The position numbers and the translations under genes are program-made. Below are positions 1 to 64,000 of a stretch of DNA of 64,000 bases, piece after piece. Position 1 is the stretch's first letter. The number at the start of each line of letters is the position of its first letter. Under the pieces are notes generated by a model. It was given only the letters and a program-made list of their open reading frames with translations. It did no database searches and was not told where the DNA came from. This DNA is from a bacterium (lineage in GTDB: Bacteria; Patescibacteriota; Gracilibacteria; UBA1369; PNNO01): positions 12,902-76,901 of the forward strand of contig PNNO01000003.1 in the NCBI GenBank assembly GCA_013824265.1. The letters run 5' to 3'.

Positions 1-1931
1 CCTCCGTAATTTCCATCTTCAATATATTTTTTTGCGTTGTCCCAAGCTCCTCCGCCTGTAGACATGCTAATTGCCATCAAGAATCCAACAATTATAACTC
101 CTACAAGAAGGCCTCCAAGTACGATAGGCCCAAGGAATACTCCAACTAAGATAGGTGTTGTTACAGCCAAAATTCCAGGGAAAATCATTTCTTTTAATGC
201 AGCTTTTGTAACGATATCAACACATTTTCCATATTCAGGTTTTGCCTTGCCTGTCATGATTCCTTTTATATCTTTGAATTGTCTTCTTACTTCAACAACG
301 ATTTTGTGAGCCGCTTTTCCTACTGATTCCATCAATGAAGATGCGAATATAAACGGCAATAGACCTCCAATAAATAAGCCTACGATTACACGATAGTCGG
401 AAAGAGAAAATATGAATTCTTTATCTGTAGCTTTTGTTAGTTCCTCGGTATAAGCCTGGAAAAGAACAAGTGCTGCAAGAGCCGCACTTCCGATAGCGTA
501 ACCTTTTGTAACCGCTTTTGTTGTGTTTCCAACTGCGTCCAAAGCATCAGTATTCTTTCTTACTTTCTCGGGAAGGTTTGCCATTTCAGCTATACCTCCG
601 GCGTTGTCCGTAATTGGTCCGTATGAATCGGTTGCAATAACAAGTCCGGTTGTTGAAAGCATTGCAACGGCAGCTATTGCTATTCCGTAGATTCCGCTTT
701 GTGCTACAGATGCTTCACCGAAGAAATAGGCAACAATGATTGCCGTAACAATCAATATTACAGGCAAGAAAGTGCTCTCAAGACCAACAGCAAGTCCGGA
801 AATAATGTTTGTTCCAGCTCCTGTTTCAGAAGATTTTGCAATCTTTCTTACAGGTTTATATGCCGTTGATGTGTAGTACTCTGTAATAACATTTATGAAT
901 AATGTTACCACAAGACCAACAACTGCGGCGTAGAAAATATTTATATCGCCGATCATTGAATCGGTGACAAAATAAAATCCAATTGCAGATAAAACTCCCG
1001 TGACTATCATTCCTCTATAGAGGGCCATCATTATATTTTTCTTGTTTTTTCCAAGTCTTACAAACCATGTTCCTGCAATAGAAGCCAAAACCGCTATTGA
1101 ACCAAGTGCAAGAGGATACTCTATTCCGCTTGTTCCAAGTGTGTCTGTAAGTGCTGAAGCCGCCAATATCATGGCAGCAATAAGAGTAACTGCGTATGTT
1201 TCAAAAAGGTCAGCTCCCATTCCGGCGCAATCTCCAACGTTGTCTCCAACGTTATCGGCGATTACCGCAGGATTTCTTGGGTCATCTTCAGGAATCCCTT
1301 TTTCAATTTTTCCAACAAGGTCCGCTCCAACGTCCGCCGCTTTGGTGAAAATACCTCCGCCAACACGTGCGAAAAGAGAGACAAGTGATGCTCCAAATCC
1401 GAATCCTATAAGTAAGTTTGGTGTTTCACCGGCTGGGACACCAAGAAGTTTTGTGAATATTGCGTAAAAACCGGCCACACCCAAGAGTGCAAGTCCCACA
1501 ACGGAAAGTCCAGTTACCGCTCCTCCTCTAAATGCTACCATCAATCCTTTCTTAAGACTGTGTGAAGATGCCTGAGCGGTGCGTACATTTGCTCTAACTG
1601 AAACGCTCATTCCAATGTAACCCGCAAGTGCGGAAAACAAAGCGCCAACAAAAAAGCCAACGGCTAAAAGTAATCCATTGTTGTGCGCACCTTTTGGAAT
1701 TACGTAAGCAAGTAGTAAGAAAATTAATACCGCGAAGACAAGAATTGTAAAAGATTGTCTGTTTAAATAAGCAGACGCACCTTCTTGAATTGATTTTGCG
1801 ATGTCACGCATTTTTTGTGATCCAGTGTCTTGCATTAGGACGTTTATAATCAGTCCGACTGCGTAAACAAGGGCGATGACGGCTACGATAATTGAAACCG
1901 TAGACACATCAAGAAAGCCAGGTAGGTTCAT
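1..1931 (-). CDS. hppA: Membrane-bound H+-translocating pyrophosphatase, K+-independent type. Partial: the C-terminal ~60-70 aa lie off the left edge.
   Basis: Not in the ORF track because it runs off the window. My reverse-strand translation from ATG at 1931 gives [60 protein letters not shown]. In frame further on: [24 protein letters not shown], and [19 protein letters not shown] at the edge. These are hallmark V-PPase motifs. Lys in GNTTKA (codon 516-518) is the K+-independent signature. Confidence 0.9.
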
Positions 1932-2115
1932 GATGCAGATTGTTATCTAATATATATGTTTAAAACCGTAGAGATTTTACCTATAGGAAAGCCAAAAGTG
2001 AAGCTTACTATTTATTTTGGGTTTGCCTAGATACGAGATTTGTTGAAGAATTTTATTCACTTATATATATGAATGCATTACAATACCTTCGATGTAATTT
2101 TTAAATCTCTATACA

Positions 2116-2820
2116 ATGAACGAAAACAACAAGCATGAAGGTGACATGCAAAAAGAATTCAAAAAGCATCTCGATGGAGCTGCAAGCACTTTTAATGACA
2201 TTAAGAATCCCGGAAAGTTTGATTTCAAGGCTGAATTTATGAATGCGATAGAAATTTTGAAGCTGAACGAAAAGAAAATGACCGAAGTAGCTACAAGAAA
2301 AACAACAGCAACTGCCGCACTTTTGTTTATATTGATTGGAATGGTGGCGGTTAGCCTAGGTATGTATTTAATGATTCCTTCCGTATGGAGACCATCATTG
2401 ATGTATCTTGTGTTTAGTATGGTTTATTCCCTTGTTGCAATGTTGCTTGTTATTTTTGCAACTGACTTTGTAGGGTCTCAACTGTTTAAAGGCAAAGGTG
2501 ACTTTGGACAGCTATTCAGAGTTTTCGGATACAGCTATATATTAATGATTCCTTATATATTGCTTGCTGTTGCTCCCGGATTAGCTTCAATTATAAGTCT
2601 TGCGGCTGGTGTTTGGATGCTAGTTGTGAGCTATAAAATTATAATGGTAATAAAAAAGCTTAATCCAACACATACAATTTTCACAATTTTGATTGTTGCT
2701 GTAGGACTTGGTGTCATTTCAGCTATTCTTGCGCAATTTGGAGTTGGTTTTGGATTTGGTGGCTATGGGGCAGAGATTAATAATTTAAATGATGCTCTTG
2801 ATGCACTTTCAAGAATCTAA
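2116..2820 (+). CDS. Multi-pass membrane protein with a ~60 aa soluble N-terminus and about 5 TM segments; possibly Yip1-domain-like.
   Basis: 234 aa ORF with clear hydrophobic segments (AALLFILIGMVAVSLGMYLMI, LVFSMVYSLVAMLLVIFA, YILMIPYILLAVAPGL, LAAGVWMLVVSY, IFTILIVAVGLGVISAIL). The family call rests on architecture only. Confidence 0.45.
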   Translation: MNENNKHEGDMQKEFKKHLDGAASTFNDIKNPGKFDFKAEFMNAIEILKLNEKKMTEVATRKTTATAALLFILIGMVAVSLGMYLMIPSVWRPSLMYLVFSMVYSLVAMLLVIFATDFVGSQLFKGKGDFGQLFRVFGYSYILMIPYILLAVAPGLASIISLAAGVWMLVVSYKIIMVIKKLNPTHTIFTILIVAVGLGVISAILAQFGVGFGFGGYGAEINNLNDALDALSRI

Positions 2821-2883
2821 TTAGAAAATCATTCAGAATCCGTCGATTTGAGGCCAATAATTGTTCCAAAAAGACGGATTTTG

Positions 2884-2892
2884 TGTTATAAT
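2884..2892 (+). promoter_or_regulatory. Extended -10 promoter element TGtTATAAT upstream of the 2919 gene.
   Basis: Exact TGnTATAAT match 27 nt upstream of the ATG at 2919. No good -35, which extended -10 promoters do not need. AT-rich background raises the chance-match rate. Confidence 0.3.
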
Positions 2893-2918
2893 AGAAAGAA
2901 AAATAAAGTTGTTTTACT

Positions 2919-4661
2919 ATGGCTGAAGGCGATAACAAAGAAACGGCTCAACAATCTAATCCTGCGAATCAGGGAATAACCTCTCAAACAGGGGGAAATC
3001 CTGCCGGTTTAAAGAAAAAAAGAAGAAGACGCAGGCCAAAGAATAGAAAACCGAACCCTGTTCAGCAGGCGGTTGCAGTGGAGTCGACCCCTACCGCCCA
3101 GGCTGTAGCTACTGCCCAGGTTGTAGAGCAAAAAGATGAATTTTCTTTGGAGCCTCTTGCTAAAGATGAGGCAGTATCTGGTATTTCCGCTATTTCCGAG
3201 CCGGATATTACATTGGAACCGGCAGTAACTGATCCTGTTTTGGTAGAGCCCGAATTAGAGGTTATGCCGGAACCGGAGGTAAAGTTAGAGCCGGAAGTAG
3301 TTTCAGAGACCGAGGTAGTGCCGGAGATTGAAGTAGTTCCGGAACTCGAGGTAGTTACAGAGCCGGATTTGGTTCCTGAACCGGAACAGAAAGATGAATT
3401 CGGATTGGAGTCCGAGCCAGTTTTGGAGACAGAGCCGGAAATTATCCCGGTACAGGAGCCTGAACCTGAAGTAATTCCTGAGCCAGAACCACTTCCAGAA
3501 CCACTTCCAGAACCAGAACCGGTCCAAGAACCGGAATCGGAGGTTGTCCCGGTCGATGCAGGAGCAGCCGCAGGTGCAGCAACAGGAGCAACTGTTGGTT
3601 GGGCGCAACTAAAGGATGCAATCAAAAAAGATCATGTCGAAACTGAAAAGAAAATGAAAGAATCGGCTTTTGGTGACGGGAAAAGTGCACGTAATCAGCC
3701 AGATTTACAGGAAGGAGAAGTTATTATTTCTTCATCATCACAAGCTCAACTTGATGATGACGAGCTTGAAAAGAAAGAAGTTATACAAATTATTACACGT
3801 TACGTTCTTGGGGGATGTGCCGTAATTGCAATTATTTCAGGAATTTTCTTCTTTAAATTGCCACAGATGGCTTTTGAAGGTATAACCGGAATTTTTAAAG
3901 GATCAGATACTCAGGAAGAAGTTAAAAATAATGGAGTGGGAGTAGACACAAGTTCACAGACGGACTTGAACGAAGGGCTCAAGTCTACTTTTATTGCCGG
4001 TGATAATAAAGGAACCTCACGTGATAAATTTGAGGAAGGAGTTGAAACCGCTTTGGTAACCGGAGAAGGAAGTCAGGTTTACGAGGGGGCTCCCGACGCT
4101 ATAAAGACACTTTATTTAACTGGGCTTGAGACCGTTAAGCCTGAATATTTAGACAGAATAGGGTCCTATATGGGTGTTTTGCTAAAACTTCAAAACGCTT
4201 TTGCTACAGATATTCATCAACTGCTTGATGGGTCAACCAGCAGGGAAGAGGCTTTAAATCTACATTTAATTGAACTCCGCGAAGCTTATCAGGAATCTCT
4301 TGATACACAGCGGGTTGTTAATGAAGAAAAGGATAGATTGAAGATTCAATTTAATGAAGCCACCACACAAAAGGATAAACTTGAGAAAGATTTCTTTGCC
4401 GCTCTCGACAAATTGGAGAGCAGTAAATCAAACGATATGCTTAATGCATTTATAGAAGTTTCAAAAAAACAAATCGAGCTAAAAGCTGAGTATAACTCGC
4501 TAAATAAGGTTTCCAAACTTTTTGAGACCGCTCTTTTAAACATGGACGCAAGAATAAAAGATATAGAATTAAATCGGGATGCTTTGATTCAGGGAGTTAA
4601 AGTTGTCGATATAAAAGGGTCGGATCTTAAGTTGATAATTCAGGAGTCCGATTTACTTTAG
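2919..4661 (+). CDS. Bitopic protein of unknown function: polybasic patch, long acidic Pro/Glu repeat tract, one TM, C-terminal coiled-coil region.
   Basis: 580 aa [16 protein letters not shown] near the N-terminus. PE(V/L/I) repeats over about aa 94-213. [22 protein letters not shown]-terminal heptad-like K/E/L-rich sequence ([32 protein letters not shown]...). Confidence 0.7.
3198..3557 (+). repeat. In-frame degenerate tandem repeat (about 15-nt / 5-aa period) encoding the PEPEV-type tract.
   Basis: [48 protein letters not shown] ... [32 protein letters not shown]. Exact duplication gaaccacttcca x2. Two macro-units each begin (E)QKDEF(S/G)LE. The tract is locally GC-rich and creates long antisense shadow ORFs. 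Confidence 0.7.
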
Positions 4662-4733
4662 GTAAAAGAAGTCAGGATGTACTTATTGCTAATATTTATA
4701 TAAAATTGTATTAGCTTTTTTCTCTAAATCCAA

Positions 4734-6968
4734 ATGAAACGTGAATTATCTTCGCTCATAAACAGAGTGAGTGAATACAGCGACCATATTTCTGAAAAAC
4801 GCCTTGAAAAAGCGCTTAATTTTGCTGCAGAGGTATATGGTGACAGTAAAAGGATGTCTGGAGAGACTGTTCTTCAGCATGTGCTTGAAACAGCTAAAAT
4901 ACTTACAACTCTAAAAGTTGACGAAGAAACTTTGATTGCCGCCTTGCTTCATGAAGTGCCTGAATATTCAGAGAAGCATTACAATAATATTGAGGCAGAG
5001 TTTGGAAAAAATGTTGCAATTCTTGTTTCCGCATATGAAAGAATGGGTGTAATAAATGCAAGTCATGGCGAGAGTGAAATAGAAACGCTGCGAAAAATGG
5101 CTCTTGTGATGGCAAAAGATCTGCGAGTTGTTTTGCTTAAATTGTCTGACCGATTACACAATTTGCAGACACTTGAAAAGCTTGATAAGGACTTTAGAAA
5201 ACAGATGGCTCGGGAAACTTTGGATATTTACGTGCCGTTATCTTCAAGACTTGGAGTTTACAGACTTAGGTCTGTTCTTGAGGATCTTTGTTTTAAATAT
5301 TTAAATGAAAATGAGTATAAAGATATACAGGCTCAATTGAAAATTCTTGGTAAGAAAAAGAAAAATGCAATTGAGGATATAACCCGTGCCGTTGAGGACT
5401 TTTTGAAAGAAAAGGGAGTTGAGGCTTCTGTTGCCGGCAGATATAAAAACACCTACAGCATATATAAAAAGCTCAAGAAAAAGGGAAAAACATCAATTGA
5501 TGATATAAATGATATTTTTGCAATAAGGATAATTATTCCTACTGTATATGAAGATGATGGCGGTGAAAATGTTGGGAATTTATACGAGATTATCGGGCAT
5601 TTTCATAATAAATGGAAACCGCTACCCGGAAGATTTAAAGATTATGTTGGATTTCCAAAACCGAACGGATATAAAAGTTTGCATACAACTGTAATAGGAC
5701 TTGCGCCTCATTCACATAACGAGCCTGTTGAAATACAAATACGTACTGAGAAAATGCATGAAGAAGCCGAATATGGAATTGCCGCTCATTGGCTTTACAA
5801 AGAGTCTAAAGGGAAGTCAACTCAGGTTAAGGATGAGCAGGATCTTGCGGGTAAACAACGTGCGCAAATGGATTGGATACAAAGCCTTGCAAGGCTAAGT
5901 ATGCATTTGGACGGAGAAGGGGATGAAGATGAGAATTTTATGAAAGAGCTAAAAGTTGATTTGTTTCAGGACAGAATATTTGTTTTTACTCCAAGTGGTG
6001 AAGTTAAAGATTTACCACAGGGTTCAACCCCAATAGATTTTGCATACGCAGTACATACCGACGTTGGAAATAAATGTATTATGGGCAAAGTTAACGGCAA
6101 TGTTGTTCCTTTAAATTATGAACTTCAAAATGGCGAGGTGGTTGAAGTTGTTACGCGTTCAAATGCCTCTCCAAAGCTTGAGTGGCTTTCTTTTGCCAAA
6201 ACAAATGGCGCGAGAAATAAAATTAAAGGATTTTTTAGAAGTTTTGACCAAGATTATAATTTTAAAGAGGGCAAAGATATCCTAAATAAAAAGCTTGAGC
6301 AGATTGGTAAACCAAAGTTGGATTTAAAACTGACTGTTTTGAAAAATATCGGAGAAGAAATGAGTTCGTTGAAGAAACGTGAAGAGATCATAAAGCAAAT
6401 TGGCAGTGGGTCGGTTCTTGCTTCTTCCGTAATTAAAAGAATTTATACTCCCGAGGAAATTTTGGGATCAGCTCCGGGAAAGGGTACTCAAAAAACCGAT
6501 ATTAAAATTTCTGATGAAAGTGACATAGGAAAGCATATCTTTGTTGGTGGAGAAAAAGGTATGCCGGTAAAAATAGCAAAGTGTTGCAAGCCTACATTTG
6601 GCCAGCCAATAGCAGCTTTTATTACAAGAGGAAGTACCATAAGTATTCATAAGAAAGATTGTCCAATTTACAATTCAAGCAGTTTTGAAAGACATACAAC
6701 CGCTACTTGGGCGGGTCAAAAAGATGAGGATATTCGAATTATTAAATTAATTGTTGAAACACTTCCGGATATTCAGATAATGAAAGAAGTTACCAAACAG
6801 ATTAATAAAAGTCTCGCTTCAATTTTAAATTTTCATATTAAAAAGAGGGATGGGGAAAAGATTGTTTGGGAGATTCAGGTTGAAGTGACAAACTTTATGC
6901 AATTTTCGGATATATTGAATAACGTTTCTTCTTCTCAGGGAATTTATTCGGTAAGGAAAGCTTTATAA
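4734..6968 (+). CDS. rel: Long RelA/SpoT-homolog (p)ppGpp synthetase with HD-like, synthetase, TGS and ACT-like domains.
   Basis: Synthetase motifs RYKNTYSIYKKL, DIFAIRIII, FKDYVGFPKPNGYKSLHTTV, EIQIRTEKMHEEAEYGIAAHWLYKE. TGS region IFVFTPSGEVKDLPQGSTPIDFAYAVHTDVG. N-terminal HD-like region with SDRLHNLQTL. Confidence 0.9.
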   Translation: MKRELSSLINRVSEYSDHISEKRLEKALNFAAEVYGDSKRMSGETVLQHVLETAKILTTLKVDEETLIAALLHEVPEYSEKHYNNIEAEFGKNVAILVSAYERMGVINASHGESEIETLRKMALVMAKDLRVVLLKLSDRLHNLQTLEKLDKDFRKQMARETLDIYVPLSSRLGVYRLRSVLEDLCFKYLNENEYKDIQAQLKILGKKKKNAIEDITRAVEDFLKEKGVEASVAGRYKNTYSIYKKLKKKGKTSIDDINDIFAIRIIIPTVYEDDGGENVGNLYEIIGHFHNKWKPLPGRFKDYVGFPKPNGYKSLHTTVIGLAPHSHNEPVEIQIRTEKMHEEAEYGIAAHWLYKESKGKSTQVKDEQDLAGKQRAQMDWIQSLARLSMHLDGEGDEDENFMKELKVDLFQDRIFVFTPSGEVKDLPQGSTPIDFAYAVHTDVGNKCIMGKVNGNVVPLNYELQNGEVVEVVTRSNASPKLEWLSFAKTNGARNKIKGFFRSFDQDYNFKEGKDILNKKLEQIGKPKLDLKLTVLKNIGEEMSSLKKREEIIKQIGSGSVLASSVIKRIYTPEEILGSAPGKGTQKTDIKISDESDIGKHIFVGGEKGMPVKIAKCCKPTFGQPIAAFITRGSTISIHKKDCPIYNSSSFERHTTATWAGQKDEDIRIIKLIVETLPDIQIMKEVTKQINKSLASILNFHIKKRDGEKIVWEIQVEVTNFMQFSDILNNVSSSQGIYSVRKAL

Positions 6969-6974
6969 GCTTGA

Positions 6975-7592
6975 TTAATAAGAAAAGGCCAAGAATTGCT
7001 GGGTGGTCTTTTTAAGATTGTTTGTATCTTCCTGTTCCAGCGATAAGTTTATTATTTCGTTATATGGCTTTTCCAATAAAAACTTTAGAATCTTCTTAAT
7101 TCTAAGTGAAAGATCGTTAAATTCTGTTTGATTCAGAGAATATAAATCCGGCATGATTCCAAGTATCTCGCACAACTTTATTTTAAAGGCTTCGAATATT
7201 ATCTCCTCTTTTTCAAAAGTATTTAAAGCCTCCAATGTCTCGATTAAAAGTTTGTAAGAGGTCTGATGGTCTTCGTTTTCCGTTATGCATCTGTTTGTCA
7301 TCTTGGCGCTTTCCGCAGCCAAATAAAACTTGTTTAAATGTTCCCTGAAGTTTGCAAAACTTATAATCACAGTACACTCGGTTATTATTGTTGAGTGTGG
7401 TCCGTTATATAGTTCAAAATTACAAATATTTAAAATATCTATGTGTCCCGTGAATTTGCTTTCCATTCTTCTGCCTCCTTTTGCATATGCTTTTATTTTG
7501 CCAAAAAGGGGACTAAAAATGGTTACCAAATAATCTTTTTCTCCGCGCGGATACACCTGTAAAATTATACCTTGGGTTTTTTGAACGCGCAT
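6975..7592 (-). CDS. recO: DNA repair protein RecO (short form).
   Basis: N-terminal OB-fold pattern TQGIILQVYPRGEKDYLVTIFSPLFGKIKAYAKGGRR is typical of RecO. 205 aa. Confidence 0.7.
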   Translation of the reverse strand: MRVQKTQGIILQVYPRGEKDYLVTIFSPLFGKIKAYAKGGRRMESKFTGHIDILNICNFELYNGPHSTIITECTVIISFANFREHLNKFYLAAESAKMTNRCITENEDHQTSYKLLIETLEALNTFEKEEIIFEAFKIKLCEILGIMPDLYSLNQTEFNDLSLRIKKILKFLLEKPYNEIINLSLEQEDTNNLKKTTQQFLAFSY

Positions 7593-7596
7593 ATTT

Positions 7597-8565
7597 TTAC
7601 TCCAGGATTAATTTGCTTTTAAGGTAAAAATATACCGCCAGGAAGCTGCATAAAACTCCGAAAACCATTGAAGCTGCAAGTTCAATAAAGAATATTTTAA
7701 GTACAGGTATTGAGCTTAAATAAGATGCTATGCTTATCTCCGAAATGTTTATTCTGCTACCCATTATCAAAATAATTAATCCGGCGATTAACATTGCGAA
7801 TAAGCCGTAAAAAAGGCCTTCAAGAATAAACGGGAATCGTATGAAATTGTGCGTCGCGCCAACAAGTCTCATTATATAAATTTCTCTTTGTCTGTTGTAA
7901 ATTGTTAAAAGTATTGCATTTGAAATTATAAGAATTGATCCGCCTATAAAAATAACAAAAATCCAAAACATAACTTGATTTGTAATCCCGGACAGTTGTA
8001 TTAAATTTTCAGTTGCAGCTTGCGTAGCAGTATTTTGAGCCTGAGTATCGGTGATAGTGCTTGCAAGAAGATGCCTGTATTTTTCCTGATTCAAGAATTG
8101 TTGAACCATTATGTATAACTCCGGTCTTTCGGTTGTAATGTTTAAACTTGCCGGGAGAGGATTGTCGATACCATATTTGCTAAGGAACTCAGCTGTTTTA
8201 GGCCTTGTTTGTGATACTATCTTAAGCGCGTCGGTTTTTGATGTGTATGTTGCCTCTACCACTCCTTCCAGTCCTTTTAACTCCTTGATCATTTCCTGCG
8301 CCTGATAATATTCAGTGTTGTCCTTTAAATAAACAACTATATCCACTTTTCTTGTAAGGTCGTTTAAAGCTTTTTGAGTAACATAATTAACACTTAAAAT
8401 TATGTTAAAAATAAATATCAATATGCCCATAACCAATACGGTGGCAATGGTTAAATATTTATTTCTCCACATATTTGAAAAACTCATATTAAAAGCTTTC
8501 CCGATACTATGCCAAAAATGATGGCCATTATCTTTTTTATGATGATTATTCTGCATCTTCTTCAT
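7597..8565 (-). CDS. ftsX: Cell-division ABC-type permease-like protein FtsX.
   Basis: Four-TM architecture with a large extracytoplasmic loop. Signature MRLVGATHNFIRFPFILEGLFYG. Confidence 0.85.
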   Translation of the reverse strand: MKKMQNNHHKKDNGHHFWHSIGKAFNMSFSNMWRNKYLTIATVLVMGILIFIFNIILSVNYVTQKALNDLTRKVDIVVYLKDNTEYYQAQEMIKELKGLEGVVEATYTSKTDALKIVSQTRPKTAEFLSKYGIDNPLPASLNITTERPELYIMVQQFLNQEKYRHLLASTITDTQAQNTATQAATENLIQLSGITNQVMFWIFVIFIGGSILIISNAILLTIYNRQREIYIMRLVGATHNFIRFPFILEGLFYGLFAMLIAGLIILIMGSRINISEISIASYLSSIPVLKIFFIELAASMVFGVLCSFLAVYFYLKSKLILE

Positions 8566-8989
8566 TGCGTATTTTTATTAACGAAGATTTATAAATATCC
8601 GGTTCATATCCATCGAGTCTTACTATTTCCGTATTCATGTTCTCGTCAATTATCATCTTATTCAATTTGTAAGTAAACACAAATTGATCGTATCCAAGAG
8701 CTATTATGTGAGGTTTATGTTTTTTTATAACTTTGTATTTGTCGTCACTGTTGCCCATGACAACTTTGTCCGCTATACCGCTTTCTTTAACGCGATTAAG
8801 CCTTTCTTTCTCATCATGCTGCGGATATTCGCCTTTAACGTTCTTTACGGTATCGTCTTTTGCCACTACTGCTATAAGATAATTGCCAAGTTTCTTGGCC
8901 TGTCTTAAGAAAAATTCGTGTCCTGCGTGAAAGACATCAAATGTTCCAAAAACCATAACAATTTTTAAATTCTCTTTCTCCGTGTTCAT
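8546..8989 (-). CDS. Cytidylyltransferase-superfamily nucleotidyltransferase, archaeal RibL-like (candidate FMN adenylyltransferase).
   Basis: 147 aa. GTFDVFHAGH nucleotidyltransferase motif; IAVVAKDDTVKNVKG; PHIIALGYDQ. Size and motif order resemble my recollection of archaeal RibL. The substrate is inferred. Confidence 0.55.
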   Translation of the reverse strand: MNTEKENLKIVMVFGTFDVFHAGHEFFLRQAKKLGNYLIAVVAKDDTVKNVKGEYPQHDEKERLNRVKESGIADKVVMGNSDDKYKVIKKHKPHIIALGYDQFVFTYKLNKMIIDENMNTEIVRLDGYEPDIYKSSLIKIRNEEDAE

Positions 8990-9372
8990 CAGATTCTGTC
9001 AGGAATGAATAAATTTAGGTAAATAAGCGCCAAAAATAAAATTATAACCAATAAGATGATTAGTATATTCCCGATTTTGTGGTCCTTTTCGGAAGTGGTG
9101 AAACTTATTTTCATACTCATGAATCCGTAAATAGCAGCGCTTAAAATAAAAGGTATCTCAAGAATATTCTTTATAGCATAGGAAATCTCCATGAAATAGC
9201 CGTTTGTTATCATTAAATGAGCGACTATATGCGTAAGTCCTATAATGAAGAAAAAGATTAACGCGACTTTTTGTACATTCCTGTCAGTATTCATGTCGCT
9301 ATTATACCAAGAGGTTGAGTTATAATAAATATTAACTTTTCCCGCTCTTTCGGTTAAACTGCGTTTGTGCAT
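8989..9372 (-). CDS. Small membrane protein of unknown function with 3-4 TM segments.
   Basis: The ORF has hydrophobic segments. A likelier start is ATG at 9294 (MNTDRNVQKVALIFFFIIGL...). Its stop overlaps the downstream start by 1 nt (TGATG). Confidence 0.5.
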   Translation of the reverse strand: MHKRSLTERAGKVNIYYNSTSWYNSDMNTDRNVQKVALIFFFIIGLTHIVAHLMITNGYFMEISYAIKNILEIPFILSAAIYGFMSMKISFTTSEKDHKIGNILIILLVIILFLALIYLNLFIPDRI

Positions 9373-9386
9373 TTAATTTAAAATCG

Positions 9387-9680
9387 ATGCTTTCCGAAGA
9401 CGACGTAAAACATATAGCCAAACTTGCCAGATTAAAACTTTCCGATGAGGAGATAAAGAAGTTTTCCGGCCAGCTTTCCGGCATATTTAAGTATGTTGAG
9501 CAGCTTGATGAGGTTAATACAGATGGGCTTGAGGAGACATCACAGGTCACCGGGCTTAAAAATGTAACTCAGGCAGATGAAATTTCCACAAAATGTGACG
9601 GGAATGCTCTTTTGCTTTGTTCGCCCTTACCAAAAGAAAGAAAACAAATACTTGTGAAGTCCGTAATTAAAACCGAATAA
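9387..9680 (+). CDS. gatC: Asp/Glu-tRNA amidotransferase subunit C.
   Basis: MLSEDDVKHIAKLARLKLSDEEIKKFSGQLSGIFKYVEQLDEVNTDG is a canonical GatC pattern. TAATG overlap with gatA. Confidence 0.9.
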   Translation: MLSEDDVKHIAKLARLKLSDEEIKKFSGQLSGIFKYVEQLDEVNTDGLEETSQVTGLKNVTQADEISTKCDGNALLLCSPLPKERKQILVKSVIKTE

Positions 9681-11113
9681 TGGATATAAAGGATCTTACA
9701 ATAGACAAAGTGCATGATGGTTTGGTCGGGAAAAAATTTTCCTGTCTTGAACTGACAAATTCTTTTTTGGAAAAAGCAAAAAATGAGAATGAGAAGTTAA
9801 ACATATACATAACGATTACAGATAAAGAAGCTCTCAAGCAGGCCAAAATTGTTGATGATAAAATTTCCACAGGAGAAGAAATAAGTGTTTTGGATGGCGT
9901 TCCCTGTGCGATAAAGGATTTAATAAATACAAAAGGAGTGCTTAGTACAAGCGCATCAAAAATACTTTCAAATTTTGTGCCTCCGTATGACGCGACTGTT
10001 GTTAAAAAACTTAGAGATTTGGGCATGGTTATGATTGGGAAGACCAATCTTGATGAGTTTGCGTGTGGTGGTTCTACCGAATACAGCTACTTTGGTCCGA
10101 CAAGAAATCCATACAATCCCGACTATACGGCCGGTGGATCTTCGGGCGGATCAGCTGCTGCAGTAGCCGCGGGAACTTGTTTGTATTCACTTGGAACCGA
10201 TACGGGAGGGTCCATAAGAGAGCCTGCTTCTTTTTGTGGTGTTGCCGGTTTAAAAGTTACATACGGAAGAGTTTCAAGAAGTGGTATTACCGCATTGGCA
10301 TCATCTTTGGATACGGTTGGCCCTTTTGCAAAAAATGTTCGTGATATAGCACATATTATGAATGCAATTGCCGGAAGGGATGTAAATGACTCAACAACTC
10401 CCGATGTTAGTGTGCCAAATTATGTTAAAAACCTTGATAACGATATAAAAAATCTAAAAATCGGTGTTCCAAAAGAATATTTTGATGAAGGAATTGATTC
10501 TGAAGTTAAGGCAAGTGTTGAAGCTGCAATTAAAAAGTTAGAGGGGCAGGGTGCTCGTATAGAAACGGTTTCTTTGCCTATGACAAAGTATGCGATTGCG
10601 GTTTACTACATAGTTATGCCCGCTGAGCTTTCCGCAAATCTTGCACGGTACGACTCTATAAGATTCGGATTAAAGCCGGAAAACGCAGGTGAATCTTTGG
10701 AGGATTATTATTTTAATTCACGCGGAGAAGGTTTTGGAGACGAGATCAAAAGAAGAATAATGATTGGTACATACGTTCTTTCGGCCGGGTACTACGATGC
10801 TTATTATAAAAAAGCTCAAAAGGTAAGAACAAAAATTATTGAAGAATTTAACAATGTGTTTAAAAAAGTTGATGTTTTAATAGGGCCTACCGTTCCGGGT
10901 CCCGCATTTAAGCTTGGAGAAAAATTAAATGATCCTCTTCAGATGTATCTGGTTGATTCATTAACTGTTCCAATGAACATAGCCGGGGTGCCGGCATTGA
11001 ATGTCCCATGCGGAATGACTTCATCCGGACTTCCTATTGGTATGCAGATAATAGGGCCTCAATTCAGCGAGGATAAACTTTTGAATATAGGAAATATATA
11101 CGAGAAATTATAA
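9680..11113 (+). CDS. gatA: Asp/Glu-tRNA amidotransferase subunit A (amidase family).
   Basis: Amidase signature GGSSGGSAAAVAAG ... GTDTGGSIREPASFCGV. 477 aa. Follows gatC. Confidence 0.92.
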   Translation: MDIKDLTIDKVHDGLVGKKFSCLELTNSFLEKAKNENEKLNIYITITDKEALKQAKIVDDKISTGEEISVLDGVPCAIKDLINTKGVLSTSASKILSNFVPPYDATVVKKLRDLGMVMIGKTNLDEFACGGSTEYSYFGPTRNPYNPDYTAGGSSGGSAAAVAAGTCLYSLGTDTGGSIREPASFCGVAGLKVTYGRVSRSGITALASSLDTVGPFAKNVRDIAHIMNAIAGRDVNDSTTPDVSVPNYVKNLDNDIKNLKIGVPKEYFDEGIDSEVKASVEAAIKKLEGQGARIETVSLPMTKYAIAVYYIVMPAELSANLARYDSIRFGLKPENAGESLEDYYFNSRGEGFGDEIKRRIMIGTYVLSAGYYDAYYKKAQKVRTKIIEEFNNVFKKVDVLIGPTVPGPAFKLGEKLNDPLQMYLVDSLTVPMNIAGVPALNVPCGMTSSGLPIGMQIIGPQFSEDKLLNIGNIYEKL

Positions 11114-11132
11114 TTTCCGCCCTTTGTGGGAA

Positions 11133-12122
11133 TTATTTCTGGCAGACTTCCAAAACAAACTTTTCCAAAGCCAAAAGTATTTCTTTTTTGTCATCAGCCG
11201 ACATGCGAATTTTGCCTGTCTTTATACCTATATCGATTTGTAGCAGTTCGTCGTATATATTACGAAGTGTCTCAAAAGAAAAATTGGGACTTTGCTGTAT
11301 TGCAGTTGATATCGTATAAGGATGTTCTTTTATCTTCCCGATAATATCATTTTTTGAATTCCCTCGGTCTATTAGGTCTTTAACCTGAATAAGAATTCTA
11401 AAGTGTCTTACGATCATAAAGATTATTTTCATCATGTCCTCGCCGCTTTCAATAAGTATGTCGAGGGTTTTTAACGAACCCTTGGCATTTCGGTGAGCCA
11501 AATAATCTGTAAATTTGAATATCGAAGTTGTTAAATTAGGATGAACAAGATTTTCTATGTCGTCTTTTGTGATTTGCTTTCCGCTGCTGTAAGTTTTTAG
11601 TTTTTCAAGTTCATTGCTAAGATTCCACAGATCGGATCCGGCTTGTTCTCCAATGTAACTTGCAATTTGAGAGTCTATGTTAAGTCCTATTTCTTGAGCT
11701 CTCTTTTGTATCCATCTTATAAGGTCCGGGCCCATAAGTTCCTTAAATTCCTCCGGATGTCCTACTTTGTTTATTTTTTTGTAGAGCGAAGATCTTTTGT
11801 CGGGGGATTCATATTCAATAAAAACAATAATGCAAAAATCCGGAATTTCCTCTTCCAGAATTTCCGTTATTTTCTTTTGTTCTTCTTTGTTTCCTTTGCT
11901 CAGAAAATCTTTAACTATAACCAGTCTTTTGTCAGCCAAAAAGGGAGCTGACTGTATATTGCTTTGAAAATCATTTGCAAGTAACGGCTTTCCTTCAAGA
12001 ATTTCAATATTCATATCTCCGCCATGTTTTTCTTCAAACGCATTGCGCCAAAAAGTCATTTTTTTATGCGCAGAATATGTGTCTTCTCCGAAAAATAAGT
12101 AAACGTTCTTCTTTGTCGCCAT
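11133..12122 (-). CDS. holA: DNA polymerase III delta subunit.
   Basis: 329 aa. The N-terminal VYLFFGEDTYSAHKK pattern and overall length are typical of HolA. Confidence 0.72.
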   Translation of the reverse strand: MATKKNVYLFFGEDTYSAHKKMTFWRNAFEEKHGGDMNIEILEGKPLLANDFQSNIQSAPFLADKRLVIVKDFLSKGNKEEQKKITEILEEEIPDFCIIVFIEYESPDKRSSLYKKINKVGHPEEFKELMGPDLIRWIQKRAQEIGLNIDSQIASYIGEQAGSDLWNLSNELEKLKTYSSGKQITKDDIENLVHPNLTTSIFKFTDYLAHRNAKGSLKTLDILIESGEDMMKIIFMIVRHFRILIQVKDLIDRGNSKNDIIGKIKEHPYTISTAIQQSPNFSFETLRNIYDELLQIDIGIKTGKIRMSADDKKEILLALEKFVLEVCQK

Positions 12123-12157
12123 GCTTTTGATTAAACCTATGGTAGGGGACGTAATTA

Positions 12158-12196
12158 TAAATAAAAAGAGCCCTCATATCAATGTATGAGAGCTCT
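12158..12196 (-). terminator. Rho-independent terminator closing the 21.9-12.2 kb three-gene unit.
   Basis: On the minus strand: a 12-bp stem (12167-12178 / 12185-12196, one mismatch), 6-nt loop, then TTTTATTTA. It lies 20 nt after the stop of the 1190 aa gene. Confidence 0.55.
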
Positions 12197-12215
12197 TCCA
12201 TAAATCTTGTTTTTC

Positions 12216-15200
12216 TTAGAACGACTTTTGGCTTACATCAACCAATTTGTTTAGAAGAGGAGGAGTATTCAAATATACTCTGTTGTCGAATCTTATAAGG
12301 ATTGCACCTTCTTCCTTTGTAGGATCGCCGGATTTCACTCTGTATTTTAACAGATGTTGGATATCTCCGTAGATTGATCCATAGTGAGTAAGTCTGCTTT
12401 CGCTGTTGTAATCAACCAAAGATGTATCATCTTTACAGAAGTCTGATGGAGTTACACTTCCTGTCTTTGGAGCTTCACAAATCTGTCCGCCTTTTCCTCC
12501 CTCACCTTCCTGTACAAAGAATACTGCGTTGGTTTCTTCAACACTAGGATCGATAACGATATTTCCTCCTATAACGATAACTGCCAAAGAAGGAACTTTT
12601 CGCGGATCATTTAGATTCTCAGGATCTTTGAAGGTCAAATCATTGTTGATATAAACGTCATTGTTTATAACAACAATTGTTCTTGCTTTATCTGCAAATT
12701 CTCCTCCAAGAGTAAGCATTCCTCCTTTGTCTTTAATATAAACATCATTACTACTGCTTAAGTTGTCCAATGTAGAGCTTCCATTAACAATGGATATATC
12801 GTTCAAATTCTTTGAATATCTTGCGAATAGCTGAACATTTCTTGAAAGACTCTGGACGATGGCTTGCTGTGTAAGTTCTTTAGAAGTTAATTCAAGCTCA
12901 CAAATCAAACTTGATATGCCTTTTATATCAACGCTTCCTTCAGCCGTGCTGTTACATAGGCGGTCATCGTATTTTCTTAATACTGCTACGTCTCCACCTG
13001 TCTTAAAAAGGTTCATGTCATCCGGTGGGATTCCAACGATCACAGGCGTGTCAACGTTTCTTATTTCGGAACAAGAAAGCGTATCTACTCCGTAATCAAA
13101 CGGATTTTCAAAGAAGGTCTCTCCTCCTGATCTTATTATTATAAATGGACATGGAATTATAACTTCCGCATCTGCGCTTCCATTAAAGTTTGCTTCGTCT
13201 TCAAATTCGGCAGTGTTTGGATAAATTTCTCCGCAGACTCCTGTTTCATTTAGAGCACTATCAGGGTCGCTGCAGTTTTCCGGATTAACGCTTGAGTCTT
13301 TTATCTCTCCACGGTATTCAACTAATACTTCATCACGTGAAGGGACATTTTTAATTTCAACTCCATCTTCATCGCCTATGTTTCTTTCGTAACAAACTGC
13401 GTCTTCAAGATCTTCTTCATCTATATCGTCACAGTTCTCAATAGGATCTCCGTCTACAAGAACTCTCATGGAGTCTTCATTGTAATAGATTCTTCCTCCT
13501 TCAGGAGTGTCTGAATCTATTCCCGTCTGAGTGCCCGCAATGTAACCTTGAATGTATCCTTCCGTACCTATTGTATCGGTAATTGTTACATCCTGATCTC
13601 CATCATTGTAGTGAGTGTATGTAATTCTGTAATTAACATAATCGTCGCTAAAGTTTGCGATTGTTCTTGAAGAGTAAGCTAAAGCATCTGCGCTTTTTGC
13701 GTTCTTGTCGAACGAAGGAGGTTCAACGTTTCTTGTAAGTTCATGATTACATTCGTCTTCCCATCCCGGAACCCATACTCTTACTATGTCGGCATCTTCA
13801 ACCATATCTTCGGTTAGAATGAAGCAAATTTCTCCGCTGTCTTCGTAAAGATCAACAGTTTCGGGTGATCCATTGTTTACGGAATATTCAAGTTCGTCGT
13901 TTTCATCGAGCGGCCAATCTGTATAGTCGATACATACTTCTTGGCTTGTTCCTCTTTCAAAAGTGTCGCGATCAAGTTCAAATCGGGTACATTCTTTTTC
14001 TTCACTTGTAAGCTCATCAATACAATCATCACCTTCATACTCGATTACGATTGCCTCTGCAATTAAAGTGTCTCCAGGTTCATAATCAAATGAAGGATAA
14101 TTATCAAAATTCAAACATTCGGAACCTTGTGTATCCTTATCGAATACAATCTCTCCGTCTCTTTCAACCATCCATTTTATGTTGTCGTTGTAAGCTGCCT
14201 CGGCTTCTGCTTCAACATCAACCGTTACGCAGTATTCTTCCTGTTCGGTTAAATCAAAAGTTTCATATCTTGGAAGGAAAGAAAGATCCAAACAAGTCCC
14301 TTCGATTTCTTCCGCTCTTGTACGGAAAACGTCACTACATTTTGATTCCGGAGAGCCAACTACCTTAATTATCATGGTCCCTTCAGAACTCGCAACAACG
14401 CTCATATTATTGTTTGCCGGAGCTGTAGCACATCTTCCATCTGTACTTAGAACATAATTTATTCTGGAATCCGGAAGGAAATCAATATCGTTATTTGTGT
14501 AGCAGTAGCTTATTAAAGGAGTTTCTCCGTTATCCGTATAAGGATCTCCGTTTGTGTCCAAAAGCTCATCAATCCTTATTCTTACGAATTTGTTTAATGG
14601 TACCGGACTTTCTTGTCCGTTAGGATCCCAATTTGGAGTTGTATTAAGAACTTCACAGGTGTTTTCTTCTTCCTGTCCAAGTTTTACATTAAAGGTGTCC
14701 ATACAGCTTGAAATTCCGTTCCCGTTTTGATCAAGTGCCAAAACCCGAACCGTGTTAGTTGGTTTTGATGTGGTTGGTCCTCCATTCATTTTTACTGAAG
14801 TGTCGTTAGTTTTTATGTCTATCCCTTCAGGTGCGTTATTAGCTTTAAAAGTAATTGTCTCCTTTGTAGAAGAAATTCTGTAGCCGTGAATAACACCTGG
14901 GTCGGCATCAGCCGTGAATGATAAATTTTCATTAACAAATCCGTTCTCATCAAGAGTGATAGATGTTTCTGTCGGATCCGTAATTGTTAGCGATCGACAA
15001 ACACCTGGAACGTCTGCAGGTACTGCCTCAAACTCAAGGTACACCAATACATAATGAAGTTCCGAAGAATCTATTCTTCCGCTTGTATTGCCATTATTGC
15101 TTTTTATGTAAATTCCGTTTGTTGTAATACTCTGAAGCTGTCCTTCATTAAACTGCCATGTACCGTCTTCTCTGTCTATATATGCTTCAACCGGAGTTAA

Positions 15201-15788
15201 CGTGAAAGGGACATTTCCGGAAAGACTTACATTTGACCAAACTGTTTTTGGTTTTGTGTTCTCTGCCCATAGAGTATATTGCGGTGTGTATGAAGTTTTT
15301 GGAGTAGAACTGCTCCATCCGGTTAATTTTATTTGAGATCCTGTTGCAGGATATTGATTTGCTGTACCGTTATTGTGAATGTATCCCCAGAACCCGATTC
15401 TTACAGGCTCGTCATTTGTAAAGTTAATTGTGTGACTTGTTCCGTTATCAAAATTGTAATTTGACCAAGATTCCCACGGAGTTGGTAAGGGCAAATCATT
15501 TGAAGATTCTGCAAGTTGAGACTCAATATACATAAATTGCATTTCTTTGTAAGATCTGCCGGTTTTTGTCGCATCTCGATAATTATTAAATGATGCAAAA
15601 TTTAAACCGTATGGGTATTCCTGGTGTGTAATACCTTCGTTATGCCATCTTCGGCAATCTTCGCCATCACAATTATTTGATTCGGAAGACGCATCCCATG
15701 CCGCAAATGAAATCGCGGAAGATAACATGAAAACGAGAGCCATAACCGAGATAATAATCGATTTGTTCGTTTTTGTATTTATTTTCAT
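12216..15788 (-). CDS. Large secreted, very acidic, Cys-rich surface or adhesin-like protein of unknown function.
   Basis: 1190 aa. N-terminal signal-like sequence KSIIISVMALVFMLSSAISFAAW. Many Cys throughout and D/E-rich runs (DDIDEEDLEDAVC). Segment VNYRITYTHYNDGDQDVTITDTIG resembles a DUF11-type repeat. C-terminal VVINNDVYINNDL...AVIVIGGNIVID is beta-helix-like. Confidence 0.8.
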   Translation of the reverse strand: MKINTKTNKSIIISVMALVFMLSSAISFAAWDASSESNNCDGEDCRRWHNEGITHQEYPYGLNFASFNNYRDATKTGRSYKEMQFMYIESQLAESSNDLPLPTPWESWSNYNFDNGTSHTINFTNDEPVRIGFWGYIHNNGTANQYPATGSQIKLTGWSSSTPKTSYTPQYTLWAENTKPKTVWSNVSLSGNVPFTLTPVEAYIDREDGTWQFNEGQLQSITTNGIYIKSNNGNTSGRIDSSELHYVLVYLEFEAVPADVPGVCRSLTITDPTETSITLDENGFVNENLSFTADADPGVIHGYRISSTKETITFKANNAPEGIDIKTNDTSVKMNGGPTTSKPTNTVRVLALDQNGNGISSCMDTFNVKLGQEEENTCEVLNTTPNWDPNGQESPVPLNKFVRIRIDELLDTNGDPYTDNGETPLISYCYTNNDIDFLPDSRINYVLSTDGRCATAPANNNMSVVASSEGTMIIKVVGSPESKCSDVFRTRAEEIEGTCLDLSFLPRYETFDLTEQEEYCVTVDVEAEAEAAYNDNIKWMVERDGEIVFDKDTQGSECLNFDNYPSFDYEPGDTLIAEAIVIEYEGDDCIDELTSEEKECTRFELDRDTFERGTSQEVCIDYTDWPLDENDELEYSVNNGSPETVDLYEDSGEICFILTEDMVEDADIVRVWVPGWEDECNHELTRNVEPPSFDKNAKSADALAYSSRTIANFSDDYVNYRITYTHYNDGDQDVTITDTIGTEGYIQGYIAGTQTGIDSDTPEGGRIYYNEDSMRVLVDGDPIENCDDIDEEDLEDAVCYERNIGDEDGVEIKNVPSRDEVLVEYRGEIKDSSVNPENCSDPDSALNETGVCGEIYPNTAEFEDEANFNGSADAEVIIPCPFIIIRSGGETFFENPFDYGVDTLSCSEIRNVDTPVIVGIPPDDMNLFKTGGDVAVLRKYDDRLCNSTAEGSVDIKGISSLICELELTSKELTQQAIVQSLSRNVQLFARYSKNLNDISIVNGSSTLDNLSSSNDVYIKDKGGMLTLGGEFADKARTIVVINNDVYINNDLTFKDPENLNDPRKVPSLAVIVIGGNIVIDPSVEETNAVFFVQEGEGGKGGQICEAPKTGSVTPSDFCKDDTSLVDYNSESRLTHYGSIYGDIQHLLKYRVKSGDPTKEEGAILIRFDNRVYLNTPPLLNKLVDVSQKSF

Positions 15789-15818
15789 TTTTATTTTGTT
15801 AAGTTTTGAAATTAAATA

Positions 15819-16355
15819 TTATAAAGAATTAAATTCTCCTGTTTCTCCTTGTGACTCTCTGTTTTCCTCTCTGTCAGGAGCCATTCCAACTTCTACGGAT
15901 GTGCTTTCGTATTTTACTTCCATAACACCTTTTGAATTGCTTAATGTTGATAACTCTTCGTCTAGTTCAAAATTAACCTGTCCGGGTTTAACGCTTTCAA
16001 AAGTTAAAGTTGCAATTACTTCATTGTTTGAAGAAAAATATGTATCTCCGAGTTCAAATACGTATTCATTATCAAGTTTACGTAAAGTAACACCTTCTGA
16101 AGTTTCTGTGTTTTTTACTTTTAATACGTCTTCAGAAAACTTAACTCCGATTTCTCCAGATGAAGCATCTTTTTTATTAAGAAGTTTTACTTCCAATATC
16201 GGATTATCAACTGTGAAGTATGCAGGTTGATCGGATTCAACTTTGTAAGTTGCATTTTGTGATTGGAAATAAAACCAACCAGCTGCTAAAACAACTATTG
16301 CAAGTATTGCAATTCCGACAAATGTGTAAGCTGTTTTATTTGATTTCTTGTTCAT
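15819..16355 (-). CDS. N-terminally membrane-anchored beta-rich protein (possibly cohesin/Ig-like fold), unknown function.
   Basis: 178 aa. TM YTFVGIAILAIVVLAAGWFYF, then alternating beta-like sequence (VIATLTFESVKPGQVNFEL). Sits co-directionally between the two giant genes with ~30 nt gaps. Confidence 0.65.
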   Translation of the reverse strand: MNKKSNKTAYTFVGIAILAIVVLAAGWFYFQSQNATYKVESDQPAYFTVDNPILEVKLLNKKDASSGEIGVKFSEDVLKVKNTETSEGVTLRKLDNEYVFELGDTYFSSNNEVIATLTFESVKPGQVNFELDEELSTLSNSKGVMEVKYESTSVEVGMAPDREENRESQGETGEFNSL

Positions 16356-16388
16356 GGGGTATAAATGTTATGAATATTAATTTATAGA

Positions 16389-19300
16389 TTAGATTGAATT
16401 ATCTGGTCCTTCCGAAACCGGTGGTGTAGAATTCTGTGATTCTTGTCCGGTTGTTCCCTGGGTATGCCTGTTGAGAACTTCTCCTTTTATAGGTTTGTGT
16501 CTGTCGGGAACTTCTTCTTTCTTTCTTCTGCCTCTAAATACTCCAAGTGCAAGTGTTATATCTAGATCTGTTTTGGCCCCTTTCGAATTGACCAATATAT
16601 TCGCCTCTTCTTTTGCTGAAGACCAATCTACGTTTTCTTCTTTTCCGGCAATCAATTTTATTCCTATTTTTTGTCTGGTTGCGATTGTTCCGTTTCCGCA
16701 CTTTAGATAAGCTCCCGAATAGACTTCGGTTTCATCAAGGGTGAATTCGTATTTCTTGTTGTATATATAGCTTGGCTTGCCTTCCAATTGAGCGTTTCTT
16801 ATGCCTGTTACAAGCTCTTTAAAGTCCTTGAAAGCTTTTTCGTTTTCAGGCTTTGATAAAGTCAATTCCAATGCTTCTCCGCCTCTTTTCAAGGCAGCAT
16901 AAATTTCCGTCATGCCTTTATAGTTTTCTTTTCCAAGTATTTCTATAAGCGGTGAAATCATTTTGCCATCATATTTAACGAACATTGAGATTAGAAGCAA
17001 TGACAGTTCAGATTCAAGGAACTTTTTCTTTCCTTCAATTGAATCAAGATTTTTTGTTTCAAGAGGGGACATTGTCTCAAATATAATTCTCGCAGCCGCT
17101 CTTTCAACCGGACTGGCTGAATCCAATCTTAGTCTTTTTGGTCCTACCATTTTGAATATATCTTTGAAATCTTCTGGGACTTCCGTTCCGTAGGATGCTG
17201 CCAAAGTATCTTTACCATTCTTTTTAGTGTAAGACGCAAATTTCAAACCTCTGCCAACCGCCACCCCGTTTTCTGGTTTTGAAAACTCGTCAAGTTGTTC
17301 CTTGTTTTGCGGCATTGTTAACATCAAATAATTGGCAATTGAATCCGGCGTTGCGGATGGATATGTTTTTACAATTTCAGCCCATTGTGCCGGATTGTTT
17401 TTTGCGTAATCGCTTATGTAATTTTTTATGTATGCTCTGAATAATTCATTTCTTCTTTCCAGCCTTTGATTTATTACGTTCTTGTTCTTGTCTCTTAACT
17501 CTATGAAAACCTCATTAAGCATGTAGTTGTAAATAAGGTTTAATTCTTGGTCATTCAAAGAAGGATCTATTGTTTTTAGATTTCTGAATACTTCAACCTT
17601 TAGCGCCGCTTCTTTTGCAGGAGTGTTTGCCTCCGCTATCTTTCTTTCAAACGATTCGTTCTTACTTAGATAGCTTTTGCTTGTTTGCTTAACCAAATCG
17701 GACCTTATAGGAGCCGCCTCTTTCGGTTTTAAGGTTTCCCACATTTTGCTTGTAAGATCAGTTGACTCATTAAGGTTGTATTCGAATTTTTTATCCTTGA
17801 AGTTTTCAAAAGTGTTACCCCTCGTGTTGTATTCTTCAATTGTAAGGGTGTTTGATTCAGCCTCCGAAAGTCCGGTTCTTGCTTCTCCTTTTACAACCAT
17901 ATATCTGCTTCCCATCGGTTTATATATGATTTGAGCTGAATCTTCTCTTATTTGTTCGTCTGTTCTGTCAGGATTATTCTTGAAAGTTATTACTTCAAGA
18001 TTCATTGCTCCTTTTTCGGCAAAAGGGTACCTATATTCAGATCTTGTAAAGAAAAGTTTCTTTGCTTCGCTTGCTGCAAGCAAAATCCTGTTGTTTTTAT
18101 GATCGAGAATTATGCCTTTCTTTTGCATTTCCGGATCCATAAGCACTTGGACATTGCTTCCGTCTGTGTTTAACGGAGTTATCGCAAGTAAAGTGTTGTT
18201 TGAATTTGAAGGGTCTGGCACTATTTCAACATGCATATCCATCTTGTTGAATTTGCTTTTTACGGCTTCAAAAGTTCCTTTTATGTTGCCTTCTTGTCTT
18301 TTTACCAATTCTCCGATTCCTGCAACTTCAACGTTTGCGCCTCCTCTTTCACTGTCGAAAAATAAATTTCCGCTTTGAGCTGTCATTGTGTATCCCGATA
18401 CAAAAGGTTCTGTGCCGGTTGCTTTTCTAAGTTTTCTTCTTAAAGATTCTTGCGCAATTTCCGTTTGCCAATATCCTGAATACTTTGGATGTTCGCTTCT
18501 TACAACAAATATTACTTCCGTACCCGGAATTTTTATTGTCACGTAAGGACCTATTCCTATACCTGCTTTGCTTATACCAATTCCAACTCCCGCTCCTTGA
18601 ACAAAAGGAATTTTTACTCCTTCCTTTGCTTTTTCAGCCCATTGATTCTTTGCAGCCTGATACATTTCAATTAACACGGAATTTGGAAATGTAGGATAAG
18701 TGTTCTTTATGAACTTCATGTAATCTCCAAACGTAGGGTTTTCCAAAATAAATTTTACGGCTTCATCGTAATTTCCGTTTTTAAGACTTTCTTCTATTTG
18801 CCCTAAGCCCTTTGAGCTTAATTCTTTGTTTTTCGCTTGTTTTTCAGCTCTTAATTGATCCCATTTAACACCTATTGATGCTCCAATACCAAAGTTTTCA
18901 AAATCGGTTACGCTTACTCCTGCTCCCGCGTTTGCAACCCAATCCCAGTTTCCTGCGAACTTATGTTCCATTGTTAAGGCTGCACCTGCAAAATCAGGGC
19001 TTGCTCCAATATTGTATTTTAATTTAAATCCTCCGAGTTTACCTATGTCTCCGCTTACTCCTGCAAATGCAGTTAGTGGTATTTTTTCACCGTTTTTAAC
19101 TCCGGCAAGTCCAAAATGGAGATACATTTTTTTACCTTTGAAGTTTCCTATAAGAACAGAAGCTCCCAACCCTCCTGCTGCAATTTTCATGCCTGGCGGA
19201 GTTTCTCCGTTTGCAAGCGCAAACAGCGTAATTGCTATCTTCTTTTCAAGATCTGCAAGTTTTTCCTCGGGTAAACCGTTTTTTAAAGCTTCTTCCTGTA

Positions 19301-21932
19301 TGCTCCTGTAAGGCTCTTGAGTTGCAAGTCCGGTTGCTTCCAGTTTCTCAGCCTGCAATCCCATTGTTTCAATATTTCTTGTTTCAACATATCCCATCTG
19401 GATCATACTTATATATGCCTTTGAAAGTTTTGATGTATCCAGATTTTTAAGTTCTATTTTCTTGAATATTATTTCAAGGTTCTCAAGTTTGTTTTTATTT
19501 AGTGGTCTTTTTAACTCGCTTTTAACGCTTAAGATATTGAAATCTTTTAAAATTTTATCCGTAACGCTTTCAACTGCTTTTTCAGATTCAGATTTAACAT
19601 TCAACTTGAATGCATAATTTAAACCTTGATAAAGATAAGTGTTTGCAAGTGTTAAAACTTTGGCTTCTTTTGGTTCATATATTCCTGTTTCTCCGTGTCT
19701 TTCTGAAGTCTTTTTAATCATATCAAGGTATCCTCTGTCTGAGGCCAGATATTTTTCGAATTCCTTAGGATTTAGCGTTGAGGACTCTTTAAGGTATGCC
19801 ATTGTTACCTTCTTTTCTTTTTCATTAAAGAGACTTCTCCACCAGTTGAGATTTTGTGAGACTTTTGACCCTTTTGGATTGAATATTTTTAATATAAAGT
19901 TTCTTGAGCGAACTCCTTCACTTACAGCTGCTCTTACCGTTTCCCATTTATTGTAGTTTTCTTTTGATTTATCTCTTAATTTAGCTTTGTTTTTTGCTAA
20001 AACTTTAAAGGCTTCTTCCCAGCCGTCTTGAGGTACTTTTACCAATACGTATTTATTTTCATTCACTCTCTTTACACAACCTCTTTTTATTAACTCGTCC
20101 AAACCAAAGGTCATAAACAAAAGTTTTAGTCCTCCGTCTTCTTTTACAAGATCTGGAACATTTAATCCTTTTATTTCGTATCCGTTTTTAAGAGCCAACG
20201 CCTGTATTTCGTTAATATTTTTATTTGTTACTCCAACATAAAAATTTCTCGGAGCATTTTCCTTTGAATGCAACAAGGCCCCTAAACTCTGATCGCCATA
20301 AGCCGAATAAGAAATTGTCTCTGTCATACCTGCTTTTTCGGCTTCCGGAGTTTCCTTGGTTAATACAGTTTGTCTTTCCAATCCTAAAAATTTTGTCCTG
20401 TATTTGTCTGAATTTGTTTCCGGTTTCTTTTCCAATAACTTTAGATTTTTAAGTGCTTCAAAAACTTTTGCAATTCCAATTGCCAACTGTTCAAGGCTGG
20501 CTTCGTTTTGGCCATTCTTTTTATAATCTTCTTTGAATTTTTCGTATCCTCCTTTATATAGGGGTTGTCCGTTCACCGGTATTTTGAAAAAGTCTTCGGC
20601 ATTTAAATTTTTATTACTCCATTCTTGTATTGAATTCTGTACATATACTCTTCTTTCTTCTGTTGTTTTTAGATTAAACGGAGCTCTTGTAAGAACTTCT
20701 TCGAGCCCTTGATCTATTCTGTCCCAGTTTGCTTCAAAATCACTGTCTTCTCTAAGTATTCCCGGAACTTTAAAATCTTGGTTTTTAAATACATAATTTT
20801 TGTTTTTTTCCAAAACAGTTAGTTCATTTTCTCTTATTTTTTGCTCTCTTATTGCTTCCAACTTTTTGGTTTCTTCTTGAGATACAGTTTGTGCTTTAGC
20901 TTTTTCCTCTTGCGGAAGCTGTTCTCTTTCTTTTGGCTTATAAGCTTCGTAAGTAATCTGGCTTATTTTTGTGCCATGGAAGATAAGTGCTCTTTGAGTT
21001 GTTCCTTCTCTTATAAAAGTCTTCTGTGAAGGATGGTAGTACGCCCAGTATTTGTGAGGTACTCCGGATTGGCTCTTCCCGTCTAAGTAAACTCTTATAT
21101 ACATGTTCCCGCCTTTAAGTCTGCTTAAATCAAGCAGGTCCTGTATTTGCACGTCATGCTCAGCTTTTCTGTCGACTTTTCCTTTTTGGTCGATAAAATT
21201 CACTTTGTAAACTCCGTTTTCATCAGTTTCTTTTAAATATTGGTCTCCTTTTTCGGAAATAAGTTGATTTACAAAATTTCCTGAATCAAGATGCTTTTCT
21301 ATTTCTTTACTGAATTCTTGTTTTTTTTCGTTCGCTTTTTCCGTCTCTTTTGCTTTTGCTTCTTCTAACTCTTTCTTTTTTGCTTCGACTTCTTTTAATC
21401 TTGGTGCTTCTGTTAACATGTTAAATTCAAGGAAACTTTGTTTATTTCCCTTTGCGTAAAATGACAACGAGCTGTTTGGTCCAAGCTGTATTGTTACAGG
21501 GATATTATTGTTTATAACCTCTGAATTTTTTTCTATTAACTCAGCTATATCAAGCGCAAGTTCTTTGCCAAAGTTTCCGGCATTTGCTCCAAAAACAGAC
21601 CCTGCAGAATTCCTCAACGGGTGTTTTTCTCTCAAGGAATTAAAAATTCTTGTTCCGGCACTAACTAAATTGTGTTTTTCAAATTTATCCGTGAATTCAA
21701 CTCTAACTTTTGTTTCTGGGCCTATAATTTTGGCATAATTCTCTTTGTATTTTTCAATTTCATTTTTTTCAGGTTGTTTCTGTTTTTGTTTTTCCGCGGG
21801 TTTCTCCGCAGCCGAAGCCGTGGTTTCACTCGGTTTTTCATTCATAAAAACAAGCCTGGATTCGCATATAAACAATTTTTTGAAAAACATATTTTTGTGT
21901 TTAGTTTTATTTTTATCCATGTATTTTATCAA
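16389..21932 (-). CDS. Giant lysine-rich protein of unknown function (up to 1847 aa) with no signal peptide or classical TM helix.
   Basis: Uninterrupted 5.5 kb ORF. The track start is a TTG at 21932; in-frame ATGs lie at 21920, 21890 and 21845. I recognise no family motif. Internal Gly/aromatic-rich segments at about aa 914-1025 and 1107-1145. Confidence 0.85.
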   Translation of the reverse strand: MIKYMDKNKTKHKNMFFKKLFICESRLVFMNEKPSETTASAAEKPAEKQKQKQPEKNEIEKYKENYAKIIGPETKVRVEFTDKFEKHNLVSAGTRIFNSLREKHPLRNSAGSVFGANAGNFGKELALDIAELIEKNSEVINNNIPVTIQLGPNSSLSFYAKGNKQSFLEFNMLTEAPRLKEVEAKKKELEEAKAKETEKANEKKQEFSKEIEKHLDSGNFVNQLISEKGDQYLKETDENGVYKVNFIDQKGKVDRKAEHDVQIQDLLDLSRLKGGNMYIRVYLDGKSQSGVPHKYWAYYHPSQKTFIREGTTQRALIFHGTKISQITYEAYKPKEREQLPQEEKAKAQTVSQEETKKLEAIREQKIRENELTVLEKNKNYVFKNQDFKVPGILREDSDFEANWDRIDQGLEEVLTRAPFNLKTTEERRVYVQNSIQEWSNKNLNAEDFFKIPVNGQPLYKGGYEKFKEDYKKNGQNEASLEQLAIGIAKVFEALKNLKLLEKKPETNSDKYRTKFLGLERQTVLTKETPEAEKAGMTETISYSAYGDQSLGALLHSKENAPRNFYVGVTNKNINEIQALALKNGYEIKGLNVPDLVKEDGGLKLLFMTFGLDELIKRGCVKRVNENKYVLVKVPQDGWEEAFKVLAKNKAKLRDKSKENYNKWETVRAAVSEGVRSRNFILKIFNPKGSKVSQNLNWWRSLFNEKEKKVTMAYLKESSTLNPKEFEKYLASDRGYLDMIKKTSERHGETGIYEPKEAKVLTLANTYLYQGLNYAFKLNVKSESEKAVESVTDKILKDFNILSVKSELKRPLNKNKLENLEIIFKKIELKNLDTSKLSKAYISMIQMGYVETRNIETMGLQAEKLEATGLATQEPYRSIQEEALKNGLPEEKLADLEKKIAITLFALANGETPPGMKIAAGGLGASVLIGNFKGKKMYLHFGLAGVKNGEKIPLTAFAGVSGDIGKLGGFKLKYNIGASPDFAGAALTMEHKFAGNWDWVANAGAGVSVTDFENFGIGASIGVKWDQLRAEKQAKNKELSSKGLGQIEESLKNGNYDEAVKFILENPTFGDYMKFIKNTYPTFPNSVLIEMYQAAKNQWAEKAKEGVKIPFVQGAGVGIGISKAGIGIGPYVTIKIPGTEVIFVVRSEHPKYSGYWQTEIAQESLRRKLRKATGTEPFVSGYTMTAQSGNLFFDSERGGANVEVAGIGELVKRQEGNIKGTFEAVKSKFNKMDMHVEIVPDPSNSNNTLLAITPLNTDGSNVQVLMDPEMQKKGIILDHKNNRILLAASEAKKLFFTRSEYRYPFAEKGAMNLEVITFKNNPDRTDEQIREDSAQIIYKPMGSRYMVVKGEARTGLSEAESNTLTIEEYNTRGNTFENFKDKKFEYNLNESTDLTSKMWETLKPKEAAPIRSDLVKQTSKSYLSKNESFERKIAEANTPAKEAALKVEVFRNLKTIDPSLNDQELNLIYNYMLNEVFIELRDKNKNVINQRLERRNELFRAYIKNYISDYAKNNPAQWAEIVKTYPSATPDSIANYLMLTMPQNKEQLDEFSKPENGVAVGRGLKFASYTKKNGKDTLAASYGTEVPEDFKDIFKMVGPKRLRLDSASPVERAAARIIFETMSPLETKNLDSIEGKKKFLESELSLLLISMFVKYDGKMISPLIEILGKENYKGMTEIYAALKRGGEALELTLSKPENEKAFKDFKELVTGIRNAQLEGKPSYIYNKKYEFTLDETEVYSGAYLKCGNGTIATRQKIGIKLIAGKEENVDWSSAKEEANILVNSKGAKTDLDITLALGVFRGRRKKEEVPDRHKPIKGEVLNRHTQGTTGQESQNSTPPVSEGPDNSI

Positions 21933-21951
21933 AAAATGGTTCCAAAGTCAA
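21923..21951 (-). promoter_or_regulatory. Sigma-70-like promoter TTGACT-17-TAAAAT for the giant-gene unit.
   Basis: Read on the minus strand: -35 at 21951-21946, -10 at 21928-21923, 17-nt spacer. It lies inside the 5' end of the track ORF. If real, translation starts at 21890 or 21845. Confidence 0.4.
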
Positions 21952-21991
21952 AGGCTATGCAAGGAATATCCACAATAAATGTTCTTGTTTT

Positions 21992-22700
<709 letters not shown>

Positions 22701-22736
22701 TCCTATAATTTTATTACTTCTAATCAATTTTTACTC

Positions 22737-23312
22737 ATGAAAATACAACTATCAAGCCAGTCCATGACGTTGGGAGACAGTCAGAAACAGTACATTGAAG
22801 AGAAGATTGATAATTTGAAGAAATATGAAGAGCGCATTGCCGATGAGGCTACCGTGGTTCATGTTGATATTGAGAAAACAAAAGTAAAATCAGGTGATGA
22901 GAAAATCTCGACTCAAATAACAATGCATGTTCCAAACGCGGTTATAAGAGCTGAAGTAAAAGGATCTACGGTTGAAGAAACCGCCGATCTTGCAGTTGAA
23001 AAGCTAAAGAAACAAATCGAAAGATATAAGACTAAAAAACATAGAAGAGACAGAGGGGGACAGTGGATTCCGGAATCAACCCTTGAGGCTGCTTCGGACA
23101 ATATGAATGGAATTGATATTGACGAGATAGTTAAGAGAAAAAAATATGCGGATCTTGAACCTATGAAGGAGCAAGAGGCTGCTGAGCAGATGGAGCTTTT
23201 GGGACATGATTTCTATGCTTTTATCAATGAAGACACCGGTCTTTTCTCCGTTGTTTACAGAAGACAAACCGGCGATTATGGTCTTATAGAGCTTGAAAAA
23301 AAGAATTACTAA
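22737..23312 (+). CDS. hpf: Ribosome hibernation promoting factor, long form.
   Basis: N-terminal S30AE/HPF pattern (MKIQLSSQSMTLGDSQKQYIEEKIDNLKKY). C-terminal dimerisation domain pattern (HDFYAFINEDTGLFSVVYRRQTGDYGLIEL). Confidence 0.9.
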   Translation: MKIQLSSQSMTLGDSQKQYIEEKIDNLKKYEERIADEATVVHVDIEKTKVKSGDEKISTQITMHVPNAVIRAEVKGSTVEETADLAVEKLKKQIERYKTKKHRRDRGGQWIPESTLEAASDNMNGIDIDEIVKRKKYADLEPMKEQEAAEQMELLGHDFYAFINEDTGLFSVVYRRQTGDYGLIELEKKNY

Positions 23313-23328
23313 TAAATAAAAATTTAGA

Positions 23329-24735
23329 ATGATTGAATATATCGCGCTTTTTGCGACCTATACCGCTTGGGCTGCGCTCGTTTATAAGTCCACAAGAATT
23401 TCGATTCTTATTTTGCCGCTTCTTTTCCCACTATATCTAATTAGATTTGATATAGCCGGTATGCCGCTTTATTTTGTTGAGGGGCTTATAGTTATATCCG
23501 CCATACCTGTTTTTTATAAACTTTTAAGAGGGGATCACGAGATATTGGAAAAAAATACTGTCTCAAAAATTCTATATCTGGCAAAAAGTCCGTTTTTGGC
23601 TAAAAGAGGGCCTTTTGTTGACTTTGCAAAGTCTCCGTTTTTGCCGATTACTTTGTTTGTTTTGGGCTCGCTTATAGGCGCTGCAATAGTTCCGAACGAA
23701 TCTTATCAGCATGCTCTTGGAATTCTAAAAAGCTGGGTTATTATCCCGCTTATTTACTTCTTTATTTTATATAGAACGATAAAGACAAAAGAGGATTTGC
23801 AGTTTGTTCTATATTCGTATGTTGCTTCGGCGTTTTTTATGTCTTTGATGGCTCTTTTTCAGGCTGTGTCCGGCCATTATATAACAATTGATTCAAGGGC
23901 TTCCGGTCCTTTTGAGTCGGCGAATTATCTTGCCATGTATATTGCTCCCGCCCTTGTTTTTGCAGGGGTAAGAGTTTTGCAGACATTTATTCACGGTCCG
24001 GCGGAATCGGCGGCTGTTAGGATAAACTCTTTTGAAAGACGTATATATTTAAGCGGAATGGTTTCAATAATCTTTGTTGCTCTTATACTTACACAGTCTT
24101 ATGGCGGTGTTTTGGGTGTTTTTGCTACAATCTTCTTCTATATAATTTACGAAAAATTTAAAGTTAAGGATAAAAGGAGTAGTTTATTTCTTACAAAGCT
24201 TATAGCATTTGTATGCGTTGTTGTTGTTCTTGGAACTGTGCTTGTCGCTGCCCTTAATGTCGAGAAATTTCAAAATTTGGTTAAATTTAACGAACATACT
24301 TCCATTGGAACAAGGCTTGAAATCTGGGAAGTTGGGGCAAAACTTGTAATACAAAGTCCTCTTCTTGGCGCAGGGTTGGGGGAATATGAAAATGCGTATA
24401 CCCAAAGGGCCACGGAGCTGCTTGGACATGCACCTTATGAGCCCATTCGTCTTCATTCTCATAACCTTTATATGGAAACTTGGATTAATGCCGGAATAAT
24501 TGGTATTACGGCGTTTCTGTGGATTGTTGTTTTGGCCTTTGTGCACGCAAAAAAAACCGCAATTCTGCTGTCTGCCGAGTCACGTCAAATTATGGTGGCG
24601 GCATCAATGATGCTTGTATATATTCTTCTTCATGGATTTATTGATATCCCTTTTTGGAAGAATGATTTGGCTCTCTTATTTTGGATGATTATGGCAGTCT
24701 TATTTTCTTTCCCGGTGAGTTCAAAACGCGCATAA
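23329..24735 (+). CDS. O-antigen ligase / Wzy_C-family polytopic membrane protein.
   Basis: 468 aa with many TM segments. Loop motif RLHSHNLYMETWINAGIIG is typical of the O-antigen ligase family. Confidence 0.72.
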   Translation: MIEYIALFATYTAWAALVYKSTRISILILPLLFPLYLIRFDIAGMPLYFVEGLIVISAIPVFYKLLRGDHEILEKNTVSKILYLAKSPFLAKRGPFVDFAKSPFLPITLFVLGSLIGAAIVPNESYQHALGILKSWVIIPLIYFFILYRTIKTKEDLQFVLYSYVASAFFMSLMALFQAVSGHYITIDSRASGPFESANYLAMYIAPALVFAGVRVLQTFIHGPAESAAVRINSFERRIYLSGMVSIIFVALILTQSYGGVLGVFATIFFYIIYEKFKVKDKRSSLFLTKLIAFVCVVVVLGTVLVAALNVEKFQNLVKFNEHTSIGTRLEIWEVGAKLVIQSPLLGAGLGEYENAYTQRATELLGHAPYEPIRLHSHNLYMETWINAGIIGITAFLWIVVLAFVHAKKTAILLSAESRQIMVAASMMLVYILLHGFIDIPFWKNDLALLFWMIMAVLFSFPVSSKRA

Positions 24736-24958
24736 TTGCATCGTTTACGTAAAAATTTGTTATTTCTATTGAATGGTTTTTGGCGGTTTCTCTAATTATA
24801 AGACTCAAAACCTTTTTTGCGATATCTCTTTTGCTAATTTGTCCATCTCCAAGATGTTCAGATTTAACTTCCTCTTCTAAAGCATCAATAATCCCCTTAT
24901 TTAATTGTTCTACGTTTTCAAAGGTTCTCTTTTCGGAGCTAGGTTGTGTATCAGACAT
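24689..24958 (-). CDS. Small hypothetical protein (89 aa).
   Basis: ORF with non-degenerate composition, divergent from the riboflavin kinase gene. Its 3' end overlaps the convergent ligase gene by 47 nt. No motif recognised. Confidence 0.35.
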   Translation of the reverse strand: MSDTQPSSEKRTFENVEQLNKGIIDALEEEVKSEHLGDGQISKRDIAKKVLSLIIRETAKNHSIEITNFYVNDAIMRVLNSPGKKIRLP

Positions 24959-25011
24959 ATGTTAGTATTTAAATGTTAAACAATGTTTCATTGTAACATA
25001 ATTTTACGGTT

Positions 25012-25404
25012 ATGTCAAAAAGCGTAGAGGTGTTTAAAGGGGTTGTTGTGAAGGGAATTCAGAAAGGTTCGGAAATCGGTTTTCCTACAATTAATGTCCA
25101 AGTTTCAAATGCTCCGAAAAACGTAGTATTTGGTATATATGTTTGTTTAATAGAGATAAAAGGAGCTTCATATAATGCTGTAATGCACTATGGAACCAAG
25201 TCCATAGGAACTGACGATAAATGGAAGGTTTTCTGCGAGGTGCATGTTTTTGATTTTAATAAGGATGTATACGGACTGGAAGTTTCCGTTAATCTATTGA
25301 AAAAAATCCGTGATGTGAGACAATTCGAAAGTGATGAAGATTTGATAAAACAAATCAAAAAGGACATTTTTATAGCCAATAAATATTTCAAAGAAAATGC
25401 TTAG
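25012..25404 (+). CDS. Stand-alone riboflavin kinase (RibF C-terminal-domain type).
   Basis: 130 aa. GVVVKGIQKGSEIGFPTINV matches the GxVxxGxxxGRxLGFPTxN riboflavin kinase motif. No N-terminal FMN adenylyltransferase domain. Confidence 0.75.
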   Translation: MSKSVEVFKGVVVKGIQKGSEIGFPTINVQVSNAPKNVVFGIYVCLIEIKGASYNAVMHYGTKSIGTDDKWKVFCEVHVFDFNKDVYGLEVSVNLLKKIRDVRQFESDEDLIKQIKKDIFIANKYFKENA

Positions 25405-26746
25405 TAACCTAAAGAATCTTATTTCAGACACAAATCCTCTTAGGCTTTTTTATCATCAGATTAAGGCGGCTATTGCGGCTGTGATGTACGGATTTCCGGC
25501 CAGAAGCATGAATGTGATTGGTGTTACAGGAACAAATGGAAAAACAACTACAGTAAATCTTATAACTATGGTTTTGGAGGAGGCGGGTTATAAGGTTGGA
25601 ATGGCATCAACTATAAATTTTCAGGTTGGGCCCGATAAATGGACCAATATTTCAAAGCAGACAACAATGAGCCCCTTTGCTCTTCAGAAGCTTCTTAGAA
25701 GAATGGTTAGGGAGCAGTGCACTCATTGTGTTTTGGAAGTTTCGTCTCATTCAATAACTCAGTCTCGCGTTCTTGGTATTAATTTTGATACTGCTGTTTT
25801 TACAAATGTAACTGAAGATCATATTGAGTATCATGGAAGCTTCCAGCTTTATTTGCAGGCTAAAGGCAGTCTTTTTCAGAGACTTAACAAGTCAAAAAGA
25901 AAGCCGGGAATTCCTAAAGTGTCCGTGTTGAATCTTGATGATCCAAATTATTCTTATTTTGATCAGTTTATTGTTGATAGGAAATATACTTACGGAATAA
26001 AAAAAGGAACTTGTTATGCAAGTGATATAAAACTTCATTCAAGCGGTTCCACTTTTAATCTTCATATCCCAAATCATCAACTTGAAATTAATTTAAAGCT
26101 TTCGGGCGAATTCAATATTTACAACAGTCTTGCAGCTACAACGGTTGCTTTGGCGAATAACATAAATCTAACTTTTGTTAAAAGAGCTTTGGAGAAGGCC
26201 GAGGGGGTTCCGGGAAGACTTGAATCTCTTGAGCTTGGGCAACCTTATGGAATAATCGTTGATTATGCTCACTCGTCCGATTCGTTGGAAAAACTTTTAC
26301 AGCTTTATAGAAAACTAACTCCAGGAAAACTTTTTATTGTTTTTGGGGCTACCGGCGGAGGCAGGGATAAATCAAAAAGGCCTAATATGGGAGCGCTTGC
26401 AGATGAATATGCGGATATGATAATTCTTACAAACGATGATCCTTATTATGAAGACGAATGGCAGATTATAGAAGGAGTTGCTTCAGGAATAAGAAGAAAA
26501 GAAGGTGATAGATTTTGGAAAATTCCTCACAGATATGAGGCAATAAGATTGGCGCTTACAATGGCTAAGAAAGGGGATACCGTTGTAATTGCGGGTAAGG
26601 GTTGTGAAGAGGTCCAAATAATAGGAGGAGAAAAAATTCCTTGGGACGACAGAAAAGTTGTTCGCGAACTTTTAAGCCGGGAAGTTGTTGTGGAGATAGA
26701 ACCGGGCAAAACAGTTGCAAAAGAAAATGTATGTCTTGAAGGTTAG
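25397..26746 (+). CDS. murE: Mur ligase, MurE-like UDP-N-acetylmuramoyl-tripeptide synthetase.
   Basis: VIGVTGTNGKTTT P-loop; DYAHSSDSLEKLL; TNDDPYYED at the position of the DNPR specificity motif. 8-nt overlap with the preceding gene. Confidence 0.8.
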   Translation: MLSNLKNLISDTNPLRLFYHQIKAAIAAVMYGFPARSMNVIGVTGTNGKTTTVNLITMVLEEAGYKVGMASTINFQVGPDKWTNISKQTTMSPFALQKLLRRMVREQCTHCVLEVSSHSITQSRVLGINFDTAVFTNVTEDHIEYHGSFQLYLQAKGSLFQRLNKSKRKPGIPKVSVLNLDDPNYSYFDQFIVDRKYTYGIKKGTCYASDIKLHSSGSTFNLHIPNHQLEINLKLSGEFNIYNSLAATTVALANNINLTFVKRALEKAEGVPGRLESLELGQPYGIIVDYAHSSDSLEKLLQLYRKLTPGKLFIVFGATGGGRDKSKRPNMGALADEYADMIILTNDDPYYEDEWQIIEGVASGIRRKEGDRFWKIPHRYEAIRLALTMAKKGDTVVIAGKGCEEVQIIGGEKIPWDDRKVVRELLSREVVVEIEPGKTVAKENVCLEG

Positions 26747-26748
26747 TT

Positions 26749-27615
26749 ATGGACGGATTTTTAAACATTTATAAGCCAAAAGGGATAACATCGTTCGATG
26801 TGATTCGTTTTTTGCGCAGGAAATCCGGGATTAAAAAAATGGGACATATAGGGACTCTTGACCCTGCGGCCGAAGGAGTTCTTGTTGTAGCAATCGGGCA
26901 GGCAACAAAACTTATAGAGTTTATGATGGATCATGATAAAAAATATATGGCTGAAGTTTTGCTTGGGAAAAAGTCCACTACGTATGATAGTGAAGGTGAA
27001 ATTACCGAGTTGAGTAGTCAAAAACCTACCGAGAAAGAAATTTTAAAAGTTTTAAAGTCTTTTCTTGGAAAAATAGAGCAAGTTCCGCCTGTTTATTCGG
27101 CCATAAAAATTTCAGGTAAGAGGGCTTACAATCTTGCCAGAGCAGGAGAAAAAATTGAGATGAAAAAAAGGAATGTGGTCATTCATTCGATTGAAATGAA
27201 TGATTATAATTATCCGATTGTTGTTCTTTTAATTCATTGCGGAGCGGGAACTTATATCCGTTCAATCGCCAATGATCTTGGTGAAAAACTTGGGGTTGGG
27301 GGTTATCTCAATTCACTTAAAAGAACTGCGGTGGATAATTTTATAGTCGATGAAAGTTGCGATATGGATGAAATTGAAAAAAACGGTATTGAAAAATATA
27401 TTATTCCGATTGAAAGGGGTGTTTCCGAAATTTCAAAAATTTACATAACGCAGCAAGAATATACCGAGCTTCAGAACGGAAGGTTTGTTAAGAAAGAAAT
27501 GCCAAAAGGGGTTGCTATTTGTGCCGCAATTTTTAACAATACTCTTGTTGGAATTGTAGAAGAGACAAAAGACGGACAGTTTATAAAATTTAAGAAACAA
27601 ATCCATTTAAACTAA
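26749..27615 (+). CDS. truB: tRNA pseudouridine-55 synthase.
   Basis: GFLNIYKPKGITSFDVIRFLRRKSGIKKMGHIGTLDPAAEGVLVVAIGQATK carries the catalytic GTLDP motif. Confidence 0.9.
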   Translation: MDGFLNIYKPKGITSFDVIRFLRRKSGIKKMGHIGTLDPAAEGVLVVAIGQATKLIEFMMDHDKKYMAEVLLGKKSTTYDSEGEITELSSQKPTEKEILKVLKSFLGKIEQVPPVYSAIKISGKRAYNLARAGEKIEMKKRNVVIHSIEMNDYNYPIVVLLIHCGAGTYIRSIANDLGEKLGVGGYLNSLKRTAVDNFIVDESCDMDEIEKNGIEKYIIPIERGVSEISKIYITQQEYTELQNGRFVKKEMPKGVAICAAIFNNTLVGIVEETKDGQFIKFKKQIHLN

Positions 27616-27627
27616 AGCTAAAAACGT

Positions 27628-28686
27628 ATGACAGAGTTTATTATTCCGGCCATATTCGCATTTGTTTCAACAATATTGCTTGTTTTGTTTGCACTTAAAT
27701 TCTTTCCTAAGTTTGGACTTATGGATAGGCCCAAGAAGTACGGGCTTAAAAGAAAACCAATACCTTATTATGGCGGACTTGTTATTGTGGCCGTTTTTAC
27801 ATTGTCGACAATTATTTTTGTTCCACTGGATATACATGTAATAGGTCTGTTGATCGGAGCTTTGATGATGGCTACTGTAAGTTTTCTTGATGATCTTTTG
27901 GATGTGAGTCCGTGGATAAGGCTTCTTGTCCAGTTCCTTGCAGCTTTAACAATTGTTATATCCGGTATTGGTATAAGTTCGATTTCAAATCCGCTGGGAG
28001 GTGATCTTATTCTTGATCAAATAAATTTTGAATTTCCTCTTGGGAGTACAATGATTCAAATTACGCTATTGGCAGATCTTTTTACCATAATTTGGATTAT
28101 ACTTATAGTTAACACAATGAATTTCCTGGATGGTCTTAACGGACTTGTAAGCGGAGTTGCATTTATAGCCTCAATTACATTTTTTGTTTTAAGTGTTGGG
28201 GAATATAACCTTATAGATCAGACCTCGATGGCTACGCTTGCCATTGTTTTGGCATCCAGCGCGCTTGCATTTTGGCTTTTTGATTTCCATCCTGCCAAAA
28301 TATTAATGGGGGACACGGGAAGTATGTTTATTGGCTTTTTGATAGCTGTTTTTGCCATATATTCCGGAGGGAAAGTTGCTACCGCCTTTCTTGTACTTGG
28401 ATTTCCGATATTGGACGCATTTTGGGTTATTACAAGAAGAATAGTTCAGGGAAAATCTCCGATGAAAGGGGATTTAAAGCATCTTCACCACAGGCTTATA
28501 GAAGTTGGACTTACCGAAAGGAAGGCTTTATTGCTTATTTATGGGCTTTGCGCGTTTTTTGGAGGGAGTGCGATTTTCCTTGGTACAACACAAAAATTAT
28601 TCCTTATGATAGCTATGGGGATTTTAATGCTTATAATGGCCACCATGATTGTATTTTACGGTCTTAAAAGATTGAAAAAGCTTTAA
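27628..28686 (+). CDS. Polyprenyl-phosphate N-acetylhexosamine-1-phosphate transferase (GT4 MraY/WecA family, WecA/TagO-like).
   Basis: NTMNFLDGLNGL, MGDTGSMFIGF, KPIPYYGGL and DLKHLHHRLIEVGLTERKA resemble WecA rather than the MraY HHHFE form. Confidence 0.78.
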   Translation: MTEFIIPAIFAFVSTILLVLFALKFFPKFGLMDRPKKYGLKRKPIPYYGGLVIVAVFTLSTIIFVPLDIHVIGLLIGALMMATVSFLDDLLDVSPWIRLLVQFLAALTIVISGIGISSISNPLGGDLILDQINFEFPLGSTMIQITLLADLFTIIWIILIVNTMNFLDGLNGLVSGVAFIASITFFVLSVGEYNLIDQTSMATLAIVLASSALAFWLFDFHPAKILMGDTGSMFIGFLIAVFAIYSGGKVATAFLVLGFPILDAFWVITRRIVQGKSPMKGDLKHLHHRLIEVGLTERKALLLIYGLCAFFGGSAIFLGTTQKLFLMIAMGILMLIMATMIVFYGLKRLKKL

Positions 28687-28710
28687 AGGAGTTCGCATTC
28701 GCTCACGCTA

Positions 28711-28728
28711 GCGAGCGCTTACGCTCGC
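28711..28728. other. GC-rich hairpin (7-bp stem gcgagcg/cgctcgc, loop ctta) within a GC-rich palindromic patch.
   Basis: Seen directly. A competing pairing cgctc (28700-28704) / gagcg (28713-28717) shares the left arm. No T-tract follows, so it is not a classical terminator. Confidence 0.3.
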
Positions 28729-28755
28729 AATGAGATTCACTGCGTTCATCTCTGG

Positions 28756-28784
28756 TTGCTTTATTTCCAGAAGCTATTTAGAAT
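28756..28784 (+). promoter_or_regulatory. Possible promoter TTGCTT-17-TAGAAT for dnaG-rpoD-greA.
   Basis: Hexamers with a 17-nt spacer, 38 nt upstream of the GTG start at 28822. Confidence 0.3.
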
Positions 28785-28821
28785 AAAACCCCAATTTAGT
28801 ATTACGTAAATATTTATTCTA

Positions 28822-30591
28822 GTGTCGGACATAATTGCGGACATAAAGGCTAGGCTGAATATTGAGGATGTTGTTTCACATTACGTTCAGCTTAAACAAT
28901 CCGGCAGAAACTTTAAGGGTTTGTGCCCTTTTCATCAGGAAAAAACTCCCAGTTTTATGGTGAGTCCGGATAAACAGATAGCTTATTGTTTTGGCTGTCA
29001 TAAGGGCGGGGATGCAATAAAATTTATACAGGAAGTTGAAGGTGTTGAGTTTAAAGATGCGGTGAAAATTCTTGCAGATAAAGCTGGTATTAATATCGCA
29101 GATTACCAGTTTACCGGCGACAATACCGGTTTAAAGTCTGAGAAAAATGAACTTTATGAAATGCACGGGGTGGCTTTGGCTTTTTATGAAAAAGAGCTGT
29201 GGAATACTGAAAATGGAGCAAAGGTGCTTGAATATTTAAGAGGGAGGGGACTTACGGATGAAACTATAAGGTTTTTCCATTTTGGTTTGGCTCCTGATTC
29301 TTTTGATCAAACACAGATGCATCTTGTTAAGGCCGGTTATTCCAGGAAAATGATAGCTCTTGGTGGCCTTGCTATTGCTAAAAATACGCAGGCAGACAAT
29401 GTCTATGATAGATTCAGAGCGCGTTTAATGATTCCGATTTACGATTCCTTGGGGAAAATAGTTGGTTTTGGCGGAAGGGCTTTAAAAAAAGATGATCAGC
29501 CAAAATATTTAAATTCTCCTGATTCTCCAATTTATAGCAAAAGCGAAGTTCTTTATGGATATAATTTCGCTAAGGACTCAATAAAAAGAGATGACAATGT
29601 GGTTTTGGTTGAAGGATATTTTGATGTAATTATGTCTCATCAGGCTGGAGTAACAAATACGGTAGCGACTTCCGGTACGGCGCTCACTCTTCAGCAGATA
29701 AAGCTTATAAAGAGATTTACGAAAAATATGGTATTCAGTTTTGATACCGATAAAGCGGGTATAGACGCTGCAAAACGTGGATTTGAGCTTGCCCAGCATG
29801 AAGCAATGAATGTTCAGGTTATAACCGGGCTTGCGGCAAAGGACCCTGCGGATTTCATAAAGGAAAAGCCGGATGAATGGAAAGGGTTGATTGTTAAATC
29901 CATTCCGTTTATGCAATTTTGTATAGAGGATGTTGTTGCAGCCAATGATACAAAATCTCTTCAGGGTAAAAAGAAAATTCTGGCTTCTCTTATGCCGTTT
30001 TTTCATATGCTTACAAGCTCGTTCGAAAAGGATTATTTTGTCCGCGAATTGTCGCAAAAGCTGGATATAAAGGAAGTTGTAATTTATGACGAAATGAAAA
30101 GCAGAAGAACCGTGGAAATTGTGCAGAATATAAAAAATACAGAGTTAAAGGCCAAGGAAAGCAGAAAAATTGATAGTCTTGATCTGTTTTTTGGACTTGT
30201 TTTTGAATATCCTGTCATTCTTGAAGAAAACTTTAATGTTATTCCTGAAAAAATGCTTGAAGAAAACGAAAAAAGCATTTACAAGGTATTCAAAGATAAC
30301 TATAATTTGCTTCGAGCAGAGGGTAGGAGAAAAGATTTTTTGGCGTGTCTAGATGATGATATTCAGCAGAGAATACAGATGATCTCACTTTTCGTTGACG
30401 AGCTGTACGGAGCTTACAGTGAAGACATGGTTAAGGGTGAGGCAAAAAAACTGCTTGACAAAGTAATGAAAAAATTGCTTAATCAGCAAAAGCGCGATAT
30501 ATCCGCACGGATTCGCATTGCAGAAAAAGAAGGGGATTTGAAAGCTGCAAAAGAGTTGCTTGAACAACTTCAAAAACTAGTGAGCTCTTAA
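28822..30591 (+). CDS. dnaG: DNA primase.
   Basis: Zinc-ribbon [41 protein letters not shown] region [17 protein letters not shown] ... FDTDKAG. GTG start. Confidence 0.92.
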
Positions 30592-30601
30592 AATACATCG
30601 T

Positions 30602-31720
30602 ATGGTACGTACCAAAAAATTCATTGTCCATCCAACGGATGACAAACTCGCTCAGTTCCCGCCGGAGGTAAGAACTCTTGTTACCAAGGGAAGGCAACAG
30701 GGCTTTGTTACGCAACAGGAACTGATGAAAGCTGTTCCAAACGTAGAGGAAGATCTTTTGCTTTTGGATGAGATCTACAGTCTTTTCCTTGATCTTGGAA
30801 TTGACGTAATAGACGTTAAGGACGCGATGATATGGAATAATAAGGAAGAAGAAGAAGTTGAAGAGAAAAAAGAAAAAAAGACAGTTGAGCTTAGGGAGAT
30901 AGCAAATGATTCAATTCGTCTTTATCTTTGTGAAATTGGAAAAGTACAATTGCTTACCGGAAAAGAGGAAATTGAGCTTGCTCGTGCAATAAAGAAAGGT
31001 GATCAGACCGCAAAACAAAGGCTTGCAGAAGCTAATTTGAGGCTTGTAGTTAGTATTGCAAAAAAATATATCGGCAGAGGTCTTTCTTTCTTGGATCTTA
31101 TTCAGGAAGGAAATATTGGTCTTTTCAGGGCGGTTGAAAAATTTGATCCAAATAGAGGATTTAAGTTTTCAACATATGCTACATGGTGGATTCGTCAGGC
31201 CATAACACGTGCAATCGCTGATCAGGCAAGGACTATCAGAATTCCGGTGCACATGGTTGAAACCATAAACAAGCTTACTCATGCTCAAAGAAGACTTGTT
31301 CAGGAGCTTGGACGAGAGCCGTTGGTTGAAGAACTTGCAGCTGAAATGGATATGGATATTAAAAAAGTTCGTCATATAATGAAGATTTCTCAGGATATTG
31401 TTTCTTTGGAGGCTCCGGTAGGAACCGAAGAAGATAGCAAGCTTGGAGATTTTATCGAGGATGACGATGCCCTTTCTCCGGCTGATGCTACGAATAGGCA
31501 GATTATCAAGGAAAATATACACGAGATGCTTCAATATCTTTCTCCACGTGAGAGAAAAATTATTGAAATGCGTTTTGGACTTAAAGACGGAGTCGGACAT
31601 ACTTTGGAAGAAGTTGGACATGAATTTAACGTTACGCGAGAACGTATCAGACAAATTGAGGCCAAGGTCCTTCAGAAGCTTAAAGAGCATCCAACAAGTA
31701 TAAAAATCAGGCCAAATTGA
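30602..31720 (+). CDS. rpoD: Primary RNA polymerase sigma factor (sigma-70).
   Basis: Region 2 ([36 protein letters not shown]), region 3 and region 4 ([27 protein letters not shown]). Confidence 0.95.
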
Positions 31721-31748
31721 TCGATAAAATTACTTAACTTTAATTGTT

Positions 31749-32246
31749 ATGTCAGACCAAGCTAATAATGAGGACAAAGTGACCCTTGTAACCAAGGATG
31801 GTTATAAGAAGCTTACTGAAGAATTGGAAGGTTTAAAAAACGTAAAACGTAGGGAAATCGCCAGCAGAATAAAAGAGGCGATAAGTTACGGAGATTTGTC
31901 GGAAAACTCTGAATATGAAGAGGCTAAAAATGAACAGGCTTTTATAGAAGGCCGAATTTTGGAACTTGAAGAGAAGGTTAAAAGTGCGGAAATTATTGAT
32001 GAGAAAAAGAAGGCAGGAGATAAAACCGTTCAACTTGGGTCATCTGTTACTGTTAGAAATAAGTCCATTAAAGGATCTAAACCTACAGAATATATTATTG
32101 TGGGTTCTACAGAGGCCGATTATGAACATAAGATTTCAAATGAATCACCCGTTGGAAGTGCATTGCTGGATAAATCGGTCGGAGAAAATGTTAAAGTAGT
32201 TGTTCCTGCCGGAGTTGTTGAATACGAAATTATCAATATTAATTAA
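31749..32246 (+). CDS. greA: Transcription elongation factor GreA.
   Basis: EIASRIKEAISYGDLSENSEYEEAKNEQAFIEGRILELE coiled-coil signature. 165 aa. Confidence 0.9.
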   Translation: MSDQANNEDKVTLVTKDGYKKLTEELEGLKNVKRREIASRIKEAISYGDLSENSEYEEAKNEQAFIEGRILELEEKVKSAEIIDEKKKAGDKTVQLGSSVTVRNKSIKGSKPTEYIIVGSTEADYEHKISNESPVGSALLDKSVGENVKVVVPAGVVEYEIININ

Positions 32247-33473
32247 ATGTCAATTTCCAGGGGAAAGAGTATTGCTAAAATTATCTTGCACGTTTTTAGT
32301 GTTCTTTTGTTTGTTTTTGCCACTTCTTATGCACTTTTGGCTGCATATGGATATCAAATCGATCTTTTGCATAAGAATATTTTCAAAACAAGCATAGTGG
32401 ATTTGGTTGGAACTTATAATGATATACATGTTTATATGGATTCCGAGGAGGTTTCTGATAGAATTCCATATCAAATTAAAAACATAAAGCCTGGGACTTA
32501 TACTATAAATATAGATAGTGAGAAATTTAATAATTGGAAGAGGACTGTTAGTGTAGTTGAGGACTTAGTAACCATAATTAACGATATATATTTAGTTCCG
32601 AAGGATTTGAAAATAAAAACTGTATTTGATGAATTTGATTTTATATATGATGATATGGTCTTCAATGGGAAGACGATTGTTTTCGTTAATAAAGAAAAAG
32701 GGCTTTTGCATGAGTTTAATATTGATGGCGGGATTGAAGAAGAAATTAAAACAACTACTTTGTTGAATAAAATTCAATATGAAAAAGTTTATTCGGCAGG
32801 GGATAAATATATTGTTTTTGATGGTGGCAAAGAAGGCGACCACGAAGTTAACTTGTTGGATCTTTCGTCCGATACACTAACTAAAATCATTGTTCCCGAT
32901 GAGTTCGTTGATTTTAATATAGGTTATAATTTTGGAATAAAAGGATTTTATTTAAACGGAGGGTCTCTTTTCTCGGTTGATATAGACGAGCAGGGGATTT
33001 TTAAAGGAATAACTTTGCTTACAGAGTTATCTGCAGTAAATGATATTGAAGTTTATTCGGATGGTGGCTTAATTTTTATAAAAACAGAGGAAGGACTCTA
33101 TGAGTATAGAGATAGCCTTCTTGCTTTGATTGATTCTGATATTTATCTTGGGCCATACGTTTCTCCATATGGGGATAAGGCTGTTTATGTCTTGGATGGG
33201 GGAGAGATATATACTTATTCTTTTGAATCCAAAGAAAGTTTTTTAATTGGGCGTTTTGTGCATAAAATTGACCAAATAGCTTGGTTCTTCGATGGGAAAC
33301 ATATTCTGCTTGCACAGAATGGAAAGCTGCTTTTTTGTGATTTAACTATGGAAAATTGTCCGGTTTTGAATGAAGAGATTCTTCTAGATAATATCTTTGT
33401 ATCAAAAACAAAACCCCTCATTCTTTTGATTACAAAGGAGGGGTTTGGAAAAATTGATCTTAGTCTGATTTAA
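32247..33473 (+). CDS. Membrane-anchored protein with a PEGA-like domain and a beta-rich C-terminal region.
   Basis: N-terminal TM ILHVFSVLLFVFATSYALLAAY. IHVYMDSEEVSDRIPYQIKNIKPGTYTINIDSEKFNNWKRTVSV matches the PEGA pattern. The start abuts the greA stop. Confidence 0.55.
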   Translation: MSISRGKSIAKIILHVFSVLLFVFATSYALLAAYGYQIDLLHKNIFKTSIVDLVGTYNDIHVYMDSEEVSDRIPYQIKNIKPGTYTINIDSEKFNNWKRTVSVVEDLVTIINDIYLVPKDLKIKTVFDEFDFIYDDMVFNGKTIVFVNKEKGLLHEFNIDGGIEEEIKTTTLLNKIQYEKVYSAGDKYIVFDGGKEGDHEVNLLDLSSDTLTKIIVPDEFVDFNIGYNFGIKGFYLNGGSLFSVDIDEQGIFKGITLLTELSAVNDIEVYSDGGLIFIKTEEGLYEYRDSLLALIDSDIYLGPYVSPYGDKAVYVLDGGEIYTYSFESKESFLIGRFVHKIDQIAWFFDGKHILLAQNGKLLFCDLTMENCPVLNEEILLDNIFVSKTKPLILLITKEGFGKIDLSLI

Positions 33474-33884
33474 TTATTTTTTCTTTTTCTTTGTTGAGTA
33501 ACCGGTCTTTTGCTCTTCTTTTGACTGTTTTGGCTTTGTTATATTTTTCATTTCAGGATACTTCGTGAAAAAATGATAAATGTTTAAGCCTATTATGTAA
33601 AAAGATATCAAAAGTGTGACATAAAGAAGAAATCTCATGCTTAAATATGGGACTGCGCTTGTCCTGGATGCTATTAAAATTGCCAATGTGATACCCATCC
33701 AAATAAAATGCCCCGGGGTGTTTCTGTAAACTTTTCTTAGTGCCTTGTTATCTTTTTTTACTATCATCAGTATTTTTACCAGAACGGCAATTGCTATAAG
33801 TACAATGGCATAAATCATTACCGTGGTTGAATAACTGAATGCCGCTCCCGGTGTAGGGCTAAACAAATAACTGACTGCTTGCAT
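33474..33884 (-). CDS. Small 4-TM membrane protein with a lysine-rich C-terminal tail.
   Basis: 136 aa, hydrophobic segments, ends ...YSTKKKKK. Confidence 0.5.
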   Translation of the reverse strand: MQAVSYLFSPTPGAAFSYSTTVMIYAIVLIAIAVLVKILMIVKKDNKALRKVYRNTPGHFIWMGITLAILIASRTSAVPYLSMRFLLYVTLLISFYIIGLNIYHFFTKYPEMKNITKPKQSKEEQKTGYSTKKKKK

Positions 33885-33910
33885 AATTTCTTGATGTTAA
33901 GAATATATTA

Positions 33911-34309
33911 TTACTTTTTTTTGTTACCGCGATCTTTTTTGTGGACTTTATTCTTTTTATTTTTTTGTAAAACATCATCCTTCTTGTTTTCCTTCATTTT
34001 AAGTGTAGGAGTTGGTACGCTTGCCTGAGCCAAAGTTTCATATTCGAGGTCTTCGAAGAACTTTTCTATTAATGTTTTTGCAGGTCTTATTCCAAGATAA
34101 ATAAAGATTCCAAAAATATTTAATACAACAACTAAAATGATCGATATTATTTGATATACAACATTATTGGATCTGCTGATTATGTCTTTGGTTGTCCAAA
34201 TTATAAGTGATATCCAAAGCAAAACCAGATATCCAAGTATTGCCGCTATTATAATTCTTGAAATATCGGCATAGGTAACCCACGCTATGATTTCAGACAA
34301 ACTTGGCAT
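33911..34309 (-). CDS. Small 2-TM membrane protein (possibly PLD-nuclease-N-like) with a lysine-rich tail.
   Basis: 132 aa. IIAAILGYLVLLWISLIIWTTKDI ... IISIILVVVLNIFGIFIYLGIRP. Ends KKDRGNKKK. Confidence 0.5.
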   Translation of the reverse strand: MPSLSEIIAWVTYADISRIIIAAILGYLVLLWISLIIWTTKDIISRSNNVVYQIISIILVVVLNIFGIFIYLGIRPAKTLIEKFFEDLEYETLAQASVPTPTLKMKENKKDDVLQKNKKNKVHKKDRGNKKK

Positions 34310-34311
34310 AA

Positions 34312-35103
34312 TTAAGAGTTATCAGATTCTTGTTTATCACGTTTCCTATTATACATTCTTGCTAAATATCCGCCAGCAATTGTAAACACAAATAAAGCCA
34401 GCCATTGTTCTTCTCTTAGGCCTGCATATATAAAAACATCATCTCCGCGCAGGAATCCTTCAATAAACATAAGCATTAAATAAATCAAAGTCCCCATAAA
34501 GGCTGTTTTTCCGGCTACTGGTTTTTGTTTTCTGTAGTACATAAATAAAGAAATGGCTACTATTATGCTGTATAAAAAAGCGTAAATTTGAGTTGGATGT
34601 ATTGGTACCGCGTATTTTATGGATGGATTATCAAAAACAATGCCCCATGGCAGCGATGTTACATTTCCGTAAGCACTGCCGTCCAAAAAAGTCCCTATGT
34701 GTCCTATTGAGAGCGCAAAAATTACAGAAATAGTTAGTATATCAAGCCATTTTTTTGTTTGTTCCTGCTCCTTCCTGGAGTAATAAAAAAGTGCGATTAT
34801 AATCCCAATTATTCCTCCAAGCAGAGATAAACCCTTATCCCATATTGATAACATGCTTAAAAATGAATTTATCGAAAAATCCGGAAGGTAGTATTGTAAA
34901 TTTCTTAATATAAAAAATAAGCGTGCGCCAATAAGGCCACAAACAAAAAATGCCAAGCTGTGATCATAAATGAAATTCATATTTAACCTTTTTTGTTGTG
35001 CAAGTAAGGAAAAAATGAATACTCCAAGTAAAAACCCCACTCCCGTTAAAAGCCAAAGTGAATAAACTATTATAGGTCCGATTTGGAAAAGTACAGGAAA
35101 CAT
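34312..35103 (-). CDS. lgt: Prolipoprotein diacylglyceryl transferase.
   Basis: IGARLFFIL, WDKGLSLLGGIIG and HPTQIYAFLYS match Lgt signatures. Confidence 0.85.
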   Translation of the reverse strand: MFPVLFQIGPIIVYSLWLLTGVGFLLGVFIFSLLAQQKRLNMNFIYDHSLAFFVCGLIGARLFFILRNLQYYLPDFSINSFLSMLSIWDKGLSLLGGIIGIIIALFYYSRKEQEQTKKWLDILTISVIFALSIGHIGTFLDGSAYGNVTSLPWGIVFDNPSIKYAVPIHPTQIYAFLYSIIVAISLFMYYRKQKPVAGKTAFMGTLIYLMLMFIEGFLRGDDVFIYAGLREEQWLALFVFTIAGGYLARMYNRKRDKQESDNS

Positions 35104-35159
35104 AAATTACTTGGATCAATACGATCGCAATTGTACAGAAAAACAGCTATATTCCGCAA

Positions 35160-36554
35160 TTAAAAATTGAATACGATTATAAAAGATGTAAGTGCGAAAA
35201 TCGGAAATAAAATTAAGCTTGCCATTGAATTCTTTTTGAAAAAATTTATTTTTATGCTTGTTGTTATGTGTAAAAGAAAAACCAGAGGCAGAATGTATTT
35301 AACTATGCCCGTGTTAAAAAGAAAGAATAATGTCGGGATGTCTGAATTTGTGAAAATAAGATTCTTGTTCAATATCAACTCTGAAATAAAGTAATAGGTT
35401 AAATAGTAAAATAAAAGCCATCCACTGAGGCCATTAGTTATTGAAACTATTTTTTCAAATGTGCTTAGTTCGTCTTCAGCTTTTAATCGGTTATTTTCAT
35501 TGCGTTTAAGAATTGCAATTTTTTCTTTTAATTTCTTCTTTTGAATATGCAATTGCTTGATACTTTTGTTGGCAGATTGTCTATATTCCTGATCTTTTGA
35601 TTTTATAACTACTGAAAAATATTGTTTTAAGTCTTTATTTAATTCGCTTATTTTTTTTCTTAATATTCTTATCTCTTTATCTTCAGAAATAAATTTTAAG
35701 ACAATTGAATAGAAGAAATTTTTTATTTTGTCAGAGACCAATACCTTTGCTCTATCTCTTATATGCTCCGATTGCCACCTCTCGATTTGATCCTGAAGGT
35801 CTTCATATAGCCCAAAATCCTTTCCTCTCTGAATTGCTTCTATCATTTCCTGAGTATCCGTATAAAGTCCCAGTTTGTCGTCTATACCTTCTTTTTTTGA
35901 AATGAAAATCTCAGCTCTTTGCAAATATTTAAGAAGATCTTTGCAGGTATTTTTTAAATATTCCAGATTGGTTGTGTTTTTTAAACGAAGAATTTTATTA
36001 ACGTAATCTTTTATTTTTTGCTTATCTTGAGGATTTAGATCGCTCGCAAATTTATCTATTATTTCCGATACTTTTTTTAAAACGAAATCAACCTGGCGCA
36101 TTACAAGTGCCTTTTCTTTATCGAAACTTCTATCTATCTTTTTTAATTTTTCATTATGGAACATTTCGGTATTTTTCCTAACCTCTTTTTGATATTGCCT
36201 CATAAGGTCAATAATCCCAGCTGTTTTTTGTTTTTCCTTGTCTTCCTTGCTTAAACTATTTTCAACAACATATCTTACATCAAGATCATATTCGGTAATT
36301 AGTCTCTTAAATGCACTATATCTGTCTTCCGAAACTATTGTTCCAATTATGTTCCTTTTTTCTTTGTCTATCCCGCTGAATTCAAACTTTAATCCCGCTT
36401 CGTCGGTAACTATCTGTTCACTTTCTTCTATTGAAATTACCGAAAAACCCAGTTCTTTAAGGTCGTTTTGGGCAATATCCAGAGTTGGAGCGTCAACAAC
36501 GCCGGATAACTGTCGGTTTTCTTTGTTTACAACAATGTACCTAAATTTTGGCAT
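35160..36554 (-). CDS. Membrane protein of unknown function: duplicated GspF/PilC-N-terminus-like module, long coiled coil, C-terminal TM bundle.
   Basis: 464 aa. MPKFRYIVVNKENRQLSGVVDAPTLDIAQNDLKELGFSVISIEE and KFEFSGIDKEKRNIIGTIVSEDRYSAFKRLITEYDLDVRYVVE. K/E/L-rich middle. Three or more hydrophobic segments at the C-terminus. Confidence 0.6.
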   Translation of the reverse strand: MPKFRYIVVNKENRQLSGVVDAPTLDIAQNDLKELGFSVISIEESEQIVTDEAGLKFEFSGIDKEKRNIIGTIVSEDRYSAFKRLITEYDLDVRYVVENSLSKEDKEKQKTAGIIDLMRQYQKEVRKNTEMFHNEKLKKIDRSFDKEKALVMRQVDFVLKKVSEIIDKFASDLNPQDKQKIKDYVNKILRLKNTTNLEYLKNTCKDLLKYLQRAEIFISKKEGIDDKLGLYTDTQEMIEAIQRGKDFGLYEDLQDQIERWQSEHIRDRAKVLVSDKIKNFFYSIVLKFISEDKEIRILRKKISELNKDLKQYFSVVIKSKDQEYRQSANKSIKQLHIQKKKLKEKIAILKRNENNRLKAEDELSTFEKIVSITNGLSGWLLFYYLTYYFISELILNKNLIFTNSDIPTLFFLFNTGIVKYILPLVFLLHITTSIKINFFKKNSMASLILFPIFALTSFIIVFNF

Positions 36555-36569
36555 ATTCTTAAACCGTAT

Positions 36570-38192
36570 TTACTTGCTATTTTGAATACTTGCTTCAATA
36601 AATCCGTAAAACAGTGGATGAGGTCTATTTGGTCTTGAAAGAAATTCAGGATGGAATTGTGAACCGATCATAAATGGATGATCCTTAATTTCAGCAATTT
36701 CAACAAGATTCTGCTTAGGGTTTATACCGGATATAACAAACCCTTTGCTTTCCAATTTCGCTTTGAATTTATTATTAAATTCGTACCTGTGTCTGTGTCT
36801 TTCATTTATTACATCTTTGTCATAAAGTTTCTTGGTTTTTGTTCCCGGAACAAGTTTGCATGGATATGATCCAAGCCTAAGAGTCCCTCCTTTTTCTCTT
36901 TGCGCAGATTGTCCCGGTAAAAAGTGAATTATATATTTATCAGGATTAATCTTACATTTTTCATCAAATTCTTCCGATGTAATTTGATTGTCTTTTAGGA
37001 AGTGTCTTGCGAATTCAATGGACATTATTTGCATTCCAAGACAAAGTCCAAGATAAGGAATTTTATTCTCTCTCGCATATTTCGCCGCCTGTATTTTGCC
37101 TTCGGTACCTCTTATTCCGAATCCTCCAGGAACAACAATTCCGTCCGCTTCTTTTAATTTCTTCCATGTTTTTTCATCATTTTCTTCCAGTTTGCTTGAA
37201 TCTATCCATATCAAATCAAGTTTTCTTGATTGATGGTAACAAGCTATTTTTAATGATTCTATTACGCTTATATAGGCATCATCCAAGCCTGTATATTTTC
37301 CGACCAGTGCGATTTTTAATGGAGCTCCATCCTTCTTTATTTTATCAACAAGCGTTTTCCATTCTTTTAAATTTGGCTTTACTTTGCCAAGATTTAATTG
37401 TTTTCCGATAAGTTGAGCGACATTGTAGCTTTCAAACATTAGCGGAACTTCATAAATTGAATCTGCCGTAGGGGTTGGTATTACGTGGTCAACGGGAACG
37501 TCGCAGAATAAAGAAATCTTTTTAAGCAGTTCTTTAGCAATTGGGTAATCCGCTCTTGTAAAAATGAAATCCGGCATTATACCCATTGCTCTAAGCTCTC
37601 TTACAGAGGCTTGTGTCGGTTTTGTTTTAAGTTCCTTGGAACCTCTTAGATAAGGGAGAAGAGTAAGGTGTATGAAAAGCGTATTTTCCTTGCCGAGTTC
37701 GTGTCTCATTTGCCTTATTGCTTCCATAAAAGGTTGCCCTTCTATATCTCCAACTGTTCCTCCGATTTCACAAATAATTATATCAGCGCGGCTTGCTTTT
37801 GCGGCATCCTTCATCCTTCTTTTTATTTCGTCTGTTATGTGCGGAATTATTTGTATTGTGCCGCCAAGATACGTACCCTGTCTTTCATTTGAAATTACCT
37901 GAGAATAAATTTTACCTGTACTTACCGAAGACTGTTGTGAAAGATTAACGTCGATAAATCTTTCATAATGACCCAGATCCAGGTCAGTTTCCGCTCCATC
38001 ATCCGTTACAAACACTTCTCCATGTTGAAAGGGGCTCATTGTTCCTGGATCAACGTTTATGTAAGGGTCCAATTTCTGAGTGAATACGCGAAAGCCTGAT
38101 GTCGTCAGGAGGGTGCCGATAGACGCGGTAGTTATACCTTTTCCAAGTGAGCTACATACGCCTCCTGTAACAAATATGTATTTGGTTGCCAT
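36570..38192 (-). CDS. pyrG: CTP synthase.
   Basis: MATKYIFVTGGVCSSLGKGITTASIG at the N-terminus. GATase GLCLGMQ and HPEF motifs. 540 aa. Confidence 0.95.
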   Translation of the reverse strand: MATKYIFVTGGVCSSLGKGITTASIGTLLTTSGFRVFTQKLDPYINVDPGTMSPFQHGEVFVTDDGAETDLDLGHYERFIDVNLSQQSSVSTGKIYSQVISNERQGTYLGGTIQIIPHITDEIKRRMKDAAKASRADIIICEIGGTVGDIEGQPFMEAIRQMRHELGKENTLFIHLTLLPYLRGSKELKTKPTQASVRELRAMGIMPDFIFTRADYPIAKELLKKISLFCDVPVDHVIPTPTADSIYEVPLMFESYNVAQLIGKQLNLGKVKPNLKEWKTLVDKIKKDGAPLKIALVGKYTGLDDAYISVIESLKIACYHQSRKLDLIWIDSSKLEENDEKTWKKLKEADGIVVPGGFGIRGTEGKIQAAKYARENKIPYLGLCLGMQIMSIEFARHFLKDNQITSEEFDEKCKINPDKYIIHFLPGQSAQREKGGTLRLGSYPCKLVPGTKTKKLYDKDVINERHRHRYEFNNKFKAKLESKGFVISGINPKQNLVEIAEIKDHPFMIGSQFHPEFLSRPNRPHPLFYGFIEASIQNSK

Positions 38193-38198
38193 ATAGAT

Positions 38199-39179
38199 TT
38201 AAACGAAGTTATTGACGTATCCTACAGCTTTTCGCACTTTTTCCATCATTTTCTCCGATTCTTCCTTTGCTTTTTGAGCTCCGTCTTTTAACACTTTATT
38301 AATGTAATCTAAATTGTTTGCGAGTTCAATTCTTTTTTCACGGTATGGACCAAAGAATTCAATTAGTTTCTCCAATAAAAGTTTTTTTGCTTCTCCGTAG
38401 CCAAAACCACCGGATTCGTACTTGTTTTTGAGGTCTTTTATTTCGCTGTCGCTAGCGAATAGGGTGTAAAGGTAAAATACATTGCATGTGTTTGTGTCTT
38501 TTGGCTGTTCCAAAGGCGTTGAGTCGGTTTGAATACTCATAACCTGCTTCTTTAGATCTTTATCATCGGCAAAAATTTCTATAACATTCCCATAGCTTTT
38601 ACTCATTTTTTGTCCGTCTGTCCCTTTAATTGTGGCTGATTCTTCAGGGATGTAAGGTTCAGGAAGTTTAAAAGTTTCTCCAAATATCGAATTGAATTTT
38701 ATAGCTATATCTCTTGCAATTTCTACGTGCTGTTTTTGATCTTTTCCAACCGGGACAAGATCGGGGCTATACAAAAGGATGTCCGCAGCCATTAAAACCG
38801 GATATCCAAATAGCCCGGCGGTTGGCTCTTTTTTGCCTTTTTCCAGTGCGTCTTTCCATGCGTGTGCGCGTTCAAGAAGTCCGTGTGGAGTTACGCAATC
38901 CAGTATCCATTTAAGCTGAGTATGTTCATAAATGTCGCTTTGTTTGAAGAAAACTGTTTTCTTTGGATCAAGTCCCAGTGCAAGATAATCAAGAACCAAA
39001 TGAAGAGTTGACGTCTTCATCTTTTCAGGGTCTCTTACTGTTGTTAGGGCATGATAGTCGGCTATAAAAATGAAGCTTTCATATTTGTCCTGCATTTCAA
39101 TATGATGCTTCATTGCCCCGAAATAATTCCCTAAATGTGGATTCCCGCTTGGTTGTACGCCGGAAAGTATTCGTTTCAT
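38199..39179 (-). CDS. trpS: Tryptophanyl-tRNA synthetase.
   Basis: HIGH-type GNPHLGNYFG, KMSKS, and size 326 aa. Confidence 0.92.
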   Translation of the reverse strand: MKRILSGVQPSGNPHLGNYFGAMKHHIEMQDKYESFIFIADYHALTTVRDPEKMKTSTLHLVLDYLALGLDPKKTVFFKQSDIYEHTQLKWILDCVTPHGLLERAHAWKDALEKGKKEPTAGLFGYPVLMAADILLYSPDLVPVGKDQKQHVEIARDIAIKFNSIFGETFKLPEPYIPEESATIKGTDGQKMSKSYGNVIEIFADDKDLKKQVMSIQTDSTPLEQPKDTNTCNVFYLYTLFASDSEIKDLKNKYESGGFGYGEAKKLLLEKLIEFFGPYREKRIELANNLDYINKVLKDGAQKAKEESEKMMEKVRKAVGYVNNFV

Positions 39180-39233
39180 TTTTTCAGTTAAATATCAGGG
39201 AGATTATACTTAAGATTTCCGACGATGCCAATA

Positions 39234-41198
39234 TTAGCTTGTTGAAATTGGATCAATATCTATCCTGCAGTTATTGGGTAGTTCCAATCCTTCAATCAGA
39301 GATCTTGGATTTTCACCCTGAATTAGGATGTTCCAGCGGAATTTATTGTTTATCTTGAATATAATTGCGGGATACATGTTTATTATATTGCTGCCATCAT
39401 TTTTCTCTTTCAAAATCTCATGTGTTTTTTGAGCGGAAACTAATGCGTTTTTGGCGCTTAAATCAACAAATGTAAGTTTGAGCAAAGTTGAAAACGGAGG
39501 ATAGTTGAATATTTTACGTTGTTCTATTTCTCTTTTGAATAAGCTTTTATAGTCGTGAGTTTTAGAATACATTACGGCGTAGTTGTCGGGCATGTAAGTT
39601 TGAATAATTACATTGCTTGCTTCTCCTGTGCGACCCGCCCTGCCGGCTACCTGAGTTAATAGCTGAAATGTTCTTTCGGAGCTCCTAAAGTCCGGGAAAT
39701 GAAGTCCGATATCCGCAAGAATAACTCCAACAAGGTTTACTTCCGGGAAATGTAATCCCTTCCCAATCATTTGTGTGCCTATTAAAATGTCCAGTTCGCC
39801 TTTTTTTAATTTATTATAAATTTCCTCGAAAGATCCCTTTTTTGATACGCTGTCACGATCGACCCTTGCAACGCGTGCGTTCGGAAAAAGTTTTCTAACT
39901 TCCTCCTCGACTCTTTGGGTTCCGGCTCCGATAAATTTTATTGAATGACTTTTACATTTTGGGCACGAGAGCGGAATATTTTTTATTGCTCCGCAATGAT
40001 GACATATAAGTGATGGCCTGAATGAGTCTTGTTGTGGCAATGATTTGTGATATGTCATGGGAACGTCGCATGCCTCACATTTCTCCGTGTGGCCGCATTC
40101 TCTGCAAACTATTGCGGATGCTGATCCTCGCTTATTTAGAAATAATATGGCCTGTTTTTTTTGTTCCAATGTATGCGCTATTTCATCCTGCAATCTTTCG
40201 CTTAAGATTGAGTAATTTTGCTTTTTGAACTCCTCTCTTAAATCTATTATTTCAACCGGAGGAAGAGCTGCGTTTCCAATTCTTTCGGAGATTTCAACAA
40301 GTTCATATTCTCCGTTTGTGGCTTTGTAATACGTGGAAATTGATGGTGTTGCGCTGCCGAGGATTAGCTTGGATCCTGTTAATTTGGCCATTTTCTCAGC
40401 AACCGCTATTGCGTTATATCTTGGAGATTGGTCTTGTTTATAAGAAAATTCATGTTCTTCATCTACAATTATAAGTTCAAGATTGCTTACGGGAGCAAAT
40501 AAAGCCGATCGTGGTCCTATTATAATTGGAGTTTTTTTAAGATGAATTTTTAGCCATTCAAGCGATTTTTGTTTTTCGGTTAATCGACTGTGTAGTATTG
40601 CAACCTTGTCGCCAAAAATTCGCTGAAAATATTTTACGGTTTGTGGAGTTAATGAAATTTCCGGCACAACTATTATGCTTTGTCTGCCATTTTTCATTGA
40701 TTGTTCAACCATATGAAGATAAACCTCCGTTTTGCCGGAACTTGTTATTCCATGCAGGAGAACAGTTTTTTTATCGGAATTATTTATTTTATCTAAGGCT
40801 TTTTTTTGCGTTTCAGTTAAAAAATGTTTTTCAGAAAGTTCCAGAATATCTTCATCCTTTAAAATTTCCGCGGGATAAAACTTTGGTGGTAAGAATAATG
40901 TAAGTGCTTTTTGTATTGAGGAAAAATAATAATCCGAAATCCATTTGGCCAACTCAACCTGCCATTCTTTTAATATTGGAGTCTCGTAAATAAGTTCAGA
41001 AATCTGCTTTGTTTTGTATTCTGGAGTTTTGTTTGTCTTACCTATTACAACTCCGTTCGACTTTTTACCTCTTAAAGGGACCGCTATGTAGCTTCCAATT
41101 TCCACCTGACTTCCAAAATCCTCCGGGACTTCGTAAGTAAGAGTTTGCAGACTCTGTGGCATTTTCCTTATTAGGCAGACCTCGATGTATTGATTCAT
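39234..41198 (-). CDS. priA: Primosomal protein N' (replication restart helicase PriA).
   Basis: Walker A GITSSGKTEVY, DEEH box VDEEHEFSYKQ, Cys-rich zinc insert CRECGHTEKCEACD...CHHCG...CPKCKS. Confidence 0.9.
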   Translation of the reverse strand: MNQYIEVCLIRKMPQSLQTLTYEVPEDFGSQVEIGSYIAVPLRGKKSNGVVIGKTNKTPEYKTKQISELIYETPILKEWQVELAKWISDYYFSSIQKALTLFLPPKFYPAEILKDEDILELSEKHFLTETQKKALDKINNSDKKTVLLHGITSSGKTEVYLHMVEQSMKNGRQSIIVVPEISLTPQTVKYFQRIFGDKVAILHSRLTEKQKSLEWLKIHLKKTPIIIGPRSALFAPVSNLELIIVDEEHEFSYKQDQSPRYNAIAVAEKMAKLTGSKLILGSATPSISTYYKATNGEYELVEISERIGNAALPPVEIIDLREEFKKQNYSILSERLQDEIAHTLEQKKQAILFLNKRGSASAIVCRECGHTEKCEACDVPMTYHKSLPQQDSFRPSLICHHCGAIKNIPLSCPKCKSHSIKFIGAGTQRVEEEVRKLFPNARVARVDRDSVSKKGSFEEIYNKLKKGELDILIGTQMIGKGLHFPEVNLVGVILADIGLHFPDFRSSERTFQLLTQVAGRAGRTGEASNVIIQTYMPDNYAVMYSKTHDYKSLFKREIEQRKIFNYPPFSTLLKLTFVDLSAKNALVSAQKTHEILKEKNDGSNIINMYPAIIFKINNKFRWNILIQGENPRSLIEGLELPNNCRIDIDPISTS

Positions 41199-41297
41199 AT
41201 TATTGTTTGATAGGCCACCATTGTAGCTATCTAATCGTCATTTGTGAAGAAGAGGCTGATGTGATATAAAATATAGTTGTCTCCTAACTCCAATTTT

Positions 41298-42818
41298 ATG
41301 AAAACACCAACTACCAGGGCTCTAAAGATTTTTGCTTTATTTGCCCTGCTTGGGTCTGTTGTAGTATTTGCACTTGTTTTTGCCAAGCCGGAAATAATTT
41401 CAAAGAAATTGGATGATGTTATAAAGCATGACAAAGTTCTAAGTAGCGAAAAACCCGAAAATTTTATTGCTTTAATGGCGGCGGATACTGAGTCTGGACT
41501 AGTTAATGAATCCTATGTAACCGTTTACAATCAAAATCTTGCTCTTGTTAAGGAGGGGAGAGAGCTTGATCTTGCTCAAGGGTATAATCAGGTTAAATAT
41601 CAAGATGTTCCAAGTCAGATAAATCCTTCTTCGGTTATTTTTAGTGATACAAAATATGAGGATACGGAGGTAATTGAGCAAACTTATGAGTTTGATTTGG
41701 TTTCTCAGCAAAAATTATTGGAGAAATATATAGATGAAGAGATAAAAGTTTTTTCAAATGTTGAAGATGGAGTAAAAGAATATAGAGGAAAACTATTGAG
41801 CTATCTTGATGGAATAATGCTTGAGACCGGTGGAGGCATTGTTAGTATTAAAGATATCCAGAGTATTGAATTTTCAAAGTTACCTGAAGGTTTGATAACA
41901 AAACCTACGCTTGTATGGAGTGTATTTGCTTCACAGGCGGGAAAGAGAAATGTTTTAACGACATATCTGACCGGAGGACTTACATGGCAGGCAGATTACA
42001 TAGCTTATGTTAACGCAGACGACACTTTGGTTGATTTGAAAGGTTGGACGACAATAAATAATACGTCGGGAGCTTCATATCCAAACGCGACTTTAAAACT
42101 GGTTGCCGGAGATGTGAATATAATTCAACCTGTGGTTCAAAAATCATATTATGAAGATTATGCCATGCCTGCGATGGTGGCTGAAAGTACTGCGGGTGGA
42201 TATTCCGAGGAGTCATTTTTCGAATATCATTTGTACACTTTGGGTAGAAAAACAAATTTAAAAGATAACGAACAAAAGCAAATTTCACTTCTTAACGCCA
42301 AGGATATTTCTGTTAAGAAAGAATTTGTTTATGACAGCAATAAGGCGTGGGATAAAATTAGAGTTATGCTTGGAACTAAAAATAGTGAGGATAAGGGGCT
42401 TGGTATTCCTTTGCCAAAAGGTGTTGTGAGAGTTTACAAGCAGGATTCGGAAGGGCATTTGCAATTTATAGGAGAGGATCAAATTGACCATACTCCAAAG
42501 GATGAAGAAATAGAGGTTTTCTTGGGGAATGCTTTTGATATCTCTGTTGAAAAAACTACGCAGGAATCAAGTCGTTCGGGTGGTTTGTTGAATATTGGAG
42601 GGAGATGTGAGTATCAGGATATTGAAATAAATATTCGTAACCACAAGCAAGAGGCAATTGAAGTTAAAGTGATGGAAAATTATTGGGGTCCATCGGTAGA
42701 AATTTTGGATTCAAATTATAAATTCGAAAAAGAAGATGAATATACATATACCTTTAGAGTGCCGGTTGAAGCTGATGGAGAAAATACTCTTAAGTATACA
42801 GTTAAGCAGTGTTGGTAG
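41298..42818 (+). CDS. Secreted or anchored DUF4139/DUF4140-like protein.
   Basis: The track ORF starts at TTG 41277; ATG 41298 gives MKTPTTRALKIFALFALLGSVVVFALVFA. VTVYNQNLALVKEGRELDLAQGYNQVKYQDVPSQINPSSV resembles the DUF4140 N-terminal pattern. Confidence 0.5.
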   Translation: MKTPTTRALKIFALFALLGSVVVFALVFAKPEIISKKLDDVIKHDKVLSSEKPENFIALMAADTESGLVNESYVTVYNQNLALVKEGRELDLAQGYNQVKYQDVPSQINPSSVIFSDTKYEDTEVIEQTYEFDLVSQQKLLEKYIDEEIKVFSNVEDGVKEYRGKLLSYLDGIMLETGGGIVSIKDIQSIEFSKLPEGLITKPTLVWSVFASQAGKRNVLTTYLTGGLTWQADYIAYVNADDTLVDLKGWTTINNTSGASYPNATLKLVAGDVNIIQPVVQKSYYEDYAMPAMVAESTAGGYSEESFFEYHLYTLGRKTNLKDNEQKQISLLNAKDISVKKEFVYDSNKAWDKIRVMLGTKNSEDKGLGIPLPKGVVRVYKQDSEGHLQFIGEDQIDHTPKDEEIEVFLGNAFDISVEKTTQESSRSGGLLNIGGRCEYQDIEINIRNHKQEAIEVKVMENYWGPSVEILDSNYKFEKEDEYTYTFRVPVEADGENTLKYTVKQCW

Positions 42819-45800
42819 GACTGTAAACTTCTTTCTCTCCGGAAACATCATCATTTGCGCACATCATAGAGTAGAGGATTGGGTCTAGTAATAGGACTAA
42901 GAAGAACTGAGTTGTTAGTCCAAATATAAACGCAAATCCAAGACTTCCCCATATCTCGTCAGTCAGAGCTAATGGAAGAATTCCCATGATTGATGTTATT
43001 GTTGTTAGAAATACAGGTTGCAGGCGTGATGTGGTCCCTTCAATTATTGCGGTTCTGAATTCTACGCCTCTTCTTCTGTTATGATTCATTTGGTCAATAA
43101 GTACGATTGCATCGTTTACCACAACTCCAGCAAGGCCAACGATACCAATTACGGATGGAATTGATAAAGAAATATTCATTGCAGCCAGACCAAAGAAAAC
43201 ACCTGTTAACGCAAATGGCAAAGACAGAAGAATAATAAATGGTTGTTTGTAAGATTTAAATTGCAAAACAAGAAGCATTGCAATTAATACGATGCCGACC
43301 AATAGAGAAGTGCCGAGATCTTTAAACGACTGAGTTATTTCTTCAAGTTCGCCACCATAACTCATCTCATATCCTTGTGGGAGTGGATTTTCTTTAATTT
43401 TTAAAAGCAAGTCGTCAATTATTTCAGTTGAAGTTCTGTCTTTTACATAACTTGAAATATAAACGGCTCTTTCTGTATCAATATGACTTATGCTTGTTAG
43501 ATTTTGCGAAAAATTAATATCAACAAGGTTGCTTATAGGTACTGCTCCGGAAACAGGAGAAGTAATAAATATATTTTCCAGGTCATCCAAAGTAAGCTGA
43601 TTCTCTTCTCCTTTTTTAAGATCATATTTTACTATAACGCTTATATCTTCACCGTTTTTTCTTATTTCCGTAGCCTTTATCCCTTCAAGAGCCCCCCTTA
43701 AAACAGATCCAACCTGGCCTGCCGAAAGTCCATAAAAACTAAGCTTGCTTCTATCAACGGAAATTAAAAATTCTCCCGCGCCTTGTTCTATTGAAGTATC
43801 TACATCGAGTGTTCCTTCAATATTTTGAAGCATTACTTTTATTTCTTCCGATAATTGTTCAAGTTTATCAAGCTCCGGCCCTGTTAATTCTATAAATATT
43901 GGGGCTCCGCTTGGCGGACCACCCTGTAGGTCAGTTACCATTATTGTTGCTCCCTGAATGTTCTTTAATTTTTCGCGAATTTCATCAGCGATTTTATAAC
44001 TTTTCTTGTCACGGTCTTTTGGGTCAACCAGATTTGCCGTAATGTTCGATATATTTTCTATACTTTTTCTTGTCGAAGTAAAAAGCGAACTTCTAAGTGC
44101 TCCACCTGCGTTTGTGCCAATATTTGTCGTAAAATCTTTAACCTCCGGAATATTTATAAGAACCTCCTCAACTTTGGATGTGATTCTTTCCGTTTCCGAA
44201 AGCATTGTTCCTGCCGGAGTTTCAATGTCGATAAAGAAATAATCAAAATCACTTATTGGGAATGATTCTGTCTTTAATACGCCTGTTATGGGAAGCGAAA
44301 AACTTACCGCCATAACCGCGCACATTATTGTAAGCGTAAATATTTTTTTTGTGCGTGAATTAAGGATGTTTGTTATAAATTCTCTGTACCATTTTTGTAT
44401 TGGGCCGAATAAATTTCTCTGATCGCCCGGTTTTAAATATTTCGCAACCAGAGTTGGTGTTATTGAAAGATTTACGAAAAGAGAAGCAAGCAAAAGAACG
44501 CTTACGGTGATAGGGATTACGCTCATGTAGTCACCCATAACACCACTTACTGTAAGCATCGGAAGAAATGCAAATATTGTTGTAAGTGTTCCTGTTATTA
44601 TCGGCCATTTCAATTCGTGAATACCTAAAATTGTTGCGCCGTATGGAGTATACTTCCCGTCTCTTAAATTTTCATAAATTCCTTCTATGATTATTACCGC
44701 ATTATCAATTAAAAGTCCCAACGCAAAAACAAGGGAAAACAGCGCTATGCCATTTATGGAGTCTCCTCTTACATAAAGTACGCCGAATGTTATTAGCATT
44801 GCGAGGGGTATACTTATTCCTGCAATAATTGCTTCTTTCCATCCAAGGAAAATAAACAGAAGAATCATAATAAGTACGATTGTGCTTATTCCGTTATTTC
44901 CCATTACTCTAAAATCATCCTGTATGAAAAGCGAGTTATCATTACTTATATGTACCTGTACATTGGACGGTATTATAGTGCCTTTAATTTCTTCGACTTT
45001 TTCTTTTGCGCTCTCAGCTACTTTTACAATGTTCCCACCTTTTTTCTTGTAAACCTGTAGCGAAATGGAATTTTTTATTTCTTCATTATTTTTCATCCCT
45101 ATTCTTGCAATTGTAGTTTTGTCTTCAAGTTTTTCTTCTATAGTTGCTACGTCTTTTAATAAAATTGAGTTATTTATGCCTTCTGTCCCAAAAAATTGTT
45201 TAACCGGTATTTGCGCTAACTGATCAGCACTTTCAACTTGAGCGTCTATTCTAATACCATAAATATATCCATCATTTTTAATCTCTCCGATAGGAAAATT
45301 TGTGTCGGAAATTTTTATTGCGCCAACTACGTCATTTATAGTTAATCCGTAACTCTCCAAAAGTTCCTGTTTGAGACTTACAATGATTTGTCTTTGTTGT
45401 GCTCCAATTATAAGTACTTCGGAAACTCCGCTAACTTTTTTAATTTCATCTTTAACCTCTTCCGCTATTTCCTTGAACTCAGCCTCAGGAAGTTCACTGA
45501 GTAACGAGAAAGTAATTACTGATTGCTGATTTGAATCGTATGACGATACTTGTGGATCTTCCGCGTCGTCAGGCAAGCCTGCCGTGTCAACTGCAGAGTT
45601 AAGATCGCTTATGGCCTTGTCTATATCTGTTCCGGAATCAAATTGGATTGTAACCATCGAAACTCCGGCCTGTGAGGTAGAGCTTATTGTATCTATATTA
45701 TCAACGCTTTTTATAGCCGACTCCACTTTGTCAGTAACAAGAAGTTCTATGTCAGAAGGGCTTGCTCCCGGATAAATGGTTACTACCGAAGCGTATGGCA

Positions 45801-45963
45801 AATCAACTTCAGGTTGTAACTCCCTTGGAAGTCCAAATAAAGAAGTAACTCCCCATATCAATATTATGATAATTGTTAAAGAAGTTAACCTTGGGTGATT
45901 TACGAAAAAGTTCCATGGAGACGCTTTTATCTCCTTTATCTCTTCTTTACTGTAATTTGTCAT
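42802..45963 (-). CDS. RND-family efflux transporter (AcrB/AcrD/AcrF type), 12 TM.
   Basis: 1053 aa. N-terminal FFVNHPRLTSLTIIIILIWG...LPRELQPEVDLPYASVVTIYPGASPSDIE. Duplicated 6-TM halves with two large loops. Confidence 0.9.
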   Translation of the reverse strand: MTNYSKEEIKEIKASPWNFFVNHPRLTSLTIIIILIWGVTSLFGLPRELQPEVDLPYASVVTIYPGASPSDIELLVTDKVESAIKSVDNIDTISSTSQAGVSMVTIQFDSGTDIDKAISDLNSAVDTAGLPDDAEDPQVSSYDSNQQSVITFSLLSELPEAEFKEIAEEVKDEIKKVSGVSEVLIIGAQQRQIIVSLKQELLESYGLTINDVVGAIKISDTNFPIGEIKNDGYIYGIRIDAQVESADQLAQIPVKQFFGTEGINNSILLKDVATIEEKLEDKTTIARIGMKNNEEIKNSISLQVYKKKGGNIVKVAESAKEKVEEIKGTIIPSNVQVHISNDNSLFIQDDFRVMGNNGISTIVLIMILLFIFLGWKEAIIAGISIPLAMLITFGVLYVRGDSINGIALFSLVFALGLLIDNAVIIIEGIYENLRDGKYTPYGATILGIHELKWPIITGTLTTIFAFLPMLTVSGVMGDYMSVIPITVSVLLLASLFVNLSITPTLVAKYLKPGDQRNLFGPIQKWYREFITNILNSRTKKIFTLTIMCAVMAVSFSLPITGVLKTESFPISDFDYFFIDIETPAGTMLSETERITSKVEEVLINIPEVKDFTTNIGTNAGGALRSSLFTSTRKSIENISNITANLVDPKDRDKKSYKIADEIREKLKNIQGATIMVTDLQGGPPSGAPIFIELTGPELDKLEQLSEEIKVMLQNIEGTLDVDTSIEQGAGEFLISVDRSKLSFYGLSAGQVGSVLRGALEGIKATEIRKNGEDISVIVKYDLKKGEENQLTLDDLENIFITSPVSGAVPISNLVDINFSQNLTSISHIDTERAVYISSYVKDRTSTEIIDDLLLKIKENPLPQGYEMSYGGELEEITQSFKDLGTSLLVGIVLIAMLLVLQFKSYKQPFIILLSLPFALTGVFFGLAAMNISLSIPSVIGIVGLAGVVVNDAIVLIDQMNHNRRRGVEFRTAIIEGTTSRLQPVFLTTITSIMGILPLALTDEIWGSLGFAFIFGLTTQFFLVLLLDPILYSMMCANDDVSGEKEVYSPTNTA

Positions 45964-47893
45964 TTTTTGAGGTTACAGAATCTCCGTCTTTAACGGTCTT
46001 TGCTCCACTTGTAATTATTTCATCACCTTGTGATAAGCCTTCAATTATTTCAACTTCACTGCCTGAAGTTTCTCCAAGAGTTACTTTTGTCTTTATCGCT
46101 TTATTATTTAGTACAATATATACATAAGGAGTGTTTTGTTCGAAAAGAACGCTTTTAAAAGGAATCAATAATCTTGGTGACTCTGATTTTGCATCGTTAA
46201 ATAAAATGTCTGCAAACATTCCTGCAATTAGTTCATTCTTCTCGTTAGGAATAAGTATTTTAACTTCAACCTTTTTACTTACAGGATCTACGCTTGGCAA
46301 AACCTTACTTACTTTCCCTTCTTTTTCGATGCCTCCCGGAGCTGTAATTGTCACTATTTGTCCGAGTTTTACAAACGATAATTCTTCGGTTGTCAGACTC
46401 ACTGTTATATAGACTTTATTTAAATCCGCTATGGTTATGATTTTTTGAGATTGGTTTACGTAATTGCCTTCATCAAGAATTTTTTCCAAAACTGTTCCGT
46501 CAAAAGGAGCTGTTAGTATCGTTCCTCCCAAGCTTGCCTTTGCTATATCGGTCTGACCTTTAACTGAAGAAACCTGATTTTCTGCCGATACTTTTTGCAG
46601 GTTGCCTTTTGCCAAAGTGTTTGAATATTGAGCACTTGAAGCATCAATCTGTTTTGCTGCAAGGTTAATGGCGTGGTTTGCGTTATCAAGTTGTGCCTGT
46701 CCGGATTCTTCAAGTTGTTTTAATTGTTGTAGGGCTGCCGTAACCTGTTGTTGAGCCATCTCTACTCCCGTTAATGTACCTTCAGGCTGTAATTGGTTGT
46801 TAATAGCAACGGATTGTAGACTTTGATTAGTCATATATAATCCGTTTTTACTTTGATCTAAAGATGCAAGTAACGTGTTAAATGAAACATTTAATGATGA
46901 AAAATTTCCCGGATTTTCGCTGTCATCAATAATATCTTTTCCATCCTGAAGAGCATTTTGTGTATCTTCAATAAGGTTTAAGGTGTCGCTTAAAAGGTTT
47001 TTTGTATCGTTTAAATCACGGCTTCCCTGAACATCATAGTATTCATCTTTTAAATCAACATAATCATTAAATATTTCTTCAGAATAGTCTTGAAGATTGT
47101 TTAAGTCAGATGAACTTACAGATCCTCCGAGGGTTGATTGCATTCCAAGCAGGTTGTCAATTGCGTCAACTGAGCTATCAATAAGAGAGAGTGTAGAGGT
47201 TATGCTTGATAGTGATTGATCAAGAGTATTGTTAAGAGTTATGTCGGTTGTAGCGTCGGCATTGAAGTATGCTTCCTGTGCGGCCTGCAATGCGAGTTGA
47301 GCCGCCTGAACTCCTATTTTGGCAGATCTGGTTTGTTCTTCGAGTAATTTTCCTAGATTTTCATAGGCTATAAGTGCATTTTCATAATTAAGTTTAGCGC
47401 TTTCAACTCCAATGGAGGCAATTTTAGCATCCTGTGCAATTGAATTGGTTGTACTGGTATATGATTTTTTTGCGTTTTCAAGGGTTGTTAGCGCGTTGTC
47501 ATAATTTATTTGTGCGATTTCCGTACTTACAGAATCACTTATCTTTACGATTTCATTATCTTTGCTTACCAAATCGCCTTCTTCAACTTTAAAGTCCTGA
47601 AGAACTCCTGAGGCTTCGGCAGTTAATGTAGAAGATTTATAAGGAGTAACGGTTCCAACCTTTTGGAAATTAATCCTTGAAAGGGGATTGGAGCTTATTT
47701 CCATAGTCTCCACTTCTATTGGAGCTATGGTGTTTTCCTGAACATCTGAATTTCCGGAATCCTTGGGATTATTAAATAAGTATTGATACGCATAGTATGC
47801 GCCAATAATAAGTCCGATAATTATAAGAATTCTTATAATTCTTGAAAGACGCCCTTTTTTTGGCTTCTGAGTCTCTTGTGAATCTATACTCAT
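45947..47893 (-). CDS. Efflux adaptor (HlyD / membrane-fusion protein family) with an extended helical hairpin.
   Basis: N-terminal TM. Lipoyl-like halves (LTAEASGVLQDFKVEEGDLV ... LTAPFDGTVLE). Beta-barrel and MP domains at the C-terminus. About 335 aa of helical sequence lie between the lipoyl halves. 17-nt overlap with the RND gene. Confidence 0.8.
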   Translation of the reverse strand: MSIDSQETQKPKKGRLSRIIRILIIIGLIIGAYYAYQYLFNNPKDSGNSDVQENTIAPIEVETMEISSNPLSRINFQKVGTVTPYKSSTLTAEASGVLQDFKVEEGDLVSKDNEIVKISDSVSTEIAQINYDNALTTLENAKKSYTSTTNSIAQDAKIASIGVESAKLNYENALIAYENLGKLLEEQTRSAKIGVQAAQLALQAAQEAYFNADATTDITLNNTLDQSLSSITSTLSLIDSSVDAIDNLLGMQSTLGGSVSSSDLNNLQDYSEEIFNDYVDLKDEYYDVQGSRDLNDTKNLLSDTLNLIEDTQNALQDGKDIIDDSENPGNFSSLNVSFNTLLASLDQSKNGLYMTNQSLQSVAINNQLQPEGTLTGVEMAQQQVTAALQQLKQLEESGQAQLDNANHAINLAAKQIDASSAQYSNTLAKGNLQKVSAENQVSSVKGQTDIAKASLGGTILTAPFDGTVLEKILDEGNYVNQSQKIITIADLNKVYITVSLTTEELSFVKLGQIVTITAPGGIEKEGKVSKVLPSVDPVSKKVEVKILIPNEKNELIAGMFADILFNDAKSESPRLLIPFKSVLFEQNTPYVYIVLNNKAIKTKVTLGETSGSEVEIIEGLSQGDEIITSGAKTVKDGDSVTSKNDKLQ

Positions 47894-47934
47894 TTTAATC
47901 GTATGTTATTAGAGATATGAGTGTAGATCATAGC

Positions 47935-47967
47935 AAAAAAACGGATTATGTCAATGCCGATAATCGT
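47935..47967 (-). terminator. Weak hairpin plus T-run after the DUF1858-like gene.
   Basis: On the minus strand: 8-bp AT-rich stem with one bulge (47941-47949 / 47960-47967), then TTTTTT(T). It begins directly after the stop codon. Confidence 0.35.
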
Positions 47968-48189
47968 TTATTTTTCTTTTTTGACAAATTCAATGTGGTC
48001 GTTTAGTAGCTGAACGAATTTATCCACATCTATACCGTGCATTGATACACCTTCTTCTATGGTCTCAAAGTCGGCAGCATGACAACCGATACAGCCTATC
48101 TCGTGATCCATAAAAACCTCTAAAACCTGAGGATATTTATTCAAAACCTCACGTATATTCATCTCTTTTGTAATTGTTTCTTTGGTCAT
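47968..48189 (-). CDS. DUF1858-like small redox-disulfide protein.
   Basis: 73 aa. IREVLNKYPQVLEVFMDHEIGCIGCHAADFETIEEG matches the DUF1858 CxxC pattern. Confidence 0.6.
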   Translation of the reverse strand: MTKETITKEMNIREVLNKYPQVLEVFMDHEIGCIGCHAADFETIEEGVSMHGIDVDKFVQLLNDHIEFVKKEK

Positions 48190-48271
48190 ATTAATTAAGG
48201 TTATTCATATTTTATTGGGGTTCAAACTATAATTCTTTTTTTGTAATTATTCAAAGAAAAATAAGCTAGAC

Positions 48272-48299
48272 TTGACAAAGATGGTAAAAGACGTATAAT
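48272..48299 (+). promoter_or_regulatory. Near-consensus sigma-70 promoter TTGACA-16-TATAAT.
   Basis: Exact consensus hexamers at 48272-48277 and 48294-48299. The ATG at 48321 lies 21 nt after the -10. Confidence 0.6.
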
Positions 48300-48320
48300 C
48301 ACATCCTTTGATTAAAGAAT

Positions 48321-48914
48321 ATGAAATCAAGACACGAAAGAAGCAGGCTTTATTCCATACTTGATAAATATGATGAAAAACTCATAAATAAGTATCTTGA
48401 ATATGGCCCTGATGGGTTACGTGAAAAACTTGGAGTTGATTCGGATAGGCTTTGGGAGGTTATTTTTGACTACCTTGTTTTTGAGAAAGAGGTGGTAAAG
48501 CATTGTGTTAGAAATAATAGCGCGTATGTACACAACCTTTTTGTTGAAAAAGGACCTTTATTAATGCGAAAAGCTTTTAGTCTTAATGACTCAAAATATG
48601 ACGATGTCTGGGAGTATATTATGGACTATATAGGTGTTTCCAGAGGGGCTTTATATGAATATGTTACTGAAAACGCTTCAAAATACAGAGATAAGATAAG
48701 TAGCGGAGAATGTATGTCCCTTAGAGATGACCTTTGTATAAAAAATAATAAATATGAGCGTGTTTGGGGAGAAATTCTTGATGTTTTGCTTAACGCAGTT
48801 TCAACAAAAGCGTTCACGCATAGTGCTTTTGAGCACGGTATAGGGCTTTTTTCAAAGTTGTATAATCAGGGAAGAGTACAAAGGTCACTTAGATCTTCGC
48901 GGGGTAGTATTTAA
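48321..48914 (+). CDS. Hypothetical soluble protein built of three ~52-residue repeats.
   Basis: 197 aa. Motifs DRLWEVIFDYL (aa 42-52), DDVWEYIMDYI (aa 94-104) and ERVWGEILDVL (aa 146-156) are spaced exactly 52 aa apart. Each is preceded by G(P)xxLRxxL-like sequence. Confidence 0.6.
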   Translation: MKSRHERSRLYSILDKYDEKLINKYLEYGPDGLREKLGVDSDRLWEVIFDYLVFEKEVVKHCVRNNSAYVHNLFVEKGPLLMRKAFSLNDSKYDDVWEYIMDYIGVSRGALYEYVTENASKYRDKISSGECMSLRDDLCIKNNKYERVWGEILDVLLNAVSTKAFTHSAFEHGIGLFSKLYNQGRVQRSLRSSRGSI

Positions 48915-48918
48915 ACTA

Positions 48919-48995
48919 TGGTGCGCCCGGAGGGATTCGAACCCACAACCCTCGGTTCCGAAGACCGATACTCTATCCAGTTGAGCTACGGGCGC
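48919..48995 (-). tRNA. tRNA-Arg, anticodon UCG, with encoded CCA.
   Basis: Reverse complement GCGCCCGTAGCTCAACTGGATAGAGTATCGGTCTTCGGAACCGAGGGTTGTGGGTTCGAATCCCTCCGGGCGCACCA folds as a cloverleaf: 7-bp acceptor, D stem GCTC/GAGT, anticodon stem TCGGT/ACCGA with loop CTTCGGA, and a T arm with one U-U mismatch. Confidence 0.92.
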
Positions 48996-49010
48996 AGAAT
49001 TTGTAAAAGC

Positions 49011-49049
49011 TAAAAAAAGATGCGCTAACTTTTACAGCTAGCGCATCTT
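49011..49049 (-). terminator. Rho-independent terminator after secDF.
   Basis: Perfect 11-bp stem aagatgcgcta/tagcgcatctt (49017-49027 / 49039-49049), 11-nt loop, followed on the minus strand by TTTTTTT. Confidence 0.75.
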
Positions 49050-49069
49050 AACATAGGATTATTTGATCA

Positions 49070-52000
49070 TCAACGTTGTTTTTGTCCCATTGATCGATTG
49101 TGCCACCATACAAGAATTGGACTTGCAACGAATATTGAAGAATACGTACCTACAATTACGCCAAGTACCAAGGCAAGTACAAAGTAGAATATCGAACTGC
49201 TTCCAAGGAAAAGTAGCGCACAAAGAGTAATCAATGTTGATATGGAAGTGTTTAAAGATCGTGCCATTGTTTGATTTAACGCTTCGTTTGCAACATCCGC
49301 AAAACTTACTTCTCTGCTCATGTTCTTTAGATTTTCACGTATTCTGTCGAATACAACGATCGTATCATGTACCGAGAATCCAAGAATAGTTAGAAGTGCG
49401 GTAATAAATAGCGCGTCCAGTTCAACATTAAATAAGTATCCAAGTATGGAATAAACTCCGACAACTATGAATATATCGTGTGCCAAAGCTACTATCGCAC
49501 TTAATCCGAATCTCCATGGACTTACATTTCTTGGTATTTTTCTAAATGCGAAAGCTATATAAAGGACTATTGCAAAAAGGGCAAAAATCAACGCAAGAGT
49601 TGCTTTGTATTTCATTGTATCTCCAACTGTGGCCCCAACTGTTGTGAATCTTGTTTCTTCAAAATTCCCGAATCTTTCATTAAGTTTCTTTAATATCTCA
49701 TCGTGTGCTTCCGAAGAAATATATTTTGATTTAACTATGTATCCATCGTTAGACCAAATTATTGATGCATTACTGAAATCAACTTTCTCGTTAACAGCCG
49801 TTAGTGCCGGTTCAGTATTTCCCGTTGCTTCTGTATCAGGTGTGGAATTTACTTCTGCGGCAGTTTCAGTTGTGGTTGCTTCAGTGCCCAAATTCTTACC
49901 GATTTCTTCAAGGCCTGATTTTAAGTCCTCTTGTTTAACTTCATTCTCGAATTTCAACTGCATCAATGTTCCACCTGTGAAATCTATGCCAAGTCTTAAT
50001 CCAAAAGCAGTCATTCCAACAAATGAAATTGCTATAAGTATTCCGGAAAAACCGAGCCAAATTTTTGAATTCTTTATTACAGGAAGAATTCTTCTTTTTC
50101 TATGGTCTTCTTTTGCACCTATAAGGAAAGCGTTGTTAGCTATTTTTGTTCCAACCAATACTTTTAAGAATACCTTTGTTATTGTTACCGCTGTGAACAT
50201 TGATACTAAAATACCCGCAGCAAGGTTGAACGCGAAACCTTGAATGATTGAGCTTCCAAAGTAAAACAAAATTGCACATGTAATTAAAGAAGAGAAGTTA
50301 CTGTCTCGTATACTTGTCCAAGCTCTGTCGAAACCAATATCTATTGCGGAACCAAGGGTTCGTCCGTCTCGTATTTCTTCCTTTATACGTTCGAAAATAA
50401 GAACGTTTGCATCTACAGCCATACCTATTGAAAGAATTACACCTGCAACGCCTGCAAGAGTAAGGACAATAGGATTTGCCAATAGGAACACTATGAAGAA
50501 TAAGGCGAATACTGCAAGAATTGAAGTTAACAGTTTTTCCCATCCGTTATCTTTACTGTTCAAAACTTTCATCATCAGGAATATGAACATTGAAACGGCG
50601 ATGATTACGGCAATGAAAGTATTAAGTTTGCTTTGGATAAGGAATATCAAAATTATTGAATAAATTCCAAGTGCAAGAACTGATAGTAAACCTGGGACTC
50701 TGTAGTAAACAGTCATGTAAATTGCCAAAAGCAAAATTCCCAATATACCTGCCCATAAGCTTTTATTAAGGGCTTCCTGTCCAAGAGTTGAGCCTATTGT
50801 GTATTGTCCGGCTAGAACTATAGGGGCCGGAATTGCTCCCGTATTTAAATCTCTTGCAAGGTTAGTGGCTTCTTCTATTGAGAAATTTCCTTCAATTTGT
50901 GCCTGGCCTCCAACTATTTTGCTGTTTACATTTGGGGCCGAAATCAATTCCCCACCAACGAAAATGGCAAGAGGTTTGTTAACATTTCTTCCAGTAATTT
51001 CAGCGAATAGGTCTCCTCCTTCAGTATTAAACTGTATTGAAACGTATGGTTGATAAACCTGATTAAATTGCACGTTCGCGTGAACAAAGTGTTCACCGGT
51101 AAGTCCGGTATCCTGCCAATCGCTTGGTACGGTTGAATAGAAAATCTTGGCATATTTAATCTGTTCTTCTTTCTTGGTTTCTTCTGAAGCTTCATTAACT
51201 ATGTCCGCCTTTATGATATGGTATCCAAATGGAGTTTCTATAGGCGCACTTACATCACCAACTTTTTGTAATGCCAAAGCTCCAGCCTCAAAAGCGTCAA
51301 CATATTCTCCTGCTCCTGCAGGGCTTGCTAGGACTCCTCCTTTTGTACCTGCATTGCTTGGATCGTCAGTATATTCGTTAGCTAACGCTGCAAAATCTCC
51401 ACCTGCATCAATTTTACCTTTTGCTTCCTGTGCACGTGCAAGTGCTTCTTCTTTTGTTCTTGTTACTGTTGAAGCAGCATTTTGCGCTCCTGAGTATGAA
51501 ACCAAAATATGGCTTGTGAAAACTTTTCTCTCGTTTGTTATTTTTCTTTCAACTTCTTGTTTCTCAAGTAATTTAACGATATTTAAACCTGTAAGTTCTA
51601 TGAATTCTCCTTGTGGAGTAACTGTGTACTCTCCGCTACTTTCAATTGTGCCACTGTAATATTCTTCGGCTGACAGAGCAAAAAGTTTCTCAGCAATATT
51701 TTCATTAACTTCGTCTCTAAATTTCCAATCAACTTCACTATAAGTAACTTTTTCCGGATTTGCCTGTTCTTCTTCTTGTCCAATTAATGCGAAATCTTCT
51801 CCATTCTTAACTCTTTGTAGGGTATCGTTTGCTTCTTTTTCAATTTCCAGTTTCTCATTTGGATCAATTGTCGTTTTTCTCTCTTTAAACTCAAGTTGGA
51901 TTGTTTTTCCAATTGTTGCTTTTGCTTCATCTATGTTTACACCCGCAAGGTCAACTACTATGTGGCTTTCTCCGGCAATTTCAGATATAAATATATTTGG

Positions 52001-52279
52001 CTCTGAAACTCCAAGCCCATTTACTCTTTTATTTATTACTTCTCTTACACCTTCGACTATTGAGGCCTTATCCTCTTGAGGAACTTTTCGAAGATCTATC
52101 TTATAATCCAATTCGGCTCCTCCCTGAAGATCAAGACCCAAATGAACCTTTTGGTCTTTTATGTAGTCAGGTGCCCATTGAACATAAGGTGCTTTTGTCT
52201 CAGTTGGGAGATTAATTACACCTAGGATGAGTGCTGCAAGTAGAATAATTCCGACCTTGCCGAGTAGTTTTCCTTTCAT
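49070..52279 (-). CDS. secDF: Fused protein-export membrane protein SecDF with an inserted parvulin-type PPIase domain.
   Basis: SecD motifs LGLDLQGG, VNGLGVSEP, AIFVGGELISAPNV. SecF motif GIDFTGG plus second 6-TM bundle. aa ~253-359 HILVSY...GGDFAALANEYTDDPSNAGTKGGVL...VSAPIETPFGYHIIKAD is a parvulin signature. Confidence 0.9.
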   Translation of the reverse strand: MKGKLLGKVGIILLAALILGVINLPTETKAPYVQWAPDYIKDQKVHLGLDLQGGAELDYKIDLRKVPQEDKASIVEGVREVINKRVNGLGVSEPNIFISEIAGESHIVVDLAGVNIDEAKATIGKTIQLEFKERKTTIDPNEKLEIEKEANDTLQRVKNGEDFALIGQEEEQANPEKVTYSEVDWKFRDEVNENIAEKLFALSAEEYYSGTIESSGEYTVTPQGEFIELTGLNIVKLLEKQEVERKITNERKVFTSHILVSYSGAQNAASTVTRTKEEALARAQEAKGKIDAGGDFAALANEYTDDPSNAGTKGGVLASPAGAGEYVDAFEAGALALQKVGDVSAPIETPFGYHIIKADIVNEASEETKKEEQIKYAKIFYSTVPSDWQDTGLTGEHFVHANVQFNQVYQPYVSIQFNTEGGDLFAEITGRNVNKPLAIFVGGELISAPNVNSKIVGGQAQIEGNFSIEEATNLARDLNTGAIPAPIVLAGQYTIGSTLGQEALNKSLWAGILGILLLAIYMTVYYRVPGLLSVLALGIYSIILIFLIQSKLNTFIAVIIAVSMFIFLMMKVLNSKDNGWEKLLTSILAVFALFFIVFLLANPIVLTLAGVAGVILSIGMAVDANVLIFERIKEEIRDGRTLGSAIDIGFDRAWTSIRDSNFSSLITCAILFYFGSSIIQGFAFNLAAGILVSMFTAVTITKVFLKVLVGTKIANNAFLIGAKEDHRKRRILPVIKNSKIWLGFSGILIAISFVGMTAFGLRLGIDFTGGTLMQLKFENEVKQEDLKSGLEEIGKNLGTEATTTETAAEVNSTPDTEATGNTEPALTAVNEKVDFSNASIIWSNDGYIVKSKYISSEAHDEILKKLNERFGNFEETRFTTVGATVGDTMKYKATLALIFALFAIVLYIAFAFRKIPRNVSPWRFGLSAIVALAHDIFIVVGVYSILGYLFNVELDALFITALLTILGFSVHDTIVVFDRIRENLKNMSREVSFADVANEALNQTMARSLNTSISTLITLCALLFLGSSSIFYFVLALVLGVIVGTYSSIFVASPILVWWHNRSMGQKQR

Positions 52280-52306
52280 TTACGTGTGGTTTAGATATAT
52301 AAAAAT

Positions 52307-52762
52307 TTATATGTTCTGTTGATTGTGAAGCTGTTTATCCAAATTCTCGTCATTTCCTTTTCCGCTTCTTCCATAATCATCCTGAAGTTTTACTACGTCA
52401 GTTAAATGAGGGGTTGAAACTTCGAAAATCTGTGAATCCTCCATAGCTTGGGCTCTGTGTATTGTGTAAGGACGCACGTCAAACTTGTCTCCGGGCTGCA
52501 ATATTATTTCTTTAAGAGCATCCCTGTCTTTTCCGTATGTCATTTTTACTTTTCCGGAATAAACATACTGTGTTTCTTCTTTTTCTTCGTGGTATTGAAG
52601 GGAATAACGATGCCCTTTTTTTATTTCAAGTACTTTGCCGGCATAATGATCGTTTTGCGCAAACCAGATTTCTTTACCCCAAGGTTTTAATTTAGTCTGA
52701 ACTGGATGTGCTTTTCCCTGATCCATACACTTTATAATTAATGCGCACACAATATACGGCAA
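52307..52762 (-). CDS. Cupin-fold protein, type II mannose-6-phosphate isomerase-like.
   Basis: KPWGKEIWFAQNDHYAGKVLEIKKGHRYSLQYHEEKEETQYVYSG matches the PMI type II cupin motif. An alternative start lies at 52726. Confidence 0.7.
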   Translation of the reverse strand: MPYIVCALIIKCMDQGKAHPVQTKLKPWGKEIWFAQNDHYAGKVLEIKKGHRYSLQYHEEKEETQYVYSGKVKMTYGKDRDALKEIILQPGDKFDVRPYTIHRAQAMEDSQIFEVSTPHLTDVVKLQDDYGRSGKGNDENLDKQLHNQQNI

Positions 52763-52780
52763 ACTATCCTATTTGGAAAG

Positions 52781-53857
52781 CTATAAGTACTCCTTTTTGC
52801 CCTCCAGGAGGTTGACAATTTTCTTAACATCTTGGCTTCTATCCTTTGGGCAGATTAAAAGTGCGTCGGGGGTGTCTATTATAACGATATTTTCAAGGCC
52901 AATGGTGGCTATTATCTTATTTGGATTATCTGACTTTATAAGTGATCCCTTTGTGTCGACAGAAATGAAATTTGCTTGTATTACGTTATCTCCCGGATTT
53001 TTGATAAGCTCATCGTGTATTGATTCCCATGTTCCAACGTCGCTCCAGCCAAAGTCTGCCGGAATTATTCTTACTTCATTCGGACTTACTTTTTCCATTA
53101 TTGCATAGTCGATTGAGATTTTCTCGCATGAAGCATACTCTTTTTCGACTATGGACTCTTCTTGTTCTGTGCCGATGGCATTTTTCATCTTAATTAACTT
53201 CTCGTATGTGTCAGGAAGGTGTTTTTTGTATTTTTCAAGAATTGTATCTATTCTCCATACGTACATTCCCGTGTTCCAAAGATAGTCTCCGGATTCTATA
53301 AACTGCTTTGCCTTTTCCAAATCAGGCTTCTCGGTGAATTTTTTAAATTCCAATACTTCGTTCCCGTCTATTTCCTCAATTTTTTTACCTGCCTGAACAT
53401 ATCCAAGATTAACGTTTGGAGATTTTGCTTTAACTTCAATGATGTTTAGAGTTTTTTGCTCTTTTGCCAATTTCTCGGCAACTTTAAGTTTTTCAATAAA
53501 CTGATCAGTGTCCTTAACAAGGTGGTCTGCATAAATAATAGCCATTACATCCTCAGGATCTATAAGACTAAGTTTCATTGCCGCAAAGCCTATACAAGTT
53601 GCGGTATCTCTAAGTGATGGTTCCAAAATAATATTGCTTGATGGAATTTCCGGTAGTTGCTGTAAAAGTATATCTTCAAAAAAGTCTTTGTTTGTAGCAA
53701 TAAAAATATCTTCAGGTCTTAAGAAAGAAAGTCTTTCGTAAGTTTCCTGAATCATGGTCTTTTCACCCGTGATTTTTTGAAATTGTTTTGGCTTTTTATT
53801 CCTGCTTAAGGGCCAAAGTCTTGATCCTACGCCCCCAGCCAATATTACTGCTTTCAT
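52781..53857 (-). CDS. manC: Mannose-1-phosphate guanylyltransferase (nucleotidyltransferase domain only).
   Basis: MKAVILAGGVGSRLWPLSR at the N-terminus. 358 aa. The cupin partner is encoded separately downstream. Confidence 0.85.
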   Translation of the reverse strand: MKAVILAGGVGSRLWPLSRNKKPKQFQKITGEKTMIQETYERLSFLRPEDIFIATNKDFFEDILLQQLPEIPSSNIILEPSLRDTATCIGFAAMKLSLIDPEDVMAIIYADHLVKDTDQFIEKLKVAEKLAKEQKTLNIIEVKAKSPNVNLGYVQAGKKIEEIDGNEVLEFKKFTEKPDLEKAKQFIESGDYLWNTGMYVWRIDTILEKYKKHLPDTYEKLIKMKNAIGTEQEESIVEKEYASCEKISIDYAIMEKVSPNEVRIIPADFGWSDVGTWESIHDELIKNPGDNVIQANFISVDTKGSLIKSDNPNKIIATIGLENIVIIDTPDALLICPKDRSQDVKKIVNLLEGKKEYL

Positions 53858-53864
53858 CTTGAGT

Positions 53865-55385
53865 TTACTTCTTAATAATTAATGACTTGCCGCTCATACT
53901 AAACGGTTTTCTTATTTTTAACAAATCTAGTATGGTTGGGGTTATATCACAAAGCCCTCCATGTCCTTTAAGTTTAGCATTTCTGTATCTTTCCGAAACA
54001 AGAATAAAAATTACAGGGTTCAATGTGTGTGACGGGCAGTCTTCTCCATTTGCATATTTCATGTATTCCGAATTACCATGATCTGCAGTTAAAAGTACGT
54101 CATATCCTTTTTCCTGAGCCGTAGGAATTATTTCACCTATACATCTATCTATTGCTTCCAGGCCTTTTACCGTGGCTTTGTAGTCTCCGGAATGTCCTAC
54201 GAGATCTCCATTCGCAAAATTAACAACCACAAGCTTGAAATCCTTTTTCTCCAATTCCTTTAAAAGTGAATCTTTTATTTCAAATACGCTCATTTCCGGT
54301 TTTTCCGCATACGATGCTACTTTTGAAGAGGGGACCAGTACGCGTTTTTCAAGAGGATATGGGGTTTTATCCTGACTGTTTAAAAAGAACGTTACATGTG
54401 CGTATTTCTCTGTCTCGGCAACTCTTAATTGCGGGAACTTCTTTTTGCTGATCAACTTTCCTAAGTTTATTTTTATTGAAGGTGCAGGAAATGCCACAGG
54501 TGCTATTGTCGAATATGGCCCGAAGCAAACAAAATGCGGACTCACTTTTTTATTTTGCTTGAACTCATTAAATTTTGGTTTTGTAAAAGCGTCCGTTAAT
54601 TGACTTGCTCTGTCGCTTCTGTAATTAAAGAAAATCACACTGTCTTTGTCTTCTATAAGTCCGTTTTTATCAAAAATAATCGGTTTAATATAATAATCCG
54701 ATTCAATTCCTTTGTTGTATTGCTGCTTTAAAGCTTTAATGGGATCGGCTGCTTTTTCTCCTTTTCCCAATGTTAATAAATCATAAGCTTTTTGTGTTCT
54801 TCCCCAGTTTTTGTCACGATCCATTGCATAAAATCTTCCTATCATTGTCGCAAGCTTTCCGATTCCAATAATACTTATTTCTTTTTTTATTCCTTTTAAG
54901 AATTTTTCTCCCGATTTTTCAGGGACATCTCTTCCGTCCGTGAAAGCATGTATATAAACGTTTTTTACTTTATATTTTTTTGCCAGTTTTAAAAGTTCAA
55001 AAAGATGTCTGTAGTCGCTGTGTACCCCCTGATCGGAAATCATCCCCATCAAGTGAAGTTTTGAATCATTCTTTTTTACTATTTTTATTGCTTTTTTAAA
55101 TTCCTTTTTTCTAAAAAACTTTTTATTTTTAATACTTCGATTAATTTCTTCAAGTGATTGCCAAACAATTTTTCCGGCTCCGATTGTGTAGTGGCCTACT
55201 TCAGAACCGCCCTGGAATCCTTTTGGAAGGCCGACGGCGTTACCACTTGCATCCAAAAGAGTCTTTGGATAATGCTTTCTTAGCTTATCTATATTTGGAG
55301 TTTTGGCGTTTGTAACTGCATTCCACTTATATTTTTTTCCTTCTCCGTATCCGTCCAAAATGATTAACAGCGTTTTGTTTTTCAT
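53865..55385 (-). CDS. gpmI: 2,3-bisphosphoglycerate-independent phosphoglycerate mutase.
   Basis: LLIILDGYGEG at the N-terminus, ADHGNSE near the C-terminus, 506 aa. Confidence 0.9.
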   Translation of the reverse strand: MKNKTLLIILDGYGEGKKYKWNAVTNAKTPNIDKLRKHYPKTLLDASGNAVGLPKGFQGGSEVGHYTIGAGKIVWQSLEEINRSIKNKKFFRKKEFKKAIKIVKKNDSKLHLMGMISDQGVHSDYRHLFELLKLAKKYKVKNVYIHAFTDGRDVPEKSGEKFLKGIKKEISIIGIGKLATMIGRFYAMDRDKNWGRTQKAYDLLTLGKGEKAADPIKALKQQYNKGIESDYYIKPIIFDKNGLIEDKDSVIFFNYRSDRASQLTDAFTKPKFNEFKQNKKVSPHFVCFGPYSTIAPVAFPAPSIKINLGKLISKKKFPQLRVAETEKYAHVTFFLNSQDKTPYPLEKRVLVPSSKVASYAEKPEMSVFEIKDSLLKELEKKDFKLVVVNFANGDLVGHSGDYKATVKGLEAIDRCIGEIIPTAQEKGYDVLLTADHGNSEYMKYANGEDCPSHTLNPVIFILVSERYRNAKLKGHGGLCDITPTILDLLKIRKPFSMSGKSLIIKK

Positions 55386-55396
55386 GAATATGTTAA

Positions 55397-56200
55397 TTAA
55401 AGTAAGGTGCTAATATACATGTTTAAAAGATCATTTCCAAAGAAAAGCGTTATGAATGTTCCTATTACCAAAAAAGGAGCAAATGGGATTTTTGAAGTAC
55501 CCTTAACTTTCTTGGCAAGCATTAATATAAGTGTGACAATAAGTCCAACAAAGTAAGTTAATACCAGAGCTACCAAAAAAAGTTTCCATCCGAAAAACAG
55601 TCCCATCATAATTCCGACCTGTGTGTCTCCGGCTCCAAGCCATTGTTCTTTACTTATCATAACTTGCAATCCAAAAAATATTGCAGCGATTCCTCCGCCT
55701 ATCGCCATTTCATAAAAAGATATTGATGGAGAGAAAATTCCCCATATGAAAATTAAAATGATTGCCGGAATTGTATATATCTCCGGGATTTCCATGTTTT
55801 GTATGTCGTAAAACAGAATGCCTATAAAACACAAACCGATTATTCCCGTATATATAAAATTTATAAGCAAAAACGGATCAAAGTAATTTATGCCTTCAGC
55901 CGTAAGATTTATAAAAGGTGCATGAATGAAAATTGCAGATAAAATTAAACCTGAAACTAATTCCAAAAGGGGATAATGCATGCTTATTTTTTTCCCACAT
56001 GACATACATCTGCCTTTCCCGATTAAATAAGAGAATATGGGAATAAGTTGTCGGATTTTTAATTTTTTGTGACAGCTTGTGCACTGGGATCTTCCAAAAA
56101 ATATACCCTTTTTCTTTTTCTTAACGCGATAATTAACAACACTTAAAAAGCTTCCGAATATTGTTCCTAAAATGAAAAGTCCAATCGCTGGAATTATCAT
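55397..56200 (-). CDS. pilD: Type IV prepilin peptidase / N-methyltransferase (A24 family).
   Basis: Cys motif CTSCHKKL...CMSCGKKISMHYPLLEL. Polytopic membrane domain with GAGDTQ. Confidence 0.85.
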   Translation of the reverse strand: MIIPAIGLFILGTIFGSFLSVVNYRVKKKKKGIFFGRSQCTSCHKKLKIRQLIPIFSYLIGKGRCMSCGKKISMHYPLLELVSGLILSAIFIHAPFINLTAEGINYFDPFLLINFIYTGIIGLCFIGILFYDIQNMEIPEIYTIPAIILIFIWGIFSPSISFYEMAIGGGIAAIFFGLQVMISKEQWLGAGDTQVGIMMGLFFGWKLFLVALVLTYFVGLIVTLILMLAKKVKGTSKIPFAPFLVIGTFITLFFGNDLLNMYISTLL

Positions 56201-56208
56201 GCTTGATA

Positions 56209-57678
56209 TTAATTAAAGATATTAACCATGAACGAATTATTTTTTTCCTTTTCCAAAATAGAATTATAACGTGATGCGGCAAGGGTGCCGGTTGAAGATC
56301 CATTTCCCATCTCAAAAGCCTTTTTATAAAATTCTTTTGCCTTATCCATATTGTTTTGTCTTTCATACATCCATCCCATGTTCAGGTATGGAGCATCAAA
56401 ATTACCGGACAAAGAAATTGCTTTTTCAAGATTTCTTCTGCCATTCATATAGTCTTTATTTGCAACTTGAGACCATCCAAGAAGATTATAACTCATTGCG
56501 TTGTCAGGGTGGTGTAATTGTGCTTTCTCAGATAAAGCGATGGCCTTCTCCGGCTTGTTTAATTTTTCTATATAAAGCCATATTGGTCTTACGAAATAAT
56601 CTATTTCGGTTGAATTTAAAGTTATAACCTCCTCGTATTTTTCTGCGGAATTTTCGTAGTCTTCAAGTAGAAAATATAGCTCGGCAAGTTTTTGCTCAGC
56701 ATGAATTTTTGGTTCGTATCCGTTTTCCAGAGCCTGTTCAAGCTCCTTGATTGCTTTCTCAACTTCATCATTTCCTGCATATGCAAGGCCGAGATAAAAT
56801 AAGGTTTCAGGTTTTTCAGGATCTTGCTGTTTTGCTTCTTCAAGCGCGTCGATAGCGTCTTTGAACTGTTTAAGTTTTAAATAACTGTATCCAAGTATTA
56901 TCCATGCGTCTCTGTATTCTCGGGTTTCTTTTAAGACCGGCCATATAACTTCTTTTGCCAAACGGTGCTCACCAACCTGAGCAAAACTTCTTGCCATAAG
57001 AACGCGTAAATGGTTGTTTAGTCCCGCAGCATATCTGTCGAATTCATTAAGACCGTTAACGAAATTAAGAGCGTTTCGCGCTACTACTTCGTCACCGTTT
57101 TCTTTGGTGGAGGCTGCTTCGAGCAATGTTCTGCCGCGTTCGTACTCGCCAAAATAAACTGCCATTATGCCCTGATAGTATTGAACTTTTTGATCATCGC
57201 TGGTTATGCTGTCAAAAATATTTTTTGCTTCAGGGAAATTTTCAAGTCCGATATTGGCTTGTCCAAGATAAAGTTTGGCTAGTCCGCTATTTTGATCAAT
57301 CGTAAGGATATGAGCGCTCATGTCTTTTGCTTTTTGATATTCCTGTTGTAGCAGCTGTATCGAAGCTATTTTAAGTAACGGCTCTTTGTTTAATTCCGCC
57401 TTTTGACTTGCTTGCGTATATGCATCAATAGCAAGATCGTAAAGTCCGTTTTCAGCATAAACTTTTCCTTTCTCCATTAACTCGTCATAAGATTTTGAAC
57501 GTGTCACTTTTTGTATCTCTTCCTGTTGTGCCGGGGTTATATTTTGCTGCACTAATTCTTCTTCCTGCGTTTTTTGTTCACTCAAGAAAGGTATATCAAT
57601 AACATCAAACACATAGAGTGTCAGAATTATTAGCGTAGTAAGCAGTAAAAAGTTTAAGACGGTTAAAAATTTGTTCAT
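56209..57678 (-). CDS. Membrane-anchored TPR-repeat protein.
   Basis: The track ORF starts at 57723, but ATG 57678 (MNKFLTVLNFLLLTTLIILTLYVF) forms an ATGA overlap with the ruvC stop. Multiple TPR-like A/Y/L repeats (AIDAYTQASQ, AKEFYKKAFE). Confidence 0.75.
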   Translation of the reverse strand: MNKFLTVLNFLLLTTLIILTLYVFDVIDIPFLSEQKTQEEELVQQNITPAQQEEIQKVTRSKSYDELMEKGKVYAENGLYDLAIDAYTQASQKAELNKEPLLKIASIQLLQQEYQKAKDMSAHILTIDQNSGLAKLYLGQANIGLENFPEAKNIFDSITSDDQKVQYYQGIMAVYFGEYERGRTLLEAASTKENGDEVVARNALNFVNGLNEFDRYAAGLNNHLRVLMARSFAQVGEHRLAKEVIWPVLKETREYRDAWIILGYSYLKLKQFKDAIDALEEAKQQDPEKPETLFYLGLAYAGNDEVEKAIKELEQALENGYEPKIHAEQKLAELYFLLEDYENSAEKYEEVITLNSTEIDYFVRPIWLYIEKLNKPEKAIALSEKAQLHHPDNAMSYNLLGWSQVANKDYMNGRRNLEKAISLSGNFDAPYLNMGWMYERQNNMDKAKEFYKKAFEMGNGSSTGTLAASRYNSILEKEKNNSFMVNIFN

Positions 57679-58169
57679 GTTTGCATGTAAAGTGATTTGT
57701 TTCTGTGGGTATTCCCGTGACACAAAGCTATCGCAAGTGCATCTGCGGTGTCGTCCGGCGTAGGTAACTCCGCAAGCCTAAGCAATAATTGCGTAATTCT
57801 TTGCATTTGCGGTTTTTTTGCTTTGCCGTCGCTACAAAGGGCTTTTTTAATTACCATTGGATTATAAGAATAAAGCGGAATGTTATGTCTTTGAATTTTT
57901 TCCAGTATTACTCCGCGTGCGTGTGCAACCGAAAGTGCGGTTTTTGTGTTTTTTGAAAAGAAAAGTTCTTCAACTGCGGCAACATCTGGTGAATGAGCCA
58001 AAATAAGAGATTCAATGTCGTCTGCTATTTCGGACAGCCTATGTTCAAGAGGTGTATTTGCCTTTGTGGTAATACATCCACAGTCAACAACATTGTAATT
58101 ATCTGCGTCTAAATCTATTATCCCGTAGCCCACACGTGCAGTCCCTGGATCAATGCCTAAAATGCGCAT
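57675..58169 (-). CDS. ruvC: Holliday junction resolvase RuvC.
   Basis: MRILGIDPGTARVGYGII ... VAAVEELFFSKN ... DTADALAIALCH are catalytic acidic motifs. Confidence 0.92.
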   Translation of the reverse strand: MRILGIDPGTARVGYGIIDLDADNYNVVDCGCITTKANTPLEHRLSEIADDIESLILAHSPDVAAVEELFFSKNTKTALSVAHARGVILEKIQRHNIPLYSYNPMVIKKALCSDGKAKKPQMQRITQLLLRLAELPTPDDTADALAIALCHGNTHRNKSLYMQT

Positions 58170-58204
58170 ATTTAAGAAGCTTAAAGTTCCTTCTTATAAT
58201 ACTT

Positions 58205-59596
58205 TTATATGGTTGTTGATACAATACGTTTTTCTTTTGTATGCGTATAAAGGATGACAACTTTTTGTCCCTTTTTAACCGAATTGTTTTTCTCAAGAAT
58301 TTGCTTTATGTCCTCGAGATATTTTTTTCTGCCAACCTTGCCTATAACTATTTCATTTAATCCCCATAACAGAGAAAGTTGATTCTTTGTTTTTTCGCTT
58401 GGGGTTATTACTATAGTAGGGATATAAGATCTGTGTTTTGAAATATATTGTGCTGATTTCCCGGATAAAGTAACAACTATTATGTTTTTTGCATTTGTTG
58501 CTTCCGCAAGCTGGCAGGTCTCGAATCCAAGTGCGTCATAATAATCCACTTTGTCGTTAATTGATCTTACCGGTAAAAGCTGATTATGTTTTTTTAATTC
58601 TTTTTCAACAGTTTGCGCAACTTTTGCAAAAACTTTTACAGCTTTAACTGGGTATTTGCCGACAGCGGATTCGTTCGAAAGCATTATTGCATCCGTGTGA
58701 TCGAAAATTGCATTTGCAGTGTCGCTTACCTCCGCACGTGTTGGCTGAGGACTATCTATCATGGATTGCAACATCTGAGTTGCCGTTATAACCGGCTTGC
58801 CTGCCAAATTACACTTTCTTATCATTTCTTTTTGAACGATAGGTACTTTTTCAGGTCCTATTTCCATTGCCAAATCTCCGCGTGCAACCATTAATGCGTC
58901 CGCAACAGCTATTATTTCATCAAGATTTTTAACAGCCTGCGCTCTTTCTATTTTTGCAATAACTTTTACATTTTTTTCTCCGATAAGTTTTTTTACATCA
59001 AGAACGTCTTTGGCTTCTTTTATAAAAGAAAGCGCTACATAGTCGATTCCGTGCTTAAGTCCGAAAATTAAATCTTTTTTGTCTTTGGCTGTTATTGCAG
59101 CTGTGGTTATGTTCCCGTTTGGGACGTTAATTCCTTTATTCTTTTTTATAACTCCGTCATTTTGGCAGATACAAACAATATCCTTGTTTGTAATTTTTTT
59201 AACTTTCAATTCAATTAATCCGTCATCTATAAGCAGAACCGAATTTCTTTTAACGTCTCTATAAAGATCTTTATATTGAACCGGTATCTTTTTCCCGCTT
59301 TGTTTATCACAAGTTAGGACTATTTCTTCATTTTTTTTAACTTCAATGCCATTGTCGCTTATTGTCCCGATTCTTATTTTTGGACCTTGCAGATCCTGCA
59401 TTATTGCAAGCGGAATATTTAATTTTTTTGCTATTTTACGAATATTTTTAATTAATTCGGCATGATGACTGTAATCACCATGTGAGAAATTTAATCTTGC
59501 TACGTCCATTCCTGCGCGCATCATTTCTTCAAGAATTTTTGTACTCTCTGATGCGGGGCCAAGCGTGCAGACGAATTTTGTGTTTTGTACTCTCAT
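58205..59596 (-). CDS. pyk: Pyruvate kinase.
   Basis: TKFVCTLGPASES, MDVARLNFSHG, MVARGDLAMEIG. 463 aa. Confidence 0.92.
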   Translation of the reverse strand: MRVQNTKFVCTLGPASESTKILEEMMRAGMDVARLNFSHGDYSHHAELIKNIRKIAKKLNIPLAIMQDLQGPKIRIGTISDNGIEVKKNEEIVLTCDKQSGKKIPVQYKDLYRDVKRNSVLLIDDGLIELKVKKITNKDIVCICQNDGVIKKNKGINVPNGNITTAAITAKDKKDLIFGLKHGIDYVALSFIKEAKDVLDVKKLIGEKNVKVIAKIERAQAVKNLDEIIAVADALMVARGDLAMEIGPEKVPIVQKEMIRKCNLAGKPVITATQMLQSMIDSPQPTRAEVSDTANAIFDHTDAIMLSNESAVGKYPVKAVKVFAKVAQTVEKELKKHNQLLPVRSINDKVDYYDALGFETCQLAEATNAKNIIVVTLSGKSAQYISKHRSYIPTIVITPSEKTKNQLSLLWGLNEIVIGKVGRKKYLEDIKQILEKNNSVKKGQKVVILYTHTKEKRIVSTTI

Positions 59597-59637
59597 TTAA
59601 ATTGGTTTTTCATTTAAAAAGCAATTAACTTCATTAA

Positions 59638-59666
59638 ATTATACCAGAAAACTGCGTATTTATTAA
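59638..59666 (-). promoter_or_regulatory. Promoter TTAATA-17-TGgTATAAT (extended -10) upstream of pyk.
   Basis: Read on the minus strand in the 98-nt glmS-pyk gap: -35 at 59666-59661, TGn at 59646-59644, -10 at 59643-59638. Confidence 0.45.
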
Positions 59667-59694
59667 GGCCTATAGCTTCTTGATTCTATTTTGC

Positions 59695-61476
59695 TTACTT
59701 AACTGTTACGCTTTTTGCCAGATTACGTGGCATGTCGGGATTATTTTTTCTTAAAACAGCCAATTGATAAGCTAGAATTTGTATTGGAATAATATTTACG
59801 ATAGGGGACGCGGCTCCAACCTCAGGGACTTTTATCCAGTAATCAAAAACATCATTGCTTTCGGGAGAAATCCCGATAATGTATCCTCCTCTTGCCTTTA
59901 CTTCCATGGCGTTGCTTATAATTTCATGCTTTGTTTCATCATTTGCAACTATAGCTATACAAGGAACTCCCTCGTGAATTAAGGCTATGGGTCCATGTTT
60001 AAGTTCTCCTCCGGCAAATCCTTCCGCGTGTATGTATGAAACTTCTTGTAGTTTTATTGCAGCTTCAAGCGCGATAGGGTAGTTAACACCTTTTCCTATA
60101 ACATACATGCTTTCAACATCCTGTATTTTTTGTGCCAATTGTAAGATGTGCTCCTCGTAACGTGGATTTAACATGTCATTTATTTGGCTTGCCGTATTTA
60201 CAAGTAAAATTTTTCCTTCTTCAAGTCTTTTATCAAGAGCATATGCAAGAAGTGTAAGTATCGCGATTTGAGCGGTAGTGGCTTTTGTTGAAGCTACAGC
60301 TTTTTCTGGTCCCGCTTTTATATTGATTGAATAGTCCGAAATTCTGTCCATTGATGATCCTTCAACATTAATTATTGAAAGAACTTTTGCTCCTTTTTTC
60401 TTCGCGACTTCTATAGCCTCAAGTGTGTCCGCTGTTTCACCGCTTTGAGATACCGCAATTACAAGGCTTCTGTCCGTAATGAAATCCTGCAAGCTTGGGA
60501 ATTCTGATCCAAAAGCAACGTTCACGTGTCTTTTTGCTATTTTTGCGAACAGGTATGACGCTGTTAAACAAACTTTTCCCGCCGTTCCGCAACCAACCAA
60601 GTATGTTCCGTATGCATTCTTAATTTCGTCAGCTATTTTCATTAATTTTGTTTCATCCTGATTTATTGCACGGGTTATTGTTTCTTTTTGCTCGGTTATT
60701 TCTTTTATCATGAAATGTGAGAATTCACCTTTCTCGGCGCTTTCCGGATTCCAATCTATTTCAACGATTCTTTTTTCTATCTTCTTGTTGGTTTTTAGAT
60801 CAAAGAATTGTGCATCGTCGTTTATGATTACCATTTGATCGTCATCCAAATACATAACTTTTCGCGTGTATTCCAAAAAAGCCGGGATATCGGATGCTAT
60901 GAAAAATTCCTTTTCTCCTTTTCCTATGATTAACGGAGATCCTCTTCTTGCCGCTATTAATCTGTTATCTTCGGCACACAAAACAAGTATCGCATAACGT
61001 CCCTGTAGTCTTGAAAGAGCCTTTTTTATAGCTTCCACATGACCAAGAGATTTGTACTCCTGTATGAGATGAGCAACCACTTCCGTATCTGTTTCGGATC
61101 TAAATTCATAACCTTTACCCTGTAATTCTTTTTTAAGTTCCGCAAAATTTTCTATTATTCCGTTGTGAACTATGGCTATGCTTTCATCCTGAGAATAATG
61201 AGGATGGGCGTTTGCTTTTGTAACTCCGCCATGAGTGGCCCACCTGGAATGACCCATTGCCATTTGGCTTTCAATTGGAACATTCATTTTTTCTCTAAGA
61301 GTAGATACATCAAACTCACCGATTTTGCCGACTTCTTTGTGTATGCTTATTTTATGATCCGTTTTAAAAGCAACTCCCCAGGAGTCATAACCTCTATATT
61401 CGAGTTTTTTAAGTCCGTTTATAACAAGCTCTGCCGCGTTTGTTTTTTCACCTTTGTAGGCAAATATTCCGCACAT
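59695..61476 (-). CDS. glmS: Glutamine-fructose-6-phosphate aminotransferase.
   Basis: MCGIFAYKG Ntn-Cys start, two SIS domains, C-terminal NLAKSVTVK. 593 aa. Confidence 0.95.
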   Translation of the reverse strand: MCGIFAYKGEKTNAAELVINGLKKLEYRGYDSWGVAFKTDHKISIHKEVGKIGEFDVSTLREKMNVPIESQMAMGHSRWATHGGVTKANAHPHYSQDESIAIVHNGIIENFAELKKELQGKGYEFRSETDTEVVAHLIQEYKSLGHVEAIKKALSRLQGRYAILVLCAEDNRLIAARRGSPLIIGKGEKEFFIASDIPAFLEYTRKVMYLDDDQMVIINDDAQFFDLKTNKKIEKRIVEIDWNPESAEKGEFSHFMIKEITEQKETITRAINQDETKLMKIADEIKNAYGTYLVGCGTAGKVCLTASYLFAKIAKRHVNVAFGSEFPSLQDFITDRSLVIAVSQSGETADTLEAIEVAKKKGAKVLSIINVEGSSMDRISDYSINIKAGPEKAVASTKATTAQIAILTLLAYALDKRLEEGKILLVNTASQINDMLNPRYEEHILQLAQKIQDVESMYVIGKGVNYPIALEAAIKLQEVSYIHAEGFAGGELKHGPIALIHEGVPCIAIVANDETKHEIISNAMEVKARGGYIIGISPESNDVFDYWIKVPEVGAASPIVNIIPIQILAYQLAVLRKNNPDMPRNLAKSVTVK

Positions 61477-61487
61477 AGTAATTAATT

Positions 61488-62804
61488 TTAAGCCTTATAA
61501 ATATTCATTGCGTGAGGATTGTGCAGGATCTGAGTTCTAATTACTTCATCAGCTTTTTCCTGCTCAATATCAAGTGTCCACTTTTTCCCTGAGGATATTT
61601 TACTAACTCCGGGAATGGAAAAATGTGTTTTTACAGTCTGTAATATATTCTCTCCGACAGTATCTTCTTTGTCGAAAGTAAGATAAGCATTTTTGTTCGT
61701 ATTTTGGCTTTTTACCTCACTAAGTCCATGTTCTTTTTCGTAATCAAAAGCTTTGCCTTCTATGAAAATTGTAGGTATTTCTTTCGCAAGGTTTACAAGT
61801 TCTCCCGATTCTATCAAATCGATTGCGGTTTTAACCGGATCAATTCCGGATTCAAGATTAATCCCAAAATATTTCTGCTTCTTTAATTTCATGTTTGTAA
61901 ATCCAATACTTTTTATTGCATATTCAATTGTTCTTTCCTCATTATCCGTTATCACCGTATCGACAAGTATTTCGAAAGTAGGCTTTTTGTAGTCTAAAAC
62001 AATGTCTTTTACGACTGTTTCACGCTTTGCAACAACAGAGTCTTTTTTTGTTATTGTGAAAGATTTCCCAACATAATCTCTCATGGAATCGAATATTGCC
62101 TGCCCGTTTTTTGTTCTTTCCGGATGAGGCATAAGGGACATAACATTTCCTTCCGGATTGCATATGCCGGCCAAATTCAAAATTGCCCCATTTGGATTTA
62201 CGGGGAACTCATTAACTATGTTTCCGTCTTTATCACAATATTTGAATACAGCTTGTTCGTTATTTTCTATCAATTTAACAAGTTCTTCATCCATGGTGGT
62301 GTATCTTCCTTCCGCATGTGCAACAGGAATACGCATTACATGATTTTGATCATACTTGTTAAACGCGCTTCTTCCTGCGGGAGCCGCATTTTTTATGTAA
62401 ATCCAATCGTTGTAAAATCCGGTTCCAAGAATTTTTCCGTTTTTATCAATACGTTTATTCCATGCCAAAGCCATTTCTACGTGATTTTCATCAAGTCCTG
62501 GAATAAGTTTTGATTCAAGTATTATTTGCGCTCCGTTACAAACTCCAAGTACAGGTTTTCCTTTTGCCGCTTCTTTTTTAATCTTGTCGAGTAGGGGATT
62601 CTTTGATGCTATAACGCCCGATCTGCCTCTGTCTTCATACGAAAATCCGCCCGGAAGAAAGAATCCGTCGAACTCGGAATAATCGGTTTCCGTGTCGTTC
62701 CACATTATCAACTTCGGATCCATGTCCGATCTTTTTAATGCACGCATGGCCTCAAGCTCACAGTTTGTTCCCGGGAACAATATTACGGCAATTTTCGGTG
62801 TCAT
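61488..62804 (-). CDS. purQ: FGAM synthase glutaminase subunit PurQ fused to two PurS-like modules.
   Basis: PurQ: IAVILFPGTNCELE, GVCNGAQ (catalytic Cys), MPHPER. C-terminal aa ~276-349 and ~372-437 each resemble PurS (DNEERTIEYAIKSIGFTNMKLKKQKYFGINL; DTVGENILQTVKTHFSIPGVSKISSGKKWTLDI...ILHNPHAMNIYK). Confidence 0.78.
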   Translation of the reverse strand: MTPKIAVILFPGTNCELEAMRALKRSDMDPKLIMWNDTETDYSEFDGFFLPGGFSYEDRGRSGVIASKNPLLDKIKKEAAKGKPVLGVCNGAQIILESKLIPGLDENHVEMALAWNKRIDKNGKILGTGFYNDWIYIKNAAPAGRSAFNKYDQNHVMRIPVAHAEGRYTTMDEELVKLIENNEQAVFKYCDKDGNIVNEFPVNPNGAILNLAGICNPEGNVMSLMPHPERTKNGQAIFDSMRDYVGKSFTITKKDSVVAKRETVVKDIVLDYKKPTFEILVDTVITDNEERTIEYAIKSIGFTNMKLKKQKYFGINLESGIDPVKTAIDLIESGELVNLAKEIPTIFIEGKAFDYEKEHGLSEVKSQNTNKNAYLTFDKEDTVGENILQTVKTHFSIPGVSKISSGKKWTLDIEQEKADEVIRTQILHNPHAMNIYKA

Positions 62805-62817
62805 ATCTGTTGAAATT

Positions 62818-63885
62818 TTATAGTTCTATAAGTGCATCTTTAAGCTCTTTTGGAGCTTTGGTTATATTTGTATAACCAGCACCAGTTATTATTACCATAT
62901 CTTCTATGCGAACTCCAAAGTTTTTGGGTAGATAAATGCCCGGTTCAATGGTGGTAATCATGTTTTGTAACAACTTCTCGGGTTTTTCGCTCCCCAGATT
63001 AGGAAGTTCGTGAATATCAAGCCCTGTCCCGTGGCCAAGTCCGTGCTGAAAATTTTCTTTATATCCCGCCTTTTCAATTATTTTCATTGCCGCACCTGTT
63101 ATTTTTGATATAAGTACTCCGTTTTTTAAGCTTTTTATTGCTGCTTTTTGGGCATCAAGAACCGTTTGATAAACTTTTGACTGAAGATCGGTTGGTTTCT
63201 TTGTGAAAAAGGTTCTACTCATATCACTACAGTATCCTTTATATTTAACTCCCATATCAATAAGGATTATATCTCCTTTTTTCAGCTTTCTGTCGCTATT
63301 TTGATGGTGGGGGATTGAGCTGTTATTTCCAAAAGCAACTATTGGGATAAAGGATGTTCCGTCCGCCCCAACGGCCCGAATATTCTGAAGTATGAACCAT
63401 TCAATATCTTTCTCTGTGACTCCCGGCTTGATAAATCCAAGTGTTTTTTTAAGAAGTTTCTCGTTTATTTCCTGGGATTTTTTTAAATATTGCAGTTCTT
63501 TAACCGATTTAAACTGTCTTAATTTCTCTATAATTTGTTCCGACTTTATAAGCTTTACTCCTTTTGAAATTTTGCGAAGCCCCAGGAATTGACTGTAAGT
63601 AAGGTAATCTTCTTCAATTCCCAATGAATTTATTTTGTATTTTTTAAGAATACTTGGCCAGTCTGTTTTCCATTTTTTATCTATTTGAATGACTTCGAAT
63701 TCCTTTGGGATAATCTTTTTTGCATATTCCAGATATCGGAAATCCGTGAAGAAACAAGCTTTCTTCCTTGTTATTAAAATAAGTCCTCTGCTCCCGGTAA
63801 AGCCTGTTAAATAGTTAACATTAACGGGATTACTTATGAAAAGAGCGTTATAATTTTTAAACCGCGCTCTGATATTTTTAAGCAT
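62818..63885 (-). CDS. pepP: Xaa-Pro aminopeptidase (M24B).
   Basis: Metal ligand context DMGVKYKGYCSDMSRT, HGLGHGTGLDIHE, EPGIY, RIEDMV. Confidence 0.85.
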   Translation of the reverse strand: MLKNIRARFKNYNALFISNPVNVNYLTGFTGSRGLILITRKKACFFTDFRYLEYAKKIIPKEFEVIQIDKKWKTDWPSILKKYKINSLGIEEDYLTYSQFLGLRKISKGVKLIKSEQIIEKLRQFKSVKELQYLKKSQEINEKLLKKTLGFIKPGVTEKDIEWFILQNIRAVGADGTSFIPIVAFGNNSSIPHHQNSDRKLKKGDIILIDMGVKYKGYCSDMSRTFFTKKPTDLQSKVYQTVLDAQKAAIKSLKNGVLISKITGAAMKIIEKAGYKENFQHGLGHGTGLDIHELPNLGSEKPEKLLQNMITTIEPGIYLPKNFGVRIEDMVIITGAGYTNITKAPKELKDALIEL

Positions 63886-64000
63886 TTTGAAGGAAGTAAC
63901 GAATTATCTCTTCTTCGTTTTTAATGGTTTCCGGAATATCTTTTAGTCTGTTTATTATTTGATGTCTTCTAAATCCGAGTTTTTCCAAAGCCTTAATTGC
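63878..64000 (-). CDS. ruvA: Holliday junction helicase subunit RuvA, C-terminal fragment (rest off the right edge).
   Basis: My translation AIKALEKLGFRRHQIINRLKDIPETIKNEEEIIRYFLQNA* resembles RuvA domain III (ALxxLGYxxxE...IRxAL). 8-nt overlap with the pepP start. Confidence 0.55.
   Translation of the reverse strand, partial: AIKALEKLGFRRHQIINRLKDIPETIKNEEEIIRYFLQNA

Follow-up and report, generated by a model that had tools for sequence, protein, structure and literature searches.

A core operon of one Peregrinibacteria clade encodes a signal-less giant protein, a small membrane anchor and an exported beta-sandwich protein that may form an envelope complex

Little is known of how CPR/Patescibacteria build their envelopes and attach to partners beyond a few cultured Saccharibacteria, and most candidate attachment or envelope factors of these bacteria are unannotated giant proteins. 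Candidatus Peribacter riflensis has large exported Cys-rich proteins, which are encoded in a 14-gene cluster and contain about 7% Cys on average (PMC4736985). Vampirococcus lugosii has giant proteins that were inferred to be membrane-localised and bear WD40, PKD and other known domains (PMC8080830). Both sets were proposed as attachment factors from sequence alone. Neither paper reports a signal-less giant partner, the N-terminal motif or the fixed tpiA-holA locus set out below (PMC4736985, PMC8080830).

The operon described here was found in a window of 64,000 nucleotides, the whole stretch of DNA that was analyzed. It shares its broad CPR group with the two systems above, and its gene 3 product fits the description of a large, exported or membrane-type protein. 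A difference from the Peribacter proteins is that gene 3 has 2.2% Cys against about 7%; in addition, we examined the tpiA neighbourhood of Ca. Peribacter riflensis, and the trio was not there. Unlike the Vampirococcus giants, the trio proteins carry no known domains. Adhesin stalks (PDB 6xi3), the Sap S-layer (6hhu) and macroglobulin and cadherin ectodomains appear, from modelling, to share with gene 3 a chain of Ig-like beta-sandwiches. Gene 3 also resembles tandem beta-sandwich surface proteins in being extracellular, acidic and variable in module number, whereas identities were 7-13%, TM-scores were about 0.1, and there was no family-level match. Its conserved C-terminal domain of about 400 aa had no match whatever.

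The Mycoplasma terminal organelle combines the surface adhesins P1/P40/P90 with the large, signal-less cytoskeletal proteins HMW1-3. By analogy, this organelle of a wall-reduced, host-dependent small bacterium, with its secreted adhesin and signal-less giant scaffold, may follow a logic like that of the trio; the two share no sequence or structural homology.

All three ORFs are co-directional on the minus strand (Table 1). The gaps are 33 nt (gene 1/gene 2) and 30 nt (gene 2/gene 3), AT-rich and without terminators, in agreement with the original prediction of a three-gene unit with gaps of about 30 nt. Promoter-like matches in the region were not enriched over shuffled sequences (21 found, 26.3 expected). 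Despite this, the predicted TTGACT-17-TAAAAT promoter was borne out by comparison, as at least nine relatives (L002, L004, L005, L009, L010, L013, L014, L018 and L019) carry a TTGACT...TG(n)TAAA(A/C)T element 5' of their own giant gene. The predicted stem-loop/T-run terminator was recovered at 12199..12164. Downstream of gene 3, a hairpin with a T-run was present at 11 of 13 related loci, and its stem sequence differed among them. The promoter of holA (TTGATA-17-TATAAT, 12182..12154) overlaps the terminator. The three genes are one transcription unit, and its promoter and terminator are both kept in relatives.

Table 1. Features of the operon, with positions in the window
Feature	Position	Strand	Remarks
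Promoter of the operon	21923..21951	-	-35 TTGACT, 17-nt spacer, TG extension, -10 TAAAAT; 10/12 match
Gene 1	16389..21890	-	1833 aa from ATG 21890 (MFFKKLF...); start inferred from promoter position and L004 homologue
Gene 1 N-terminal motif	21831..21890	-	MFFKKLFICESRLVFMNEKP (E-x-R-L-V-F)
Gene 1 small conserved beta domain	20931..21248	-	residues ~225-330 (numbered from ATG 21920)
Gene 1 central segment	18861..19238	-	residues ~895-1020; Gly/Ala-rich, low-charge, amphipathic beta
Gene 1 second hydrophobic hairpin	18501..18614	-	IPFVQGAGVGIGISKAGIGIGPYVTIKIPGTEVIFVV; residues ~1103-1140
Gene 1 beta/alpha domain	17886..18248	-	residues ~1225-1345; densely conserved
Gene 2	15819..16355	-	178-aa bitopic protein
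Gene 3	12216..15788	-	1190-aa Sec-exported acidic protein
Gene 3 signal peptide	15702..15788	-	
Gene 3 N-terminal beta domain	~15009..15641	-	conserved
Gene 3 Ig-like modules	~13299..15008	-	Cys-bearing
Gene 3 C-terminal domain	~12219..13298	-	highly conserved
Intrinsic terminator	12164..12199	-	15-bp stem, 6-nt loop, T-run

Across all of the approximately 20 related Peregrinibacteria/Peribacteria loci that we examined, with identities as low as about 22%, the genomic slot was constant and contained either the full trio or a giant-plus-large pair. In these loci (L001-L022), a divergent tpiA lies upstream, followed by the giant, small and large genes, and holA lies downstream in every locus whose contig reaches so far. 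The conserved order extended to relatives matching at E values of 1e-4 to 1e-40. In one locus (L020), gene order and operon boundaries were kept although the surrounding synteny was altered. Genes for Wzy_C, Mur ligase and MraY-like proteins neighbour the locus. The trio was thus syntenic in every related genome found. The three proteins had been called ORFans, which is wrong: each has relatives, all within one CPR lineage. The term self-contained does not hold either if it is read as mobile or accessory, since the locus is a fixed core. The operon is core, vertically inherited and lineage-specific in one Peregrinibacteria (CPR) clade, where it offers a precisely bounded, universally conserved three-gene target. 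A suggested link to a prepilin peptidase fell away; that gene is 34 kb off, the neighbours of the trio are tpiA and holA, and no pilus or secretion genes adjoin the locus. A diversity-generating role for a DGR adjoining the trio in L002, with gene 3 as its target, was rejected because its VR sits in a DUF4256 gene.

Pfam, NCBIfam, PHROGs, PADLOC and PDB sequences were searched with single sequences and profiles, and nothing significant was obtained for the three proteins. Ten distant relatives of gene 1 and two of gene 3 were also scanned with Pfam and gave no matches. No confident match therefore puts any of the three in a known family. Walker A, HExxH, CxxC, GDSL, LPxTG and RGD motifs were scanned for and were absent. 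Matches to phage tail families (TIM-barrel_NCTSP, HK97-gp10 and tube initiator 9ndy) were rejected as chance, as all had E>0.003 and were inconsistent across homologues. SH3b-like repeats, seen by eye in a 3229-aa relative (P0023), received no support from Pfam. Four known systems can be set aside: two-partner secretion (no Pfam/NCBIfam match in any of the three, and a giant without a TpsA-type signal peptide), a Tc/ABC toxin complex (VRP1/pore, SpvB and RHS domains negative by Pfam in the three proteins and ten distant gene 1 relatives), a phage-derived or anti-phage defence module (PHROGs and PADLOC negative, the locus keeping its place among housekeeping genes in every relative) and a PilY1/PilC pilus tip adhesin (PF05567 not matched in gene 3 by Pfam; neighbours tpiA and holA).

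Gene 3 had been described as strongly acidic, rich in Cys and led by a signal peptide, and all three features were confirmed. Its pI is 4.2, and its 26 Cys residues form 13 sequential pairs. AlphaFold modelled confident beta-sandwich domains at residues ~90-830, and the C-terminal domain was poorly modelled. Foldseek matched the model to tandem Ig/macroglobulin/cadherin/Sap-like extracellular arrays with E values of 1e-6 to 1e-10. The predicted fold is adhesin-like and the signal peptide is present, consistent with the earlier description of a secreted, adhesin-like protein. The C-terminal domain matched distant loci at 1e-58 to 1e-96, with varying module number. Within the close clade, the distal N-terminal and C-terminal domains were conserved and the middle modules varied in number. 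SLH and other known S-layer or cell-wall-binding domains were not found with Pfam and NCBIfam at E<=1. Gene 3 has no LPxT[GAN] sortase site, its C-terminus being a conserved globular domain, and RTX and T1SS signals were absent from it.

Gene 2 consists of a Lys-rich N-tail, a TM segment at residues ~12-31 (16263..16322) and an acidic ectodomain of about 140 aa, with a pI of 4.5. The N-terminal TM segment bore out its prediction as a membrane-anchored protein. Homologues occupied the equivalent position in at least 12 loci. One of seven gene 2 members matched Cohesin (PF00963) with E=0.0021, a score short of the gathering threshold, and gene 2 of the window itself had no match. The beta-sandwich-like fold first suggested for gene 2 may hold; what speaks for it are Pfam matches of this sub-threshold kind. 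In genes 1 and 3, Pfam found neither a dockerin nor any other domain.

The three genes have diverged 1.8-2.3 times faster than their housekeeping neighbours, which is typical of envelope proteins. The closest homologue pairs were 47-72% identical, and synonymous sites were saturated. Genes 2 and 3 co-varied (partial correlation r=0.64; 1 of 2000 permutations as high). Co-variation of gene 1 was weak with gene 3 (r=0.29) and absent with gene 2 (r=0.11).

The gene 1 ORF (16389..21932) encodes 1847 aa from TTG 21932, and no extension is possible upstream of 21932. Because the -10 box ends 3 nt before ATG 21920, the real start is most likely ATG 21890. The originally predicted length of up to 1847 aa therefore holds for the ORF, and the true protein is likely 1833 aa. 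Gene 1 contains 11.7-11.8% Lys and three Cys, has a pI of 9.0 and lacks any 19-aa hydrophobic stretch, so that its description as Lys-rich and free of a signal peptide or TM helix stands. No hydrophobic N-terminal segment was found in gene 1 or any homologue. Tat and prepilin signals were rejected for genes 1 and 2, as the R motif has no h-region behind it and G/FxxxE is missing. The Lys, pI and Cys values of gene 1 resembled those of cytoplasmic proteins of the window, and all seven predicted extracytoplasmic proteins of the window had a pI of 4.2-5.0. The composition is thus cytoplasm-like, unlike that of the acidic exported proteins, which argues against export. The basic pI was not kept in distant relatives (pI 5-8).

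The gene 1 family had 52 representatives among 1.84 billion proteins. Across the family, the N-terminal motif reads approximately [FL]x[EK][KN]R[LF][VI]F, and a low-complexity stretch rich in A, P, E and K comes after it. With a strict regex, 18 of 47 members had it within their first 70 aa, compared with an expectation of 0.002 per 70 aa in other parts of these proteins, and looser variants were visible in most of the others. The motif was kept even where the remaining N-terminus of the family could not be aligned. The small beta domain contains HKYWAYYHPSQ..EGTT.RA..HGTKI, with invariant columns in alignment A2; it had an AlphaFold pLDDT of 76-83 over most of its length and no significant structural matches by Foldseek. 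Invariant columns of A2 are packed most densely in the beta/alpha domain (T1248-K1334), which had a pLDDT of about 60-69 and was matched by nearly all distant relatives. The whole model had a mean pLDDT of 54, with many helical segments and E/K-rich linkers, and Foldseek returned nothing at E<0.01 for it against PDB and BFVD. The hydrophobic hairpin was kept across the superfamily and, in distant relatives, was hydrophobic enough for the TM threshold.

The reading that we favor, with about even confidence, is that the operon encodes a lineage-specific three-part envelope complex that spans from membrane to surface and serves attachment or envelope architecture. Sec would export gene 3, and disulfides would stabilise it as an elongated beta-sandwich chain whose domain number varies by genome; its conserved C-terminal domain would be the cell-proximal attachment module. 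Bitopic gene 2, with its small, possibly cohesin-like ectodomain, would tie gene 3 to the membrane. Gene 1 may be a large intracellular scaffold, attached to or embedded in the cytoplasmic side of the membrane by its Gly-rich amphipathic beta segment and hydrophobic hairpin. The anatomy set out here has three parts: a beta-sandwich stalk that varies above a conserved base domain, a small anchor, and a giant that lacks a signal peptide and bears the conserved N-terminal motif and a Gly-rich beta core. Synteny, unit boundaries, the features of genes 2 and 3, the gene 1 segments, fast divergence and the literature count for this complex. The weak or absent co-variation, poor model, non-significant structural matches and unconserved basic pI of gene 1 count against it, as do the poorly modelled C-terminal domain of gene 3 and the lack of adjoining pilus or secretion genes. 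As the organism belongs to the CPR (Peregrinibacteria), the episymbiotic lifestyle raised in the original prediction is plausible; contact with a host cell is pure conjecture.

A rather unlikely alternative is that the operon serves the cell's own wall and not host interaction. Gene 2 would then anchor gene 3 in a housekeeping structure of the envelope, for example an S-layer-like lattice, a spacer or a stalk. The constant position of the locus throughout the lineage, next to the Wzy_C, Mur ligase and MraY-like genes, fits this view, and so do the conserved ends and variable middle of gene 3 in the close clade. The assembly domain of the B. anthracis Sap S-layer was among the Foldseek matches (rank 26); however, such likeness is generic for any tandem beta-sandwich array, and known S-layer anchoring domains, SLH included, were not found. 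An ordinary-strength promoter before three giant genes is uninformative on abundance. This alternative also leaves gene 1 unexplained.

The three-part complex would include gene 1. It is improbable, in our view, that gene 1 is a functionally separate cytoplasmic protein, for example a scaffold of the cytoskeleton or one associated with the nucleoid, and has no more than a transcript in common with the exported pair. Its cytoplasm-like composition, helical segments, E/K-rich linkers and weak or absent co-variation with genes 2 and 3 would suit such a role. Gene order and operon boundaries, however, are invariant over very deep divergence, L020 included, and a conserved low-charge Gly-rich segment and a hydrophobic hairpin would be odd in a soluble scaffold.

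Equally improbable is a bolder extension of the three-part complex, in which gene 1 would represent a new class of giant membrane protein, either a barrel or hairpin of the cytoplasmic membrane or a protein marked by E-x-R-L-V-F for Sec-independent export, and would build with genes 2 and 3 an undescribed trans-envelope attachment or feeding organelle found lineage-wide. If gene 1 does place beta structure in the cytoplasmic membrane or use a new export route, this would be a new principle of membrane biology. If not, the operon is still a good marker of, and entry point to, the cell surface of the lineage.

We consider it very unlikely that gene 1 leaves the cell Sec-independently through its N-terminal motif and that its beta segment enters the cell's own or a host membrane as a barrel or pore, as in the pore-delivering module of the original prediction. 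Its cytoplasm-like composition lacks the disulfide-forming Cys found in gene 3, and the operon has no dedicated secretion ATPase or channel. An OMP-type Sec signal peptide was absent from gene 1 and all homologues, and BamA and TolC were not among the ORFs scanned in the window. On the other side stands the motif, conserved even in N-termini that otherwise cannot be aligned. The central segment was modelled as an eight-strand antiparallel meander; the pLDDT was about 40, and soluble beta sheets have amphipathic strands too. It may resemble small OMP barrels (OmpA/OmpX-like, PF13505) in its eight amphipathic strands and aromatic strand ends, and differs from them in lying mid-protein in 1833 aa without a signal peptide. 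The matches of highest probability for the gene 1 model in Foldseek were OMP barrels, at non-significant E values (>= 0.18 in PDB, >= 0.013 in BFVD), and PF13505 (OMP_b-brl) was hit in one of seven homologues at E=0.04 (14.5 bits against a cut-off of 28.7); every barrel similarity was thus below significance. The segment itself is rich in Gly, Ala, Ser and Thr, and the period-2 hydrophobic moment peaks there protein-wide. Every member of the gene 1 family has such a Gly-rich segment of about 110 aa; the median Gly content is 21%, and the median share of charged residues is 12.7%, compared with 29% overall.

The trio occupied 12158-21951 of the window, with all three ORFs on the minus strand. 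The genes were separated by AT-rich gaps of 33 and 30 nt, and no terminator was found in either gap. The original prediction had placed a promoter and a terminator around the trio; both were present, and both recurred in relatives. In at least nine relatives the promoter element was found again 5' of the giant-gene orthologue, followed by an A-rich leader about 35-45 nt long; a hairpin with a T-run, differing in stem sequence, lay 3' of gene 3 at 11 of 13 loci. On this comparative evidence, the predicted boundaries of the transcription unit are real. The trio region as a whole was not enriched in promoter-like matches (21 versus 26.3 expected from shuffles). The holA promoter overlapped the trio terminator. 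The -10 box ended 3 nt ahead of the ATG at 21920, and the closest homologue of gene 1 (in locus L004) began with MFFKKLF; gene 1 therefore most likely starts at the ATG at 21890, which would give a protein of 1833 aa.

Features of the trio transcription unit in the window
Feature	Position	Strand	Description
Operon promoter	21951..21923	-	TTGACT-17-TAAAAT, TG-extended
Gene 1	16389..21932	-	1847 aa counted from TTG
Gene 2	15819..16355	-	178 aa
Gene 3	12216..15788	-	1190 aa
Strong terminator	12199..12164	-	15-bp stem + T-run

Housekeeping genes flanked the trio (holA, gatA, tpiA, hpf, a Wzy_C protein, a Mur ligase, truB and an MraY-like transferase), and the remainder of the window was a typical small CPR chromosome. 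Conservation was analyzed in all related loci that could be retrieved (L001-L022, of which L008-L016 are from saline or groundwater sites) and, from its gene table only, in the contig of P0023, a distant relative of gene 1. The trio or a variant of it was present in all of them, and the lack of co-occurrence that would have spoken against the original prediction was clearly not observed. In every locus, tpiA was divergent from the giant gene, which was followed by the small gene and then the large secreted protein, with holA next wherever the contig extended so far. This order included gene 1 relatives at profile E values of 1e-13 to 3e-4. The small gene was not called on the P0023 contig, in L018 or in L021. 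The L019 giant was broken into ORFs of 1254 and 733 aa, and the N-terminus of the L006 giant was on a separate 129-aa ORF. In Ca. Peribacter riflensis the tpiA neighbourhood differed, indicating by gene order that the trio-bearing clade is another branch of the phylum.

Among 5.8 billion proteins, a word-indexed search recovered only 6 relatives for gene 1 and 13 for gene 3. Profile searching with HMMER, run exhaustively over 1.84 billion representatives, gave 52 proteins matching the gene 1 core, 1250-3229 aa long except for short partial-profile entries. The label 'ORFan', originally given to these genes, was therefore dropped. Named homologues came from MAGs and SAGs of Candidatus Peregrinibacteria/Peribacteria and the 'Patescibacteria group'; as judged from these matches, the trio genes are confined to one lineage and lack annotation.

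Gene 3 was, as predicted, acidic (pI 4.2) and rich in cysteine (26 residues, in 13 sequential pairs), with a signal peptide. Its AlphaFold model, built from a 14-sequence alignment (mean pLDDT 62), contained confident beta-sandwich domains at residues ~90 to 830 and a beta region of moderate confidence at 990-1110; residues 833-984 and 1120-1190 were poorly modeled. Foldseek against PDB matched the model to tandem Ig-like arrays (E 1e-10 to 1e-6, at 7-13% identity and TM-scores of ~0.1), including complement/macroglobulin MG domains, cadherins, fibronectin and a large adhesin stalk. These likenesses assign the modeled protein to a fold class rather than to a family. The C-terminal domain of ~400 aa was by far the best kept region in distant loci (domain E 1e-58 to 1e-96); the middle modules with their Cys residues matched repeatedly, and the relatives ranged from 1113 to 2055 aa. 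Together, these features suggested a conserved base with a variable-length stalk. A weak Pfam match to SpaA_2 (pilin/adhesin Ig-fold) in the large protein that follows the giant at the most distant locus (L021:6178-9519) fits a beta-sandwich character for the relatives of gene 3.

Gene 2 (pI 4.5) encoded a Lys-rich N-tail, a single N-terminal TM segment and an acidic ectodomain of ~140 aa, with a conserved GW.Y motif. Its predicted membrane anchoring was thus borne out. The beta-sandwich proposed for its ectodomain is plausible but unproven: all Pfam matches among its members were to beta-sandwich families and all were sub-threshold (Cohesin in one of seven members at E=0.0021; Arrestin_C, pAdhesive_8 and aRib).

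Gene 1 was Lys-rich (11.7% Lys, pI 9.0) and contained no hydrophobic 19-mer, in agreement with the predicted lack of a TM helix. It gave no match in any database searched, nor did ten of its distant relatives. Its N-terminus carried a motif, roughly [FL]x[EK][KN]R[LF][VI]F, at residues ~10-35, followed by A/P/E/K-rich low complexity. The motif persisted where the following several hundred residues could not be aligned. Of 47 N-termini, 18 matched a strict regex (expectation elsewhere, 0.002 per 70 aa), and looser forms were visible in most of the others. The motif was rejected as a Sec, Tat or prepilin signal. E-x-R-L-V-F-type motifs also occurred just upstream of two giants, in a short ORF (L006:1725-2114) that is probably the frameshifted N-terminus of the giant, and in a separate 225-aa protein (L018:9290-9967) whose neighbouring giant had its own.

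Every family member also contained a Gly-rich, low-charge central segment of ~110 aa (median Gly 21%; charged residues 12.7% versus 29% overall). In the window protein, residues 895-1020 showed the strongest period-2 hydrophobic moment, had aromatic residues at strand ends, and were modeled by AlphaFold as eight antiparallel strands (pLDDT ~40). OMP barrels were the top Foldseek matches by probability (E >= 0.18 in PDB and >= 0.013 in BFVD), and Pfam OMP_b-brl reached E=0.04 at best, in one homologue; this modeled likeness is a lead, not a finding. The second hairpin, IP.V.G.G.GV....PY.T.KIPG, was strongly hydrophobic in distant relatives and would suit a monotopic or re-entrant membrane anchor.

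In the best-supported reading, which we consider about evenly balanced, the trio forms a lineage-specific envelope-spanning complex. Gene 3 would be its exported, disulfide-stabilised stalk and gene 2 the membrane tether for gene 3; gene 1 would be a giant cytoplasmic-side scaffold, associating with the membrane via its Gly-rich beta core and hairpin. Among ten genomes, mean p-distances were 0.68, 0.66 and 0.53 for genes 1, 2 and 3, and 0.26-0.31 for the neighbours tpiA, holA and hpf, so the trio was diverging 1.8-2.3 times faster. After housekeeping distance was regressed out, gene 2 and gene 3 distances co-varied (partial r 0.64, equalled or exceeded in 1 of 2000 permutations).

The strongest alternative, a role that is purely structural and S-layer-like, is rather unlikely; the Sap S-layer assembly domain was among the gene 3 Foldseek matches, as a fold class only, and gene 3 showed neither LPxTG nor SLH nor any other anchoring signal. 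That gene 1 is an unrelated cytoplasmic protein, merely on the same transcript, seems improbable. In its favour, co-variation of gene 1 was weak with gene 3 (r 0.29; 95 of 2000 permutations) and absent with gene 2 (r 0.11), in a test made weaker by gene 1 distances near saturation; against it, the trio order was kept in L020 despite altered wider synteny. Least probable is gene 1 as an exported pore-former: its composition resembled that of the window's cytoplasmic proteins, Cys was nearly absent (3 residues) unlike in gene 3, and all seven window proteins with a signal peptide or anchor and a large ectodomain had pI 4.2-5.0.

For the envelope-spanning complex, host attachment is plausible by analogy, because attachment roles have been proposed for related CPR bacteria (PMC4736985, PMC8080830). 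Large unannotated surface proteins of CPR genomes are already known; the literature searched contained no description of this family, its fixed locus, signal-less giant partner, N-terminal motif or Gly-rich beta core. We regard it as a long shot that gene 1 is a beta-structured cytoplasmic-membrane protein, or its motif a new export signal, in a trans-envelope organelle.

Cytoplasmic proteins across the window's ORFs were Lys-rich (8-14.6% K), and the uniformly very acidic predicted extracytoplasmic proteins suggested a saline habitat. Two window ORFs lacked Pfam domains: 2919..4661 (+; 580 aa, pI 4.4) at E<=1e-3 and 35160..36554 (-; 464 aa, pI 9.2) at E<=1e-4. An AcrB-type RND pump (1053 aa) was beside a 648-aa HlyD-like membrane-fusion protein and a divergent DUF4139 protein (41277..47893), with no outer-membrane channel gene nearby; the organism is presumably a monoderm CPR bacterium. 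In one 1069-aa ORF (49070..52279, -), SecD, a PpiC-type rotamase domain and SecF were joined; such a union of translocon accessory protein and chaperone domain is unusual. In L002, a diversity-generating retroelement (23478-25718; RVT_1 fragment and bAvd) was ~4 kb downstream of the trio. Its 107-nt TR/VR-like direct repeat (24798-24904 versus 25235-25341) had 83% identity, and the VR was at the 3' end of a DUF4256 gene, outside the trio.
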